DNA of 37,764 bases from a virus: IMG/VR virus record IMGVR_UViG_3300045988_156100; one strand, written 5' to 3'. The notes below the pieces were generated by a model. That model worked only from the letters and a program-made list of their open reading frames with translations, made no database searches and was not told the origin of the DNA. The position numbers and the translations under genes were made by a program. How positions within the stretch are numbered: position 1 is the first letter of the stretch; every line of letters starts with the position of its first letter. Of the stretch, positions 1-37,764 are shown piece by piece.

Positions 1-55
1 CGGCGGATGCGGGTAGGCAGTACACGACTGAGTCCTGGTCGACGCACATGTGCGC
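1..55 (+). repeat. Terminal overlap, identical to 37710..37764
   Basis: The string cggcggatgcgggtaggcagtacacgactgagtcctggtcgacgcacatgtgcgc occurs at both window ends. The endolysin reading frame continues seamlessly across the junction. Confidence 0.95.
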
Positions 56-202
56 GGACGCGACGACGCTGCCACCAGCGAAGTAACGGGCGACGTTCTC
101 CGCTGTCTGAGGCCCCTCTGGGGCCTCCATTGTGTGAATGACAACCACACGACATGGCACTTCACGTTGCTCGTAGTAGTGGGCTGGGGTGTACTCACCC
201 AT
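1..202 (-). CDS. Endolysin, 5' portion (N-acetylmuramoyl-L-alanine amidase type); continues into 37129..37709 across the circular junction
   Basis: Minus-strand ATG at 202..200 gives MGEYTPAHYYEQREVPCRVVVIHTMEAPEGPQTAENVARYFAGGSVVASAH. This joins in frame to MCVDQDSVVYC... of ORF 37129..37758. IHTxE...AxY...SAH resembles Amidase_2/PGRP-type motifs. Confidence 0.8.
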   Translation of the reverse strand, partial: MGEYTPAHYYEQREVPCRVVVIHTMEAPEGPQTAENVARYFAGGSVVASAHMCVDQDSVVYCLPASA

Positions 203-220
203 AGCACTCCTTTCTGTTTT

Positions 221-811
221 TCACCAGGGGATATAACAGGCAGACACGGGCACGATCCATCCGTTTCCGAGGCGCACCGTCGTGTACCTCTTAATGCCAA
301 GCCTGCCGTTCGTCTGAACGCGGAGTTCCGCGTATGTAGACTCGAAATCAGAGCCGTTCGCGGTGACTGACGCCCCGATAAACTGTTCAGATGACGGTCT
401 GAACTGGTAGGGGATTGTCAGGATGTTGTCCTGGTCGCCGCCGTTTGACACGACGGCACCTGAGAGCTGTACGACGCCTCCGCGCATGCAGATCGTTGGG
501 GTGTGGCCTCCAGCCACCGCCCATCCTGACGACACCGGCAGGGTCTGCCAGGGCAAGTTACGCCCGGACACGTCGGCCCACCCCCTGCCGTTGCAGGCGG
601 TCAGGCACCCGAGGTCGGTCCTGTATACGAATACGGGGTTGGACTCTGAGACCACTGTGCCTGCGGCTTTCGCCGCGTTGACAATCGCGTCCGCAGACGC
701 CTGATTGTGGCACGTCGTGATGTTGTTGATGGAGTCCGCCGTGACCGGCCAGGAGGCCAGATAGTCGTCCGACGGGCCGGGGATCTGCACGCCGTTCCAG
801 CGTTTCTGCAT
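221..811 (-). CDS. Minor tail / putative receptor-binding protein
   Basis: 196-aa ORF, the last of the tail genes and immediately upstream of the endolysin. It is Cys/Gly/Trp-rich. The function is inferred from position only. Confidence 0.5.
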   Translation of the reverse strand: MQKRWNGVQIPGPSDDYLASWPVTADSINNITTCHNQASADAIVNAAKAAGTVVSESNPVFVYRTDLGCLTACNGRGWADVSGRNLPWQTLPVSSGWAVAGGHTPTICMRGGVVQLSGAVVSNGGDQDNILTIPYQFRPSSEQFIGASVTANGSDFESTYAELRVQTNGRLGIKRYTTVRLGNGWIVPVSACYIPW

Positions 812-819
812 GCTTCTTC

Positions 820-1629
820 CTATCGATTAGAGGTGGCGACGAGGGCTGCGCTGACGGCCCACCCCCACACGCCCACCGTGGAGGATTGGCCGTTTCTCAC
901 GAGGATGCTGATCGTGTCGCCGAGGCCCAGGCGCACGATCCCGTACGCGGTCGGCGTCGCGTACTGCCTCTCAGGCGCGTACGCGTCAGCTCGCGGGTGC
1001 GTGTCCCACACGCTCGACGGCGCGGCAGCTCCTGACCGATGCACGCTCACTCCGCAGGTGATCGGGCCGTCCCAGCCCGTCGACCACGCGTGTACGCGCG
1101 CGCTCACCGCATACAGGCCGGGAGCCTCCACAGCGACCTCGTATGCCTTGGCCGTACCGTCCTGCGTGAAACCGCTGCAGGCGGCGAGCTCGCCGCCCTC
1201 GAACAGTGGGAGCCGCGCCCAGTACGTGGGTGGCACGTCGTACCCGGTTGACCGGATACCCGAGTCCCAGCCGAGCACAGGCGCACTCGTGTCAACGAGC
1301 GCGTTGTATTTGCCCGTGAGATCCTGTAGGGCCCTGCCGGTCTCACCGACCGCGACGGTCGGCGTCCCTCGAGGCGCGCGCATAGCAGGAGCGTGCGCCA
1401 TGGTCGCCGCCCCATCAGACCCTCGCGAAACGCGCACGCGCGCTCCGATGTAGGTCAGGCCAGCAGCAGACTGTGTGATCACAGTCTGGCCATCAGGTGA
1501 ACCGTCGAGGTGTACCTCGACGAGGCCGTTAGCCTCGTCGTAGATCGAGGTGACCGTTCCTGCCATGACGTCCATAGCCGTTGACCGCCGTGGAGGCGAA
1601 ACGTCGAGCCACGAAGATAGAGCATCCAT
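820..1629 (-). CDS. Minor tail protein (tail tip/fibre candidate)
   Basis: 269-aa ORF lying 5 nt downstream of the previous tail gene. The function is positional. Confidence 0.5.
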   Translation of the reverse strand: MDALSSWLDVSPPRRSTAMDVMAGTVTSIYDEANGLVEVHLDGSPDGQTVITQSAAGLTYIGARVRVSRGSDGAATMAHAPAMRAPRGTPTVAVGETGRALQDLTGKYNALVDTSAPVLGWDSGIRSTGYDVPPTYWARLPLFEGGELAACSGFTQDGTAKAYEVAVEAPGLYAVSARVHAWSTGWDGPITCGVSVHRSGAAAPSSVWDTHPRADAYAPERQYATPTAYGIVRLGLGDTISILVRNGQSSTVGVWGWAVSAALVATSNR

Positions 1630-1634
1630 TACAC

Positions 1635-2729
1635 CTACCTGCCGTCCTGGATTTCGAGGTCGACGCGCATGACCTGCGCCGGGTCATCTAGGGTCATGGA
1701 GTAGCCCGTCACCCGACCGCGCAGGGCCTCGCTGCTGTTCAGGTGGGTGACGCGCACGTCGACAACATCACCGAGCTCGAGACGCGGGTCGGTGACAATC
1801 TGCAGAGCGCGCGCCTCCGACGCCGCTAGCGACGCCGCCATGTACGTTTCAGCAGCCTCGCGAATCTGATCCTCAGACTCAGCCACATCCATCGTGTTAC
1901 TGGATGTCACCACGCCATAGGTATCAGCCCTGTATCGGGGGTCAGTCCAATTGCTGACGACCGCCGCCCACTTGATTTCCTCCTTTTCCCCGCCGTCGTC
2001 GCGCTCAGACGCGTCGGTCTTGGGGGAGCCAGTTACCATCCACCTGTTGGGCTGGCGCGGGCGGCTGCGGCGGTTAGCGGAGATCAGCAGATCGCGGCCT
2101 GTGTAGGTCGCGACCGCCGTGTCCGTAGGTGTCGGTGTCGTGACGTGGAGGATCCCGTCGGGGGTGACGCGGTAGACCATTCCGAAGGCCTCGACGAGTT
2201 TTTGGATGGCGTCGAGACGTCCGGTGCCCCACTCGAAAAGTCTGTGGATGCTGAAGTTTCGGGCGACTGCGGTCTGGATACCTCCGTCGCTCGGCTCGCC
2301 CGCTAGGCGCTGCACCTCAGACGCGAGAGTGGCCCCATCGGGTGGGGATGAGGGCCAGAGCATTTCGTTTTTTTCGAGGCGCTGCGTCAAATCCAACGCT
2401 TCGACGGCCACGTGGCCGTCGTCGGTTTCTTCCCAGCTTTCGATCTGGTAGAAGCCCACCTGGACGTCCCACTCGCCGCGGGGCGATGCGATGCGCGCAG
2501 CAATGTGGACGCGCTGGCCGAAGCATGCCAGCGGAGCGTCCCACGAGGCGGGCACGTACTCATGTGGTGCTGAAAACGTCACGCGCGTCTGCACCGCGCG
2601 ATCAGCGGACGCCTCAATCTGCACGTCCCACGCGGGGATGATGACAGACGATCCCCTGAATTCCGCCGTAACCACTGGCGTGATGGTGACTGGCCCGGAC
2701 AGGACAGGCACATCGGGTCCGGGCCTCAC
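1635..2729 (-). CDS. Minor tail protein (Tal-like position)
   Basis: The ORF is open from 2813. GTG at 2729 overlaps the upstream stop (GTGA) and is the likely start. It is the second gene after the tape measure. Confidence 0.55.
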   Translation of the reverse strand: MRPGPDVPVLSGPVTITPVVTAEFRGSSVIIPAWDVQIEASADRAVQTRVTFSAPHEYVPASWDAPLACFGQRVHIAARIASPRGEWDVQVGFYQIESWEETDDGHVAVEALDLTQRLEKNEMLWPSSPPDGATLASEVQRLAGEPSDGGIQTAVARNFSIHRLFEWGTGRLDAIQKLVEAFGMVYRVTPDGILHVTTPTPTDTAVATYTGRDLLISANRRSRPRQPNRWMVTGSPKTDASERDDGGEKEEIKWAAVVSNWTDPRYRADTYGVVTSSNTMDVAESEDQIREAAETYMAASLAASEARALQIVTDPRLELGDVVDVRVTHLNSSEALRGRVTGYSMTLDDPAQVMRVDLEIQDGR

Positions 2730-3448
2730 AGCGGCATCCCTGCCATCCAATGGGCCGCCTGTAGGTATGTCATGTGTCGCCACTTCCCGTACTTTGCTTG
2801 CACGGCGCCCCATGTGATCAGCGAGCCGCCGCCCGCCGCCGTTGCTGCTTCCTCCATGTCGGCGGGTTTGTAATCAAGCGTCCACTCGCGGCGGACGCGA
2901 TCACGGCGGCCCGTGCGCTTCGACGAGGCGCTGGTGACCGTCACGCACCTGACCTCGGGTACGTCACAGTCACGCAGGCCGCACGCAGCGTGCGAGTGCA
3001 GCGACACGAGGGGCTGCCTCATGTCAAGCAACTTTTCGACCAACGCGGATTCCCCAGCGTATGCGAGGAATTCAAGACGCCCAGTGGGCTCTGCCGAGAC
3101 AGTCGCGTAACGCGCGATGGCAGTGCGACGGTCCTGCAGGTCGAACGCGGCGACGCGCGTGTCATACGCGCGCTCGTCGTCGCCGACCCACGAGACTGCG
3201 GCGGTTACACGCCCGTCAAGCGACGCCAGAGCGTGCGGGGGGCCGACACGCCGCAGGCCATAACGCAAGCTCCCGACGGCGTACTCGGTCTCCACACCGG
3301 GAGCAGCGAACATGTCACTGAACACCGGCGGAGTCCCAGGCGGGTTCACGAGGCGCGCACCCGCGTAGACCCGAGCGCCGAGGTCTTTCCCGTCCAGGAA
3401 AAACGACGGTAACCCGGTCTCTTTCGAGACCCACGCTTTAATTGTCAC
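2726..3448 (-). CDS. Distal tail protein (Dit-like position)
   Basis: 240-aa ORF whose GTG start overlaps the tape-measure stop (GTGA). It is the first gene after the tape measure. Confidence 0.55.
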   Translation of the reverse strand: MTIKAWVSKETGLPSFFLDGKDLGARVYAGARLVNPPGTPPVFSDMFAAPGVETEYAVGSLRYGLRRVGPPHALASLDGRVTAAVSWVGDDERAYDTRVAAFDLQDRRTAIARYATVSAEPTGRLEFLAYAGESALVEKLLDMRQPLVSLHSHAACGLRDCDVPEVRCVTVTSASSKRTGRRDRVRREWTLDYKPADMEEAATAAGGGSLITWGAVQAKYGKWRHMTYLQAAHWMAGMPL

Positions 3449-6400
3449 TGTACGCTCCTCACGACTTTTACAGCCTCGGTACGGGCAAAAGCGCGCGTCT
3501 CTTCACCCGTCCAGGGGTTGGTGACAAGCGCGGTCACGTGAATCGACGCGCCAGACAGGCCAGCGCCAGAGCCGCCGGGGACACCGCCTGTCGCGTACGG
3601 CGACGCCGCCCCAGGGATGTACGTCCCACCGAAGATGTCGGCGATCTGCGCGAGGATAGCCTCGCTGCGCTTGCGCTTGGACTTGGCGAGGGGAATGTAC
3701 CCCTCGCCGCCCGTCTCGGGCTCGGCCCAGATGCGCCAGGCCCCTGCGGGGGCGATCTGCGCGACGTGCTGCTCGCGGTGGAAACCACCACCCGCGTAGA
3801 ATGACAGGACAGACCCGTCGGCCTGCGCAGACGGCCCGCCGCTCTGGCTGTACGTCCCGACGACGTTCACATACCAGGTTTGCCCATCCCATGTCGCCTT
3901 GATACTGCTCATGACGCTGCTGACGTAATCATTGGCATTGATATTGACGTACGGGTTGTACCCGTCAATCTCTGCCTTGATTGCATCGAGTTTCCTGTTT
4001 GCCTCGTCGTTATTACCGTCGATAGTGACGGTGCCAGTCGCCGCGTCGACCTCGCCAACAGCGGCCACCAACTGCGCGATAGCCGGATCCTTGTTGGCGT
4101 CAATATCGATGGTCCCGTCCTGATTCTGCGCATATCCCAACGTCTCTAGAATCGTCGTGATAGCCGAATCATTAACGGCATTGATAGTGATCGTTCCACC
4201 ATTCTGAGCCTGCACATATGCGATAAACGAATCAACAGACGCATTAGCTGCCTCTGTCTCAGCGGTCACGTGAGACTCAATGTTGGTGGGGATCAAATTC
4301 AGTTGATCCGCGAGCGCGGCAGCTTCATCAGATGAGAGGCCCATTGATTGGGCGACGCTGATGAAGTTGTCGCGCGTGAGCTGCATTGCGGCTTGCATGT
4401 CCTCCATGGTGGCGCCGTTTTTTTCCATGGATTCGACGAGCTTCCAGCCGGATTGTGCGAGGTCGTCGAGGGCGGCCTGGTTGGCGCGCCCGGCGGCAGT
4501 GGTGATGTCGAGGGTCTGGCCGTTCTTTTCCACTGCCGCATTGGCTGCGTCGATGGCATCGTAGAGGTCACGCCAGGACCCGCGTTCGCCCAGGATGATG
4601 TCCTGTAGAGTCTTTTGGGCGTCGATCAGGTCGTGTGTGGCTTTGGCCTGGTCCTCCATGGCCTTGGCTGCTTTGTTCGCGGCGCCCGCGAGCTGGTCCT
4701 GGGCGCTGCTGTTCTTGATTCCAGCTTCGGCGGCGAGGTCGTTTTGTTCCTTCGCCTTGGTGAGGGCTTCGCTCTCACTGTTGAGGGACTCTTTAACCTG
4801 GTTCGACAGTTCCAGGTATTCTTTCGTTTTTGCCGGGCTGGTCTTTGCAGCGTCGTGCGCAGCGGTTAGGGTGCGGTTAACGCGTTCCATTGCGTCGGAT
4901 GAGCCTGCGGCGGCGTCGACCAGGTCGTTGATGTCGCCGCCGAGCTGTTTGTAGGCGTCGGCTGCGGACTTCGCGCGCTTCGAGTCAAACAGCCGCCAGA
5001 ATCCGCTGTCGTCCTCTGATAGGTTGCGCAGGGCGATAGCGCGGGTCGATTCCGTCGCGGCGCCCGTGACGCTGTTCAGGCTTTCCGCGTATTCCTTGGC
5101 CGCGGCGGACGCGCGGGCTTGCTGCGCCTGGTAGTCGCCTAGGACGGCGGTCAGGCCGACCACGGCGGCGGTCGCGGCGAACCCCCACGGGCCGCCGAAC
5201 GCGCCCAGGAGCGCAGATCCCGCGCCCTTGGCGGCGTTGCCGATACCAGCCAGTGCGGGCGTCGCCGCCTGCGACAGGGCGCGAACGTTGGACACGCCGT
5301 TCGCGCGGGCGGTCACCCAGGCGTTGCCGAACCCGCCGATAGCGGCGCGGGTCTCCGTGAGGCCGCCGCGCATGCCGCTGAATCCGTCCATGATCCGGGT
5401 CAGGAATGGGATGGAGCCGTTCAGGGATTGCATGGCTGTACGAATGTCCATCACCATGGTAAACAGCTTCATGCCTCCGCCTGCGGCGAGTGCGGCGGCG
5501 GACGTGAATGCGGCGAGGCCGAGCGCGCCTTGCTGCACAGGTGCGGGGAGGGCGCTGAAGGCGTTGACGGCCTGCTCCGCGCCCTGCACGATGCTGCGCA
5601 GGAAGCTGTTAGCGCCGCTGCCGCTCTTGATGAACAGAGTCTCGAAGCTACCGCCGAGCTTCTCGATGTCGCCTTTGAGGTTGTCCATTCGGGCATTGGC
5701 GGTCTCCGCCGCGTAGCCGGCGTCGTTCACCTTATCAATCCAGGATTGGATGCCCTCTGCGCCCTGCTCGTACAGGATCGATGCTGCGCGGATTGCGTCC
5801 TGGCCGAACATCTTTTTGAGAGCCGCCTGACGGTCCTCTGCGGTGAGCTTCGACAGGCTGTCGTGTAGCTGGCCCGCGTAGGCGGCGAGGCCGACGAACT
5901 GGCCCTGCGCGTCATACGCGTGGATGCCGAGCTCTTCCATGTACTTCGCGGCTTGCTTGGACTGGGGTGTCATGTTCAGGAGCATCGTCTTGAATGACGT
6001 GCCCGCGTCGGAGCCAAGGAGGCCGGCGGCGGCGAACGATGCGAGCGCGCCGGTGGTTTCCTCGATGCTGAGGCCAGTCTGGGAGGCGACGAGGCCCGCT
6101 TGTTTGAGGGCCATGCCGAGGTCGGAAACGTCGCCCATTGCCTTGCCTGCACCGGCGGCGAGGAGGTCGGCGACGTGGCCGACGTCAGACCCAGAGAGCT
6201 TGAACTGCGTCAGGGCGACGGACGCGATGCCTGCCGCGTCAGCGACACCCAGGCCGCCCGCGGCGGCCAGGTCGAGCGACCCTTTGAGGCCGCCGTTCAG
6301 GATGTCAGCCGTAGACACACCAGCCTTGGCGAGCTCCTCGATTGCCCCGGCTGCTTCGGACGCGCTGAACGCGGTGTCGGCGCCCGCCTGAATCGCGGCC

Positions 6401-6762
6401 TCACGGAGCTGGTTCATGTTTTCGGCGGACTCGTGCGTCGCGGCCTGCACATTGCTCATGGCCGCGTCGAAGTCGGCGAAAGACTTGACAACGTATCCGG
6501 CGGCGGCTGCCGCGGCGACACCGTACCCGACCATGGCTGTTGAGGCGGTGTCCCAGGCGGCGCGCTGTAGTTGGGCGGACTGTGCGAGGCGGCCCATGGT
6601 GGTCTCGGCGACCTTGCCGGTCGGATCGCCCTTCGCGGCGAGCTGCTCCAGGCTCGTCGCGGCGGACTTGATTTGCCGGTTGAAATCGGCGACGTTGGCG
6701 CGCAGTGTGACCTTGACGCTACGTTCGGTCATGGGTGTCCTTTCTGCGCGCCAACGCGCCAA
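3445..6762 (-). CDS. Tape measure protein
   Basis: 1105 aa, Ala/Gly-rich with long coiled-coil stretches and hydrophobic segments. It lies directly after the chaperone pair. Confidence 0.9.
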   Translation of the reverse strand: MARWRAERTPMTERSVKVTLRANVADFNRQIKSAATSLEQLAAKGDPTGKVAETTMGRLAQSAQLQRAAWDTASTAMVGYGVAAAAAAGYVVKSFADFDAAMSNVQAATHESAENMNQLREAAIQAGADTAFSASEAAGAIEELAKAGVSTADILNGGLKGSLDLAAAGGLGVADAAGIASVALTQFKLSGSDVGHVADLLAAGAGKAMGDVSDLGMALKQAGLVASQTGLSIEETTGALASFAAAGLLGSDAGTSFKTMLLNMTPQSKQAAKYMEELGIHAYDAQGQFVGLAAYAGQLHDSLSKLTAEDRQAALKKMFGQDAIRAASILYEQGAEGIQSWIDKVNDAGYAAETANARMDNLKGDIEKLGGSFETLFIKSGSGANSFLRSIVQGAEQAVNAFSALPAPVQQGALGLAAFTSAAALAAGGGMKLFTMVMDIRTAMQSLNGSIPFLTRIMDGFSGMRGGLTETRAAIGGFGNAWVTARANGVSNVRALSQAATPALAGIGNAAKGAGSALLGAFGGPWGFAATAAVVGLTAVLGDYQAQQARASAAAKEYAESLNSVTGAATESTRAIALRNLSEDDSGFWRLFDSKRAKSAADAYKQLGGDINDLVDAAAGSSDAMERVNRTLTAAHDAAKTSPAKTKEYLELSNQVKESLNSESEALTKAKEQNDLAAEAGIKNSSAQDQLAGAANKAAKAMEDQAKATHDLIDAQKTLQDIILGERGSWRDLYDAIDAANAAVEKNGQTLDITTAAGRANQAALDDLAQSGWKLVESMEKNGATMEDMQAAMQLTRDNFISVAQSMGLSSDEAAALADQLNLIPTNIESHVTAETEAANASVDSFIAYVQAQNGGTITINAVNDSAITTILETLGYAQNQDGTIDIDANKDPAIAQLVAAVGEVDAATGTVTIDGNNDEANRKLDAIKAEIDGYNPYVNINANDYVSSVMSSIKATWDGQTWYVNVVGTYSQSGGPSAQADGSVLSFYAGGGFHREQHVAQIAPAGAWRIWAEPETGGEGYIPLAKSKRKRSEAILAQIADIFGGTYIPGAASPYATGGVPGGSGAGLSGASIHVTALVTNPWTGEETRAFARTEAVKVVRSVQ

Positions 6763-6787
6763 TCCACCAGGGGCGCGTTACCCCTTT

Positions 6788-7204
6788 TTATTCCTCGGTT
6801 CCGGTGAATACCACGCGAGGCACCACGCCTGGCGACGGCCCGTTTTTGTTGCGTTTGCGCCAAATATCCAACGCAAGCTGAGCGTTGTCTTGGCACTCTT
6901 CAACTTCAAAGTACCCCTCATAATCGCCTTCTGTGAGGCGCTTGGGGTACCCGTACGAGCCGACGCGGGTGTCCTCGTACATGTCGAGCGCGCCCGCGAG
7001 GGCACGGTCGGTGTCGCACCACCCGTCGCCTGGTATACCCAGGAACTCAGTCGGGCGCGCGCCCCACTTCTTCGCGCTTCGGAGTGCGCGGACCAGCCAC
7101 GCGCCTGCGGGCCGGTCCAAGCACTCCGTCAGGAAGGGACCGAGATACGAGGCGCCTGCGTATTGACTGCGGCGACGGCCTGCAGCAGGGCGACGACCTG
7201 CGGT
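6788..7204 (-). CDS. Tail assembly chaperone, T extension (-1 frame relative to G; expressed as a G-T fusion if frameshifting occurs)
   Basis: The frame is open from 7204 down to the stop at 6788. It sits at -1 relative to ORF 7129..7656 and overlaps that ORF's 3' end. This is the canonical position between the major tail and tape-measure genes. Confidence 0.55.
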   Translation of the reverse strand, partial: TAGRRPAAGRRRSQYAGASYLGPFLTECLDRPAGAWLVRALRSAKKWGARPTEFLGIPGDGWCDTDRALAGALDMYEDTRVGSYGYPKRLTEGDYEGYFEVEECQDNAQLALDIWRKRNKNGPSPGVVPRVVFTGTEE

Positions 7205-7656
7205 TCAACGCGGTCGCGCAGGGTTGCGAGCATGGCCGGTGTGATGCCTTCGGGCACGATGACCTGTGCGGCGAGCTGCTCCAGGGTCGTTTCGTCGCCG
7301 TCCAGGCCACGATCTTCACAGTCCTTGCGGAACCGCTGCACCCAATCGGCGGACCTACCCTGCACGGTGATGTCGAGGGCCGACGCTCGGATCTGGTTGG
7401 CAACGGTGCGCATCTTGTCCTTAGCGTCGCGCATGTCGTCGACGTTCACGGCGGCCTTGGCCTCGTTGTACTGTGCCTCGAGGGCGGACAAGATGGAGAA
7501 CAGGTGACCGTGAGCGTAAACAGTCACCGTACGTTCCACGGGAGTGACACCTGCGATCCAGGCGGCGAGGTCAAACGTCTCAGGGGTGACGGTCTCGTCG
7601 GGGTTGGTGTGCGCGAGGGTGAGGTCGCTCATCGTGAGCTCATCGTTGGCTGCCAT
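7129..7656 (-). CDS. Tail assembly chaperone G
   Basis: 175-aa acidic protein between the major tail protein and the tape measure. Confidence 0.7.
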   Translation of the reverse strand: MAANDELTMSDLTLAHTNPDETVTPETFDLAAWIAGVTPVERTVTVYAHGHLFSILSALEAQYNEAKAAVNVDDMRDAKDKMRTVANQIRASALDITVQGRSADWVQRFRKDCEDRGLDGDETTLEQLAAQVIVPEGITPAMLATLRDRVEPQVVALLQAVAAVNTQAPRISVPS

Positions 7657-7778
7657 GCCATGCTCCTATGTGTAGCTATCGGGTGGGGTCTGGGCTGCCG
7701 TCGGTGGGTGTGCCCGCCCGGCAGGTCTGGCAGCCCATTAACGGAACCTGCCGGGCGGGAGATAAGCGGGGAGGAGGA

Positions 7779-8303
7779 TCAGGCGGGCAGGATGCCAATC
7801 ACCTTGACCTCTTCCGCTGCGTTCATGACGTTCAGCTTCGCGGTGCGCTTGATGTAGCCCGCGAAGCGGTCGGACGGCTTGGTCGGCGTGCCGAGAACAA
7901 CCTCGTACACCGACACGATGTCGCCTTCGGCGATGTTCTTGGATTCGACGGGGCCTTCGCGTTCGACCAACCAAATGGTTGACCCTTTCTTCTTGATAAG
8001 GTCCCATACAAAATCCTCTGACGGGTCTGGCTGACCATTGTCGTCGAGGTAGCGAAACACAGTGATGTTGCCGGCGTAGGACGTGGGGCCGGGGGCCTTG
8101 CCCTCGCCGGTCTTGCACATCTCCTGCTCCGTGATTTCAGTGTCGGAGTCAGCGCCGAGCGCATAATCCGACTTCATAATGTGGCAAGAAATCTTCTTGC
8201 CCGCCTTGATTTCGTTGACGGACGGCATCGCGATGTTCTGCGGCTTCGCGGTGAGCGCCCACAGGGTGATGCGGCCATCTGCCAGGGTCTTGGCACCGGG
8301 CAT
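7779..8303 (-). CDS. Major tail protein
   Basis: Start taken at MPGAKTLADGRITLW... (ATG 8303 overlaps the upstream TAA by 1 nt). 174 aa, in the position upstream of the chaperones. Confidence 0.7.
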   Translation of the reverse strand: MPGAKTLADGRITLWALTAKPQNIAMPSVNEIKAGKKISCHIMKSDYALGADSDTEITEQEMCKTGEGKAPGPTSYAGNITVFRYLDDNGQPDPSEDFVWDLIKKKGSTIWLVEREGPVESKNIAEGDIVSVYEVVLGTPTKPSDRFAGYIKRTAKLNVMNAAEEVKVIGILPA

Positions 8304-8509
8304 TACTTGTCTCCTTCGGTGAGGTGGTCGGTGGTGTCGTCCCCACTGTCGGGGGCGTCGATGGATTCGTCCTCCTGGCCGCAACACAGCGGTTCGCGGG
8401 CCTCGGGAGGCGGGGTGAGCGTCCAGTCCTCACCCCAGATCGGGTGCCCGATCCAGTGCTCGGGGATGTCCTGAAACTCCTTGGTTCGGGTGTTGTAGGC
8501 AGTGACCAT
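8303..8509 (-). CDS. Hypothetical small acidic protein
   Basis: 68-aa ORF tightly packed between the neck genes and the major tail gene. Confidence 0.5.
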   Translation of the reverse strand: MVTAYNTRTKEFQDIPEHWIGHPIWGEDWTLTPPPEAREPLCCGQEDESIDAPDSGDDTTDHLTEGDK

Positions 8510-8510
8510 G

Positions 8511-8948
8511 TCACAGATCCTTCGTCTCAGGTGTGGCTCTCACTCGGAAAGTCACAGTGCAGTAGCGGGGCGCGCGGTTCGCAGGCGCGCCAACCGTGCT
8601 GTTATCAGCGCGCACGTCCGTCACTCCGACATGCGCGAGCGGGAAACAGCGCCACCCCTCGACGATGGGCGCCCAGCCGCGCAGCCGCGCCGTCACATCG
8701 TCCGCGAGCGCGAGGACGTTCACGGTCGTCGCGGCGACGACCTGCACGTGCAGGCGTACGTCGACGTCGCCGCCGCACCCGCTCATGGCCTCGGACGCTG
8801 CCAGGGTGGGCGGTCCCCACACGAACACGAAGGGGAGGCCGGGGTTGCTGGGCGGGTCTCCGACGAACACCTTGACGGCCTGGCCGGCCGACGTGATGGT
8901 GGCGAGGCGTTCGCGCATCTGGGTCATGATGGTGAGGGTTAGCCCCAT
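8511..8948 (-). CDS. Head-tail joining / tail terminator-like protein
   Basis: 145-aa ORF in the connector block. Its ATG overlaps the upstream gene by 10 nt. Confidence 0.55.
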   Translation of the reverse strand: MGLTLTIMTQMRERLATITSAGQAVKVFVGDPPSNPGLPFVFVWGPPTLAASEAMSGCGGDVDVRLHVQVVAATTVNVLALADDVTARLRGWAPIVEGWRCFPLAHVGVTDVRADNSTVGAPANRAPRYCTVTFRVRATPETKDL

Positions 8949-9328
8949 ATGTCCTCCACGATGTCGGCGATTGCCTTCTGAAACTCCTCGGCCTCCTCGT
9001 TCAGTGCCTCGATGGGGTCGCGGGTGTGGCCGCCGCCCCTCGAGGTGCCGAAGTACGCGATGTTTGCCAGCGCGCCGCTCGGCTTGTCGGGGCCGATTTC
9101 GGCTTCGACGGTCGTGCCGGTGTCGGTGAGGTCATAGGAGATGCTGCGTGCGACGTGGCGGATGCCGGCGTTTCCCGACTGCTCGAGGTCGGCCTGCATG
9201 GCGCGTTTTATGTTCAGCGCGCCTTTGCTGACGGCGGGCCGCAGCCAGCGGGACAGCTCACCAGGCATCCGGGTCGCGTCGGCGGCGATCTGCCTGACTT
9301 CGGTGGTGTCGATATCAATACCAGTCAC
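8939..9328 (-). CDS. Head-tail joining protein (HK97 gp10-like position)
   Basis: 129-aa ORF in the connector block. Confidence 0.55.
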   Translation of the reverse strand: MTGIDIDTTEVRQIAADATRMPGELSRWLRPAVSKGALNIKRAMQADLEQSGNAGIRHVARSISYDLTDTGTTVEAEIGPDKPSGALANIAYFGTSRGGGHTRDPIEALNEEAEEFQKAIADIVEDIWG

Positions 9329-9708
9329 AGGAGATCATCTCCGTTGGTCTCGACGTCCACCTGGAAACGCCTGCTCGTGACGTGAGTCTTGTCGAACAGC
9401 CCAGTGACGCGAAAGACACTCAGGTAGCCTGCGACGCGGATCAGGTCGCCGACCCTTACGACGTCCACGTGGTGCGGTAGGTGAATCGAGTACCGCTGCA
9501 GGGTGACGAGCGCACCGGCAGCGTTCGCCGCGGTCTCGTGCGCCTCGTACGTCTGGACCTTGCACGGGCCCGCCCATACGGGCGTCTCCGTGACCTGGTC
9601 GAGGCCGTCGGGGCCTGTGGTGACGGTCGGGCGGGTGACGGTCGCCCGGTCAATCATGAGGGCTTCGGCGGCCTTACGGCCCGCGATTACGGCGGTGCGC
9701 GCGCTCAT
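9325..9708 (-). CDS. Head-to-tail stopper/adaptor
   Basis: Start taken at MSARTAVIAG... (ATG 9708 overlaps the upstream TGA as ATGA). The longer 165-aa ORF would overlap the previous gene. Confidence 0.55.
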   Translation of the reverse strand: MSARTAVIAGRKAAEALMIDRATVTRPTVTTGPDGLDQVTETPVWAGPCKVQTYEAHETAANAAGALVTLQRYSIHLPHHVDVVRVGDLIRVAGYLSVFRVTGLFDKTHVTSRRFQVDVETNGDDLL

Positions 9709-10112
9709 GCCCAGCCCCCCGTCGGCGTCGTGTCGGCGTCGCGGCCCCCAAGCCAGGGCGCGGGGGCCAGGACCGGCATGTATGCGCCCGACGTGGAGCC
9801 ATCCTGGCTGAGGCGCGCCCATTCGGCATCGGTGAGTGTGAGCTCCACTGCGCTCGCGGCGGCGTCCAGCGTGTAGCTGTAGTCGTCAATGCGCTCGTTC
9901 CGCTTTCCGTCGGGGTTGCGGGAGCGACGGGCGACGACCTCAGAGATGACGTCGGCGAGGATCTGACGATCAAGCGCGTCCAGGTCTCCGAGGCGGGCGC
10001 TAATGATTCTCTCAGTCTTGGCAATCCAGTTGAGGATCTGGTTCTGCTCGTCGGGGTCTGTGATGGGGCGGCCCAGGGTGGTCGCCACATCAAATACTGT
10101 CGCGTAGGTCAC
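9705..10112 (-). CDS. Head-tail connector (gp6-like)
   Basis: 135-aa ORF, the first gene after the major capsid protein. Confidence 0.6.
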   Translation of the reverse strand: MTYATVFDVATTLGRPITDPDEQNQILNWIAKTERIISARLGDLDALDRQILADVISEVVARRSRNPDGKRNERIDDYSYTLDAAASAVELTLTDAEWARLSQDGSTSGAYMPVLAPAPWLGGRDADTTPTGGWA

Positions 10113-10258
10113 GCAGGCCCCCTATCAGTTGTCAGCGGTGGCGGGTTGCCCGGCGGGCGGGCGCCGCTCGTACCCGAGGCGCTCCCACAGGGGGAGTTGA
10201 CTCGCGGGCACAGCGACGTGGTCGCCCGTCGGGCTTGTCAAGTGAACGACCAGGGCGG

Positions 10259-11170
10259 TCACTTGCGTGTGATCTTGACGAACGCATCCTTGTCGGCCAC
10301 CGCGAAGCCGTACTCGGCCTCGGCGCGGATCGCGACAAGGTTGTTTTCAAACAGCGAGACAAGCTCGCCGTTGATTGTGACGGCGGCTTCCGTGGAGATG
10401 TCCATGGTGATGCCGCCGACCGTGCCCCAGGCAGCCTTGGACCAGTCGCCGGTGAAGCCAACGATCTTGTCCAGACCCACGTTCTCGTGCAGGTAAGCGG
10501 TGCGACCGAGGAGAGAACCCGAGCGCAGGGCAGGCACGGCGCCGGTGTAGGCGGCCTCCGCGAACAGCGGGCGGCCCGCCGTGTCCTTCGCGTTCAGAAG
10601 GTCAATCTCGAACCCCGTGTCAAGGGCAAACCCGTTGACCGGCTTCTTGGGAGTTCCCTGTAGGTTCAGGGACATCGCCTTCACGATGTCATCGTAGGTA
10701 TTGGCCCCGGCGGTGGCGCCCAGGGTCAGGGTCTTGGTCGTGGCCGCAAGGGTGGTATCGAACGGCGACGTGCCGCTACCGTCACCACCCTTATTGTGAA
10801 AGACTGCCAGGTCGAAAGCGCGGGCGAACGCGTCGGCGAGGAGCCCCTGCAGGGTCTCCGAGTATCCGCCGGGATTGGCGCGAATGACCTCCTGGGAAGC
10901 CACCGCAATAGCGGTGAGCTTCTTGGGTTCCATCTTCACCAGGCCGATGCCGGCCTCAGTGGTGTGCTTCTTGGCGCCCTCAGCGGTCCAGTTCGCGGTG
11001 GGCTTGCTGGTCACGATGGGGAAGGCCTGGCCGGACGCGCCCAGCGGAACATTGCGGATCAGGGACATTGCGGCGCTGCCCTTGGCGGCCTCGTCGAAAA
11101 TGGGGCCGGCCAACTCAGGCTTAATAAAGCCATTAAAATCGGCCAGCTTCTTTGCGGCAGTGATTGCCAT
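10259..11170 (-). CDS. Major capsid protein (HK97-fold type)
   Basis: 303 aa, directly after the scaffold gene. Composition and size are typical. Confidence 0.8.
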   Translation of the reverse strand: MAITAAKKLADFNGFIKPELAGPIFDEAAKGSAAMSLIRNVPLGASGQAFPIVTSKPTANWTAEGAKKHTTEAGIGLVKMEPKKLTAIAVASQEVIRANPGGYSETLQGLLADAFARAFDLAVFHNKGGDGSGTSPFDTTLAATTKTLTLGATAGANTYDDIVKAMSLNLQGTPKKPVNGFALDTGFEIDLLNAKDTAGRPLFAEAAYTGAVPALRSGSLLGRTAYLHENVGLDKIVGFTGDWSKAAWGTVGGITMDISTEAAVTINGELVSLFENNLVAIRAEAEYGFAVADKDAFVKITRK

Positions 11171-11222
11171 GGGGTGCTCCCTTCGAGCGTGAAATGTTTG
11201 GTGAGTATGGGCTGCTCAGATG

Positions 11223-11732
11223 TCAGCGCCCACCGACGGCCTCGACCAACATGGCCGTCAACGCATCAACTGTGGTCGCCGGTTCGGGCGTGCCACCCTG
11301 AGACGGGTCGGGACGCATAGCAAGCGGCGCGGGCGCCGCGTCAGCCGCCGTGACCGGCGCGGGAATCGCGGCCAGGAGCTTTTCAGCGGACGCCGTAAGC
11401 TCCTCCGCAGTGCTGCCCTGCAGGAAGTCGGCCAGCGCGTCAGGCACGCGCATCGAGTGGATAACCTCAGCGCGGGCGAGCTGGGTCTGCAGTTCCGCGA
11501 CCGTGGCCGCTGCCTGCTCAGCGGCGACGCTACCGGCGGTCTTGGTCTCATCGAGGCTCACTGACAGGGCAGCAACCTGTGCTTCGAGATCCTTAACGCG
11601 CGCGTCGGCGGCCTTGCGGGCGTCGCGTTCGGCGCGCAGGGCCTTGACACCGCCCTCGTTGAGGGTCTCCTCAGCGGCGGGCGCGGTGGCGTTGGTGTCC
11701 GGCGTCTGGTCGGGCGTGGTGTCGGTGGACAT
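11223..11732 (-). CDS. Scaffolding protein
   Basis: 169 aa, Ala/Glu-rich with predicted coiled coil, lying between the MuF-like and capsid genes. Confidence 0.7.
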   Translation of the reverse strand: MSTDTTPDQTPDTNATAPAAEETLNEGGVKALRAERDARKAADARVKDLEAQVAALSVSLDETKTAGSVAAEQAAATVAELQTQLARAEVIHSMRVPDALADFLQGSTAEELTASAEKLLAAIPAPVTAADAAPAPLAMRPDPSQGGTPEPATTVDALTAMLVEAVGGR

Positions 11733-11801
11733 GGGGTGTTGTGTTCCTTTCTCGAATCGCTCGAGGGGACCGCCCGCGCCGTCGCGGCGCGAGTCGGTGG
11801 C

Positions 11802-13034
11802 TTAGTGGGCGGCGCGCAGGAGCGCGCGCATCCGGGTCAGGTCGCCGCCTGTCGCAATGGCCGCGTAGTAGCGGGCCTCGACTTCGGCGGCGATCTCAGG
11901 GGTGAGGGGGTAGTCAGCGCCGCCGATGCGGGCGCCGCCGTGGCGTTCCTGCGCTGCTGGGGTCCACGGGTTGAGACCGCCACGCACGTCCTGCCAGTCG
12001 CGGGTGGCTATAGCGACGCGCTTTTCGGCGGCGGTCATACGGCGGCCCTCATAGGTGGCCTCGTACTGGCCGCGCAGCGCGCCCCCGCTGACCTGTCCGC
12101 GCCCGGTGATGTATCCCTGGGCGCGCAGGGCCTCAACGGCCTGCTCACGGTTGGGATTCAGGCGGTAGATCGTTTCCGGCGTCATGCGGCGCTGACCTTT
12201 GCGTAGGATCTGGCCCGCCCACCCGTGACGACTGGTGCCCTCCGAGGTGAACGCGCCGCGATACCTCATACCGCGGCGGGCGTTCACTACCTGGTACATG
12301 TCGGCACCGTCTCTGATTGCCTGCGCGCCCGCGTTCGTGAACACCCGGTTCTGCTCGGCCTCACTCATACGAGTGAATGCCTCGTACGGGTCGTCAATGA
12401 GACCGCGCGCGAACGCCTCGGCCTGATCCGTGACCATCGTCGGAACATGCGTACAGTCGCACCGGGGATGCCGCAGAAACCCCTGATTCCACCTGTAGAA
12501 ACGTCCGGCGAGGATCACGCACCGCGAGCACGACGGCGGGTTCAGCATCCGCACGTAACCGACGCGGGGCCGGGCTGCGATCTGCACGCCCGCCGCGCCC
12601 CTGCCCGCGTCCGCGACCTCGGTGAGGACCATCATCGAAAGCTGACGGCCCCCAGCCGCGAGCGCCTGTGCGGGTTCAACGCCTTGACTGATGAGAGTGC
12701 GGGCAGTGATCGCTGGGCCGCGCAGGAGGGTGTCGAGGCTGCGTCCGTCGGCGGCGAGGCCTGCGAAGGCGTCGGGGTCGACGAGGCCGTCAGGCTCGGC
12801 CCAGGTGCCTTGTTCTCCGAGCGCTAGGGCGCCGCTGACTAGGGCGCTCGTCGCCGCCGTTCGTTGCGCAGCGGTGACCGCCGCTGTGACGGTGGGGATG
12901 CGCTCGGCCCACGCGTCGGCGATCCAGTTGGGGCCGAGGCGGCGCCACTGACGCGTCGCCGAGGCCAGCGCCCGTGCCTCCTGCTGGCGGACCAGCCCGT
13001 AGTGATGTTCAATCGCGGGCGGAATCGATGCCAT
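11802..13034 (-). CDS. Head morphogenesis / MuF-like minor capsid protein
   Basis: 410 aa, directly after the portal gene. It contains CSRC...RHPRCDC, as seen in actinophage MuF-like proteins. Confidence 0.6.
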   Translation of the reverse strand: MASIPPAIEHHYGLVRQQEARALASATRQWRRLGPNWIADAWAERIPTVTAAVTAAQRTAATSALVSGALALGEQGTWAEPDGLVDPDAFAGLAADGRSLDTLLRGPAITARTLISQGVEPAQALAAGGRQLSMMVLTEVADAGRGAAGVQIAARPRVGYVRMLNPPSCSRCVILAGRFYRWNQGFLRHPRCDCTHVPTMVTDQAEAFARGLIDDPYEAFTRMSEAEQNRVFTNAGAQAIRDGADMYQVVNARRGMRYRGAFTSEGTSRHGWAGQILRKGQRRMTPETIYRLNPNREQAVEALRAQGYITGRGQVSGGALRGQYEATYEGRRMTAAEKRVAIATRDWQDVRGGLNPWTPAAQERHGGARIGGADYPLTPEIAAEVEARYYAAIATGGDLTRMRALLRAAH

Positions 13035-14388
13035 GGCCGGTGCCCAGGTCGTCGTCGCTCAGCGCGGGGGTGGTCTTTTCCAGGAGACGCAGCAGGTCCG
13101 GGTCTGTCTCCTCCTCGCGCAGGTACGCGCGCTCCGTTGCCTTCCTTGCATCGTCCCAGCCGAGCTCGTCCCATGCGCCTTCGCGGCTAATGAGGGGCTT
13201 GCCCCCGGCCAACTTCTGTAGTGCATCAGCCTTCTGACTGAATGTCGGGGTGGCTGGGTCGTGCCAGGCGACGTTCACCGCGCCCATGGGGATTGCGTGC
13301 CCCATGATCCTTGCGGCGATTGTGAGCGCCCTAGAGAGGGCGGCCCCGCACTCGGCGTTGACACGCTCGACACGCTTGACGAGCTTGGATTCCTCAGCGC
13401 GAATCGCGCCCTCAGCGGGCGGATTCGTGGTGATGAGACCGAAATAGCGTGCCGGGAAGCCCGTCAGGGATGCAGCGAGCTTCCCGTATAATTCGATGGT
13501 GTTGTGGAAGTTGCTCAGCTCGCCGGGGGCAAGCTGGGTGACCTTCGCGCCCGCGTTCTGAAGGGCAACGAAGGGGTTGAGATAGTTAGTCCACGCGGAC
13601 GGGTCCGCGAAATCGGATCGCTTAGCGCCCATGATGATTCGCTTGGGCACTGCGTTGGTTTCCAACGCGGCTTGCATCTGCGTGATCGCGCGGGCGGCGG
13701 CGTCCGTCACGCCCATGATGTCGTCCATCTCCGAGTGGCCCGTTGTCTCACCCGTCATCTGACGGTTGAATGACGGGACAACGGGTACGACGCCGAGGTG
13801 GTGTTCGTCGCGGTCGACAACGCGCCACGCGCCGCCCACCGTCGCATAGGTTGTGGTCATGTCGGGCGTGTAGATCGTCGCGTAGCGGGTCTGCGTGCCG
13901 TCGGCGCCCTGGTCGGCCACGATGCGCACAGCGTGGGTAATGGTCTTGCGGCGGTAGTCGTACTTGACGGTCATTTGACGGGGTGATTCCACGCAAATGA
14001 TGGGGTAGTCGCCCTCGGCGTCGCCCGCGCCTACGGACAGGTATGCCCGCCCGTAGATCAACCTGTCGCGCTTCCACTTGCATATCTCGGCGGCGAGGTC
14101 GTTCGCGTCGATCATGGCGCGCAGATCCTCAGCGGCCTCTGGGCGCGCGGGAACCATGATCCCGCGCACGTCCTGGCGCTCCTCGATGGTGTCAACGACC
14201 ACGCGGGGCCAGTTGACGACGGTCTCGAGGGTGCGCAGCGACGGGGGCAGGGCCAGACCGAGGTGCTGCAACGTCTGACGGCCCTCGTAGTACGCGCGGT
14301 GCTTGCGGTCTACAGGGGCCAGAGCGTTGAGGGCGTTCTCAGCTTCGGAGAGCAGGCGCTCTTCGGCGCGGGTGATCTGGTCAGTCAT
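13009..14388 (-). CDS. Portal protein
   Basis: 459 aa, immediately downstream of the large terminase. Confidence 0.8.
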   Translation of the reverse strand: MTDQITRAEERLLSEAENALNALAPVDRKHRAYYEGRQTLQHLGLALPPSLRTLETVVNWPRVVVDTIEERQDVRGIMVPARPEAAEDLRAMIDANDLAAEICKWKRDRLIYGRAYLSVGAGDAEGDYPIICVESPRQMTVKYDYRRKTITHAVRIVADQGADGTQTRYATIYTPDMTTTYATVGGAWRVVDRDEHHLGVVPVVPSFNRQMTGETTGHSEMDDIMGVTDAAARAITQMQAALETNAVPKRIIMGAKRSDFADPSAWTNYLNPFVALQNAGAKVTQLAPGELSNFHNTIELYGKLAASLTGFPARYFGLITTNPPAEGAIRAEESKLVKRVERVNAECGAALSRALTIAARIMGHAIPMGAVNVAWHDPATPTFSQKADALQKLAGGKPLISREGAWDELGWDDARKATERAYLREEETDPDLLRLLEKTTPALSDDDLGTGHGIDSARD

Positions 14389-14403
14389 AAGGGTGTGTGT
14401 CCT

Positions 14404-16050
14404 TTACCATGCGAAGGAGATCGCGCCGCCTGGCTCCCAGCCTTCGGCGTGCTCATCCGCCGCGGCCTCGTGGGCTAGAATGTCGGCCATGAGCACGTCG
14501 ATCTTCATGTGCTCAGCGGGTTTGCCGAGGATGAATTTGTCGCCGGGCTTGGCGACCTTCCGGGCGTGCAGTGCGCACAGCTTCGCGGTCTCATCCGGGG
14601 TGTGCGTGGTCAGGCCTTCGGCGAGATCCTCACGGAAACGCACCAGCGCCGCGAACATGCGTGTGATCGAGTTCGTCGGCCACTGCACCACCACGTAATC
14701 GCCGTAGAGGTTTTCCCAGTGGTCGATCTGCGTTTCCCAGTGCCTCGGGTCGCAGTAGAACCTCTGCACCGTGTAGCGGTCCATGAGCTCTGCGACAGCC
14801 GCGTCCACCTCGCCGCGAGGGATGCGTCCTTCCGGCCATTCCTCGGGGTTCCACACGGTAGGCCGCTGATCGGGGCCGTACGTGGGTGTGAAGCGCAGGC
14901 CGTCGACTGTTTCGGCGCGGATTGCCGTCCAGTCGCCCGACCGCGAACCGTCGAAGCCCAGCGCGATCTCACACCCCGGCTCGGGCTGGGTGTCGCGGGT
15001 CTGCCTGTCCCAGACCTTCTCAGTCAGATACGACCCCCTGCCCTGAACGAGGCGATTGCCAAAAAAGCGCTCGGCCTGCGTGGGGTCGGTTTCCATGAGC
15101 TCGTCGACCTCGGCGTCAATTGCCTTGGGGTCCACCCACGGCGACGACGCGTACACGAAGCGGTGAATCTTGGAGCGATCCGCCTTCTTCGTGTAATCCC
15201 AGTCGAGAGGCGGTTTTTCGTAGAACTTGAAGATGTCCCGCGCCCGGCTTTGGTAGGCCTGCTGCGCCGCCGAGTCCTCCATGGGGTCCCACGGGTTCGT
15301 GAGCTCGATGGTGCGGCCCTGCATACCCGCAACGGCGCGGCGGATCGTCTGCCATGTGTTCAGCACGCCCGACTGGGGCGTATACAGGCCAGACTCATCC
15401 GCAATCGCGCAGGTGAAGGGCTGGCCGAGCTTGGAACGTGCGGCGCTCGTGACGGGCACGATCTTGCCCTCGTTCGGCAAGCGCACGAAGCCCTCACGCA
15501 CGCGCACGAAGTCGCCGAGCGGACCGCTCTTAATCATGGCCTGCAACGGCTCGTAGACGTTCCTGGTCTGGTCCTCAGCGAAAGCCAGGAGGGCGATCAG
15601 GCTTTTGTCGCGCGGGCGGCCCATGGCTTCCCCAGGCTCGTACCAGTACTCCCAGCCGCATCCGCACCCGTGGTCCGAGCAGCGGTATACGTCGCCGTCG
15701 CGCGCCCAGCCCGCGAACATCGCCGGACCCACGCCTTCCGCGAGCGCGACCGCCGCCGCGAGCGGCGACTTACCCGACTTCTGTGGCCCTACCCATAGGC
15801 TGCGCCTGTAGGTGAAGGGTTCTACCAGACGGTGCGGGTCGGGCTTTGCGTTGGCCTTGATGCGGTAGTGGTTGGCGTTGCAGTACAACTGCCACCCGTT
15901 GAGCACGAGGGGTTGGTTGAAGTACACGCCGGAGGGGACGAGGCAGTGGGCCTCGATCCAGTCCGAGATCAGGAAGCCCAATGTGTGGTTGGGGTTGAAG
16001 TCCAAGCTGAGTGGGGGCGGCGCGTACTCGTCATGCGCCATCACTGCCAC
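14404..16050 (-). CDS. terL: Terminase large subunit
   Basis: 548 aa with Walker A-like GPQKSGKS and Walker B-like CAIADESG. It follows the small terminase. Confidence 0.9.
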   Translation of the reverse strand: MAVMAHDEYAPPPLSLDFNPNHTLGFLISDWIEAHCLVPSGVYFNQPLVLNGWQLYCNANHYRIKANAKPDPHRLVEPFTYRRSLWVGPQKSGKSPLAAAVALAEGVGPAMFAGWARDGDVYRCSDHGCGCGWEYWYEPGEAMGRPRDKSLIALLAFAEDQTRNVYEPLQAMIKSGPLGDFVRVREGFVRLPNEGKIVPVTSAARSKLGQPFTCAIADESGLYTPQSGVLNTWQTIRRAVAGMQGRTIELTNPWDPMEDSAAQQAYQSRARDIFKFYEKPPLDWDYTKKADRSKIHRFVYASSPWVDPKAIDAEVDELMETDPTQAERFFGNRLVQGRGSYLTEKVWDRQTRDTQPEPGCEIALGFDGSRSGDWTAIRAETVDGLRFTPTYGPDQRPTVWNPEEWPEGRIPRGEVDAAVAELMDRYTVQRFYCDPRHWETQIDHWENLYGDYVVVQWPTNSITRMFAALVRFREDLAEGLTTHTPDETAKLCALHARKVAKPGDKFILGKPAEHMKIDVLMADILAHEAAADEHAEGWEPGGAISFAW

Positions 16051-16576
16051 CGTCGACGACGGTCATGCCAGCGAGCCGGGCCCGGGAGGAGCGGCGGCGG
16101 GCCGGGCGTCCGGTGGTCTCGGCCTCGGCGGTGGGCTGGCCGGTCGTGATCTGCCAATGATTCAGCGCCAGGCCCGAGGGCGTGAGGCCGATCTGGTCGG
16201 CGAGCCGCAGGAGCGCGGTCTTGTCGCCCGCCTTCGCGCCTTCCTCCTCGCACGTGACGGCGAGGCGCACCCACTGGGCGACGTTGTATGTCATCCAGGG
16301 CTGTTCACGCCACACCTCGGACTGCGGCTGCTTCCAGACCCAGTCCCATAGCTCAAGTTCGCGCTTCCAGCGCAGCTCGGTGGCGAGCTTGCGGAAGCGG
16401 CGGCCCCCGTTGGGCAGGGTCTCCCACAGTTGCATGGGGGGCATGGCGAACTCGGGAACGGGCGCGGTGTCGGGAACGCCGCCGAGCTGTCGGAAGGCGA
16501 TCCCGCGTGCGTCGCTTCGGGCACTGTTGGGGTTGACGGGTGGCCCACTTCGGGCGCGCGCTCCACCGGACGGCAT
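16031..16576 (-). CDS. terS: Terminase small subunit (P27-like)
   Basis: 181 aa, lying between the HNH and TerL genes. The C-terminal LADQIGLTPSG motif is typical of P27-family small terminases. Confidence 0.7.
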   Translation of the reverse strand: MPSGGARARSGPPVNPNSARSDARGIAFRQLGGVPDTAPVPEFAMPPMQLWETLPNGGRRFRKLATELRWKRELELWDWVWKQPQSEVWREQPWMTYNVAQWVRLAVTCEEEGAKAGDKTALLRLADQIGLTPSGLALNHWQITTGQPTAEAETTGRPARRRSSRARLAGMTVVDGGSDGA

Positions 16577-16748
16577 AACTGTCTCCTCGCTGGCCGGCGT
16601 CGCGCCTGCCTGCTGGGCTACCCGGCGTCGCGCCGGGCGGCTTTTTCAGTTTCGGGCGTAAGGTTTTGAACCCTCCGCACTTTTTTCACCCCTCACCGGC
16701 GGTCTGACGCGGCCCCCGTCGGGGCCACCCCCCTGGGGGGTGTATGCG

Positions 16749-17096
16749 TCAGTCCGTTTCGGTTCGGTCGTATTTGTGCGCCGCTTTTCCGCCAGCGCTT
16801 CGGTTGCAAAATCTGTGTTCTGGTCCGCGAATGATCAAACGATCTTCGTCATCATGACCAAGATCAAACGGTTCGCCTGCCTTGATGGGCTTACCACACC
16901 GCCAGCACACGGCCTGGCCGGCCTCCACTAGGCGGGCTGCCTGCGCCCGGGCGGCCCGGTAGTGGCGGTCATACCCGCGCGCGGTTGGGTAGCCGCGTTG
17001 CTGTTCGCGCTCGCGGCTGTGTGTGGGGCAGTGGCGGGGGCCGGGGTGTGGGATGAGGGCGGGGCATCCCGGGTGTGGGCAGCGGCGGCGGGTCAT
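16749..17096 (-). CDS. HNH endonuclease
   Basis: Cys/His-rich sequence CPHPGCP...HCPTH...CWRCGKPI...DLGHDDEDR...H, in the position just before the terminase genes. Confidence 0.85.
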   Translation of the reverse strand: MTRRRCPHPGCPALIPHPGPRHCPTHSREREQQRGYPTARGYDRHYRAARAQAARLVEAGQAVCWRCGKPIKAGEPFDLGHDDEDRLIIRGPEHRFCNRSAGGKAAHKYDRTETD

Positions 17097-17134
17097 GGGT
17101 TATATCCGTGTGGTGTGTGTCATGTCCCCACGTA

Positions 17135-17215
17135 TTGACTTAGCATCGCGCGCGGGCTATAGTTAGTGGTGTCAGGAGGGAACAAGCCCCCTGCATCTCA
17201 ACGAAGGAGACCCCC
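17135..17215 (+). promoter_or_regulatory. Promoter/leader cassette copy 1
   Basis: -35 TTGACT at 17135-17140, a 17-nt spacer, and -10 TATAGT at 17158-17163. The leader has a bulged hairpin at 17173-17193 and the SD AAGGAGA. It is about 85% identical to the cassettes at 32645.. and 33790.. Confidence 0.75.
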
Positions 17216-17491
17216 ATGGAAACCATCTACACCCCCGAGGACCTGGCCGAGGTTATCGAGCTGACCGAGGAGCCCACCCGCTTCACCACCCTTGACGAGG
17301 TGCGGGGTATGGTCCGTGACGCTATCGGCCTGGGCGACGACGCTGATGTCGAGGATCTGATCGAGGAGTGCTTCGGCTGGTACCAGGCGCTTGACATGAA
17401 CACCGGCACGATCAGCCTGAACCGTCAGGGCTTCTACCAGACCGTGACCGCCGCTGACTTCTGGAAGGCGGTCGAGCGGCTCGGCCTGTGA
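17216..17491 (+). CDS. Small acidic protein P1 (91 aa, unknown function)
   Basis: The only plus-strand gene inside the late region. It has its own promoter/leader and terminator. My hand count gives about 20 D/E versus 6 K/R. Confidence 0.75.
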   Translation: METIYTPEDLAEVIELTEEPTRFTTLDEVRGMVRDAIGLGDDADVEDLIEECFGWYQALDMNTGTISLNRQGFYQTVTAADFWKAVERLGL

Positions 17492-17507
17492 CCCACGGGT
17501 GATACAC

Positions 17508-17541
17508 AAGACCCCCGACCTGTTACCGGGTCGGGGGTCTT
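17508..17541 (+). terminator. Stem-loop terminator after P1
   Basis: The arms aagacccccgacc and ggtcgggggtctt form a 13-bp perfect stem with an 8-nt loop. Confidence 0.7.
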
Positions 17542-17618
17542 GGTATCGATCAGGAGGCGGGGCCGTGGCACACTACACCCGCTTTAAGTGTGACAGTATC
17601 ACACTTAGGGGGTATCTG

Positions 17619-17987
17619 CTACTCGGTATCCGCGCGTGTTGCCACCTGTGCGCGGTGCGCCTTCTGCAGTTTGGTGGTGGCCTTGACGGCGGCGGCCAGG
17701 TCACCGTCGATGGTCGCGTCCATGGTGTCGCGGCGTTCCATGAGCTTGACGACGACGCTCACGGTCTCAGGGTCACCTTGTGAGGCGAGGGGCCAGAGGG
17801 CCGCGCTCACCTTGTCCAGCCGCCGCGCTTCGACGTCGGGGTCATAGTCGCGCGGGTCCAGCTTCTTCCCAGCTTTGATGAGGGCCTTCACGTCCTTGAT
17901 GGTGGTGTCGAGCAGTTCGGCGATCTTGGCAACGCTTAGGCCTGCGGTGGCAAGGTCGAGAGCGCGCAGGGCACGTTCGTCGGTCAT
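17619..17987 (-). CDS. HTH DNA-binding protein (sigma-r4/terminase-small-like HTH)
   Basis: ATG 17987 overlaps the upstream TGA (ATGA). The HTH segment ATAGLSVAKIAELLDTTIKDV is followed by a coiled coil. Confidence 0.6.
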   Translation of the reverse strand: MTDERALRALDLATAGLSVAKIAELLDTTIKDVKALIKAGKKLDPRDYDPDVEARRLDKVSAALWPLASQGDPETVSVVVKLMERRDTMDATIDGDLAAAVKATTKLQKAHRAQVATRADTE

Positions 17988-18166
17988 TGCACCCACCTCA
18001 TTTGGACGACAGTTAGCGCTACAACCAGTGCCGCTGTGGATATCTGAGCCGCTCCGAAAACCTGGTCATTGCCAGCGATATTGGCGTACCCTTTCGCGGC
18101 TGTCATGGCGGCCACCGTGATAGGTGGGCCGGCCTGACATATACGAGTGAAGCGTCCGCGCTTCAT
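17984..18166 (-). CDS. Hypothetical small membrane protein
   Basis: 60-aa ORF with ATGA overlaps at both ends and a hydrophobic C-terminal half. Codon third-position G+C is only moderate. Confidence 0.4.
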   Translation of the reverse strand: MKRGRFTRICQAGPPITVAAMTAAKGYANIAGNDQVFGAAQISTAALVVALTVVQMRWVQ

Positions 18167-18906
18167 GCTGCACCTTGCTCACGGTCGAGCCGGTCGTGGA
18201 CGGCGGCGACCTGGTAGAGCGGGCCGGGCTCGGTGGGCACGTGCCCACGGTGCGCCCACTGCCTGAGCCTGTCATGGGAGAGGCTTGGGAAAGCCTGTGA
18301 GAGGGTCGCCCAGTCCACGTAGATGGCGGGGTTCCTGGTGTTTCGGAGCACGTCGTTCAGGGCTACTTTACGTGTCATTTCTTGGTCGTCCTTATCTTGG
18401 TACCAGCGGTCGCACCGCTCGCATGAGCCGTGTTCGGGGATGCCGGTCGGGGTGGGGTCTGTGGTGATGTCGCCGCCGCAATTCGGGCATGTGCCGATCA
18501 CGGCGGGGGTGTGGCCGGTCGCTCGCGCGAGAACGCGCCACGTGTCGGTGATGGTGTCTGCGAGGGCTTCCCAGTCGGCGGCGTGGTCCTGCGCCCACGT
18601 GATGGTGCCGAGCAGGTAGGGGAGCGTGGAGCGCCGCGCAGGGGCGGGCTCTTGGCGTTCGTCGGCGAGCTGCACCGCCCACGGGTGGAGGACGTCGAGC
18701 ACGCCGCGGCTGGTTCGGATGCCGACGGGGCCGTCGTCGGTGGTGTCGAGGACGGCGGCGAGGTGGTAGGGGAGGCCCCCGCCGGTCCCGCTGTGGCCGA
18801 CCGAGGTGGGGCGGGGTGAGTGTAAACCGGTCGCGGTATGTGCAGCGTCGTCGAGCGATGGAAGCCAGGCGGCGATCTGTGCGAGCATCTGCATGGGCGT
18901 GGGCAT
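18163..18906 (-). CDS. Zinc-ribbon plus C-terminal HTH-like protein (possible late-gene regulator)
   Basis: 247 aa containing CPNCGG...CERCDRW. It is the first gene after SSB and lies upstream of the packaging module. Confidence 0.5.
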   Translation of the reverse strand: MPTPMQMLAQIAAWLPSLDDAAHTATGLHSPRPTSVGHSGTGGGLPYHLAAVLDTTDDGPVGIRTSRGVLDVLHPWAVQLADERQEPAPARRSTLPYLLGTITWAQDHAADWEALADTITDTWRVLARATGHTPAVIGTCPNCGGDITTDPTPTGIPEHGSCERCDRWYQDKDDQEMTRKVALNDVLRNTRNPAIYVDWATLSQAFPSLSHDRLRQWAHRGHVPTEPGPLYQVAAVHDRLDREQGAA

Positions 18907-18951
18907 TGGTGGGGGTCTCCCTTCCGATTTTAGAGGGGTGGGGTGTACATA

Positions 18952-19416
18952 TTAAAACGGGGGGTCGGCTGGCATGGGCTGGTTAGCCCACGGGCTGCCG
19001 CCGCCGGGCTGACCCGTGACGTTGCCAGGAGCGGGCGCTGGCCCGCGCTGCGCCTGGTACTGGCGGCGCGCGGCGGTCGAGCCCAGGAAGCGCGGGTTGA
19101 GCACCTCGAGGGCTTCGTGGCGCTGCCCATCCCGGCCCGTGAACTCGACCTTTGCGATCACGCCACTGAGGCCAACCTGGTCGCCCTTTCGGCATGTCTC
19201 GGCGATCCACGAGTGACGTTCGCCCCACAGGGCGGCGCGCACCCACACGGGGGCCCCCGCGTCCTCCCACTCGCCCGTGGGCTTACCGTCCGGGCCTCGA
19301 CGCTGCCTGCGCGGCGTCGCGCAGATCCGCAGCTCGGTGACCTGCTGGCCGCCCTGGGTCCACCGCACTTCGGGGTCGGCGCCCAGGTTGCCGCTTATGG
19401 TTGCTTCGATTGCCAT
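18952..19416 (-). CDS. ssb: Single-stranded DNA-binding protein
   Basis: Start taken at MAIEATISGNLGADPEVRW..., preceded by aaaaggaga. It has an OB-fold-like N-terminus, a Gly/Pro/Gln-rich tail and a C-terminal ...ADPPF tip. Confidence 0.85.
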   Translation of the reverse strand: MAIEATISGNLGADPEVRWTQGGQQVTELRICATPRRQRRGPDGKPTGEWEDAGAPVWVRAALWGERHSWIAETCRKGDQVGLSGVIAKVEFTGRDGQRHEALEVLNPRFLGSTAARRQYQAQRGPAPAPGNVTGQPGGGSPWANQPMPADPPF

Positions 19417-19583
19417 GATTGATGTCTCCTTTTCGTTGATTTCACGCCGATTGTCGGGCGTGAGCTTATGATGATGTGCCGCGAGCGCGTTTATTGCCTG
19501 CCCGGTCGATTCGCTGTGCGGCGTTTTCCGGGCCTCCCAGCACCTCGGGTGGGTGTGGGTACCGACGGGGGGCTGTTCGCCTG

Positions 19584-20066
19584 TCAGCGGCCCGCGCTGG
19601 GGGCTTGCCGGGGGGTTGCTGCGTCGAGCATGGCCTTCCACTCGGCGGGCGGGGGCGCTGATGGCAGTTCGCGGGGTTCGCGGGGGGTGCGTTGGATTGC
19701 GTGCCAGGCGCGGGCGTCGGCCTGGGTGGCGTCGCATCCGGCTTTGATGGCGCGGATCTGGGCTCGTTGCCAGGCGATCCAGTCACCGGGGGTGTCTGCG
19801 AGCTCGTCGGGCGGCCCGGGCAGGCCCATGCGCTCAGCGCTTTCGAGCCTGGCCTTGCCGAGGGCGCGCCAGCGGCGGTTGATGTCGGCGGGCATGACCC
19901 AGTTGCGCTCGTCGCGGTAGTGCTCGGTGACGATGCGCAGGGCGTCCTGCAGGGGCAGGTCTTTGTCGAGGGCTTCGGACCAGGCGAGCGCGGCTGCCTG
20001 CGTTGCTTGGCGGTTGTCGTACGCGGCGGCCTTGGCGAGGACTTTTGCGGCTTCTTGGGGGGTCAT
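19584..20066 (-). CDS. Hypothetical protein (replication module)
   Basis: 160-aa ORF whose start overlaps the stop of the initiator gene. Confidence 0.6.
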   Translation of the reverse strand: MTPQEAAKVLAKAAAYDNRQATQAAALAWSEALDKDLPLQDALRIVTEHYRDERNWVMPADINRRWRALGKARLESAERMGLPGPPDELADTPGDWIAWQRAQIRAIKAGCDATQADARAWHAIQRTPREPRELPSAPPPAEWKAMLDAATPRQAPSAGR

Positions 20067-20995
20067 GCTACTGCGCCTCCTTCGATGGCGATCAGGCTGG
20101 GCTGGGTGGGGTCCTGGTGGTTGGGGTCGAGGCTGTCAGCGAGGGCGAGCCAGCCGCTGACGCGGTCGTCGGTGGTGGCACGCTGTACGGGGCCACGCTG
20201 TGGGCCGTGGGCTTGTTCCTGGCAGCGGCGCGCCCAGTTGCGCCACGTGGCCGCCCAGTCGGCGCGGACGGCTCGCTGCCCTGAGAGCGATTGCCAGTAG
20301 TCCCGAAAGCGATCAAGCTCAGCAGCGTTCGCCGCGGCGGGGGCGTTGACCTTGGTCCAGGCAATGAGGGCGTCGTCTGGCACCCAGCCGTCGGGCAAGC
20401 GCGTCCCACGTGACGCTCGGGTTCGCTTCGAGGGCTTCGAGGGCTTCGAGGGCTTCGAGGTTGCCGGGTCCGCGTCAGCGGACACGGTCTGAGACTCAGC
20501 GCTCGCGGTCGGCGCGTCAGCGTTTTCGTGAGGGGGCCTAAAAGGGGTGTCCTTCCCTGTTCCCTGTTCCCTGTTCCCTGTTCCCTGTTCCGGGAGTGAG
20601 GCCTCAGTGAGTGTGCAGTGAGGACTCACTGAGGCCTCAGTGAGTGTGCAGTTTTCGGCGTTATATTGCGGGAAACGCGGTTTTGACGGTCGGTTGATTT
20701 TCTGGTGTTTGTCCCAACTGTTCACCTGCAGGTATTTGCGCCCGTCGGGGCCCTTATATCGGGTGATTAGACCCTGCTGTGAGAGGCGCATGAGGCCTCC
20801 GTGAGTCCTCACTGAGGCCTCACTGAATGTGTCGAGAGGGTACAGGTCACACTGGATGAGTTGGGGCGCGTCGCGGCCCACGCCGTTGTCCTCAACGTAT
20901 GACCACAGGCCGATGAACAGGAGCCTGTCCTCGATGCTCAGGGCTGCGATGTCCTCGCTGCGCCAGAATTCAGGTTTGATGGTTCGGATGCGCAC
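20063..20995 (-). CDS. Replication initiator / replisome-organiser-like protein with an internal repeat array
   Basis: 310 aa. The N-terminal MRIRTIKPEFWRSEDIA...RLLFIGLWSY and the C-terminal FRDYWQSLSG...WRNWARR resemble phage replication-organiser proteins. The central part is encoded by DNA repeats. Confidence 0.6.
   Translation of the reverse strand: MRIRTIKPEFWRSEDIAALSIEDRLLFIGLWSYVEDNGVGRDAPQLIQCDLYPLDTFSEASVRTHGGLMRLSQQGLITRYKGPDGRKYLQVNSWDKHQKINRPSKPRFPQYNAENCTLTEASVSPHCTLTEASLPEQGTGNREQGTGKDTPFRPPHENADAPTASAESQTVSADADPATSKPSKPSKPSKRTRASRGTRLPDGWVPDDALIAWTKVNAPAAANAAELDRFRDYWQSLSGQRAVRADWAATWRNWARRCQEQAHGPQRGPVQRATTDDRVSGWLALADSLDPNHQDPTQPSLIAIEGGAVA
20426..20822. repeat. Origin-like repeat array inside the initiator gene
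   Basis: The array has five parts. cttcgaggg occurs 3.9 times at 20426-20460. ccctgtt occurs 5 times at 20555-20589. The 22-mer tgaggcctcagtgagtgtgcag occurs at 20597 and 20630. A 20-bp perfect palindrome lies at 20625-20644. TGAGGCCTCA boxes recur at 20791 and 20813, flanking a less G+C-rich spacer. Confidence 0.6.
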
Positions 20996-20999
20996 GGCG

Positions 21000-21299
21000 T
21001 TACCTCTTTCCGTTCCATTTCACCCACGATGTCACGCTCACAGAATCGCCGTTTTTGGTGATAAGACCGTGACTGGCGCAAATGTTCACACATGCCAATG
21101 CGCAGGGGATGCCGAGACGGTTGACGGCGACCTCGAGGGGGATGACGCCGTCGGTTTCGGGGTGACCTGCGCACCATGCGAGTGCGCGCACATACCACAG
21201 TTCAGCGTTAGTGCCGATGGAGATAATGGTCGGGTCGTCGTAGTAGGCGGCGGGGAGGGCCGCGAAGCGGCCTGGCCGCTTGAAACCTGTGCGGGGCAT
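21000..21299 (-). CDS. Hypothetical protein
   Basis: 99-aa ORF whose ATG overlaps the upstream TAA by 1 nt. Confidence 0.6.
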   Translation of the reverse strand: MPRTGFKRPGRFAALPAAYYDDPTIISIGTNAELWYVRALAWCAGHPETDGVIPLEVAVNRLGIPCALACVNICASHGLITKNGDSVSVTSWVKWNGKR

Positions 21300-21490
21300 T
21301 AGCTCATCCTTTCGTCCGGCTCAATGCGGATCTCAATCTGTTGGTAGTCGGCGAGCGCGTAGCCGCTGATGTCTGCGATCACCCACCCGTCGGGGATGGT
21401 CTGTAGCGCCTCGATGAGTTCTCCGGGGTCGATCCGGTCGCCGTGCTCTATGCGGATCGTGAGCAGTTCAGTGCGGCGGGCGTTAAGCAT
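21299..21490 (-). CDS. Small paralogue family member F
   Basis: 63 aa. It shares the pattern beta-like xTIxI ... L..xP.G..I ... IxI with five other ORFs. Confidence 0.6.
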   Translation of the reverse strand: MLNARRTELLTIRIEHGDRIDPGELIEALQTIPDGWVIADISGYALADYQQIEIRIEPDERMS

Positions 21491-21686
21491 CTTCGGGGTT
21501 CCGATCCGGCTGCGTGTAGTAGGTGATGTCCACGTGCGTGGTGTATAAGCCTGGGCGCGCGGCGGTGTCGATGGTGAGGATGCGTGCCGTGAGAGGTAGG
21601 CTGGCGAGCTCTTTGGCGAGGCGGTCGGGACTGATGCCGAACGCTGTGTTGAAGCTGATGCGCTTCGTGTCGATCTTCCGGGGCAT
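21483..21686 (-). CDS. Small paralogue family member E
   Basis: 67 aa showing the same pattern (ISFNTAF...LASLPLTARILTI...HVDITYYT). Confidence 0.6.
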   Translation of the reverse strand: MPRKIDTKRISFNTAFGISPDRLAKELASLPLTARILTIDTAARPGLYTTHVDITYYTQPDRNPEDA

Positions 21687-21688
21687 GG

Positions 21689-21931
21689 TTACCTCCTGTA
21701 CCTGTCGAGCGCGGGGTTGGTCATGTACGTGATCGTGAGCGTTCGCATCACTGGCGGGGTCGTGTAGTCCTGTTCCTCCTTTGTGGTGTCGGCGACCGCT
21801 AATTCCGTGATTAGTGCGCCGTTAGGAAGGGTGTCGGTGAGGCCGCGAATGAGGTCGCCTTTTTCGAGCGGGGCCCGCCGATTCCAGGAGAGCTTCACGG
21901 TGTGGGTGGTCTTGGCTTCAAGCTTTCCCAT
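21689..21931 (-). CDS. Small paralogue family member D
   Basis: Start taken at MGKLEAK... The junction AACTGACATGG is identical to the junction one gene upstream. Confidence 0.6.
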   Translation of the reverse strand: MGKLEAKTTHTVKLSWNRRAPLEKGDLIRGLTDTLPNGALITELAVADTTKEEQDYTTPPVMRTLTITYMTNPALDRYRR

Positions 21932-21932
21932 G

Positions 21933-22142
21933 TCAGTTGGACTCCCATGGCATTGAAGTGGTGTAGTAGATTGCGACGCGACGCTTTGGAATCGGCCCGT
22001 CATTTTCGGTGATACGCATTTCGACGATGTCTGAGTAGAAGGGCATTTCGTCGAGCATCCGTTTCACGGTTTCCGGGAGGATCGGCTTGTCGTCGGTGAG
22101 CGTGAACGTCACATACATGGTCGGCTTGCGTTTGCGTTCCAT
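21933..22142 (-). CDS. Small paralogue family member C
   Basis: Start taken at MERKRKPTMYVTFTL... It shows the family pattern. Confidence 0.6.
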   Translation of the reverse strand: MERKRKPTMYVTFTLTDDKPILPETVKRMLDEMPFYSDIVEMRITENDGPIPKRRVAIYYTTSMPWESN

Positions 22143-22143
22143 G

Positions 22144-22344
22144 TCAGTTGCCCTTCTCGGCGGGCTCGCGGTAGATGATGATGAGGCGGCGCGTCCCCGT
22201 GAACGGGCCGTTGAATTCCACGCATGCATCGTCGATGACGGCGCCGGGCTTTAGCTGGGCGAGCATGGCGCTAACGGCGGCGGCTGCGACGCCGTCGGCG
22301 AGGGTGAACATGATCGTGAACTGGCCACGTGTGTAGTGCTTCAT
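22144..22344 (-). CDS. Small paralogue family member B
   Basis: Start taken at MKHYTRGQFTIMFTL... (ATGA overlap with the rusA stop). Confidence 0.6.
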   Translation of the reverse strand: MKHYTRGQFTIMFTLADGVAAAAVSAMLAQLKPGAVIDDACVEFNGPFTGTRRLIIIYREPAEKGN

Positions 22345-22727
22345 TGGGTCTCCTGTTCCTGAATTATGAGGGTCACCGCGTGGATGCCCTTGGGCGGTTT
22401 TAGCGGGTCTCGCGCGAAGGCAACGAGGGGGAGGTGCGTGTGGTCGTCGTCGTCCCATACGCGGGCGTCGACGAGGCCGTCGATGATCGCCTTCACCGTG
22501 GGCGCCGCGTTCGCTGGGTCCGCCCGCGTGGCCGCCGGGTAGCCGATCATGGCTGTGACGATGCTGGGGCCGAGGCGCATGCCTGCCAGGCCGTGGATGC
22601 GGGCCTCGCTGGCTGCGTAGGCTCGGAGCATCCGTGTGCGGCGCATCCGCGTTGACCAGTGGAGCCGCTGGTTAGCGGTGAGCCACAGCGCCTTGTGAAC
22701 GCGGATCGTGAACACGTGGCGGCTCAT
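22341..22727 (-). CDS. rusA: RusA-like Holliday junction resolvase
   Basis: Start taken at MSRHVFTIRV... (ATGA overlap). The segment ...DPANAAPTVKAIIDGLVDARVWDDDDHTH... is typical of the RusA family. Confidence 0.7.
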   Translation of the reverse strand: MSRHVFTIRVHKALWLTANQRLHWSTRMRRTRMLRAYAASEARIHGLAGMRLGPSIVTAMIGYPAATRADPANAAPTVKAIIDGLVDARVWDDDDHTHLPLVAFARDPLKPPKGIHAVTLIIQEQETQ

Positions 22728-23569
22728 GGCTGATATACCCGTGACATGCCGCTCGCTACTGCGTGCGCGGCCTGCAAGGGCACTGTCCCCGTGTAGAGGA
22801 GGTACATGCGCTCCTCTGCAGTGAGTGGGATATCTTGGTGACCCACGTAGCCGATGGGGAGTCCCATCAGCCACTCAACAAACGACCTGGTGATCAGCGT
22901 AGAGGACCCGTTGCAGATCACATACACCGGGTATGGGTAGTCCTCGCCAGTGACGAGCTCCCAGTGCTCGAGGGGCTTCGTATCAGCGTCGCCGTCCCTG
23001 TCTGCGCGCGCCCACCTGTAGGCGTACGAGTCGAGGTACGTGTCGTATGCGTTCGGTGTGGGCCACATGCTGCCTGTCCAGGGAACAGCGTCCAGGTACG
23101 CGGCGTTCACGCCCGGCGCGGGGCAGTCGTTGCGAACAGCGACCACGTACACGCGCGGGCGCCGGTGAGGGGCACCAACGTCGGATGCTCGCGTGGTCTG
23201 CCAGGCGGCCCGGTAACCCATGCGGCGCAGGTACCCACAGATGGGCACAGCGGCGCTGCGTCGGCTCTCGGTTTCGACGATGACGAGCGGCGGCTTGTAG
23301 CCCGCTCCGATCAGCGACGTGCCGGTTATCGTCCAGTCGTCATATCCGTTGATGGTGAGCACGTCCACCATCGGGGGAATCGCGTCGACGACGATGTGCG
23401 CGCCCGCGAGCGGGTGGTGGTAGCGCATCATCGTGAGGGCGGGGCAGTCGGGGGTCTGGCCGGGGTGTGCGTGCCAGGCGAGGGTGGCGCCGCCCAGTGC
23501 GGCTGCCACGCCGATAGGGAGGCCCCCGTAGCCTGGGTTGATCGCGCCGATGGTCAGTTCAGTTGTCAT
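22724..23569 (-). CDS. Degenerate C5-cytosine methyltransferase-like protein (catalytic motifs lost)
   Basis: It retains PGYGGL (motif I-like), MGYRAAWQTTRASDVGAPHRRPRVYVVA (motif VIII), WPTPNA and FVEWLMGLPIGYV. It lacks the PCQ cysteine (INGYDDW in that position), ENV (VIVETES) and GNGV (YTGTVPLQ). Confidence 0.7.
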   Translation of the reverse strand: MTTELTIGAINPGYGGLPIGVAAALGGATLAWHAHPGQTPDCPALTMMRYHHPLAGAHIVVDAIPPMVDVLTINGYDDWTITGTSLIGAGYKPPLVIVETESRRSAAVPICGYLRRMGYRAAWQTTRASDVGAPHRRPRVYVVAVRNDCPAPGVNAAYLDAVPWTGSMWPTPNAYDTYLDSYAYRWARADRDGDADTKPLEHWELVTGEDYPYPVYVICNGSSTLITRSFVEWLMGLPIGYVGHQDIPLTAEERMYLLYTGTVPLQAAHAVASGMSRVYQP

Positions 23570-24290
23570 CTTCGAGGTCCTCCTCGCTGATCCGCTCGCC
23601 TACGTGCGAGTACCAGGCGCAGAAGTCGGTGGCCGTGCGGTTCGAGACGCGCACACGGCCCGGCGTGGCGACGATCATGTCGCCTTCTATGGCCCAGACG
23701 GCGGTGCCGGGCCCGGTGAGGAAGATAAGGCCGTAATCGCTGCAGGCGACCGTCTTGCGGGCGATCTTCGCGATCACGTCCGCGTTATCGCGGGTCAGGC
23801 GTACGGCGCGCACCATGACGCGCTCCTGGTAGGTGCGAACGCCGTCAAGACCGGCTAACGGGTCAAATGTCGTCATGCTGTATCTATCTTCTGTGAGCAG
23901 TGATTCTTGCGCGGGGGGGCGGTCCCACGTCCGGTAGTAGGGGTTGGCGTATTCGGCCAAGCCGCGGGGGTTCGCGATCTCGAGCAGAACGTCCGCGTGG
24001 CACGGCTGACCTGGGGGGCACCAGCATGCGAGGTCGAGGCCCCAGAGGAGGCGCTGCGCTGAGTCCCTGACGTGGCGGCCCTCCCTGGTGTGCGCGATCC
24101 ACTCACGGAAACGCTCGACCGCCTCCTCGGGCGTGGCAACGACCATCGGGTCGCCGGCGTCGAGCTCGCGTCGTGTTCGGGCGACTCGGTAAGGGTTCCC
24201 AAACAGGCTGCCCCTGCCCACGTACTTCGTGTGTGCGGGCATACGCCAGCCGCGTGTCCGCTGGCGTTGTACACGGATCGGCACCCTCAT
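23559..24290 (-). CDS. DUF4326-like domain protein with an extra C-terminal domain
   Basis: N-terminal segment YVGRGSLFGNPY...LACWCPPGQPCHADVL is characteristic of DUF4326. About 105 further residues follow in the same frame, beginning near MTTFDPLAG. Confidence 0.6.
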   Translation of the reverse strand: MRVPIRVQRQRTRGWRMPAHTKYVGRGSLFGNPYRVARTRRELDAGDPMVVATPEEAVERFREWIAHTREGRHVRDSAQRLLWGLDLACWCPPGQPCHADVLLEIANPRGLAEYANPYYRTWDRPPAQESLLTEDRYSMTTFDPLAGLDGVRTYQERVMVRAVRLTRDNADVIAKIARKTVACSDYGLIFLTGPGTAVWAIEGDMIVATPGRVRVSNRTATDFCAWYSHVGERISEEDLEDDN

Positions 24291-25525
24291 GAGCGTTCCT
24301 CCGTCCGCGCCGCTCGGATGAGCGTCCCGACCGCGAGCGCGGCTTGTTGTGGCACGACCCCGTTCCCGAGGAGCCGTAGTTGGTGCTCACGTGGCAGGTC
24401 GAGGTCGGTGACGTGGCCGTCGGGTAGGCCCATGAGCCATTCGACGAACCGTGTTGAGAGCTGGGGTTTTCCGCCTGGGCGGCGTGATGGTGTCGACGGG
24501 GGTGGGGCTGCCCGGCCTGTGATCTGTTCCCATCGGGCGATCACTTTCGCGTATGAGCCGAAGTGGGTGAGGTCGCTGCTGGTTGCGACCTCGTGGAGGT
24601 TCGGCCCGTATCCGGCGGATGACCTGGACGCGTTCACTGCCTGCGGTGTCGGGAGTAGGCCCCCGGTGGGGAGCAGGTCGTTTTCGACGATGATTGCTAG
24701 GTCGGTGACGCGCTCCCTGCCTGGCTTTTTGCGCAGGTGTTCGGACGGGCTGTTTCCCGAGGGCTGTGCGACCGGGGTGGGTAGGAGTTGTACGGCTTGG
24801 GTGAGGCTGTGGCCTGTGCCCTCTGTGTGGCGGCCGGCTTTGTGGTCTGATGCGGTTGGCGTCGGGATCAGAGGGCCGTCACTTGGTCTTGTAGGCTCAC
24901 GCTGTGGCCGCCTGCCCGCCGCTTTTCGGGGTGCTGGGGGCCGCCGCATGTCCCAAGGTTGGCCGTGGGGGTGGCCAATAAGGAAGAGGCGGGCGCGCTG
25001 GTGTGGGGCTCCGGCGTCGGAAGCTCGTACAACTGCCCAGCGACAGTCATACCCGAGGCCGGCCAGGTCTCCTGCCACACGGCCTGCTGCCCTGAGAGCA
25101 GGTCGAGTTGCTTGGTCTCCCAGCATTGTCGGATCGGATTCCAACGGGCTATAGGCTCTTGCACTTAGAGCTCCTTGCACGTTTTCCCACACCACGAGGC
25201 GTGGGCGGATGGTTTCGATTGCGGCGGCCATGGATTCCCAGAGGCCCGAGCGTGTGCCGGTGGCCATGCCTGCGCGTTTGCCTGCGAGGCTGAGGTCTTG
25301 GCATGGGCTGCCGCCGCATATGATGTCGACGGGTTCCACGTCTGCCCAGTCGATCTTGGTGATGTCCCCGAGGTTCTGGGTGGTGGGCCACCTGACGGCA
25401 GCGAGCTTGCAGGGACCGGGTTCAACGTCGCTGGTCCAGGCGACGCGCGCGGCGGGGTCTATGGCCATGGCGACCCCCATGTCGAGGCCGCCGTACCCTG
25501 TGAACAGGCTCCCGATGGTGGTCAT
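24287..25525 (-). CDS. dcm: DNA (cytosine-5)-methyltransferase
   Basis: Motif I is FTGYGGLDMG, motif IV is GGSPCQDLS, motif VI is WENV, motif VIII is GYDCRWAVVRASDAGAPHQRARLF, and motif X is GNGVVPQQA. LLPTP repeats occur in the variable region. Confidence 0.85.
   Translation of the reverse strand: MTTIGSLFTGYGGLDMGVAMAIDPAARVAWTSDVEPGPCKLAAVRWPTTQNLGDITKIDWADVEPVDIICGGSPCQDLSLAGKRAGMATGTRSGLWESMAAAIETIRPRLVVWENVQGALSARAYSPLESDPTMLGDQATRPALRAAGRVAGDLAGLGYDCRWAVVRASDAGAPHQRARLFLIGHPHGQPWDMRRPPAPRKAAGRRPQREPTRPSDGPLIPTPTASDHKAGRHTEGTGHSLTQAVQLLPTPVAQPSGNSPSEHLRKKPGRERVTDLAIIVENDLLPTGGLLPTPQAVNASRSSAGYGPNLHEVATSSDLTHFGSYAKVIARWEQITGRAAPPPSTPSRRPGGKPQLSTRFVEWLMGLPDGHVTDLDLPREHQLRLLGNGVVPQQAALAVGTLIRAARTEERS
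24868..25164 (-). CDS. Nested +1-frame ORF inside dcm (98 codons; status uncertain)
   Basis: AAGGAG at 25176..25171 is followed after 6 nt by GTG at 25164. Codon-position G+C in this stretch favours this frame. The sequence ETWPASGM...SSLLATPTA...GGHSVSLQD resembles a methyltransferase target-recognition region. Confidence 0.3.
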   Translation of the reverse strand: MQEPIARWNPIRQCWETKQLDLLSGQQAVWQETWPASGMTVAGQLYELPTPEPHTSAPASSLLATPTANLGTCGGPQHPEKRRAGGHSVSLQDQVTAL

Positions 25526-25758
25526 TGTTCCGCCAGCTCCTCGACTGAGATACAGACCTCCCCGAGCGCGGCGGTGGTGCTCGTGTAGCCGACAGTAAGT
25601 TTGGCGCTTTCGTTGAAGTATCCGGCTTGCTTGATCTGTATGTTGTCGATCATGGCGCCTTCGGGCAGGCGGAGCATGATCGCGCCGAGGAGCACGGAGG
25701 GGATACCCTTTCGTGGGTCGTAGGTGATGGTGAATACATCGCGGCGTTGCTTACTCAT
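25522..25758 (-). CDS. Small paralogue family member A
   Basis: 78 aa (VFTITYDPRKG...MLRLPEGAMIDNI...KLTVGYTS), with ATGA overlaps at both ends. Confidence 0.6.
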   Translation of the reverse strand: MSKQRRDVFTITYDPRKGIPSVLLGAIMLRLPEGAMIDNIQIKQAGYFNESAKLTVGYTSTTAALGEVCISVEELAEQ

Positions 25759-25922
25759 TGTGCGGTCCTTTCGAGGTCGCTCAAGTGCAGTATGAGCTGG
25801 TCAACATGAGTGGCTGCTTCGTCGATGGCAAGGGTGATACCCAGCTTGTTGGCGATGCCTGCGGCATCCCTGATCTGCTCTCTCGCTTCGAAGAGGCAAG
25901 ACAGTACGTCCTCCACATTCAT
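25755..25922 (-). CDS. Hypothetical 55-aa protein (below the ORF-track cutoff)
   Basis: Hand translation gives MNVEDVLSCLFEAREQIRDAAGIANKLGITLAIDEAATHVDQLILHLSDLERTAQ. It has ATGA overlaps with both neighbours. Confidence 0.55.
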   Translation of the reverse strand: MNVEDVLSCLFEAREQIRDAAGIANKLGITLAIDEAATHVDQLILHLSDLERTAQ

Positions 25923-26068
25923 GCGAGGTCCTCCTCACTAACGCTGGCGGCGGCCATTTGTGCTGCGAGCTGGGTGACCGCGTCCTGTAGTGCCGCCATG
26001 GCGATTGCTTCACGCAGGCGGGCTGCGGCCTCCGCGTAGGGGGACTTGTAGGGCCATTCGGGGATCAT
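25919..26068 (-). CDS. Hypothetical 49-aa protein (below the ORF-track cutoff)
   Basis: Hand translation gives MIPEWPYKSPYAEAAARLREAIAMAALQDAVTQLAAQMAAASVSEEDLA. It has ATGA overlaps with both neighbours. Confidence 0.55.
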   Translation of the reverse strand: MIPEWPYKSPYAEAAARLREAIAMAALQDAVTQLAAQMAAASVSEEDLA

Positions 26069-27094
26069 GCTGCGTCACCGTCCAGTCCGAACAGGTCGAG
26101 GGGCGCTTCGATGCCCCGCGCGAAACGGGCTTTGATGAGCGGGATGTAACGGTCGTCGAGTTCGCACCCGACCGCCCGCGTGTTCTCCATGGCCGCCGCC
26201 TGCAGGGTTGTGCCCGACCCGGCGAACGGTTCGAGGATCAGCGCACCGGGCCGCACAACGAGACGGATCAGGTACCGCATCAGCTCGAGCGGCTTCACGG
26301 TGACGTGCTGTACCCCCCCCCACGATGGGGCGCTCGCTCTTTGGGGCCTTCGGCTTGTATCGGAACACCGGCCATACGTGGTCGGGGGCGCCCTGCTGCG
26401 CGGCGGCGGCCATGGCCTGCTCGCCCATGAGCAGGTTCGGGGGGTACGGGCCGCCCGCTGCGTCCATTCCTGCGCGGATGTTCATCGCGCCTGTGCCGTG
26501 CTTGCGGACGTTGTCGACCAGGCGGCCCTCGAGAGGGCGTCGCGCGACGACGATGGGCTCCCACGCTGGTTTAAGGCCGACGCCCCAGCCTTCCCAGGTT
26601 TTGGCTTCGTCGGTGACAGGTTCGCCGGTGGCGTGGAGTTTGTGAGATGACATGTGCGTCGCGGTGGCCTCGTCTGCCCATTCGCGCACGTCGCGGCCTT
26701 CACGTTGATCCAGGACGCCCGCGGCGCGGTCGAACGCTGATGAGAGGTCCATTCCGGCGGGTTTGCCGTCGGCTCGTATCCAGGCCATAGCGTCGCGGAT
26801 CTCGAAGCCGGCGTCCTCGAGGCCGCTCGTGAGCCGGTGATAGGTGCGCGGCGCGCTGAACGCGAGCAAGTAGCCGCCAGGCTTAATGACGCGCAGCGCC
26901 TCCTCACCCCATGACTGCGCCCACGCCTGGAACCCCTGCGGGGTGGCCGTGTCCCATTTCTCGCCCGCGAAACTGATCCCGTAGGGCGGGTCGGTGATGA
27001 CTGCGTCGAAGCGGTCGGCGGGCAGGGTCCGCATGATGTCCCTGCAGTCCCCCTGGTGGAGGGTGATGCCGTCGTAGAGGTCGATTCCGTTCAC
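26065..27094 (-). pseudogene. N6/N4 DNA methyltransferase (beta-class, DPPY...FxGxG) interrupted by a frameshift at a G9 tract
   Basis: The GTG start at 27094 overlaps the recT stop (GTGA). VITDPPYG (motif IV) lies in frame A. HVTVKPLELMRYL...EPFAGSGTT (motif I) lies in the ORF 26065..26298, in the other frame. The two frames meet at C9/G9, 26313-26321, and 8 G would join them. Confidence 0.8.
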
Positions 27095-28086
27095 GCTGCG
27101 CCTCCGTTCGGGTCGGTGTCGTCGCCGTAGTCGAAGATCGGGGCCTGCTGGTCGTCGATGATCTCGACCTCGGGCACCGGCTCGGGCGCGGGCTGCACGC
27201 GCTTGCTGTTGTAGATTGCGACAAGCTCCGCGTGGAGGATTGCGGCCTGTTCGTCGTTCAGGGCGGTCACGGCTACGATCTGGCCGAGGCACCGCTTACA
27301 CAAGGCCGTGTAAGCGTCCTGTGTGAAGCTGAGGGTTTCGAGACCCTTTGCGACGCTGGCCTGCGCGGGCGTGAGGGGCTTACCGAGCGGGGCGGGCTGT
27401 GACGGGGCCGCCGCTGGCTTCGCGGCCGGCGTCGGCTTCGCCGCCGGGGCAGGCTTGGCGGGTGCTTCGGCGACGATCTCCGCTTCGATGACCTCACCCG
27501 TCTCCGTCATGGTGGCCCCGAAGTCCTCGGGGCTGTAGATCATGCCCATGAGGGCTTCGGATGCGCCCTGGCGCGCAACCTCGGTGATCGCGCGGGCCCT
27601 GAGCATCTGCGTGGGGTACTGCGACCAGGGCCCCTTCTGGCCCCACAGGCCCGCCTTCACGGCCTTGTCCTTGTCCCAGGTCACCTCGAATTTGAACGTC
27701 TTGTCATCCGCCCTGATAAGCGTCGCAGTCACGGACTCTGGGCTGTTTTCGACAAGGCGCAGGGTGTGGCCGGCGCGGCGGATCACGGCGGCCATGAGGT
27801 CGGATGAGAGTGCCGCCCGCCCGTTGATGACGGCGATAGAGGCCAGCGCTTGGAGCGGCTCGAGGCCGAGGGCTGCGCCGGTTTCGGCGGCGACAAATGC
27901 GTTCGCAGGGTTGCCCCTGTATGCGGTGGGGATGATCGTCGAGGGGGCGATCCGCGCGATGTAGGCGGCGCGTTCCTGAAGGTTAGCGGTGATGTAGGAG
28001 AATCCGGGGGTTGGCGTGGGGGCCGGTACTGGGGTGGTTTTCGCAGCGGCCTTGCTACGAGGCTTAGCGACTTCGGTCGATGCCAT
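27091..28086 (-). CDS. recT: RecT-like single-strand annealing recombinase
   Basis: 331 aa with a RecT-family-like core: ...AVINGRAALSSDLMAAVIRRAGH...WSQYPTQMLRARAITEVAR... Confidence 0.75.
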   Translation of the reverse strand: MASTEVAKPRSKAAAKTTPVPAPTPTPGFSYITANLQERAAYIARIAPSTIIPTAYRGNPANAFVAAETGAALGLEPLQALASIAVINGRAALSSDLMAAVIRRAGHTLRLVENSPESVTATLIRADDKTFKFEVTWDKDKAVKAGLWGQKGPWSQYPTQMLRARAITEVARQGASEALMGMIYSPEDFGATMTETGEVIEAEIVAEAPAKPAPAAKPTPAAKPAAAPSQPAPLGKPLTPAQASVAKGLETLSFTQDAYTALCKRCLGQIVAVTALNDEQAAILHAELVAIYNSKRVQPAPEPVPEVEIIDDQQAPIFDYGDDTDPNGGAA

Positions 28087-28120
28087 TGCAGGGGTTCCTT
28101 TCAGGAGGAGAGCGGGTGGA

Positions 28121-28459
28121 TCAGTCCTGGCCCTTTCGGCGGCGCCTGGTTGCCGACCGGCGCTTCGCCTCGTTCTGGTCCCAGGAGAGCCACACGAGGT
28201 AGCCGCCTTGTCCGTCCGAGCGGGAGTCCACGACCCAGAACGTGCCGTGACGGTTAAGGCTGTGAGCGTAGGCGCGGATCGTGTCCACGCGGCGGCGGGG
28301 CCAGCCGCCTGTCTCGCTGTCCTCGTTCGGTAGGAGGAACGTTTCGCCTGGGTGCGTCTGGATGTGGCGACGCTCGGCGGGCGTCGTGATGCGCAGGAAC
28401 AGGGGGGCGTGGGAGCCGATCTGCGTCTTGCCGGGAATCGGGGCCTTGCGGATCGTCAT
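28121..28459 (-). CDS. Hypothetical protein
   Basis: 112-aa ORF with an ATGA overlap to the upstream gene. Confidence 0.6.
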   Translation of the reverse strand: MTIRKAPIPGKTQIGSHAPLFLRITTPAERRHIQTHPGETFLLPNEDSETGGWPRRRVDTIRAYAHSLNRHGTFWVVDSRSDGQGGYLVWLSWDQNEAKRRSATRRRRKGQD

Positions 28460-28671
28460 TCTGCTTCGCCTCCCTGCTGTTCTTCGCGGCCCATGACGGC
28501 GAGGGCGAGTGCGATACCGCAGGCGGTGGGGATGAGGGCGAGGATGCCGGCGGCGAGGTTTCGCTCGTAGACGGCCAGAAGCATTGCGAGTGCGCCGTTG
28601 GTTACGGATGCGGCGGCGGCCAGGAGGTAGATGGTGGCGGCGGTCTTGGTGTAGGCGGGCACGTATCGCAT
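28456..28671 (-). CDS. Hypothetical two-TM membrane protein
   Basis: Start taken at MRYVPAYTK..., preceded by aaaggac. It has two hydrophobic segments. Confidence 0.55.
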   Translation of the reverse strand: MRYVPAYTKTAATIYLLAAAASVTNGALAMLLAVYERNLAAGILALIPTACGIALALAVMGREEQQGGEAE

Positions 28672-28693
28672 GGTGTTTTTGTCCTTTGGTTGA

Positions 28694-28774
28694 TTAGGGG
28701 GTGGGGGCCGCGGCGGCTGCGACGGCGAGGCCAATGGTGAGGCCGAGGCCGGCGAGCGTGTACTTGGTGTTCAT
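28694..28774 (-). CDS. Possible 26-aa hydrophobic peptide
   Basis: MNTKYTLAGLGLTIGLAVAAAAAPTP, with high third-position G+C and aggaa upstream. Confidence 0.35.
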   Translation of the reverse strand: MNTKYTLAGLGLTIGLAVAAAAAPTP

Positions 28775-28787
28775 CGTTACGGGGTTC

Positions 28788-28928
28788 CTATTCGTTGTCG
28801 GGGGTGGTGAGGGCGTTGATGCGGGCGTCCTGGATGATGTGGCGGACGCGCGGGTCGGTGCAGGGGCGGGAGGGGTGGCGGATCCACCAGGTGGTGGAGT
28901 GGAGCCACTCAACTGTGGTGAGGCTCAT
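28788..28928 (-). CDS. Hypothetical 46-aa Trp-rich protein
   Basis: MSLTTVEWLHSTTWWIRHPSRPCTDPRVRHIIQDARINALTTPDNE. It has an ATGA overlap with the upstream gene and very high third-position G+C. Confidence 0.55.
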   Translation of the reverse strand: MSLTTVEWLHSTTWWIRHPSRPCTDPRVRHIIQDARINALTTPDNE

Positions 28929-29182
28929 TTGTGGGCCTCCTTGTTGGCGTCGTTGGCGGCTGCCTGGTCGGCGGCTTCGGTGAGGGCCTTCGTGAAGAGT
29001 GCGTTCATGACTTCGTCGGGGTGGAGGGCGACCATGAGGCCGGCGATGACGAGGGCGCGGATGCACTTGGGCATCACTGCCCATGCGAGGCGGTGGCGGA
29101 GGCCGTGGAGGCCGCCGTAGCCGTTGACGAGGTGGTCGATGTCGCCCTTGTACTTGGCGGGGATGACAATTTCGGGGATCAC
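28925..29182 (-). CDS. Hypothetical protein
   Basis: 85-aa ORF whose start overlaps the upstream stop. Confidence 0.6.
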   Translation of the reverse strand: MIPEIVIPAKYKGDIDHLVNGYGGLHGLRHRLAWAVMPKCIRALVIAGLMVALHPDEVMNALFTKALTEAADQAAANDANKEAHK

Positions 29183-29403
29183 TTGGCTGCCTCCTCGTGG
29201 TCGTCGTTGATGAGGGCGATAAGTGTCGTGAGTTCGTCGATGGTGAAGATGAGGAGTCCAGCCACCTGGTCGCGGGCATTCGGCTGGACCGTGGTCATAT
29301 CGATGACCCTCATTGCGTCGGCGACGCGTGTCTGCTCTCGGAGGAGCGCGCCGCTGACGAGGGCTTTCTGGCGCTTGGTGAGGGTGGTACCGTTGATCTG
29401 CAC
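29179..29403 (-). CDS. Hypothetical protein
   Basis: GTG at 29403 is preceded by aggaaagga. The product is VQINGTTLTKRQKALV... Confidence 0.55.
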   Translation of the reverse strand: MQINGTTLTKRQKALVSGALLREQTRVADAMRVIDMTTVQPNARDQVAGLLIFTIDELTTLIALINDDHEEAAK

Positions 29404-29479
29404 GATTGGGTTCCTTTCCTGGGTCGTGCGTGGGTCTCGGGCGGCTGCCACCGTCCGGGGCCCGTTTTTCTGTTGTGGG

Positions 29480-29743
29480 TTACGCGGCCTGTCGGGCTGC
29501 GCGGGTGGCGGCTGCCTTTCTGGCGGCCTGGCTTCTGCTGCTGCGTGCGGTGATCCTGCCTTCGGCGGGGGCTGCTGCGTGCCGGGCTTGGTAGGCCTGC
29601 AGGGCTTCGGCGGGGATGCGCCAGCCTGCGCGGCCTTTCTCGTTCCACGCGGCGATCTGGCCGTCGCGGATGCGGCGGCGGACGGCGGCGGGGGAGAGCC
29701 GGAGCATCTCGGCGGCCTCGGCGAGGGTGAGGATCTGGGTCAC
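29480..29743 (-). CDS. Excisionase-family/MerR-like HTH DNA-binding protein
   Basis: GTG start in a GTGA overlap. LTLAEAAEMLRLSPAAVRRRIRDGQI is a typical HTH_17 pattern. Confidence 0.65.
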   Translation of the reverse strand: MTQILTLAEAAEMLRLSPAAVRRRIRDGQIAAWNEKGRAGWRIPAEALQAYQARHAAAPAEGRITARSSRSQAARKAAATRAARQAA

Positions 29744-29967
29744 GCGGCCTCCTCGGTTCGGGTTTCGACGTCGGCCATAAAACGGCTCGGGGTCTCGTAC
29801 CCGAGGGCGGCGCTGATGGCGGCGATCTCGCCTAGCGTGAAGTCGCTCTCACCTGAGAGTTTGCGCGCAAGCGTTGTTCGCGAAAGTCCAACCTGCTTGG
29901 CGAACGCGCGGATTGAGACCCCGGCGCTGTTGATCCGCGCTTTCAGCTCAGTTTGAACTGTGTTCAA
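29740..29967 (-). CDS. Cro-like XRE-family HTH regulator
   Basis: TTG at 29967 lies 7 nt after aaggagg. The product carries ...SIRAFAKQVGLSRTTLARKLSGES... The gene is divergent from the repressor gene. Confidence 0.7.
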   Translation of the reverse strand: MNTVQTELKARINSAGVSIRAFAKQVGLSRTTLARKLSGESDFTLGEIAAISAALGYETPSRFMADVETRTEEAA

Positions 29968-29988
29968 TGGTGTTCCTCCTTTCCGGGG

Positions 29989-30104
29989 TGGCCCATTTGT
30001 GGGCCGCATGTGAGTAACCATAGTGGCCCAGAAGTGGGTCAGTCAAGTCGAAACGCGAAAATTGATGACGCAATGTCCCTACCAGGTGGCCCGTTTCTGG
30101 TCCA
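29989..30104. promoter_or_regulatory. Immunity switch: three operators plus divergent promoters
   Basis: Operators with consensus TGGCCCA-N4-TGGGCCA lie at 29989-30006, 30024-30041 and 30087-30104. The leftward promoter has TTGACT (30046..30041), an 18-nt spacer and TATGGT (30022..30017), with an operator in the spacer. The rightward -10 CATAAT (30103-30108) ends 7 nt before the repressor ATG. Confidence 0.65.
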
Positions 30105-30115
30105 TAATTGGGCGC

Positions 30116-30385
30116 ATGAGTGTCACAGCATTTGAGCCGCACGACTTCGAGCAGGCCGTCGCCGCCGCCCTACGGGCCGAAATGAGCCGTCAAGGCATAT
30201 CTCAGCGCACACTTTCAACTCGGTCGGGAGTTTCCCGGTCGCGGCTGATGCGAGTTCTTGCAGAGGAGGGCCAAACCGCGCCCATGACTGTCACGGTGCT
30301 AGAGGCCTTATGTCGTGCTCTCGGCGTATCCATGACACGGATACTCACTGACGCTGAAACCATGCTCGCAACCGGGCGGGCATAA
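30116..30385 (+). CDS. CI-like XRE-family repressor
   Basis: Start taken at MSVTAFEPHDF... The HTH is ISQRTLSTRSGVSRSRLMRVL. The gene is divergent from the early operon and is probably leaderless. Confidence 0.7.
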   Translation: MSVTAFEPHDFEQAVAAALRAEMSRQGISQRTLSTRSGVSRSRLMRVLAEEGQTAPMTVTVLEALCRALGVSMTRILTDAETMLATGRA

Positions 30386-30389
30386 AAAC

Positions 30390-30422
30390 AGACCCCACCA
30401 GGACGTCACACTGGTGGGGTCT
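30390..30422. terminator. Stem-loop terminator (U-tract only on the minus strand)
   Basis: The arms agaccccaccag and ctggtggggtct form a 12-bp stem. An aaaaac run precedes it on the plus strand, which puts GTTTTT after the hairpin on the minus strand. Confidence 0.65.
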
Positions 30423-30510
30423 CGCGCATTTAGAACGCCCGTGCGCGCGGGCAAACCCAGGGGGCCGACCCTGGTGTCAATATGTGTGCGCTCAGGTGAG
30501 CATATCACGG

Positions 30511-30528
30511 CGGCCCACTAGTGGGCCA
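30511..30528. promoter_or_regulatory. Distal fourth operator-like palindrome
   Basis: cGGCCCActagTGGGCCa matches the operator consensus. Its core ggcccactagtgggcc is a perfect 16-bp palindrome. Confidence 0.5.
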
Positions 30529-30543
30529 GATGAGAGACGCGAG

Positions 30544-30588
30544 CCGCCGCCCCTGCCATGACATTCCCGATCATGGCAGGGGCGGCGG
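30544..30588. other. Perfect 18-bp stem / 9-nt loop hairpin
   Basis: The arms are ccgccgcccctgccatga and tcatggcaggggcggcgg. Confidence 0.8.
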
Positions 30589-31297
30589 GGTTCGCGCATG
30601 TGAGGCCGGCGCGGGCGGCCCGGGTCTCTCGCGTCGGGGCGCGGTTTACCCAAGAGAGAACCGCCCAGCTACCCGAAGATGCCGAGCGATCGGTTACCTC
30701 AATTATACGCCTGGCCGCCCACATCTGCGTCCAGGCGTGGCCACTGATATGAGAAGTCCCCACACGGAACCTTGCGGAAGTGTGGGGGCGCTGCCACTAG
30801 CTTAGCTCGCGGCGGGCGCATCTGTAGACATGAGAGCCACCCCCGCGCCGTGAGAGGCCCAGTCAACGGCATAGGGGGCGGGATCTGCGCATTGTAGCCC
30901 GCGCATGGGCCGGGGCTGCGCGGGCGAACCACGCTACTCCTAACGGCTAGGTCGCACCCCGCGGCGGGCCGGGGCCTGCAGTGCCTAACCTCGATATGGC
31001 CCCGGTCATTTGTGCGTGAAAACAGAGGCCCGACCGGGGGTCTGTCGCCCCTATCCTACCTCGCAGCGGGTGCATCTGCGTCCCCACGCGCGGCTCTGCG
31101 CGAGGCAAGGTGTAAAGACAACCAGCCGCGAGCGCAGCGCCGACCGACCGCGCTTTTTGGTGCGTGTCACGTGACACGCGCGCAACGTCACGCAAGGGTG
31201 TTTTAGGCCCATTCAAGGCTAGTCAGAAAAGCCGACTTTTCGGCGGAAAATCAACACCTTTGCCCGCCCGCGCGCCGCAAACGCCGAAACACCCTGC

Positions 31298-31324
31298 GGG
31301 GGGTTCGATTCCCCCCATCTCCAC
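31298..31324 (+). other. attP core: 3' end of a tmRNA or tRNA (T-arm plus acceptor 3' strand), not a full gene
   Basis: GGGGG-TTCGATT-CCCCC is followed by CATCTCC, discriminator A, then C. No complementary 5' acceptor strand exists upstream. The site lies 137 nt upstream of int. Confidence 0.65.
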
Positions 31325-31460
31325 AACAAAAACCGCATGATTCTGCGGTAAACTGAGGGTGTGAAAACAGCGTGACACGCCTGCGTGACACGCACGCTAA
31401 TTTAGCGGAGTACAATCAAGATCAAGCAAAGCACCTCAACATCAAGCAAGGCGGCGCAAA

Positions 31461-32624
31461 ATGGCTTCTGTCAAGGCAGTGAAGCACCGTGACGGCACCG
31501 TCGTGTATCGCGTCCGCTACCGCGCGGGCGGGCGCAACCCCGTCGTAGAGACGTTCTACGACGCCGCGACCGCGCAGCGCTTCGCCGACCTCGTCGACCG
31601 CGTCGGCGGGGCCGCCGCACGTGAGATGCGCAGCCTCGACGACCTGGCCGCCGCCGATACGCCGACCGTCGCCGCGGCGTGCGAGCATCACCTCGAGGCC
31701 CTCGCCGCGTCGGCAACGCCCGGCACGATCAGCAGATACAGGCAGATCGTGCGGGACCGGATCGAGCCGCGCCTCGGCCTCATCCCCGTCGACATGCTCA
31801 CCCGGCACACAGTCGCCAAGTGGGTCGCCGAACTACGCCGCACGCCCGTCACTCGAGGGGCCACCGCCGGCCAGCCGCCGTCGGCAAAGACTATCCGCAA
31901 CGCCCAAGCATTCCTATCCGCTGCCCTGCAACGCCTCGTCGACGAGGGCGTGATCCCAAGGAACGTTGCCAAGGGCGTGCCCCTACCCAAAGATGCGACC
32001 GTGCGCGAGATGCGCTTCCTAACCCCCGACGAGTTCGCGCGCCTCCACGCGTGCATACCCGCCGATTACCAGCCCTTCGTCGCGGCCATGTACGGGCTCG
32101 GCCTGCGCTTCGGCGAGGCAACCGCCCTCACGGTCGCCGATGTCGACCTCGACGTCGTACAACCAGTCGTGCGCGTCAACAAGGCGTGGAAGATGGGCGA
32201 GAACGGCGTGCCCTACATCGGGGCACCAAAAACCAAGCGGGCGCGGCGTACCGTCACCATCCCCGCGCCCCTCATCCCTGAGCTGGCAGGTGCGCTCGCG
32301 GGCAAGTCGGCGGACGATCTTGTATTCACGGCCAGGCGGGGAGGTCCGATCACCTCGGGACCGTTTCACGCCCACATCTGGCAGCCTGCGTGCGATGCGG
32401 CGGGCCTATCGCCGCGCCCGCGCGTGCATGATCTGAGGCACTCGCACGCTTCGGCGCTGATCGCTGCGGGCGTCCCCCTGCCCGTCGTTCAACGGCGCAT
32501 GGGGCACGAATCAATCCAAACCACTGTCGATGTGTACGGGCACCTCGCGCCTGATGCGTACGCGGGCGCTGCTGAGGCCATGAGCGTGGCCATGGGGGGT
32601 GTGTCCCCTCAACTTAGCATGTGA
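31461..32624 (+). CDS. int: Tyrosine integrase
   Basis: 387 aa. The C-terminal HDLRHSHASALI...GHESIQTTVDVYGHL is the tyrosine-recombinase catalytic signature. It has an SAM-like N-terminal domain. Confidence 0.9.
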   Translation: MASVKAVKHRDGTVVYRVRYRAGGRNPVVETFYDAATAQRFADLVDRVGGAAAREMRSLDDLAAADTPTVAAACEHHLEALAASATPGTISRYRQIVRDRIEPRLGLIPVDMLTRHTVAKWVAELRRTPVTRGATAGQPPSAKTIRNAQAFLSAALQRLVDEGVIPRNVAKGVPLPKDATVREMRFLTPDEFARLHACIPADYQPFVAAMYGLGLRFGEATALTVADVDLDVVQPVVRVNKAWKMGENGVPYIGAPKTKRARRTVTIPAPLIPELAGALAGKSADDLVFTARRGGPITSGPFHAHIWQPACDAAGLSPRPRVHDLRHSHASALIAAGVPLPVVQRRMGHESIQTTVDVYGHLAPDAYAGAAEAMSVAMGGVSPQLSM

Positions 32625-32644
32625 CGCGCATCTCGCTTGCTTGG

Positions 32645-32726
32645 TTTGCATGATAGCCCGTGCGCGGGCTATAGTTAGGTCATCGGGAGGGAACAAGCCC
32701 CCCGAACCTCAACAAGGAGAAAGACA
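32645..32726 (+). promoter_or_regulatory. Promoter/leader cassette copy 2
   Basis: TTGCAT at 32646-32651, an 18-nt spacer and TATAGT at 32670-32675. The leader hairpin is at 32684-32704 and the SD is AAGGAGA. The spacer carries the inverted repeat ATAGCCCG-tgcg-CGGGCTAT. Confidence 0.75.
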
Positions 32727-33068
32727 ATGACCACCACGACCTGGACCAAGGCAGAGCGCTTCGACGGCGAAGGCGCCCTCATTGCCGCCGACCTCGACAA
32801 CGGTGCCCGCGCCGTCGTCTACGGCGAATACCAGGATGGAATCAAGATCAGCATGTTGATCTTCAACGATGCCCTGCCGGGCGGTAGCGCCTCGACCGAA
32901 CGCACACAGGATTGGCCGCTCGTTGAGCGCTACATTCCCCGCGCCGAGTGGCCTGCCGAAATCTGGGGTGGCTACCATGGCCCCGCCGAACGCACCCCCG
33001 ACCCCGAGGTTGCCGCCGCCGTCGCCCAGTACGTCGCCGAGACGAACGCTTGGCTTGTCGAGGACTGA
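32727..33068 (+). CDS. Small acidic protein P2 (113 aa, unknown function)
   Basis: First gene behind cassette 2. My hand count gives about 19 D/E versus 8 K/R. Confidence 0.75.
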   Translation: MTTTTWTKAERFDGEGALIAADLDNGARAVVYGEYQDGIKISMLIFNDALPGGSASTERTQDWPLVERYIPRAEWPAEIWGGYHGPAERTPDPEVAAAVAQYVAETNAWLVED

Positions 33069-33130
33069 TCAACAAACCCAAGGCCCCCGCGCTCACCACA
33101 GGACGCGGGGGCCAACCCATAGGAGGAGAT

Positions 33131-33541
33131 TTGACCGGACCACTCACCCCAGCCGGCCTGCGTTGCCGGCGCAAGGCACTAGGGCTCACCCGCGCTGAGC
33201 TTGGCTACCTCATCGATGCACCCGAGAGTGCGATCCGCTCGTGGGAGATAGGGAAGGGGGCACCGCGTGACCCGATCAGTGTCCACATGCTGATCGGCAA
33301 CCTTGAGGACGCCGCCCTCGACTGTGTTGACGAACTGACGGCCCCCGCTGACGATGAGAACGAGGACGTGCGCGTCATCCCCACCGCACTTATCACCTAC
33401 GTCGACCAGGCCTCCTACGAACATGGGTGCGAGTGGGCCGACCGGCTCCCCTTGTCCACATATCAGGCATGCGTGGGCCGCGCCTTCGCCCTCCTGGCAG
33501 ACCAGGATATCCCTGTCGAAATCATCACACGGACTAACTAA
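33131..33541 (+). CDS. XRE-family HTH protein with a C-terminal domain of unknown function
   Basis: TTG at 33131 follows aggagga. The HTH is LRCRRKALGLTRAELGYLIDAPESAIRSWEIGK. Confidence 0.65.
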   Translation: MTGPLTPAGLRCRRKALGLTRAELGYLIDAPESAIRSWEIGKGAPRDPISVHMLIGNLEDAALDCVDELTAPADDENEDVRVIPTALITYVDQASYEHGCEWADRLPLSTYQACVGRAFALLADQDIPVEIITRTN

Positions 33542-33552
33542 GGAGTGTACTC

Positions 33553-33768
33553 ATGACCCGCGAGTACCTTGGCGCCGCCGACTTCGCGGCCCGCGCAGGC
33601 CTTGCCCCTGCGACGATCAGGTCGTACATGCGGAAGGGCCTGACCCCGCCCGCTGACGTGCAGATCAGCACCCCGAATGGGCCCCTGCGCGGATGGTCTA
33701 CTGAGACAATCGACGCCTGGCTCGCATCAAGGCCAGGTCAGGGCGCGCGAACCGACCTGCGCAAGTAG
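33553..33768 (+). CDS. Excisionase-like (HTH_17/MerR-type) DNA-binding protein
   Basis: 71 aa with LGAADFAARAGLAPATIRSYMRKG...GWSTETIDAWL, preceded by the SD aaggag. It lies in the integrase-proximal region. Confidence 0.6.
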   Translation: MTREYLGAADFAARAGLAPATIRSYMRKGLTPPADVQISTPNGPLRGWSTETIDAWLASRPGQGARTDLRK

Positions 33769-33789
33769 TGCGCATCACATTACCCTCAC

Positions 33790-33869
33790 TTGCACTATGC
33801 ATCGCGCATGATGTATAGTTAAGTCATCGGGAGGGGAAAGCCCCCCGAAACTCAACGAAGGAGAACACC
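33790..33869 (+). promoter_or_regulatory. Promoter/leader cassette copy 3
   Basis: TTGCAC at 33790-33795, an 18-nt spacer and TATAGT at 33814-33819. The leader hairpin is at 33828-33847 and the SD is AAGGAGA. Confidence 0.75.
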
Positions 33870-34262
33870 ATGGACATCTACGCCGCCACCCAAGCGTTCA
33901 ACGCAGCCGCCAACAAGGCATGGACCACCTGCGACATCATCGATATCCCCGGATGCCCCGGGTGGACGTTCAACGGCCCCGCGCGGCCCACCGTAGGCTT
34001 CTTCGTCGCCATTAGCTACGACGGCCGCGAAATTGCCCGCGCCGACGGCGACGAAGCCGATCCGATGTCGATTCACTTCTACCCGACTCCGCGCGAGGTC
34101 GTCGAGCTTGACGATTTCAAGTGGATCGTCAGGATGATTCGTCAGGGCTTCCTTCTCAGCCTCGACTCCGAGTTCAACCACTGGCTCGCGAACTGCGAGC
34201 GCTTGAGCTATCACTGGGACTTCGATCCCGGGGTCGGAGTGACGGCCCCCGCCGAAGTCTGA
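33870..34262 (+). CDS. Small acidic protein P3 (130 aa, unknown function)
   Basis: It lies behind cassette 3 and is followed by a terminator. My hand count gives about 19 D/E versus 9 K/R. Confidence 0.75.
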   Translation: MDIYAATQAFNAAANKAWTTCDIIDIPGCPGWTFNGPARPTVGFFVAISYDGREIARADGDEADPMSIHFYPTPREVVELDDFKWIVRMIRQGFLLSLDSEFNHWLANCERLSYHWDFDPGVGVTAPAEV

Positions 34263-34271
34263 CAATAAGAG

Positions 34272-34312
34272 AAGGCCCCCACCACCCATGCGAATTGGGC
34301 GGTGGGGGCCTT
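34272..34312. terminator. Bidirectional stem-loop terminator between convergent genes
   Basis: The arms aaggcccccacc and ggtgggggcctt pair, with an inner CCCA/TGGG extension. T-rich flanks are present on both strands. Confidence 0.7.
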
Positions 34313-34323
34313 TCGGTGGCCTG

Positions 34324-35175
34324 CTAGGGGTGGATGTCGGAGGGCCGCGAGCACATGAGGCCGCGCGCTCCCTTAGAGAAGGCCGTCGACGCCTGTCCGC
34401 TGTTCGTGACGATGTGGGCAATGGTGGGTTTCCCGGTCGACGTCAGCATCGTCCATGCTGACGTCGAGGCGTTCCATTCGAGGCCGAGGACGTCCCACTC
34501 GTCAAATCGGGCGTCCGCGAGCTCTGTCTCGTAGAACATGCACATGGTCTTGTAGCCGCGTGCGCGAGCGCGGCGCGCGCCGCCGCCCTTGATAAAGCTC
34601 TTCCAGATCACCCGCTCCTGCGGTCGACCGTTGAAAGCTGCATCGAGGGCCTCATACAAGTCAAGCTCAGACTGCAGGTCACCTTCGGACGCGTCGGCTT
34701 TCGAGGACGTCGTTTTGTGGTCGACTGCGAGGATGACGTCCTTCGGGATGTTGTCGAGGACCTCGTCGAGGAGCATGATCGGCCCAGACGCCTGCTGCAG
34801 TGTTTTGAGTGTCTCCCAGGGCGTGTTCCAGATCGCGTAGTCAGATCCGGGTACAGTGCGGCTGGTTTTCCAGTCGTGCATGAGCACGTACTCACCGCTC
34901 CCGCACCGGCGGACGGAGAGCTCTAGCGCCTTGAAACCAGCGCGCAGCGACGCGTCCAGGCCGCGGCGCGTGAACTCCGGGTACTCGTCTCCACCTAGTC
35001 GGTGGCTGATGTAAAACGGGCGGCCCTGGAAGAAGTTTGCGACAAGGTCCGTGCGCGTCTCGCCGGTTTCGCCGGGCGCGTACAGGCGCTGATCACCACC
35101 ATCGCGGCGACGCCGATACAGACGTCCGACAACGTCGCCGCCCTCGCGGTGACGTACGTGCAGTTGGTTGCTCAC
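34324..35175 (-). CDS. Glycerophosphodiester phosphodiesterase (GDPD)-like protein
   Basis: GTG at 35175 forms a GTGA overlap. ISHRLGGDEYPEFTRRG...KALELSVRRCGSGEYVLMHD resembles the GDPD pattern HRG..PENT...E.D....vv.HD. Confidence 0.6.
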   Translation of the reverse strand: MSNQLHVRHREGGDVVGRLYRRRRDGGDQRLYAPGETGETRTDLVANFFQGRPFYISHRLGGDEYPEFTRRGLDASLRAGFKALELSVRRCGSGEYVLMHDWKTSRTVPGSDYAIWNTPWETLKTLQQASGPIMLLDEVLDNIPKDVILAVDHKTTSSKADASEGDLQSELDLYEALDAAFNGRPQERVIWKSFIKGGGARRARARGYKTMCMFYETELADARFDEWDVLGLEWNASTSAWTMLTSTGKPTIAHIVTNSGQASTAFSKGARGLMCSRPSDIHP

Positions 35176-36233
35176 TTGGGGATCACCACCTGCACGCCGC
35201 ACCCGTTTGTCGCCTGGACGTTGGGGTAGGTGAAGATCGCCTGGTCAGAGCCAGTGGCAGTGCGCTTGGCGACGACGATGGTCTCCCACGCCTCGCCTTC
35301 CTGCAGGGCAGAAACGATCTTCTCCCAGCCTGCAGATACGCTGATCTGCTCGTCTGTCTCGTTCGCGGATGTGCGCTCACACGCCACCGCGAGCGCCAGG
35401 CCCTCGGTTTCGACGACAGGCGCAGTCACCGTCACAGTCTCGGTAGGTTCTTCGTTGCGTTTCTTGACAGCGCCGACGACCGGCTGGCCGCCGCCGCGCA
35501 CGACAATGGCTGCCCACGATCCGGTCACGGGCTTGGAGGTAATGACCTCCATGGTCTCAGCCCATCCGCCGGTCATGATGACGAACCGCATTGTGCCCTG
35601 ATAGTAGGGCTGTAGGAGAGTGTCCCACCCGGTGGGGGCCGTGAAGCCTGCGTCGCCGCCCTTGGTGTTGAGGATGAGGATGACGCGGTCCCCTGCCTGG
35701 CCGCCCGCCGCAGTCACGGTGATGCGGTCGCCTGCCGCGCGGCCAGCGGCATGCGCGACCACTGTGGGAGCCGCCACCGGCGCGGGGCCAGGCGAGGGCA
35801 CATCCGCGGCGAGGAGATAGATTTCCCCGTCCGCGAGCTCAGCGGCCTCCTGCTTCGAGCGCACGACCTTGATGGATGCGAACGCGACGGGATTCCCGTC
35901 GCCGTCGACGATCACGGTGCCGCCCGGCTGAGGGGTCGGCGTGGGCTGGGATCCGGGGGAGAGGAGCTCGCCGATCTTCATGACCTGCCCGTCGGTTAGC
36001 TGCACCTCGCGTTCGGCGAGGATCGCCGACGTCGCCGTCGTCACCGTCAGGACATAACGCCCTGGGGTGAGCGACGTATCGATGTTTCCGTCCTGCGCGT
36101 CGGTGAGGAGACCGCCCACGACGATATCACCCGCTTGCGTGCGCGAGGGGTTGGGCACGGGGGTAGCGTTGAGCGCGACCGCGACGGGCTTTCCGGTCGG
36201 GCCGGTAACGCGCCCGCGAATTGAGACAGCCAT
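35172..36233 (-). CDS. CarboxypepD_reg-like beta-sandwich protein with Pro-rich linkers and a C-terminal domain of unknown function
   Basis: 353 aa. The N-terminal IRGRVTGPTGKPVAVA...LTPGRYVLTV fits the carboxypeptidase-regulatory-like fold pattern. Confidence 0.5.
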   Translation of the reverse strand: MAVSIRGRVTGPTGKPVAVALNATPVPNPSRTQAGDIVVGGLLTDAQDGNIDTSLTPGRYVLTVTTATSAILAEREVQLTDGQVMKIGELLSPGSQPTPTPQPGGTVIVDGDGNPVAFASIKVVRSKQEAAELADGEIYLLAADVPSPGPAPVAAPTVVAHAAGRAAGDRITVTAAGGQAGDRVILILNTKGGDAGFTAPTGWDTLLQPYYQGTMRFVIMTGGWAETMEVITSKPVTGSWAAIVVRGGGQPVVGAVKKRNEEPTETVTVTAPVVETEGLALAVACERTSANETDEQISVSAGWEKIVSALQEGEAWETIVVAKRTATGSDQAIFTYPNVQATNGCGVQVVIPK

Positions 36234-36236
36234 AAT

Positions 36237-36764
36237 CTAGCTTTCTGTGAGGCGCTGCCTGATCATGTCGTGCTCGGCGGCAGCGGCGGATGTTAGTGTG
36301 TCGATCCTTGTCGACAGCGTGGCCGTGTCGCTGTCCTGTCTGGCGGCGATCTGGCTGAGGAGTTGGCCGTGCGCGTCCAGGAGCTGGCCGTGCGCGTCCA
36401 GCGCGTTACTGTGGGCATTGAGGGTCTGCAAGACCGTGGCCTGTGCGCTTTCTACACGGGTAACGGCGTCCTTCATAGACCCGCCGTGATTAGGCGTGAC
36501 CTCATGACGCACCTCAGCGACGGCCTCATCGAGGGCGGCGAGGCGGGCGCTGATATCGCCCGCGATAGCCTCGAGCTGCGCCGAGGTCTCCGCGTGCAGC
36601 CGGTCTGCCTTGGCTTTGCCGACCTGCTCGCGAGCCAACTCAGCGTCAGCCTTCGCCTTCTCGCGCCCCCATTTCAGGCCTGTCGCCACGCTCACGGCGG
36701 TGACGAGGCCGCCAGCAAGCCCGCTGACGGCGCTCATCACCGCCACGAGTTCGGTGGGACTCAC
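36237..36764 (-). CDS. Membrane-anchored coiled-coil protein (lysis-cassette accessory)
   Basis: GTG start in a GTGA overlap with the holin stop. It has an N-terminal TM segment LVAVMSAVSGLAGGLVTAVSVATGL, then coiled coil, and an internal duplicated heptapeptide LDAHGQL. Confidence 0.6.
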   Translation of the reverse strand: MSPTELVAVMSAVSGLAGGLVTAVSVATGLKWGREKAKADAELAREQVGKAKADRLHAETSAQLEAIAGDISARLAALDEAVAEVRHEVTPNHGGSMKDAVTRVESAQATVLQTLNAHSNALDAHGQLLDAHGQLLSQIAARQDSDTATLSTRIDTLTSAAAAEHDMIRQRLTES

Positions 36765-37132
36765 TCGATACGCTCCTCACCGCCGCCCATCAGATCGTCG
36801 CGATCCACGCCGCCGGGCGTGAACGCGCCCACCCAATCAAGGAGAGACCAGCCGTTCACCTTGACACTGGAAAGCACCTGATACACGCTCCACGCAACGC
36901 CGAGGAACACCGACAACTGCGCCGTGAGCAGACGCCAAGTCGCCGGGTACACCCCAGCGACCCACACGCCCGCAGTCACCACCAGCGCGACGACGACAAG
37001 CAAGCCAACGCGGCGCTCGCGGGTCCACCACGGGCGATCCAGCGCCGCCTGGATGAGCGGCCAGATGATGCCGCAGAGGACCGTCATGACGAAGGGGTCC
37101 TGGTGGAGACTGAGCAGCATGTCGTTCATCAT
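36761..37132 (-). CDS. Holin (three TM segments)
   Basis: Start taken at MMNDMLLSL... (ATGA overlap with the endolysin stop). It has three hydrophobic helices and a charged C-terminus. Confidence 0.7.
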   Translation of the reverse strand: MMNDMLLSLHQDPFVMTVLCGIIWPLIQAALDRPWWTRERRVGLLVVVALVVTAGVWVAGVYPATWRLLTAQLSVFLGVAWSVYQVLSSVKVNGWSLLDWVGAFTPGGVDRDDLMGGGEERIE

Positions 37133-37764
37133 GCACCTGCCTTGATGGCGGCGGCGATATCGTCGGCGAGGAGCTTGCGGCGGGCGGCGGCGTCGGCGGC
37201 GATGGAAGCGATGTCGCCGTCGTCGAGGCTGACGGTGTAAGAGTCGTCGAGGGCGTATGCCTTCACCATGTCCGTCCACGTTTTGGCGGACTTCATGGAG
37301 GTGACTGCCAGGGGGGTGACTGCGTAGATGGTGCCGGTTTGCCGGCTTCGGATGAACTGCATCTCTTCTTCCTTGTGTTCGGGTTCGGTTGACGTGTCGG
37401 TGCCGTTGACGAGGGCCATGTAGTAGGCCCAGGGGAAATTGACCCCCGGGTCGGTGTGATCAGACCGCTTGTATACGCGGCTGACCTGGTCGTGGCCGAC
37501 GAAACCGGACTCGCCGGCTGCCAGTTCGGCGTCCGTCAGGTGACGGAGTGGGATGCCGAGGCTGTCGGCGATTTCGCGGGTCGCTGTAGCGGATAGCTGG
37601 AGCATGGACAGGGACGCAGCGTCGCCCCATTCCTCGGGGGATTGCCGGGCGTACCCGGCATGCTCGACCTGATAGCCATCTGAATTGCAGCCGGGGGCTG
37701 CGAACGCGACGGCGGATGCGGGTAGGCAGTACACGACTGAGTCCTGGTCGACGCACATGTGCGC
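37129..37764 (-). CDS. Endolysin, 3' portion (amidase plus C-terminal domain); the 5' end is at 56..202 after circularisation
   Basis: The sequence ...GYQVEHAGYA...GHDQVSRVYKRSDHTDPG... resembles the Amidase_2 type. The frame continues across the junction, giving 260 aa in total. Confidence 0.8.
   Translation of the reverse strand, partial: AHMCVDQDSVVYCLPASAVAFAAPGCNSDGYQVEHAGYARQSPEEWGDAASLSMLQLSATATREIADSLGIPLRHLTDAELAAGESGFVGHDQVSRVYKRSDHTDPGVNFPWAYYMALVNGTDTSTEPEHKEEEMQFIRSRQTGTIYAVTPLAVTSMKSAKTWTDMVKAYALDDSYTVSLDDGDIASIAADAAARRKLLADDIAAAIKAGA

Follow-up and report, generated by a model that had tools for sequence, protein, structure and literature searches.

A probable PeSL-type expression cassette repeated ahead of unrelated ORFans in a temperate siphophage of oral Actinomycetaceae

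Why would a single phage genome carry one promoter and one structured leader three times, each time ahead of a gene that has nothing in common with the other two? The question arises in IMG/VR record IMGVR_UViG_3300045988_156100, a stretch of 37,764 nucleotides that is referred to in full as the window. The window corresponds to a complete siphophage of oral Actinomycetaceae, temperate and with the ssrA (tmRNA) gene as its integration site: the siphophage-like genome of 37.7 kb has the features of a temperate lifestyle, i.e., an integrase, attP at the 3' end of ssrA and a CI/Cro-type switch. It holds no tRNA genes. An earlier note on this DNA had taken the shared leader to imply one common regulator of an anti-defence or lysogenic-conversion set that matched nothing its author could name. 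We propose instead that the three regions are probably copies of an expression cassette that is mobile, self-contained and of the promoter-early stem-loop (PeSL) type, and that it serves accessory ORFans in this lineage of temperate siphophages.

The repeated module is about 85 nt long (about 90 bp when counted as a cassette) and lies at 17135-17215, 32646-32726 and 33790-33869, where the earlier note had placed it, with no further copy in the window. The pattern TATAGTTA-N3-12-GGAGGG-N3-8-CCCC has three exact matches in the window against 0.00 expected, the heptamer TATAGTT is confined to the three module sites, and a covariance model scores these sites at 93, 90 and 64 bits, the next best score in the window being 13 bits. 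The promoters also proved to be as described before, with -35 hexamers TTGACT, TTGCAT and TTGCAC, a spacer of 17-18 nt and the -10 hexamer TATAGT in all three. Among 49 aligned copies the -10 box is invariant, and AAGGAGA stands 5-8 nt upstream of the ATG in all copies. The GC content of the module (0.48-0.58) is lower than that of the genome (0.65); in the window copies, the 20 nt 5' of the -35 hexamer are just moderately enriched in A and T.

The three copies follow the same order of elements on the plus strand. In copy 1, the promoter (17135..17163) consists of TTGACT (17135-17140), a 17-nt spacer with a partial palindrome and TATAGT (17158-17163), and agrees with the consensus at 10 of 12 positions. 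From the position of the -10 hexamer only, transcription is predicted to start at about 17170-17171, which is 1-3 nt 5' of the stem of a predicted leader hairpin (17173..17193; CAGG-A-GGG / CCC-CCTG, with the loop AACAAG at 17181-17186). The linker CTCAAC and the Shine-Dalgarno sequence GAAGGAGA follow (17197..17210), and 5 nt further on begins P1 (17216..17491), a 91-aa acidic ORFan of cargo family F3. Behind it lies a hairpin terminator (GACCCCCGACC...GGTCGGGGGTC, 17510..17539), which may be used in both directions and is kept in relatives.

Copy 2 begins 21 nt past the stop codon of the tyrosine integrase gene (31461..32624), which is co-directional and immediately 5' of it. Its promoter (32646..32675; TTGCAT, 18-nt spacer, TATAGT) embeds the spacer hairpin ATAGCCCG-TGCG-CGGGCTAT (32653-32672), and its leader hairpin (32683..32705; UCGGG-A-GGG / CCC-CCCGA, loop AACAAG) has a predicted fold energy of -15.7 kcal/mol (z = -3.0) and a predicted transcription start at A32682 just before it. 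The linker CTCAAC and the Shine-Dalgarno sequence AAGGAGA (32708..32720) lead to P2 (32727..33068), a 113-aa acidic ORFan of cargo family F1. The GC-rich hairpin after P2 (GGCCCCCGCG...CGCGGGGGCC, 33082..33113) lacks a U tract and is the conserved 3' boundary of the cassette at this position (position A); it is followed by AACCCATAGGAGGAGAT and then by the TTG start of an XRE-type HTH gene (33131-33541). This gene and a MerR/excisionase-like HTH gene (33553-33768) are conserved between the two cassettes. The promoter of copy 3 (33790..33819; TTGCAC, 18-nt spacer, TATAGT) lies 21 nt past the MerR-like stop codon, and its embedded spacer hairpin, ACTATGCATC...GATGTATAGT (33794-33819), includes a G·U pair. 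The leader hairpin (33827..33848; UCGGG-A-GGG / CCC-CCCGA, loop GAAAG; predicted start A33826), the linker CTCAAC with the Shine-Dalgarno sequence GAAGGAGA (33851..33864) and P3 (33870..34262), a 130-aa acidic ORFan of cargo family F2, complete the copy. A bidirectional terminator (34272..34312) separates P3 from the minus-strand GDPD/late genes.

The module is restricted to a narrow group of phages (integrase identity 85-94%). The covariance-model search of relatives that the earlier note had suggested returned 106 matches, i.e., 93 distinct module copies, in which pairing is preserved rather than freely varying. All 23 IMG/VR stretches with the module belong to one phage group; no module was found at the loci of relatives with a distant integrase (21-42% identity), nor among 50,697 isolate phage records searched with megablast and blastn. 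A scan of 185,579 species genomes located it in one Actinomycetaceae MAG only, and 35 of the 37 matches in these genomes fell in unrelated taxa and were put down to chance. A host contig with an integrated prophage shows the module directly past ssrA-int, in the same direction as ssrA.

What do these copies preserve? A leader hairpin of 7-8 bp with a bulged A is predicted in all three window copies (-13 to -16 kcal/mol), in keeping with the first description, and it is under purifying selection, compensatory changes included. Copy 1 has A-U as its second stem pair where copies 2 and 3 have G-C, a difference that had been read as a compensatory change in a selected structure. The relatives bear this out, with independent double changes from G-C to A-U, pairing kept, at three stem positions (the CAGG/CCTG allele; GAG/CTC in copy L233; GAGAGG/CCTCTC in copy L246, from a diverged group), and with G·U variants in the stems of L121 and L243. 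In the module alignment (A6), whose fitting to the covariance model counts against our preferred explanation, 97.8% of the cells of the leader helix are paired and four of the eight pairs have changed on both sides (0 of 500 shuffles reach either value), against 39-51% pairing in slid controls. Stem columns have an entropy of 0.10; the loop reaches 0.53, and the segment between the -10 box and the stem 0.79.

The first paired base of the leader is the 8th-9th nucleotide past the -10 box in every copy and is always preceded by a purine, and the loop is 4 to 6 nt long across copies. The bulge position is an A in almost all copies and a U in L233; in the diverged group, the A is paired to a U or mismatched. 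That group scores 25-33 bits against the model and retains both the leader helix and the spacer helix described below with different sequences. In both groups the 5' arm reads GGGAGG and the linker CUC without exception, whereas the 3' arm and the loop change. In some copies of the diverged group the leader hairpin is degenerate, and it is thus not indispensable. Module scores stay at 74-98 bits even beside an HTH protein of just 58-69% identity. A search of the leaders against Rfam gave no family, either at the gathering score or at E <= 1. The hairpin was ruled out as an intrinsic terminator because it lacks a U tract, and CCTCAAC was ruled out as a specific box because it occurs 11 times in the window.

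The conserved unit reaches upstream into the promoter spacer, where a second covarying hairpin lies between the -35 and -10 hexamers. This helix is also under purifying selection, with compensatory changes: 89% of the cells of its 11 pairs are paired, and six of the pairs have changed on both sides. The non-Watson-Crick cells, read on the plus strand, are 87 G·U against 13 A·C, and the fold is about 2.5 kcal/mol more stable on the plus strand than on the minus strand. At least three unrelated palindrome sequences occupy the spacer, and a single genome can have two types, as window copies 2 and 3 show; the stem of the diverged group is CACCCCAY/GTGGGGTG, followed by UAUAGUUUU. There are also hybrid arms in which the palindrome is broken and the promoter is still intact. 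The mean fold energy of the spacer is -5.2 kcal/mol at the P1 locus versus -10.6 and -12.4 kcal/mol at the other two loci, a contrast that represents a single lineage. The P1 locus has no co-directional upstream gene and is the sole locus with a weak spacer fold. Because wobbles are of the G·U kind on the plus strand only, and because the fold is weak where no co-directional gene lies upstream, we read the spacer hairpin as probably a terminator for upstream transcription. The stem-loop of the window group has a poor U tract.

A cassette of this kind has been described before, contrary to the impression that the module matches nothing that can be named. PeSLs are mobile regulatory cassettes of T4-type myoviruses (Arbiol et al. 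2010, PMC2839356; Comeau et al. 2014, PMC4122927), which form mini-circles, in which promoter and terminator activities were demonstrated and whose conservation was ascribed to promoter, terminator and RBS function together with recombination (PMC2839356; PMC4122927). The likeness covers a conserved intergenic sequence of about 100 bp starting at the upstream stop codon, a sigma-70-type promoter (with hexamers 17-18 nt apart here), a stem-loop that lies mostly between -35 and -10, has G-T pairs and is often polyG/polyC (weak in copy 1 here), and a Shine-Dalgarno sequence with the start codon at the 3' end. Both kinds of cassette are repeated ahead of unrelated ORFans, and in both, recombination between copies shuffles the cargo, with crossovers in the loop (seen here as hybrid palindrome arms). 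An AT-rich stretch 5' of the -35 hexamer is a further PeSL trait, to be set against the moderate enrichment noted above for the window copies.

There are also differences. PeSLs were found in T4-like lytic phages of Gram-negative hosts, the present module in temperate siphophages of high-GC Actinomycetaceae, and the two have no sequence similarity. T4-type PeSLs are early promoters in hyperplastic regions of lytic myovirus genomes, which is not so here, where each genome has just 2-3 copies, placed by int/attL on the lysogeny-side strand and, in one case, as a late-region insert. The hairpin in the transcribed leader, which is nearly invariant, is an extra element. Since the window is a temperate siphophage-like genome, we class the cassette, known here from its sequence, as a PeSL variant outside the T4-type set. 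PeSL-like cassettes, known from lytic T4-type phages, are extended to temperate phages of high-GC oral Actinobacteria, and with them a mechanism of phage genome plasticity in which one cassette both expresses and shuffles ORFans.

How might such a cassette work? It consists of a near-consensus promoter for the housekeeping sigma factor, with the stem-loop in its spacer, and of a GC-rich leader hairpin beginning 0-3 nt past the predicted transcription start. An unpaired stretch in which CUC(A) is invariant then links the hairpin to a strong Shine-Dalgarno sequence, 5-8 nt from the ATG, and the cargo gene closes with its own GC hairpin. The promoter, with activity, start and timing as predicted, would drive transcription independently of a regulator both in the lysogen and during early infection. 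When RNA arrives from an upstream gene of the same direction (ssrA/int or the HTH operon), the spacer stem-loop would form in it, and its putative terminator activity would halt or attenuate this transcript and thereby insulate the cassette from its neighbour. The leader hairpin, whose position at the extreme 5' end of the mRNA we infer solely from its spacing to the -10 box, would guard against 5'-end-dependent decay and hold the ribosome-binding site in a constant context whatever the cargo.

As an addition to the PeSL plan, this leader hairpin most likely serves as a 5'-terminal mRNA stabiliser or as an insulator. Stem-loops at the 5' end stabilise the mRNAs of ompA and papA in E. coli, as does the aprE leader of B. 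subtilis together with ribosome binding (reviewed in PMC3997798). Hairpins of this class leave about 0-4 unpaired nt before them on the mRNA and lengthen its half-life; the spacing from the -10 box to the first paired base is consistent with such a position here. As in these systems, an unstructured stretch and then a strong Shine-Dalgarno sequence lie 3' of the hairpin here, and the element is portable between coding regions; it differs in that its stabilising function is a presumed one and in that the sequence of the 5' arm is conserved, beyond the structure. The invariant GGGAGG and CUC exceed the needs of a generic stabiliser and would fit a sequence-specific partner.

The roughly 90 bp that the copies have in common let them recombine, so that they become homogenised in the genome and cargo is swapped between loci and phages. 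Within one genome, module copies are homogenised by recombination (concerted evolution), with a leader identity of 0.894 within genomes versus 0.838-0.863 between genomes (permutation p < 1e-4). The flanks are conserved and the cargo between them is swapped: one cargo family is found at different loci, families F0, F1 and F4 have a common 3' flank, and a chimeric N-terminus and hybrid spacer palindrome arms are also present. Concerted evolution also inflates apparent conservation, many module copies not being independent of one another.

The inference from a shared leader to a shared regulator can be weighed against this background. On that reading, the leader would be a cis-regulatory RNA (a hairpin with a GGGAGG arm, a bulged A and a CUCA box) read by a dedicated trans-acting factor, either a phage or host RNA-binding protein or a small RNA, that acts on translation or stability and co-regulates all cassette genes post-transcriptionally. 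Were this so, interchangeable accessory genes would be switched jointly, as a phage-borne post-transcriptional regulon that new cargo joins by recombining behind the cassette. The reading would fit the fact that both groups keep GGGAGG and CUC unchanged beside a variable 3' arm and loop, the A at the bulge position of almost all copies, and a module better conserved than the neighbouring protein genes. We nevertheless regard it as unlikely: the loop is free to change in its sequence as well as its length, a U can replace the bulged A (L233), which in the diverged group is paired or mismatched, no Rfam family was found on the leaders, and no candidate factor emerged, there being no complement of the linker and Shine-Dalgarno sequence elsewhere in the window (the sole near match, 8310-8324, falls at the 3' end of a coding region and has a Shine-Dalgarno sequence of the ordinary kind). 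Gene conversion explains much of the identity between the sequences, and the analogous PeSL cassettes need no such factor. With homogenisation, cargo swapping and the PeSL precedent in view, the shared leader alone does not point to a common dedicated regulator, and none is required. It is distinctly unlikely, too, that a regulator acts on the DNA, with a dimeric phage protein, e.g., the XRE-type HTH protein (33131-33541), binding the spacer palindrome as an operator and repressing all cassette promoters. The inverted repeat does fill the -35 to -10 interval exactly, which is the classical operator position, in both groups the cassettes invariably come with a linked HTH gene, and the HTH variant starting MPRNP occurs with the type-1 palindrome only (8 of 8). 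The association is not strict, however, as the window-type HTH protein occurs with both palindrome types (17 and 6), and at least three unrelated palindromes exist, with two types in the window itself (copies 2 and 3). The arms covary instead of holding fixed bases, and mismatches favour G·T over A·C on the plus strand (87 to 13), a difference to which a site in duplex DNA would be blind. Hybrid arms break the palindrome and leave the promoter intact, the modules lack the repeats of the immunity switch (GGGCCAC type, 29988-30092 and 30512-30527), and the spacing of the leader arms shifts by 4-6 nt, contrary to what a dimer site would show.

Two further readings dispense with a regulator. The copies could be recent remnants of duplication or gene conversion, with functionless hairpins hitch-hiking with a useful promoter and RBS; concerted evolution inside genomes is strong, and both the phage group (by its integrase identity of 85-94%) and the cargo families are narrow. 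We consider this very improbable, since variation is found in the loop, the spacers and the linker rather than in the stems, pairing survives three independent double changes of the compensatory kind and several G·U variants, the diverged group (25-33 bits) retains both helices with other sequences, and the module survives where flanking proteins have fallen to 58-69% identity. The least probable of the readings is that the leader hairpin is a transcriptional element (a promoter-proximal pause, an attenuator or a second terminator for upstream transcripts) and not an mRNA stabiliser. PeSL stem-loops are often polyG/polyC and can sit just past the -10 box (PMC2839356), and the terminators after P2 and other cargo genes are GC hairpins without U tracts as well. 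Against this, no U tract follows the leader hairpin, an efficient terminator there would abort its own mRNA, and the pause-like spacing G-10/Y-1/G+1 is lost in the common variants CTCAAAG and CTCAG, on which ground a consensus pause in the linker was ruled out.

The PeSL-type cassette can also be set beside the start-associated sequences (SAS and ESAS) of Cluster K mycobacteriophages (Pope et al. 2011, PMC3203893), which are likewise actinobacteriophage motifs with a Shine-Dalgarno core, repeated directly 5' of the start codons of genes of different families and sometimes accompanied by inverted repeats with variable spacers. The SAS has a 13-bp asymmetric consensus, GGGATAGGAGCCC, and occurs 3-7 bp before start codons, 11-19 times per genome (PMC3203893). 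Unlike the present module, SAS belong to lytic non-structural genes and come without a promoter, and the inverted repeats of ESAS lack RNA covariation, whereas both helices here covary. The consensus GGGATAGGAGCCC is absent from the window modules, its one match with two mismatches (1.1 expected) lying off-module.

What, then, does the cassette express? The cargo genes are accessory ORFans on the lysogeny-side strand. As had been claimed, P1, P2 and P3 are mutually unrelated (BLASTP clustering; the hhalign probability for P1 versus P2 is 0.3%), and at least six unrelated cargo families, narrow in range, stand behind module copies. The strong acidity attributed to the three products was confirmed (net charges of -14, -11 and -10; pI 4.1-4.4) and is found in most families, among them the very acidic F0, but one family is basic (pI about 9), so that acidity is no family rule. 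Sequence searches of Pfam, PHROGs, PADLOC, NCBIfam and the PDB gave no known relatives of the six families, and Foldseek gave no fold match for P1 (AlphaFold2 pLDDT 66) or P2 (pLDDT 84.5), with best E values of 0.4-1.0. A profile search with P1 among 1.84 billion representatives yielded 25 small uncharacterised proteins. The notion of an anti-defence set found no backing in these data, the sequence, profile and structure searches having returned no anti-defence or defence function for any cargo. As a sequence feature, the cassette is an inexpensive marker of accessory genes, and the families behind it, at least six, are candidate genes for defence, counter-defence or lysogenic conversion in Actinomyces. 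For Actinomyces genetics, the cassette would also be a compact, insulated expression part that does not depend on its cargo.

The genetic organisation of copy 1 differs from that of the other two. Here and in relatives, no other plus-strand gene lies in the stretch from the minus-strand HNH/terminase genes to the early genes, and copy 1 has its own terminator hairpin (17510-17539), in agreement with the earlier account. In lambdoid phages, a moron is a gene with its own promoter and terminator that is inserted between phage genes. P1 resembles one in being a single gene with its own promoter (17135-17163) and terminator, in the late region and in opposite orientation, and in being present or degraded independently of its neighbours. 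The arrangement supports copy 1 and P1 as a moron-like insert that would be transcribed independently. It differs from the lambdoid case in that the regulatory unit itself is the repeated, recombining element; we know of no common conserved flanking cassette in classical morons. The P1 locus is syntenic in relatives and is decaying in one of them.

The module, a repeat of about 85-90 nt made of promoter, spacer helix, leader hairpin, linker with CUC and Shine-Dalgarno before the ATG of a cargo gene, is present three times in the window, where the earlier note had placed it: at 17135-17215 (copy 1), 32646-32726 (copy 2) and 33790-33869 (copy 3). The combined pattern of -10 box and hairpin gives 3 matches against 0 expected, TATAGTT occurs at these three sites only, and when a covariance model of the module was run without filters it scored them at 93, 90 and 64 bits, with no other hit in the window above 13 bits. 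The promoters are near consensus, as had been claimed (TTGACT-17-TATAGT, TTGCAT-18-TATAGT and TTGCAC-18-TATAGT in copies 1, 2 and 3), and every leader folds into a hairpin of 7-8 bp with a bulged A (-13 to -16 kcal/mol, RNAfold). The genes downstream, all on the plus strand, encode P1 (17216-17491), P2 (32727-33068) and P3 (33870-34262), which are indeed acidic (net charge -14, -11 and -10) and mutually unrelated (BLASTP clustering; hhalign probability 0.3% for P1 against P2). P1 is the sole plus-strand gene of its neighbourhood, here and in the relatives, and is followed by its own terminator, a hairpin at 17510-17539; the gene directly divergent from it encodes an HNH endonuclease (16749-17096) and adjoins the small terminase. 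The observation stands, and the module is real, is under selection and forms a composite regulatory cassette.

Scanning IMG/VR for the exact pattern gave 23 stretches, all but two of which contain the full module and its promoter. Among 185,579 species genomes, the same scan yielded true copies only on one contig, from an Actinomycetaceae MAG, and the module is absent among 50,697 isolate phage records. Human oral metagenomes and records of 'uncultured Actinomyces/Actinomycetaceae' are the sources of the relatives. When loci were picked by their integrase (85-94% identical) or XRE-type HTH (down to 58% identical), without selection on the motif, nearly all had two modules, one immediately following int and the other following the MerR-like gene. 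A census with the covariance model gave 106 hits (93 distinct copies). A second group of diverged relatives, lower in GC, scores only 25-33 bits against the model and keeps layout and synteny with different sequences, in the order module, cargo, GC hairpin, TTG-start XRE HTH, xis-like gene, module, cargo; a metagenome scan brought it to 14 distinct copies. A few copies are decaying: in locus L062 the block has been removed by a deletion (about 6161-6260) that joins what is left of the promoter to the MerR-like gene's 3' end, L090 (3919-4201) has its -10 box mutated to TCTAGT and its P1 gene internally deleted to 66 aa, and L081 (2517-2600) has ACG as start codon.

The earlier note had argued from a compensatory change that the leader structure is selected, and the wider sample agrees: its CAGG...CCTG allele recurs without intermediates in 11 copies. 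Among 49 unique copies the stem has a column entropy of 0.10, compared with 0.53 for the loop, 0.45 for the linker and 0.79 for the stretch from the -10 box to the stem. Over the 93 distinct copies, in an alignment that was itself fitted to the covariance model, 97.8% of the cells of the leader helix are paired and 4 of its 8 pairs have changed on both sides; none of 500 shuffles reached the observed values, and controls slid along the alignment pair at 39-51%. Double substitutions from G-C to A-U that keep the pairing occurred in three separate cases: the CAGG...CCTG allele, L233 (GAG...CTC, inner stem) and L246 of the second group (GAGAGG...CCTCTC). Single changes yield G·U in L121 and L243. 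The second group has a longer stem of 9 bp (GGGAGGAAG/CTTCCTCCC), in which U pairs with the A that forms the bulge in the window. A few copies (L151, L193) carry single stem-breaking changes and some second-group copies have a degenerate hairpin, so the structure is strongly selected and not absolutely required. Loop length ranges from 4 to 6 nt, at odds with a DNA site of fixed spacing for a dimer.

A further structure had escaped the earlier note: the spacer separating the -35 box from the -10 box is an inverted repeat running from the end of the one into the other. It occurs as ACTATACATCG-N4-CGATGTATAGT, as GATAGCCCG-N4-CGGGCTATAG and, in the second group, as CACCCCAY-N4-GTGGGGTG, with variable loops; 89% of its cells are paired, and 6 of its 11 pairs have changed on both sides. 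The linked XRE-type HTH protein could in principle bind this palindrome. However, palindromes of two types coexist in a single genome, HTH proteins of the window type occur with both, and the pattern of mismatches points to RNA: the non-Watson-Crick cells comprise 87 G·U against 13 A·C when read on the plus strand, an asymmetry not expected of duplex DNA and indicative of a plus-strand transcript arriving from upstream. The RNA fold of the plus strand is also about 2.5 kcal/mol more stable than that of the minus strand. The helix is strong in modules that follow int (mean -10.6 kcal/mol, n = 26) or the MerR-like gene (mean -12.4 kcal/mol, n = 40), and weak at the P1 locus (-5.2 kcal/mol, n = 8, effectively one lineage), where the upstream gene is divergent. 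From the upstream stop codons to the modules there is no other hairpin, and UAUAGUUUU comes after the stem in the second group. Given the strand asymmetry, the weak helix at the P1 locus, the lack of another upstream hairpin and this second-group sequence, we read the spacer helix as a putative terminator or insulator for upstream transcripts that overlaps the promoter.

Sequence conservation of the GGGAGG arm and the CUC box makes a single regulator common to the three genes, as the earlier note had proposed, possible; such a regulator is not needed, and we found no support for it. The window encodes no complementary RNA partner for the leader. The immunity switch lies apart from the modules (29965-30130 and 30512-30527), with a CI-like HTH gene (about 30122-30385, plus strand) divergent from a Cro-like one (TTG start at about 29965, minus strand), a promoter TTGACT-18-TATGGT (30046-30017, minus strand) and four repeats of GGGCCAC type, which are absent from the modules. 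A perfect palindrome, GGCCCACTAGTGGGCC, lies about 400 bp from these repeats.

The 51 first-found copies, over which cargo was classified, drive six unrelated families: F0 (about 137 aa, net charge -19 to -27, absent from the window), F1 (113 aa, P2), F2 (130 aa, P3), F3 (about 91 aa, P1), F4 (114 aa, pI about 9) and F5 (121 aa). None matches an entry in Pfam, PHROGs, PADLOC, NCBIfam or PDB sequences, and the three families of the window are restricted to this phage group; a profile search with P1 among 1.84 billion representatives returned only 25 relatives, small and uncharacterised. The AlphaFold2 model is weak for P1 and confident for P2 (pLDDT 84.5), with no fold match to the latter in the PDB.

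Cargo moves between modules, as several observations indicate. Some phages have F3 at the P1 locus and others have it after the MerR-like gene; F0 is found at both lysogeny-module positions; one F1 gene opens with the first seven codons of F2; and F0, F1 and F4 at the first position, directly after int, share a 3' flank consisting of a GC hairpin, AACCCATAGGAGGA and the TTG start of the HTH gene. The copies themselves also recombine. The leaders of the two lysogeny modules are more alike within a genome (identity 0.894) than copies at the same position between genomes (0.838 and 0.863; permutation p < 1e-4, 31 genomes), several pairs are identical, one of them through the first seven codons, and some palindromes combine the left arm of one type with the right arm of another, which indicates that crossovers took place in the loop of the spacer. 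In L169, a second-group locus, the first cargo gene (2541-2930) is duplicated; its second copy (3912-4253) comes after the xis-like gene, with a GTG start and without a module of its own. The TTG start of the XRE HTH gene directly follows the GC hairpin and a conserved AACCCATAGGAGGAGA (33114-33133, at the same place in relatives), and the order hairpin, ATAGGAG, TTG is retained even in the second group, which suggests regulated read-through or coupling from the module at the first position.

The closest described kind is the promoter-early stem-loop (PeSL) cassette of T4-type phages, so that the module represents a known kind with new features. PeSLs are about 100 bp of conserved sequence flanking ORFans; their stem-loop, often polyG/polyC with G-T pairs and mostly between -35 and -10, terminates transcription, their 3' end provides Shine-Dalgarno and start codon, and they recombine with crossovers in the loop (PMC2839356; PMC4122927). 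The module has every one of these features at the level of sequence, with promoter and terminator activity that we infer. It differs in the type of virus and host, in its low copy number and in its place on the lysogeny-side strand, and adds a nearly invariant hairpin inside the transcribed leader. That hairpin begins at the 8th-9th nucleotide past the -10 box, straight after a conserved purine, and a strong Shine-Dalgarno follows, the same arrangement as in the 5'-terminal stabilisers of the ompA and aprE leaders (PMC3997798). By analogy, it may act as a stabiliser, with the transcription start, like the starts and expression timing of the cassettes generally, being predicted. The SAS/ESAS motifs of Cluster K (PMC3203893), whose consensus does not occur here, resemble the module more loosely.

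The window ends with an exact direct repeat of its first 55 bp (1-55 = 37710-37764), which marks it as a closed circular contig of 37,709 bp, probably the complete phage genome (65% G+C). Nearly all genes, including terminase (about 52% identical to those of Arthrobacter phages), portal, head, tail and early genes, are on the minus strand; the few on the plus strand are those for P1, the CI-like HTH, a tyrosine integrase (31461-32624), P2, the XRE-type HTH (33131-33541, TTG start), a MerR/excisionase-like HTH (33553-33768) and P3. The attP core (31299-31315, in the stretch 31299-31325) has the same sequence as the 3' end of tmRNA (Rfam E 0.007), and a related prophage lies directly after a tmRNA gene in a 179-kb host contig (L239 4070-4447), from which we infer integration at ssrA; in this relative int and the cassettes are co-directional with ssrA. 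The core is flanked by repeats GCGTGACACGC / GTGTCACG (31160-31185 and 31368-31395), probably arm-type binding sites of the integrase. The roughly 0.9 kb from the CI-like gene to attP (about 30390-31290) has several hairpins and no convincing ORF (low GC3). Repeats with an 11-bp period (GTGAGGCCTCA / CTGAGG...) form two clusters (20585-20648 and 20790-20831) in or beside a 310-aa minus-strand ORF and could be iterons or an origin. A protein with a GDPD (glycerophosphodiester phosphodiesterase) domain is encoded at 34324-35202, at the end of the tail/lysis block.

Follow-up and report, generated by a model that had tools for sequence, protein, structure and literature searches.

A conserved regulatory cassette and a predicted Aca2-like regulator in a candidate anti-defense locus of an Actinomyces phage

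The circular 37.7-kb genome of an Actinomyces phage (the window, i.e., the whole 37,764-nt stretch that was analyzed) carries, next to its integrase gene, a region that resembles a known type of phage counter-defense locus and seems to be a new version of it. We read this region as an acr-aca2-like anti-defense locus built from a portable regulatory cassette and assign this reading a probability of about one-half. The locus consists of a consensus-like promoter with a conserved leader, a small gene that varies among relatives, and then an invariant HTH gene. The order integrase, cassette, variable cargo gene, hairpin, XRE gene, MerR-like gene, optionally followed by a further cassette with its cargo, is constant in about 60 related contigs. 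In the window, the cassette is present exactly three times and drives three small acidic genes, designated P1, P2, and P3.

Results

Genomic setting

The upstream neighbor of cassette copy 2 is a tyrosine integrase gene (31461..32624, + strand; Pfam Phage_integrase, 1.6e-22; phrog_1, 8.9e-70) whose stop codon lies at 32622-32624. In relatives, a different tyrosine integrase, of 464 aa, may hold this place, with the downstream module unchanged. All cassettes share the strand of the integrase and of the CI-like repressor gene, which belongs to a CI/Cro pair at 29740-30385 that is separate from the P2, XRE, and MerR-like genes. The order P2-like gene, hairpin, XRE gene, and MerR-like gene is retained in two distant phages (L083 and L084) with an XRE protein 44% identical to that of the window. 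The INPHARED phage collection held no relatives by DNA or by the P2 or XRE protein. Rfam gave no hits across the window at gathering thresholds and chance-level hits only in a permissive scan of 32560-33900; a tRNA search found none. An integron-like system was considered and dropped, since the integrases are of the ordinary phage tyrosine type, in two interchangeable kinds, and each cargo gene has its own promoter.

A cassette with three copies

In each cassette (approximately 90 bp), a host-type promoter (CTTGCA, with -10 TATAGT) has an inverted repeat in its spacer that extends over the -10. The mRNA, with a start predicted 6 to 9 nt after TATAGT, would open with a bulged stem-loop (UCGGG-A-GGG / CCCCCCGA), and a Shine-Dalgarno sequence precedes a start codon whose distance is fixed. 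Searching with a covariance model derived from 85 relatives recovered copy 2 (32625..32726; hit at 32639-32729, E = 4.7e-28), copy 3 (33769..33869; hit at 33783-33872, E = 3.7e-28), and copy 1 (17127..17215; hit at 17127-17218, E = 2.5e-15), all on the + strand, and nothing else in the window scored below E = 0.08. A 22-nt core pattern matched copies 2 and 3, against a chance expectation of 0 in shuffled sequences. Thus, the three copies proposed in the initial annotation are real.

The promoter of copy 2 lies where it had first been placed, with a -35 TTGCAT (32646-32651) and a -10 TATAGT (32670-32675) separated by an 18-nt spacer; it is followed by the bulged leader hairpin (32683-32705, within an RNA fold of MFE -15.7 kcal/mol, z = -3.3) and the Shine-Dalgarno AAGGAG (32714-32719). 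Copy 3 has a -35 TTGCAC (33790-33795), a -10 TATAGT (33814-33819), an inverted repeat ACTATGCATC/GATGTATAGT that includes the -10 (33794-33819; fold of -12 kcal/mol, z = -3.0), and a leader hairpin at 33827-33848. Copy 1 has a -35 TTGACT (17135-17140) and a -10 TATAGT (17158-17163) with a degenerate repeat in a 17-nt spacer, and its leader hairpin is a compensatory variant (CAGGAGGG...CCCCCTG, 17167-17197). The same slot and leader variant occur in 7 relatives, where the repeat is degenerate and has TAGC/GCTA ends. A simple consensus promoter scan did not list the cassette promoters, because their hexamers score about 8/12 against TTGACA/TATAAT and the cut-off was 9/12; the promoter call therefore rests on conservation. 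The possibility that the palindrome also holds a divergent, - strand promoter was rejected on account of the 22-nt spacing, which is too long.

Conservation of the spacer repeat and the leader hairpin

The spacer repeat of copy 2 reads ATAGCCCG-TGCG-CGGGCTAT and overlaps the -10 as initially described, although its left end is at 32653 instead of 32654 (32653-32672). Across the 85 cassettes, 99.6% of the cells of the leader helix are paired, with one G-C to A-U double change in three cassettes, and the loop varies in both length and sequence (nine variants). The spacer palindrome is 94.6% paired and has double changes at four of its eight pairs; its covariation score of 0.181 compares with 0.103 for shuffled data (0 of 500 reached 0.181) and with 0.02 to 0.05 when the partners are slid. 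In L083 and L084, too, a repeat covers the -10, its outer half-sites and their spacing unchanged (ATACA-N10-TGTAT), and there is a bulged leader hairpin with an altered lower-stem sequence. In L084, the repeat is retained despite a separate terminator hairpin upstream of it. The two elements of Aca2-type control, a repeat that overlaps the promoter and structured RNA opening the 5' untranslated region, are present and conserved.

The proposed role of the repeat as an operator is uncertain. Its inner bases vary among cassettes of a single genome, the repeat of copy 1 is degenerate, and the non-Watson-Crick positions of the palindrome are biased toward G·U on the + strand (92, versus 17 on the - strand). 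Such a strand bias would not be expected of a protein-bound DNA site and points to an RNA hairpin, e.g., one that terminates the upstream gene, either in place of a protein site or in addition to it. The repeat occurs as two sequence types, ATAGCCCG and AT(A/G)C(A/G)TCG, which are usually found together in a genome, and no clean match was seen between repeat type and recognition-helix variant.

A predicted distant relative of Aca2 and YdiL

The HTH gene with an additional C-terminal domain that had been annotated after the acidic gene was confirmed at 33131..33541 (+ strand) and encodes an XRE-type protein of 136 aa. Its TTG start, 3 nt after AGGAGGA, is likewise sound: the N terminus MTEPLTPAGLRCRR and AGGAGGA are conserved in 51 distinct homologs, several of which have ATG or GTG at the position of the TTG codon. 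The protein is acidic overall (net charge -10), a point against the Aca2-like reading, and its homologs fall into at least 238 clusters. A Cro/C1-type HTH is predicted at the N terminus. The match to Pfam HTH_31/HTH_3 is weak (E ~0.03), and the family profile aligned with the HTH of the P22 C2 and 434 repressors at E = 2e-3 when built from the close alignment and at 1e-7 to 4e-9 when remote members were included.

Several comparisons of the protein and of its remote relatives point to Aca2. Foldseek searches with the structural model returned 2ox6, Aca2 (7ezy, 7vjo, 7b5j, and 7vjq), and YdiL (1s4k) as top full-length hits, with TM scores of 0.57 to 0.69; full-length hits were limited to SO3848, Aca2, and YdiL, and the C-terminal part of the model, whose secondary-structure order fits the Aca2 fold, has a pLDDT of 43 to 63. 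A remote-family profile (A3) matched 2ox6 (1.5e-5) and Aca2 7ezy (1.2e-4) over the full length. One remote family member (P0230) aligned with Pfam Aca2_YdiL over positions 1-108 of 118 at 23.5 bits (threshold, 23.8), another (P0229) matched this family at E = 0.019, and two more (P0166 and P0171) matched DUF4447, all of them across both domains. The Aca-family HMM check suggested in the initial annotation gave no hit of the window protein itself to Aca2_YdiL (PF08965) at E <= 0.1, and when the profile was restricted to the C-terminal domain, it had no hit among PDB sequences. From these profile and model comparisons, the XRE protein is a predicted distant Aca2/YdiL-like regulator. Other matches were a weak one to the HTH of RmrA, the only one in PADLOC, and, for remote family members in INPHARED, ones to mycobacteriophage Bipper and to Lactobacillus phages that cover HTH stretches only; the remote member P0181 had no relative among viral contigs.

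In about 60 contigs, the XRE gene invariably comes last behind the small variable effector genes, and the intergenic region leaves no room for a promoter of its own. The XRE protein is a candidate repressor of the cassettes. That one regulator might serve all three of them, as first suggested, agrees by analogy with reports on Aca1 and Aca2, for which control of several operons by a single regulator has now been described (PMC13551039).

P2 and the hairpin behind it

P2 (32727..33068, + strand; cargo family 1) is a candidate anti-defense effector of 113 aa with 19 D+E versus 8 K+R residues, a pI of 4.29, and a net charge of -11, in agreement with the initial annotation for both coordinates and charge. 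All 34 clusters of its homologs are without a name. The AlphaFold2 (AF2) model is confident (pLDDT 85.8, pTM 0.82), and the modeled fold is absent from the PDB (best E = 1.3); the P2 sequence gave no hit in the PDB either. Homology to a structural or metabolic family, which had been named as evidence that would speak against an anti-defense role, was not found: Pfam, PHROG, and PADLOC gave no hit, and BFVD returned uncharacterized Siphoviridae proteins only.

Between P2 and the XRE gene lies a GC-rich hairpin (33082..33113, + strand) with a 10-bp stem (GGCCCCCGCG/CGCGGGGGCC) and no U tract, a candidate attenuator or stabilizer of the mRNA 3' end. In the relatives, each cargo gene has an equivalent hairpin behind it; those ahead of the XRE gene have no T run, and the XRE start lies within approximately 25 nt. 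Given its high stability, the hairpin between cargo and XRE gene could also terminate transcription, a point against the acr-aca2-like reading.

The MerR-like protein

The gene after the XRE gene (33553..33768, + strand) encodes a MerR-like DNA-binding protein of 71 aa with a pI of 10.4 (Pfam MerR, 4.5e-4; phrog_597 "DNA binding protein," 6.6e-20). This small HTH gene exists as annotated, but its assignment to HTH_17 does not hold well (E = 0.079 only), and MerR is the better match. PADLOC listed a weak HTH match to mad1 only. The protein matches phrog_66 ("excisionase and transcriptional regulator," 7e-7), yet it gave no hit to the TIGR01764 excisionase model. An early-operon protein of the excisionase family (29480..29743, - strand) passes that model (TIGR01764 "excise," 31.7 bits versus a cut-off of 28.8; HTH_17, 5e-13) and is the better Xis candidate, contrary to the excisionase-like label first given to the 71-aa protein. 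The MerR-like gene always follows the XRE gene, including in L083 and L084, and its product may be a second regulator.

Cargo exchange among phages

P3 (33870..34262, + strand; cargo family 3; 130 aa, net charge -10) is followed by a hairpin with a 17-bp stem that ends its unit (34272..34312), is terminator-like on the - strand, and faces a converging GDPD gene. Relatives also carry members of the P3 family, in the downstream slot. P1 (17216..17491, + strand; cargo family 2; 91 aa, net charge -14) is flanked by an HNH gene (phrog_1808), the first of the packaging operon, and by the end of the early operon (phrog_645), both on the - strand. A strong terminator hairpin follows it (17501..17547), and the 110 nt from the P1 stop codon fold at -58 kcal/mol. 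Members of the P1 family with about 40% identity occupy the downstream slot of other phages.

The 94 distinct cassettes examined carry six unrelated cargo families with proteins of 34 to 139 aa, strongly acidic in four of the six (pI 4.1 to 5.0). One family may occupy different slots, and L012 and L028 encode a chimera in which the N terminus of P3 is joined to the body of P2. The slot upstream of the XRE gene takes four of these families, namely, that of P2 and, in the clade of the window, fam0, fam4, and fam5. None of the six families had a hit in Pfam, PHROG, or PADLOC, and no resemblance to a known Acr or anti-defense protein was found among the cargo proteins. The cargo is nonetheless of the kind seen in anti-defense genes, i.e., small, often acidic, variable among relatives, and adjoining an aca-type gene. 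P1 and P3 are also flanked by promoter-like hexamers and by hairpins at their ends, lie between modules, and are oriented independently of the lytic operons, as morons are.

Discussion

In the regulatory layout published for Aca systems, a repeat in the DNA covers the promoter, an RNA motif begins at the transcription start site, and the position of the start codon is conserved (PMC13551039). Aca2-controlled operons, including acrIF8-aca2 of Pectobacterium phage ZF40, place the effector first and the HTH regulator last, as the locus described here does (Birkholz 2019, PMC6765145; Usher 2021, PMC8434428; Feussner 2026, PMC13551039). The likeness extends to a regulator with an N-terminal Cro/C1 HTH and a C-terminal domain that may have an Aca2-like topology; to a promoter-overlapping inverted repeat, a structured RNA that begins the 5' untranslated region, and a conserved distance to the start codon; and to copies of the regulatory region in front of neighboring operons that lack aca. 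There are differences, too. The window protein falls below the Pfam Aca2_YdiL threshold, and only its remote relatives and a model of low confidence link it to that family. The phage infects an actinobacterium, effector and regulator genes have a strong hairpin between them, a MerR-like gene always comes next, there is one main bulged hairpin where two are described for Aca2, and no known Acr is among the cargo. The cassette of this phage could be the same element as the "actino-motif" published for Aca2 operons, or a different one.

Two other arrangements invite comparison. Phage morons are likewise self-contained units with their own promoter and terminator, located at module junctions or at the integrase end, opposite to the lytic genes, and variable in content. 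As classically defined, however, morons are independent acquisitions, whereas here the promoter, repeat, and leader are shared and conserved and one unit feeds the regulator pair; a shared cassette that feeds a conserved regulator pair implies common control. Cluster N mycobacteriophages, reportedly described by Dedrick et al. in 2017, are said to carry, next to their integrase and repressor genes, variable genes that are expressed in lysogeny and mediate prophage defense. They too are temperate phages of actinobacteria with variable small genes by the integrase/immunity region on the repressor strand, but theirs are heterogeneous defense systems with their own signals, in contrast to the small acidic cargo, shared cassette, and Aca2-like gene found here.

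Conserved architecture and an Aca2-like HTH gene lend partial support to the acr-aca reading of the initial annotation, and inhibition of host defenses by P1, P2, and P3 is what we infer. As an acr-aca2-like locus, the region might work as follows. Host RNA polymerase would transcribe the cargo genes right after DNA entry, and P1, P2, and P3 would act as inhibitors of host immunity. Read-through of the tail-less hairpin behind the first cargo gene would permit low-level expression of the XRE protein, a dimer of which could bind the promoter repeat and possibly, as Aca2 does, the RNA of the leader hairpin. The XRE protein would then shut down all three cassettes once the effector is sufficient, and also in the lysogen, with the MerR-like protein as a conserved partner. 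A more ambitious version, which we consider speculative and rather unlikely as a whole, holds that a portable "terminator-operator-promoter-leader" module allows anti-defense genes to be plugged into three fixed slots by cassette recombination, under joint DNA and RNA control by an unrecognized actinobacterial branch of Aca2 and its MerR-like partner. The palindrome would then be both a DNA operator and a hairpin in read-through RNA, and the six cargo families would be new inhibitors with new folds, directed at Actinomyces immunity.

The cassettes might instead be ordinary lysogeny-expressed morons, each with a constitutive promoter, an mRNA-stabilizing 5' stem-loop, a gene, and a terminator. 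The palindrome would simply terminate the upstream gene, the cargo would aid the lysogen, for example through defense, exclusion, or fitness, and the XRE and MerR-like genes would be unrelated and merely lie between moron slots. Hairpins that lie only a few nucleotides from a 5' end are classical stabilizers of mRNA. All three units share their strand with the CI-like repressor and integrase genes, the lytic genes all being on the other strand, and a strong hairpin ends every cargo gene. The palindrome itself starts about 25 to 30 nt past the integrase or MerR stop codon, tolerates G·U on the + strand, and is degenerate in the P1 slot, which has no codirectional gene upstream. Yet it is kept in L084 behind a separate terminator, and its outer half-sites and 10-nt spacing are preserved in distant phages. 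Small size, solubility, acidity, and a lack of enzymatic or membrane features make the cargo proteins atypical of exclusion and defense proteins; the HTH gene, with too little space before it for a promoter, always depends on the cassette for transcription; and its Aca2-like relationship would have to be a coincidence. On balance, we regard independent morons as an improbable account, if one to be reckoned with.

Less probable still is a single three-gene lysogeny module, be it one that controls the direction of integration and excision, a secondary switch for immunity, or a unit of the abortive-infection or toxin-antitoxin-like kind, in which P2 would be a cofactor of both DNA-binding proteins. 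The same order of P2 homolog, XRE, and MerR-like genes in distant L083 and L084 would suit such a module, as would its constant place beside the integrase, regardless of integrase type or orientation, the phrog_66 match of the 71-aa protein, and the weak matches of XRE-family members to antitoxin-type HTH proteins (Xre-like-HTH and MqsA, and HigA in the PDB search). In the clade of the window, however, fam0, fam4, and fam5 replace P2 and the XRE-MerR pair stays, so that this pair is independent of P2. The early operon provides the better excisionase, the CI/Cro pair is separate, and no toxin-like domain was found in any cargo protein.

The acr-aca loci are the main handle for finding new inhibitors of bacterial immunity, and little such discovery work has been done on Actinomyces and related bacteria, although these abound in the human mouth and gut. 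Were the cassettes ordinary morons, they would mark prophage genes expressed in oral Actinomyces lysogens, a useful but more ordinary outcome. If instead the acr-aca2-like reading is true, six unannotated protein families would become anti-defense candidates, among them P2, which is already confidently modeled and has no counterpart in solved structures. The conserved DNA/RNA signature, for which a covariance model has been built, would serve as a tool to fish more cargo from metagenomes. Aca2 regulators, which can act on both DNA and RNA, would then include a divergent subfamily from actinobacteria that is constantly paired with a MerR-like protein.

Constant HTH genes and exchangeable cargo

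About 80 loci from ~60 viral contigs, retrieved by searches anchored on proteins or on sequence patterns, keep an invariant order of integrase, cassette, cargo gene, GC-rich hairpin, XRE gene, and MerR-like gene. Either of two interchangeable integrase types can occupy the first position. Many loci, but not all, carry another cassette downstream of the MerR-like gene, again with a cargo gene and a terminator, and the region ends with a converging phosphodiesterase gene. Six unrelated families account for the cargo of 94 distinct cassettes: families 1, 2, and 3, represented in the window by P2, P1, and P3, respectively; family 0 (~137 aa, with net charges as low as −27); family 4 (114 aa, basic); and family 5 (121 aa). 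Families 0, 1, 4, and 5 occupy the slot upstream of the XRE gene and families 0, 2, and 3 the slot downstream. Family 2 also fills a third slot, which has the HNH gene on one side and the early operon's end on the other and is conserved with an identical cassette variant in at least seven relatives. A chimeric cargo gene (3591-3938 of the related locus L012; same sequence in L028) joins seven initial codons of the P3 family (MDMHAAT) to a P2-family remainder, direct evidence that recombination extends across the shared cassette as far as the start of the coding region; the phage bearing this gene also has a normal P3-family gene behind its second cassette. Only 34 homologue clusters were found for P2 versus at least 238 for the XRE protein, so the HTH gene is the constant element and the cargo the variable one. 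This combination is the logic by which acr genes are found via aca genes.

In many relatives (e.g., L022, L048, and L064), the second cargo gene and its hairpin are often followed by a further plus-strand gene beginning MRQDVDG... or MKQ.VDG..., with its own Shine-Dalgarno sequence (CAGGAGAC); the downstream unit can therefore exceed one gene. The window lacks this gene. Its P3 unit is met by a converging gene (34324-35202, −) for a glycerophosphodiester phosphodiesterase (GDPD) domain protein (Pfam GDPD, 7e-9; phrog_17803, 1e-94), 55 to 93% identical to the relatives' versions, which may degrade teichoic acids as a tail or lysis accessory.

No cargo family matches Pfam, PHROGs, PADLOC, or NCBIfam. 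P2 (32727-33068, +) has the acidity noted in the initial annotation (net charge −11), and its AF2 model is confident (pLDDT 85.8, pTM 0.82), with a five-stranded sheet and two helices; the fold has no PDB neighbor (best E 1.3) and matches just two uncharacterized proteins of uncultured siphoviruses in BFVD. GRAVY hydropathy is negative for P1, P2, and P3 (−0.11 to −0.36).

The putative regulators

The TTG start assigned to the XRE gene (33131-33541, +) behind AGGAGGA holds: 51 distinct homologues share the start position, N terminus, and Shine-Dalgarno sequence, some of them with ATG or GTG as start codon. In Pfam, the protein itself yields only a weak HTH match. Against 1.8 billion representatives, a full HMMER search recovered ~20 full-length relatives (125 to 150 aa, 25 to 45% identity), and their profile matches SO3848 (2ox6, E = 1.5e-5, residues 8-121 versus 5-117) and Aca2 (7ezy, 1.2e-4, 10-130 versus 1-111), followed by 8w35, 7vjo, and 7b5j. 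The remote member P0230 matches Pfam Aca2_YdiL at 23.5 bits (threshold 23.8; model positions 1-108 of 118), P0229 likewise matches it over both domains, and P0166 and P0171 match DUF4447. The AF2 model (mean pLDDT 65.5) is good in the HTH and poor in the C-terminal domain; with that caveat, Foldseek matches it over the full length to SO3848, several Aca2 structures, and YdiL only (TM 0.57 to 0.69). Usher et al. (PMC8434428) report no two-domain structural neighbors of Aca2 other than YdiL and SO3848. Used by itself, the C-terminal domain profile had no match in the PDB. On these profile, Pfam, and structural matches, we regard the XRE protein as distantly related to the Aca2/YdiL/SO3848 group and, by Pfam's criterion, outside it. 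Two remote members, P0174 (326 aa) and P0204 (246 aa), are fused to extra N- or C-terminal regions with a common motif (…GDGxYTLxGP… / …DGTLLQGDGGTDDA…), which suggests sensor-type extensions of the regulator.

The small gene predicted to follow is present (33553-33768, +), and its 71-aa product accompanies the XRE protein at every locus, distant ones included. Its proposed HTH/excisionase-like nature stands in part: it is a basic, MerR-like member of phrog_597 ("DNA binding protein"), but the excisionase model TIGR01764 does not recognize it, and it could be a co-regulator. The likelier Xis is a small excisionase-family HTH protein of the early operon, encoded after the Cro-like gene (29480-29743, −), because it passes that model.

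The cassette

In a scan of the window with a covariance model built from 85 aligned, related distinct cassettes, exactly three full copies were detected (E = 4e-28, 5e-28, and 2.5e-15; nothing else below E = 0.08), as many as had been annotated. The promoter and spacer repeat described for copy 2 are likewise there: TTGCAT (32646-32651), an 18-nt spacer, and TATAGT (32670-32675), with ATAGCCCG-TGCG-CGGGCTAT at 32653-32672. Near-invariant in the 85 copies are the −35 (CTTGCA/G), the −10 (TATAGT), and CATCGGGAGGG-loop-CCCCCCGAACCTCAA-GAAGGAG. RNA folding gives the leader an 8-bp stem with a bulged A; 99.6% of helix cells are paired across copies, the loop has nine variants of 4 to 6 nt, and one G-C pair becomes A-U in three cassettes from two slot kinds. 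Transcription starting a predicted 6 to 9 nt after the −10 would put this hairpin within a few bases of the mRNA 5' end. In the spacer palindrome, 94.6% of cells are paired, with double changes at four of eight pairs. The covariation score of the whole structure is 0.181 versus 0.103 in shuffles (none of 500 reach 0.181) and falls to 0.02 to 0.05 with partners slid. The palindrome has two flavors: ATAGCCCG/CGGGCTAT usually lies behind the integrase gene, and AT(A/G)C(A/G)TCG/CGATGTAT usually behind that genome's MerR-like gene.

Aca-controlled operons commonly have a DNA repeat overlapping the promoter, a transcription start lying 10 to 15 nt farther downstream, an RNA motif that begins at that site, and a conserved start-codon position (Feussner et al. 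2026, PMC13551039), a layout that the three window cassettes fit. That paper also refers to the "actino-motif" of Aca2 operons, whose definition is given in Birkholz et al. 2024 and with which our leader may or may not be identical.

The arrangement extends to the distant loci L083 and L084, where the XRE protein is 44% identical to that of the window and the order of P2-like gene, hairpin, XRE gene, and MerR-like gene is kept. Their P2-like protein (110 aa) has the motif DWP.VE..IPR.EWP in common with P2, and the window-derived model picks up their cassettes (E = 2e-5, 0.014, and 0.06). The leader hairpin keeps its shape (lower stem, purine bulge, GGG/CCC upper stem, A-rich loop) with different lower-stem sequences (GUCGA..UCGAC or UCGG..CCGA). 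In L084 (2040-2719), two tandem cargo cassettes precede the XRE gene, each with a repeat-bearing promoter and leader hairpin; an additional 9-bp inverted repeat (CTATTTATG...CATAAATAG) lies ahead of the second promoter.

Phage genome

An exact 55-nt terminal direct repeat (1-55 = 37710-37764), found by repeat analysis of the window, indicates a circularly closed assembly and thus a complete phage genome of ~37.7 kb. Relatives in genome collections are labeled Actinomyces or Actinomycetaceae; none was found among cultured-phage records. Almost all genes lie on the minus strand, including those for the endolysin (37129-37758), large terminase (14404-16050), HNH endonuclease (16749-17096), and SSB plus replication initiator (18952-20995). 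Plus-strand genes are limited to the CI-like repressor (30023-30385, divergent from the Cro-like gene), the tyrosine integrase (31461-32624), the genes of the locus studied here, and P1 (17216-17491). An 11-nt unit (GTGAGGCCTCA / GTGAGTCCTCA) recurs in direct and inverted orientation at 20585-20831, with 36-nt arms separated by 151 nt. This cluster falls in the 5' portion of the gene for the replication initiator (20063-20995, −), and its units resemble origin iterons. The ~1.07-kb gap between the CI-like and integrase genes (30386-31460), of comparable length in the relatives L011, L012, and L014, contains no convincing ORF, tRNA, or Rfam match, and probably holds attP plus something else, e.g., an RNA or small genes. 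At 31332-31365, sites resembling terminators and promoters occur on its minus strand.

Operator, terminator, or both

Two features make it uncertain that the spacer repeat is the proposed operator. Where pairing departs from Watson-Crick, the pair is G·U on the plus strand 92 times versus 17 on the minus strand, which fits an RNA hairpin, since a protein site in duplex DNA should be indifferent to strand; and the palindrome is degenerate in the P1 slot, where an upstream co-directional gene is absent. Because it also begins ~25 to 30 nt past the stop codons of the integrase and MerR-like genes, the palindrome may additionally serve as terminator of the preceding transcript. Such observations suit the main rival explanation, in which the cargo genes are lysogeny-expressed morons and the shared signals are merely a promoter, an mRNA stabilizer, and a terminator. 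A pure terminator role is disfavored by L083, where outer half-sites and spacing (ATACA-N10-TGTAT) equal those of the second flavor and inner bases differ, and by L084, where the repeat is retained directly behind a separate terminator hairpin. We consider the moron explanation rather unlikely. A dedicated three-gene lysogeny module is more improbable still, given that its first gene is freely exchanged. The most economical reading, to which we give a probability of about one-half and in which we infer regulator binding, expression timing, and cargo activity alike, is an acr-aca2-like anti-defense locus whose portable regulatory cassette serves three units of the phage genome.
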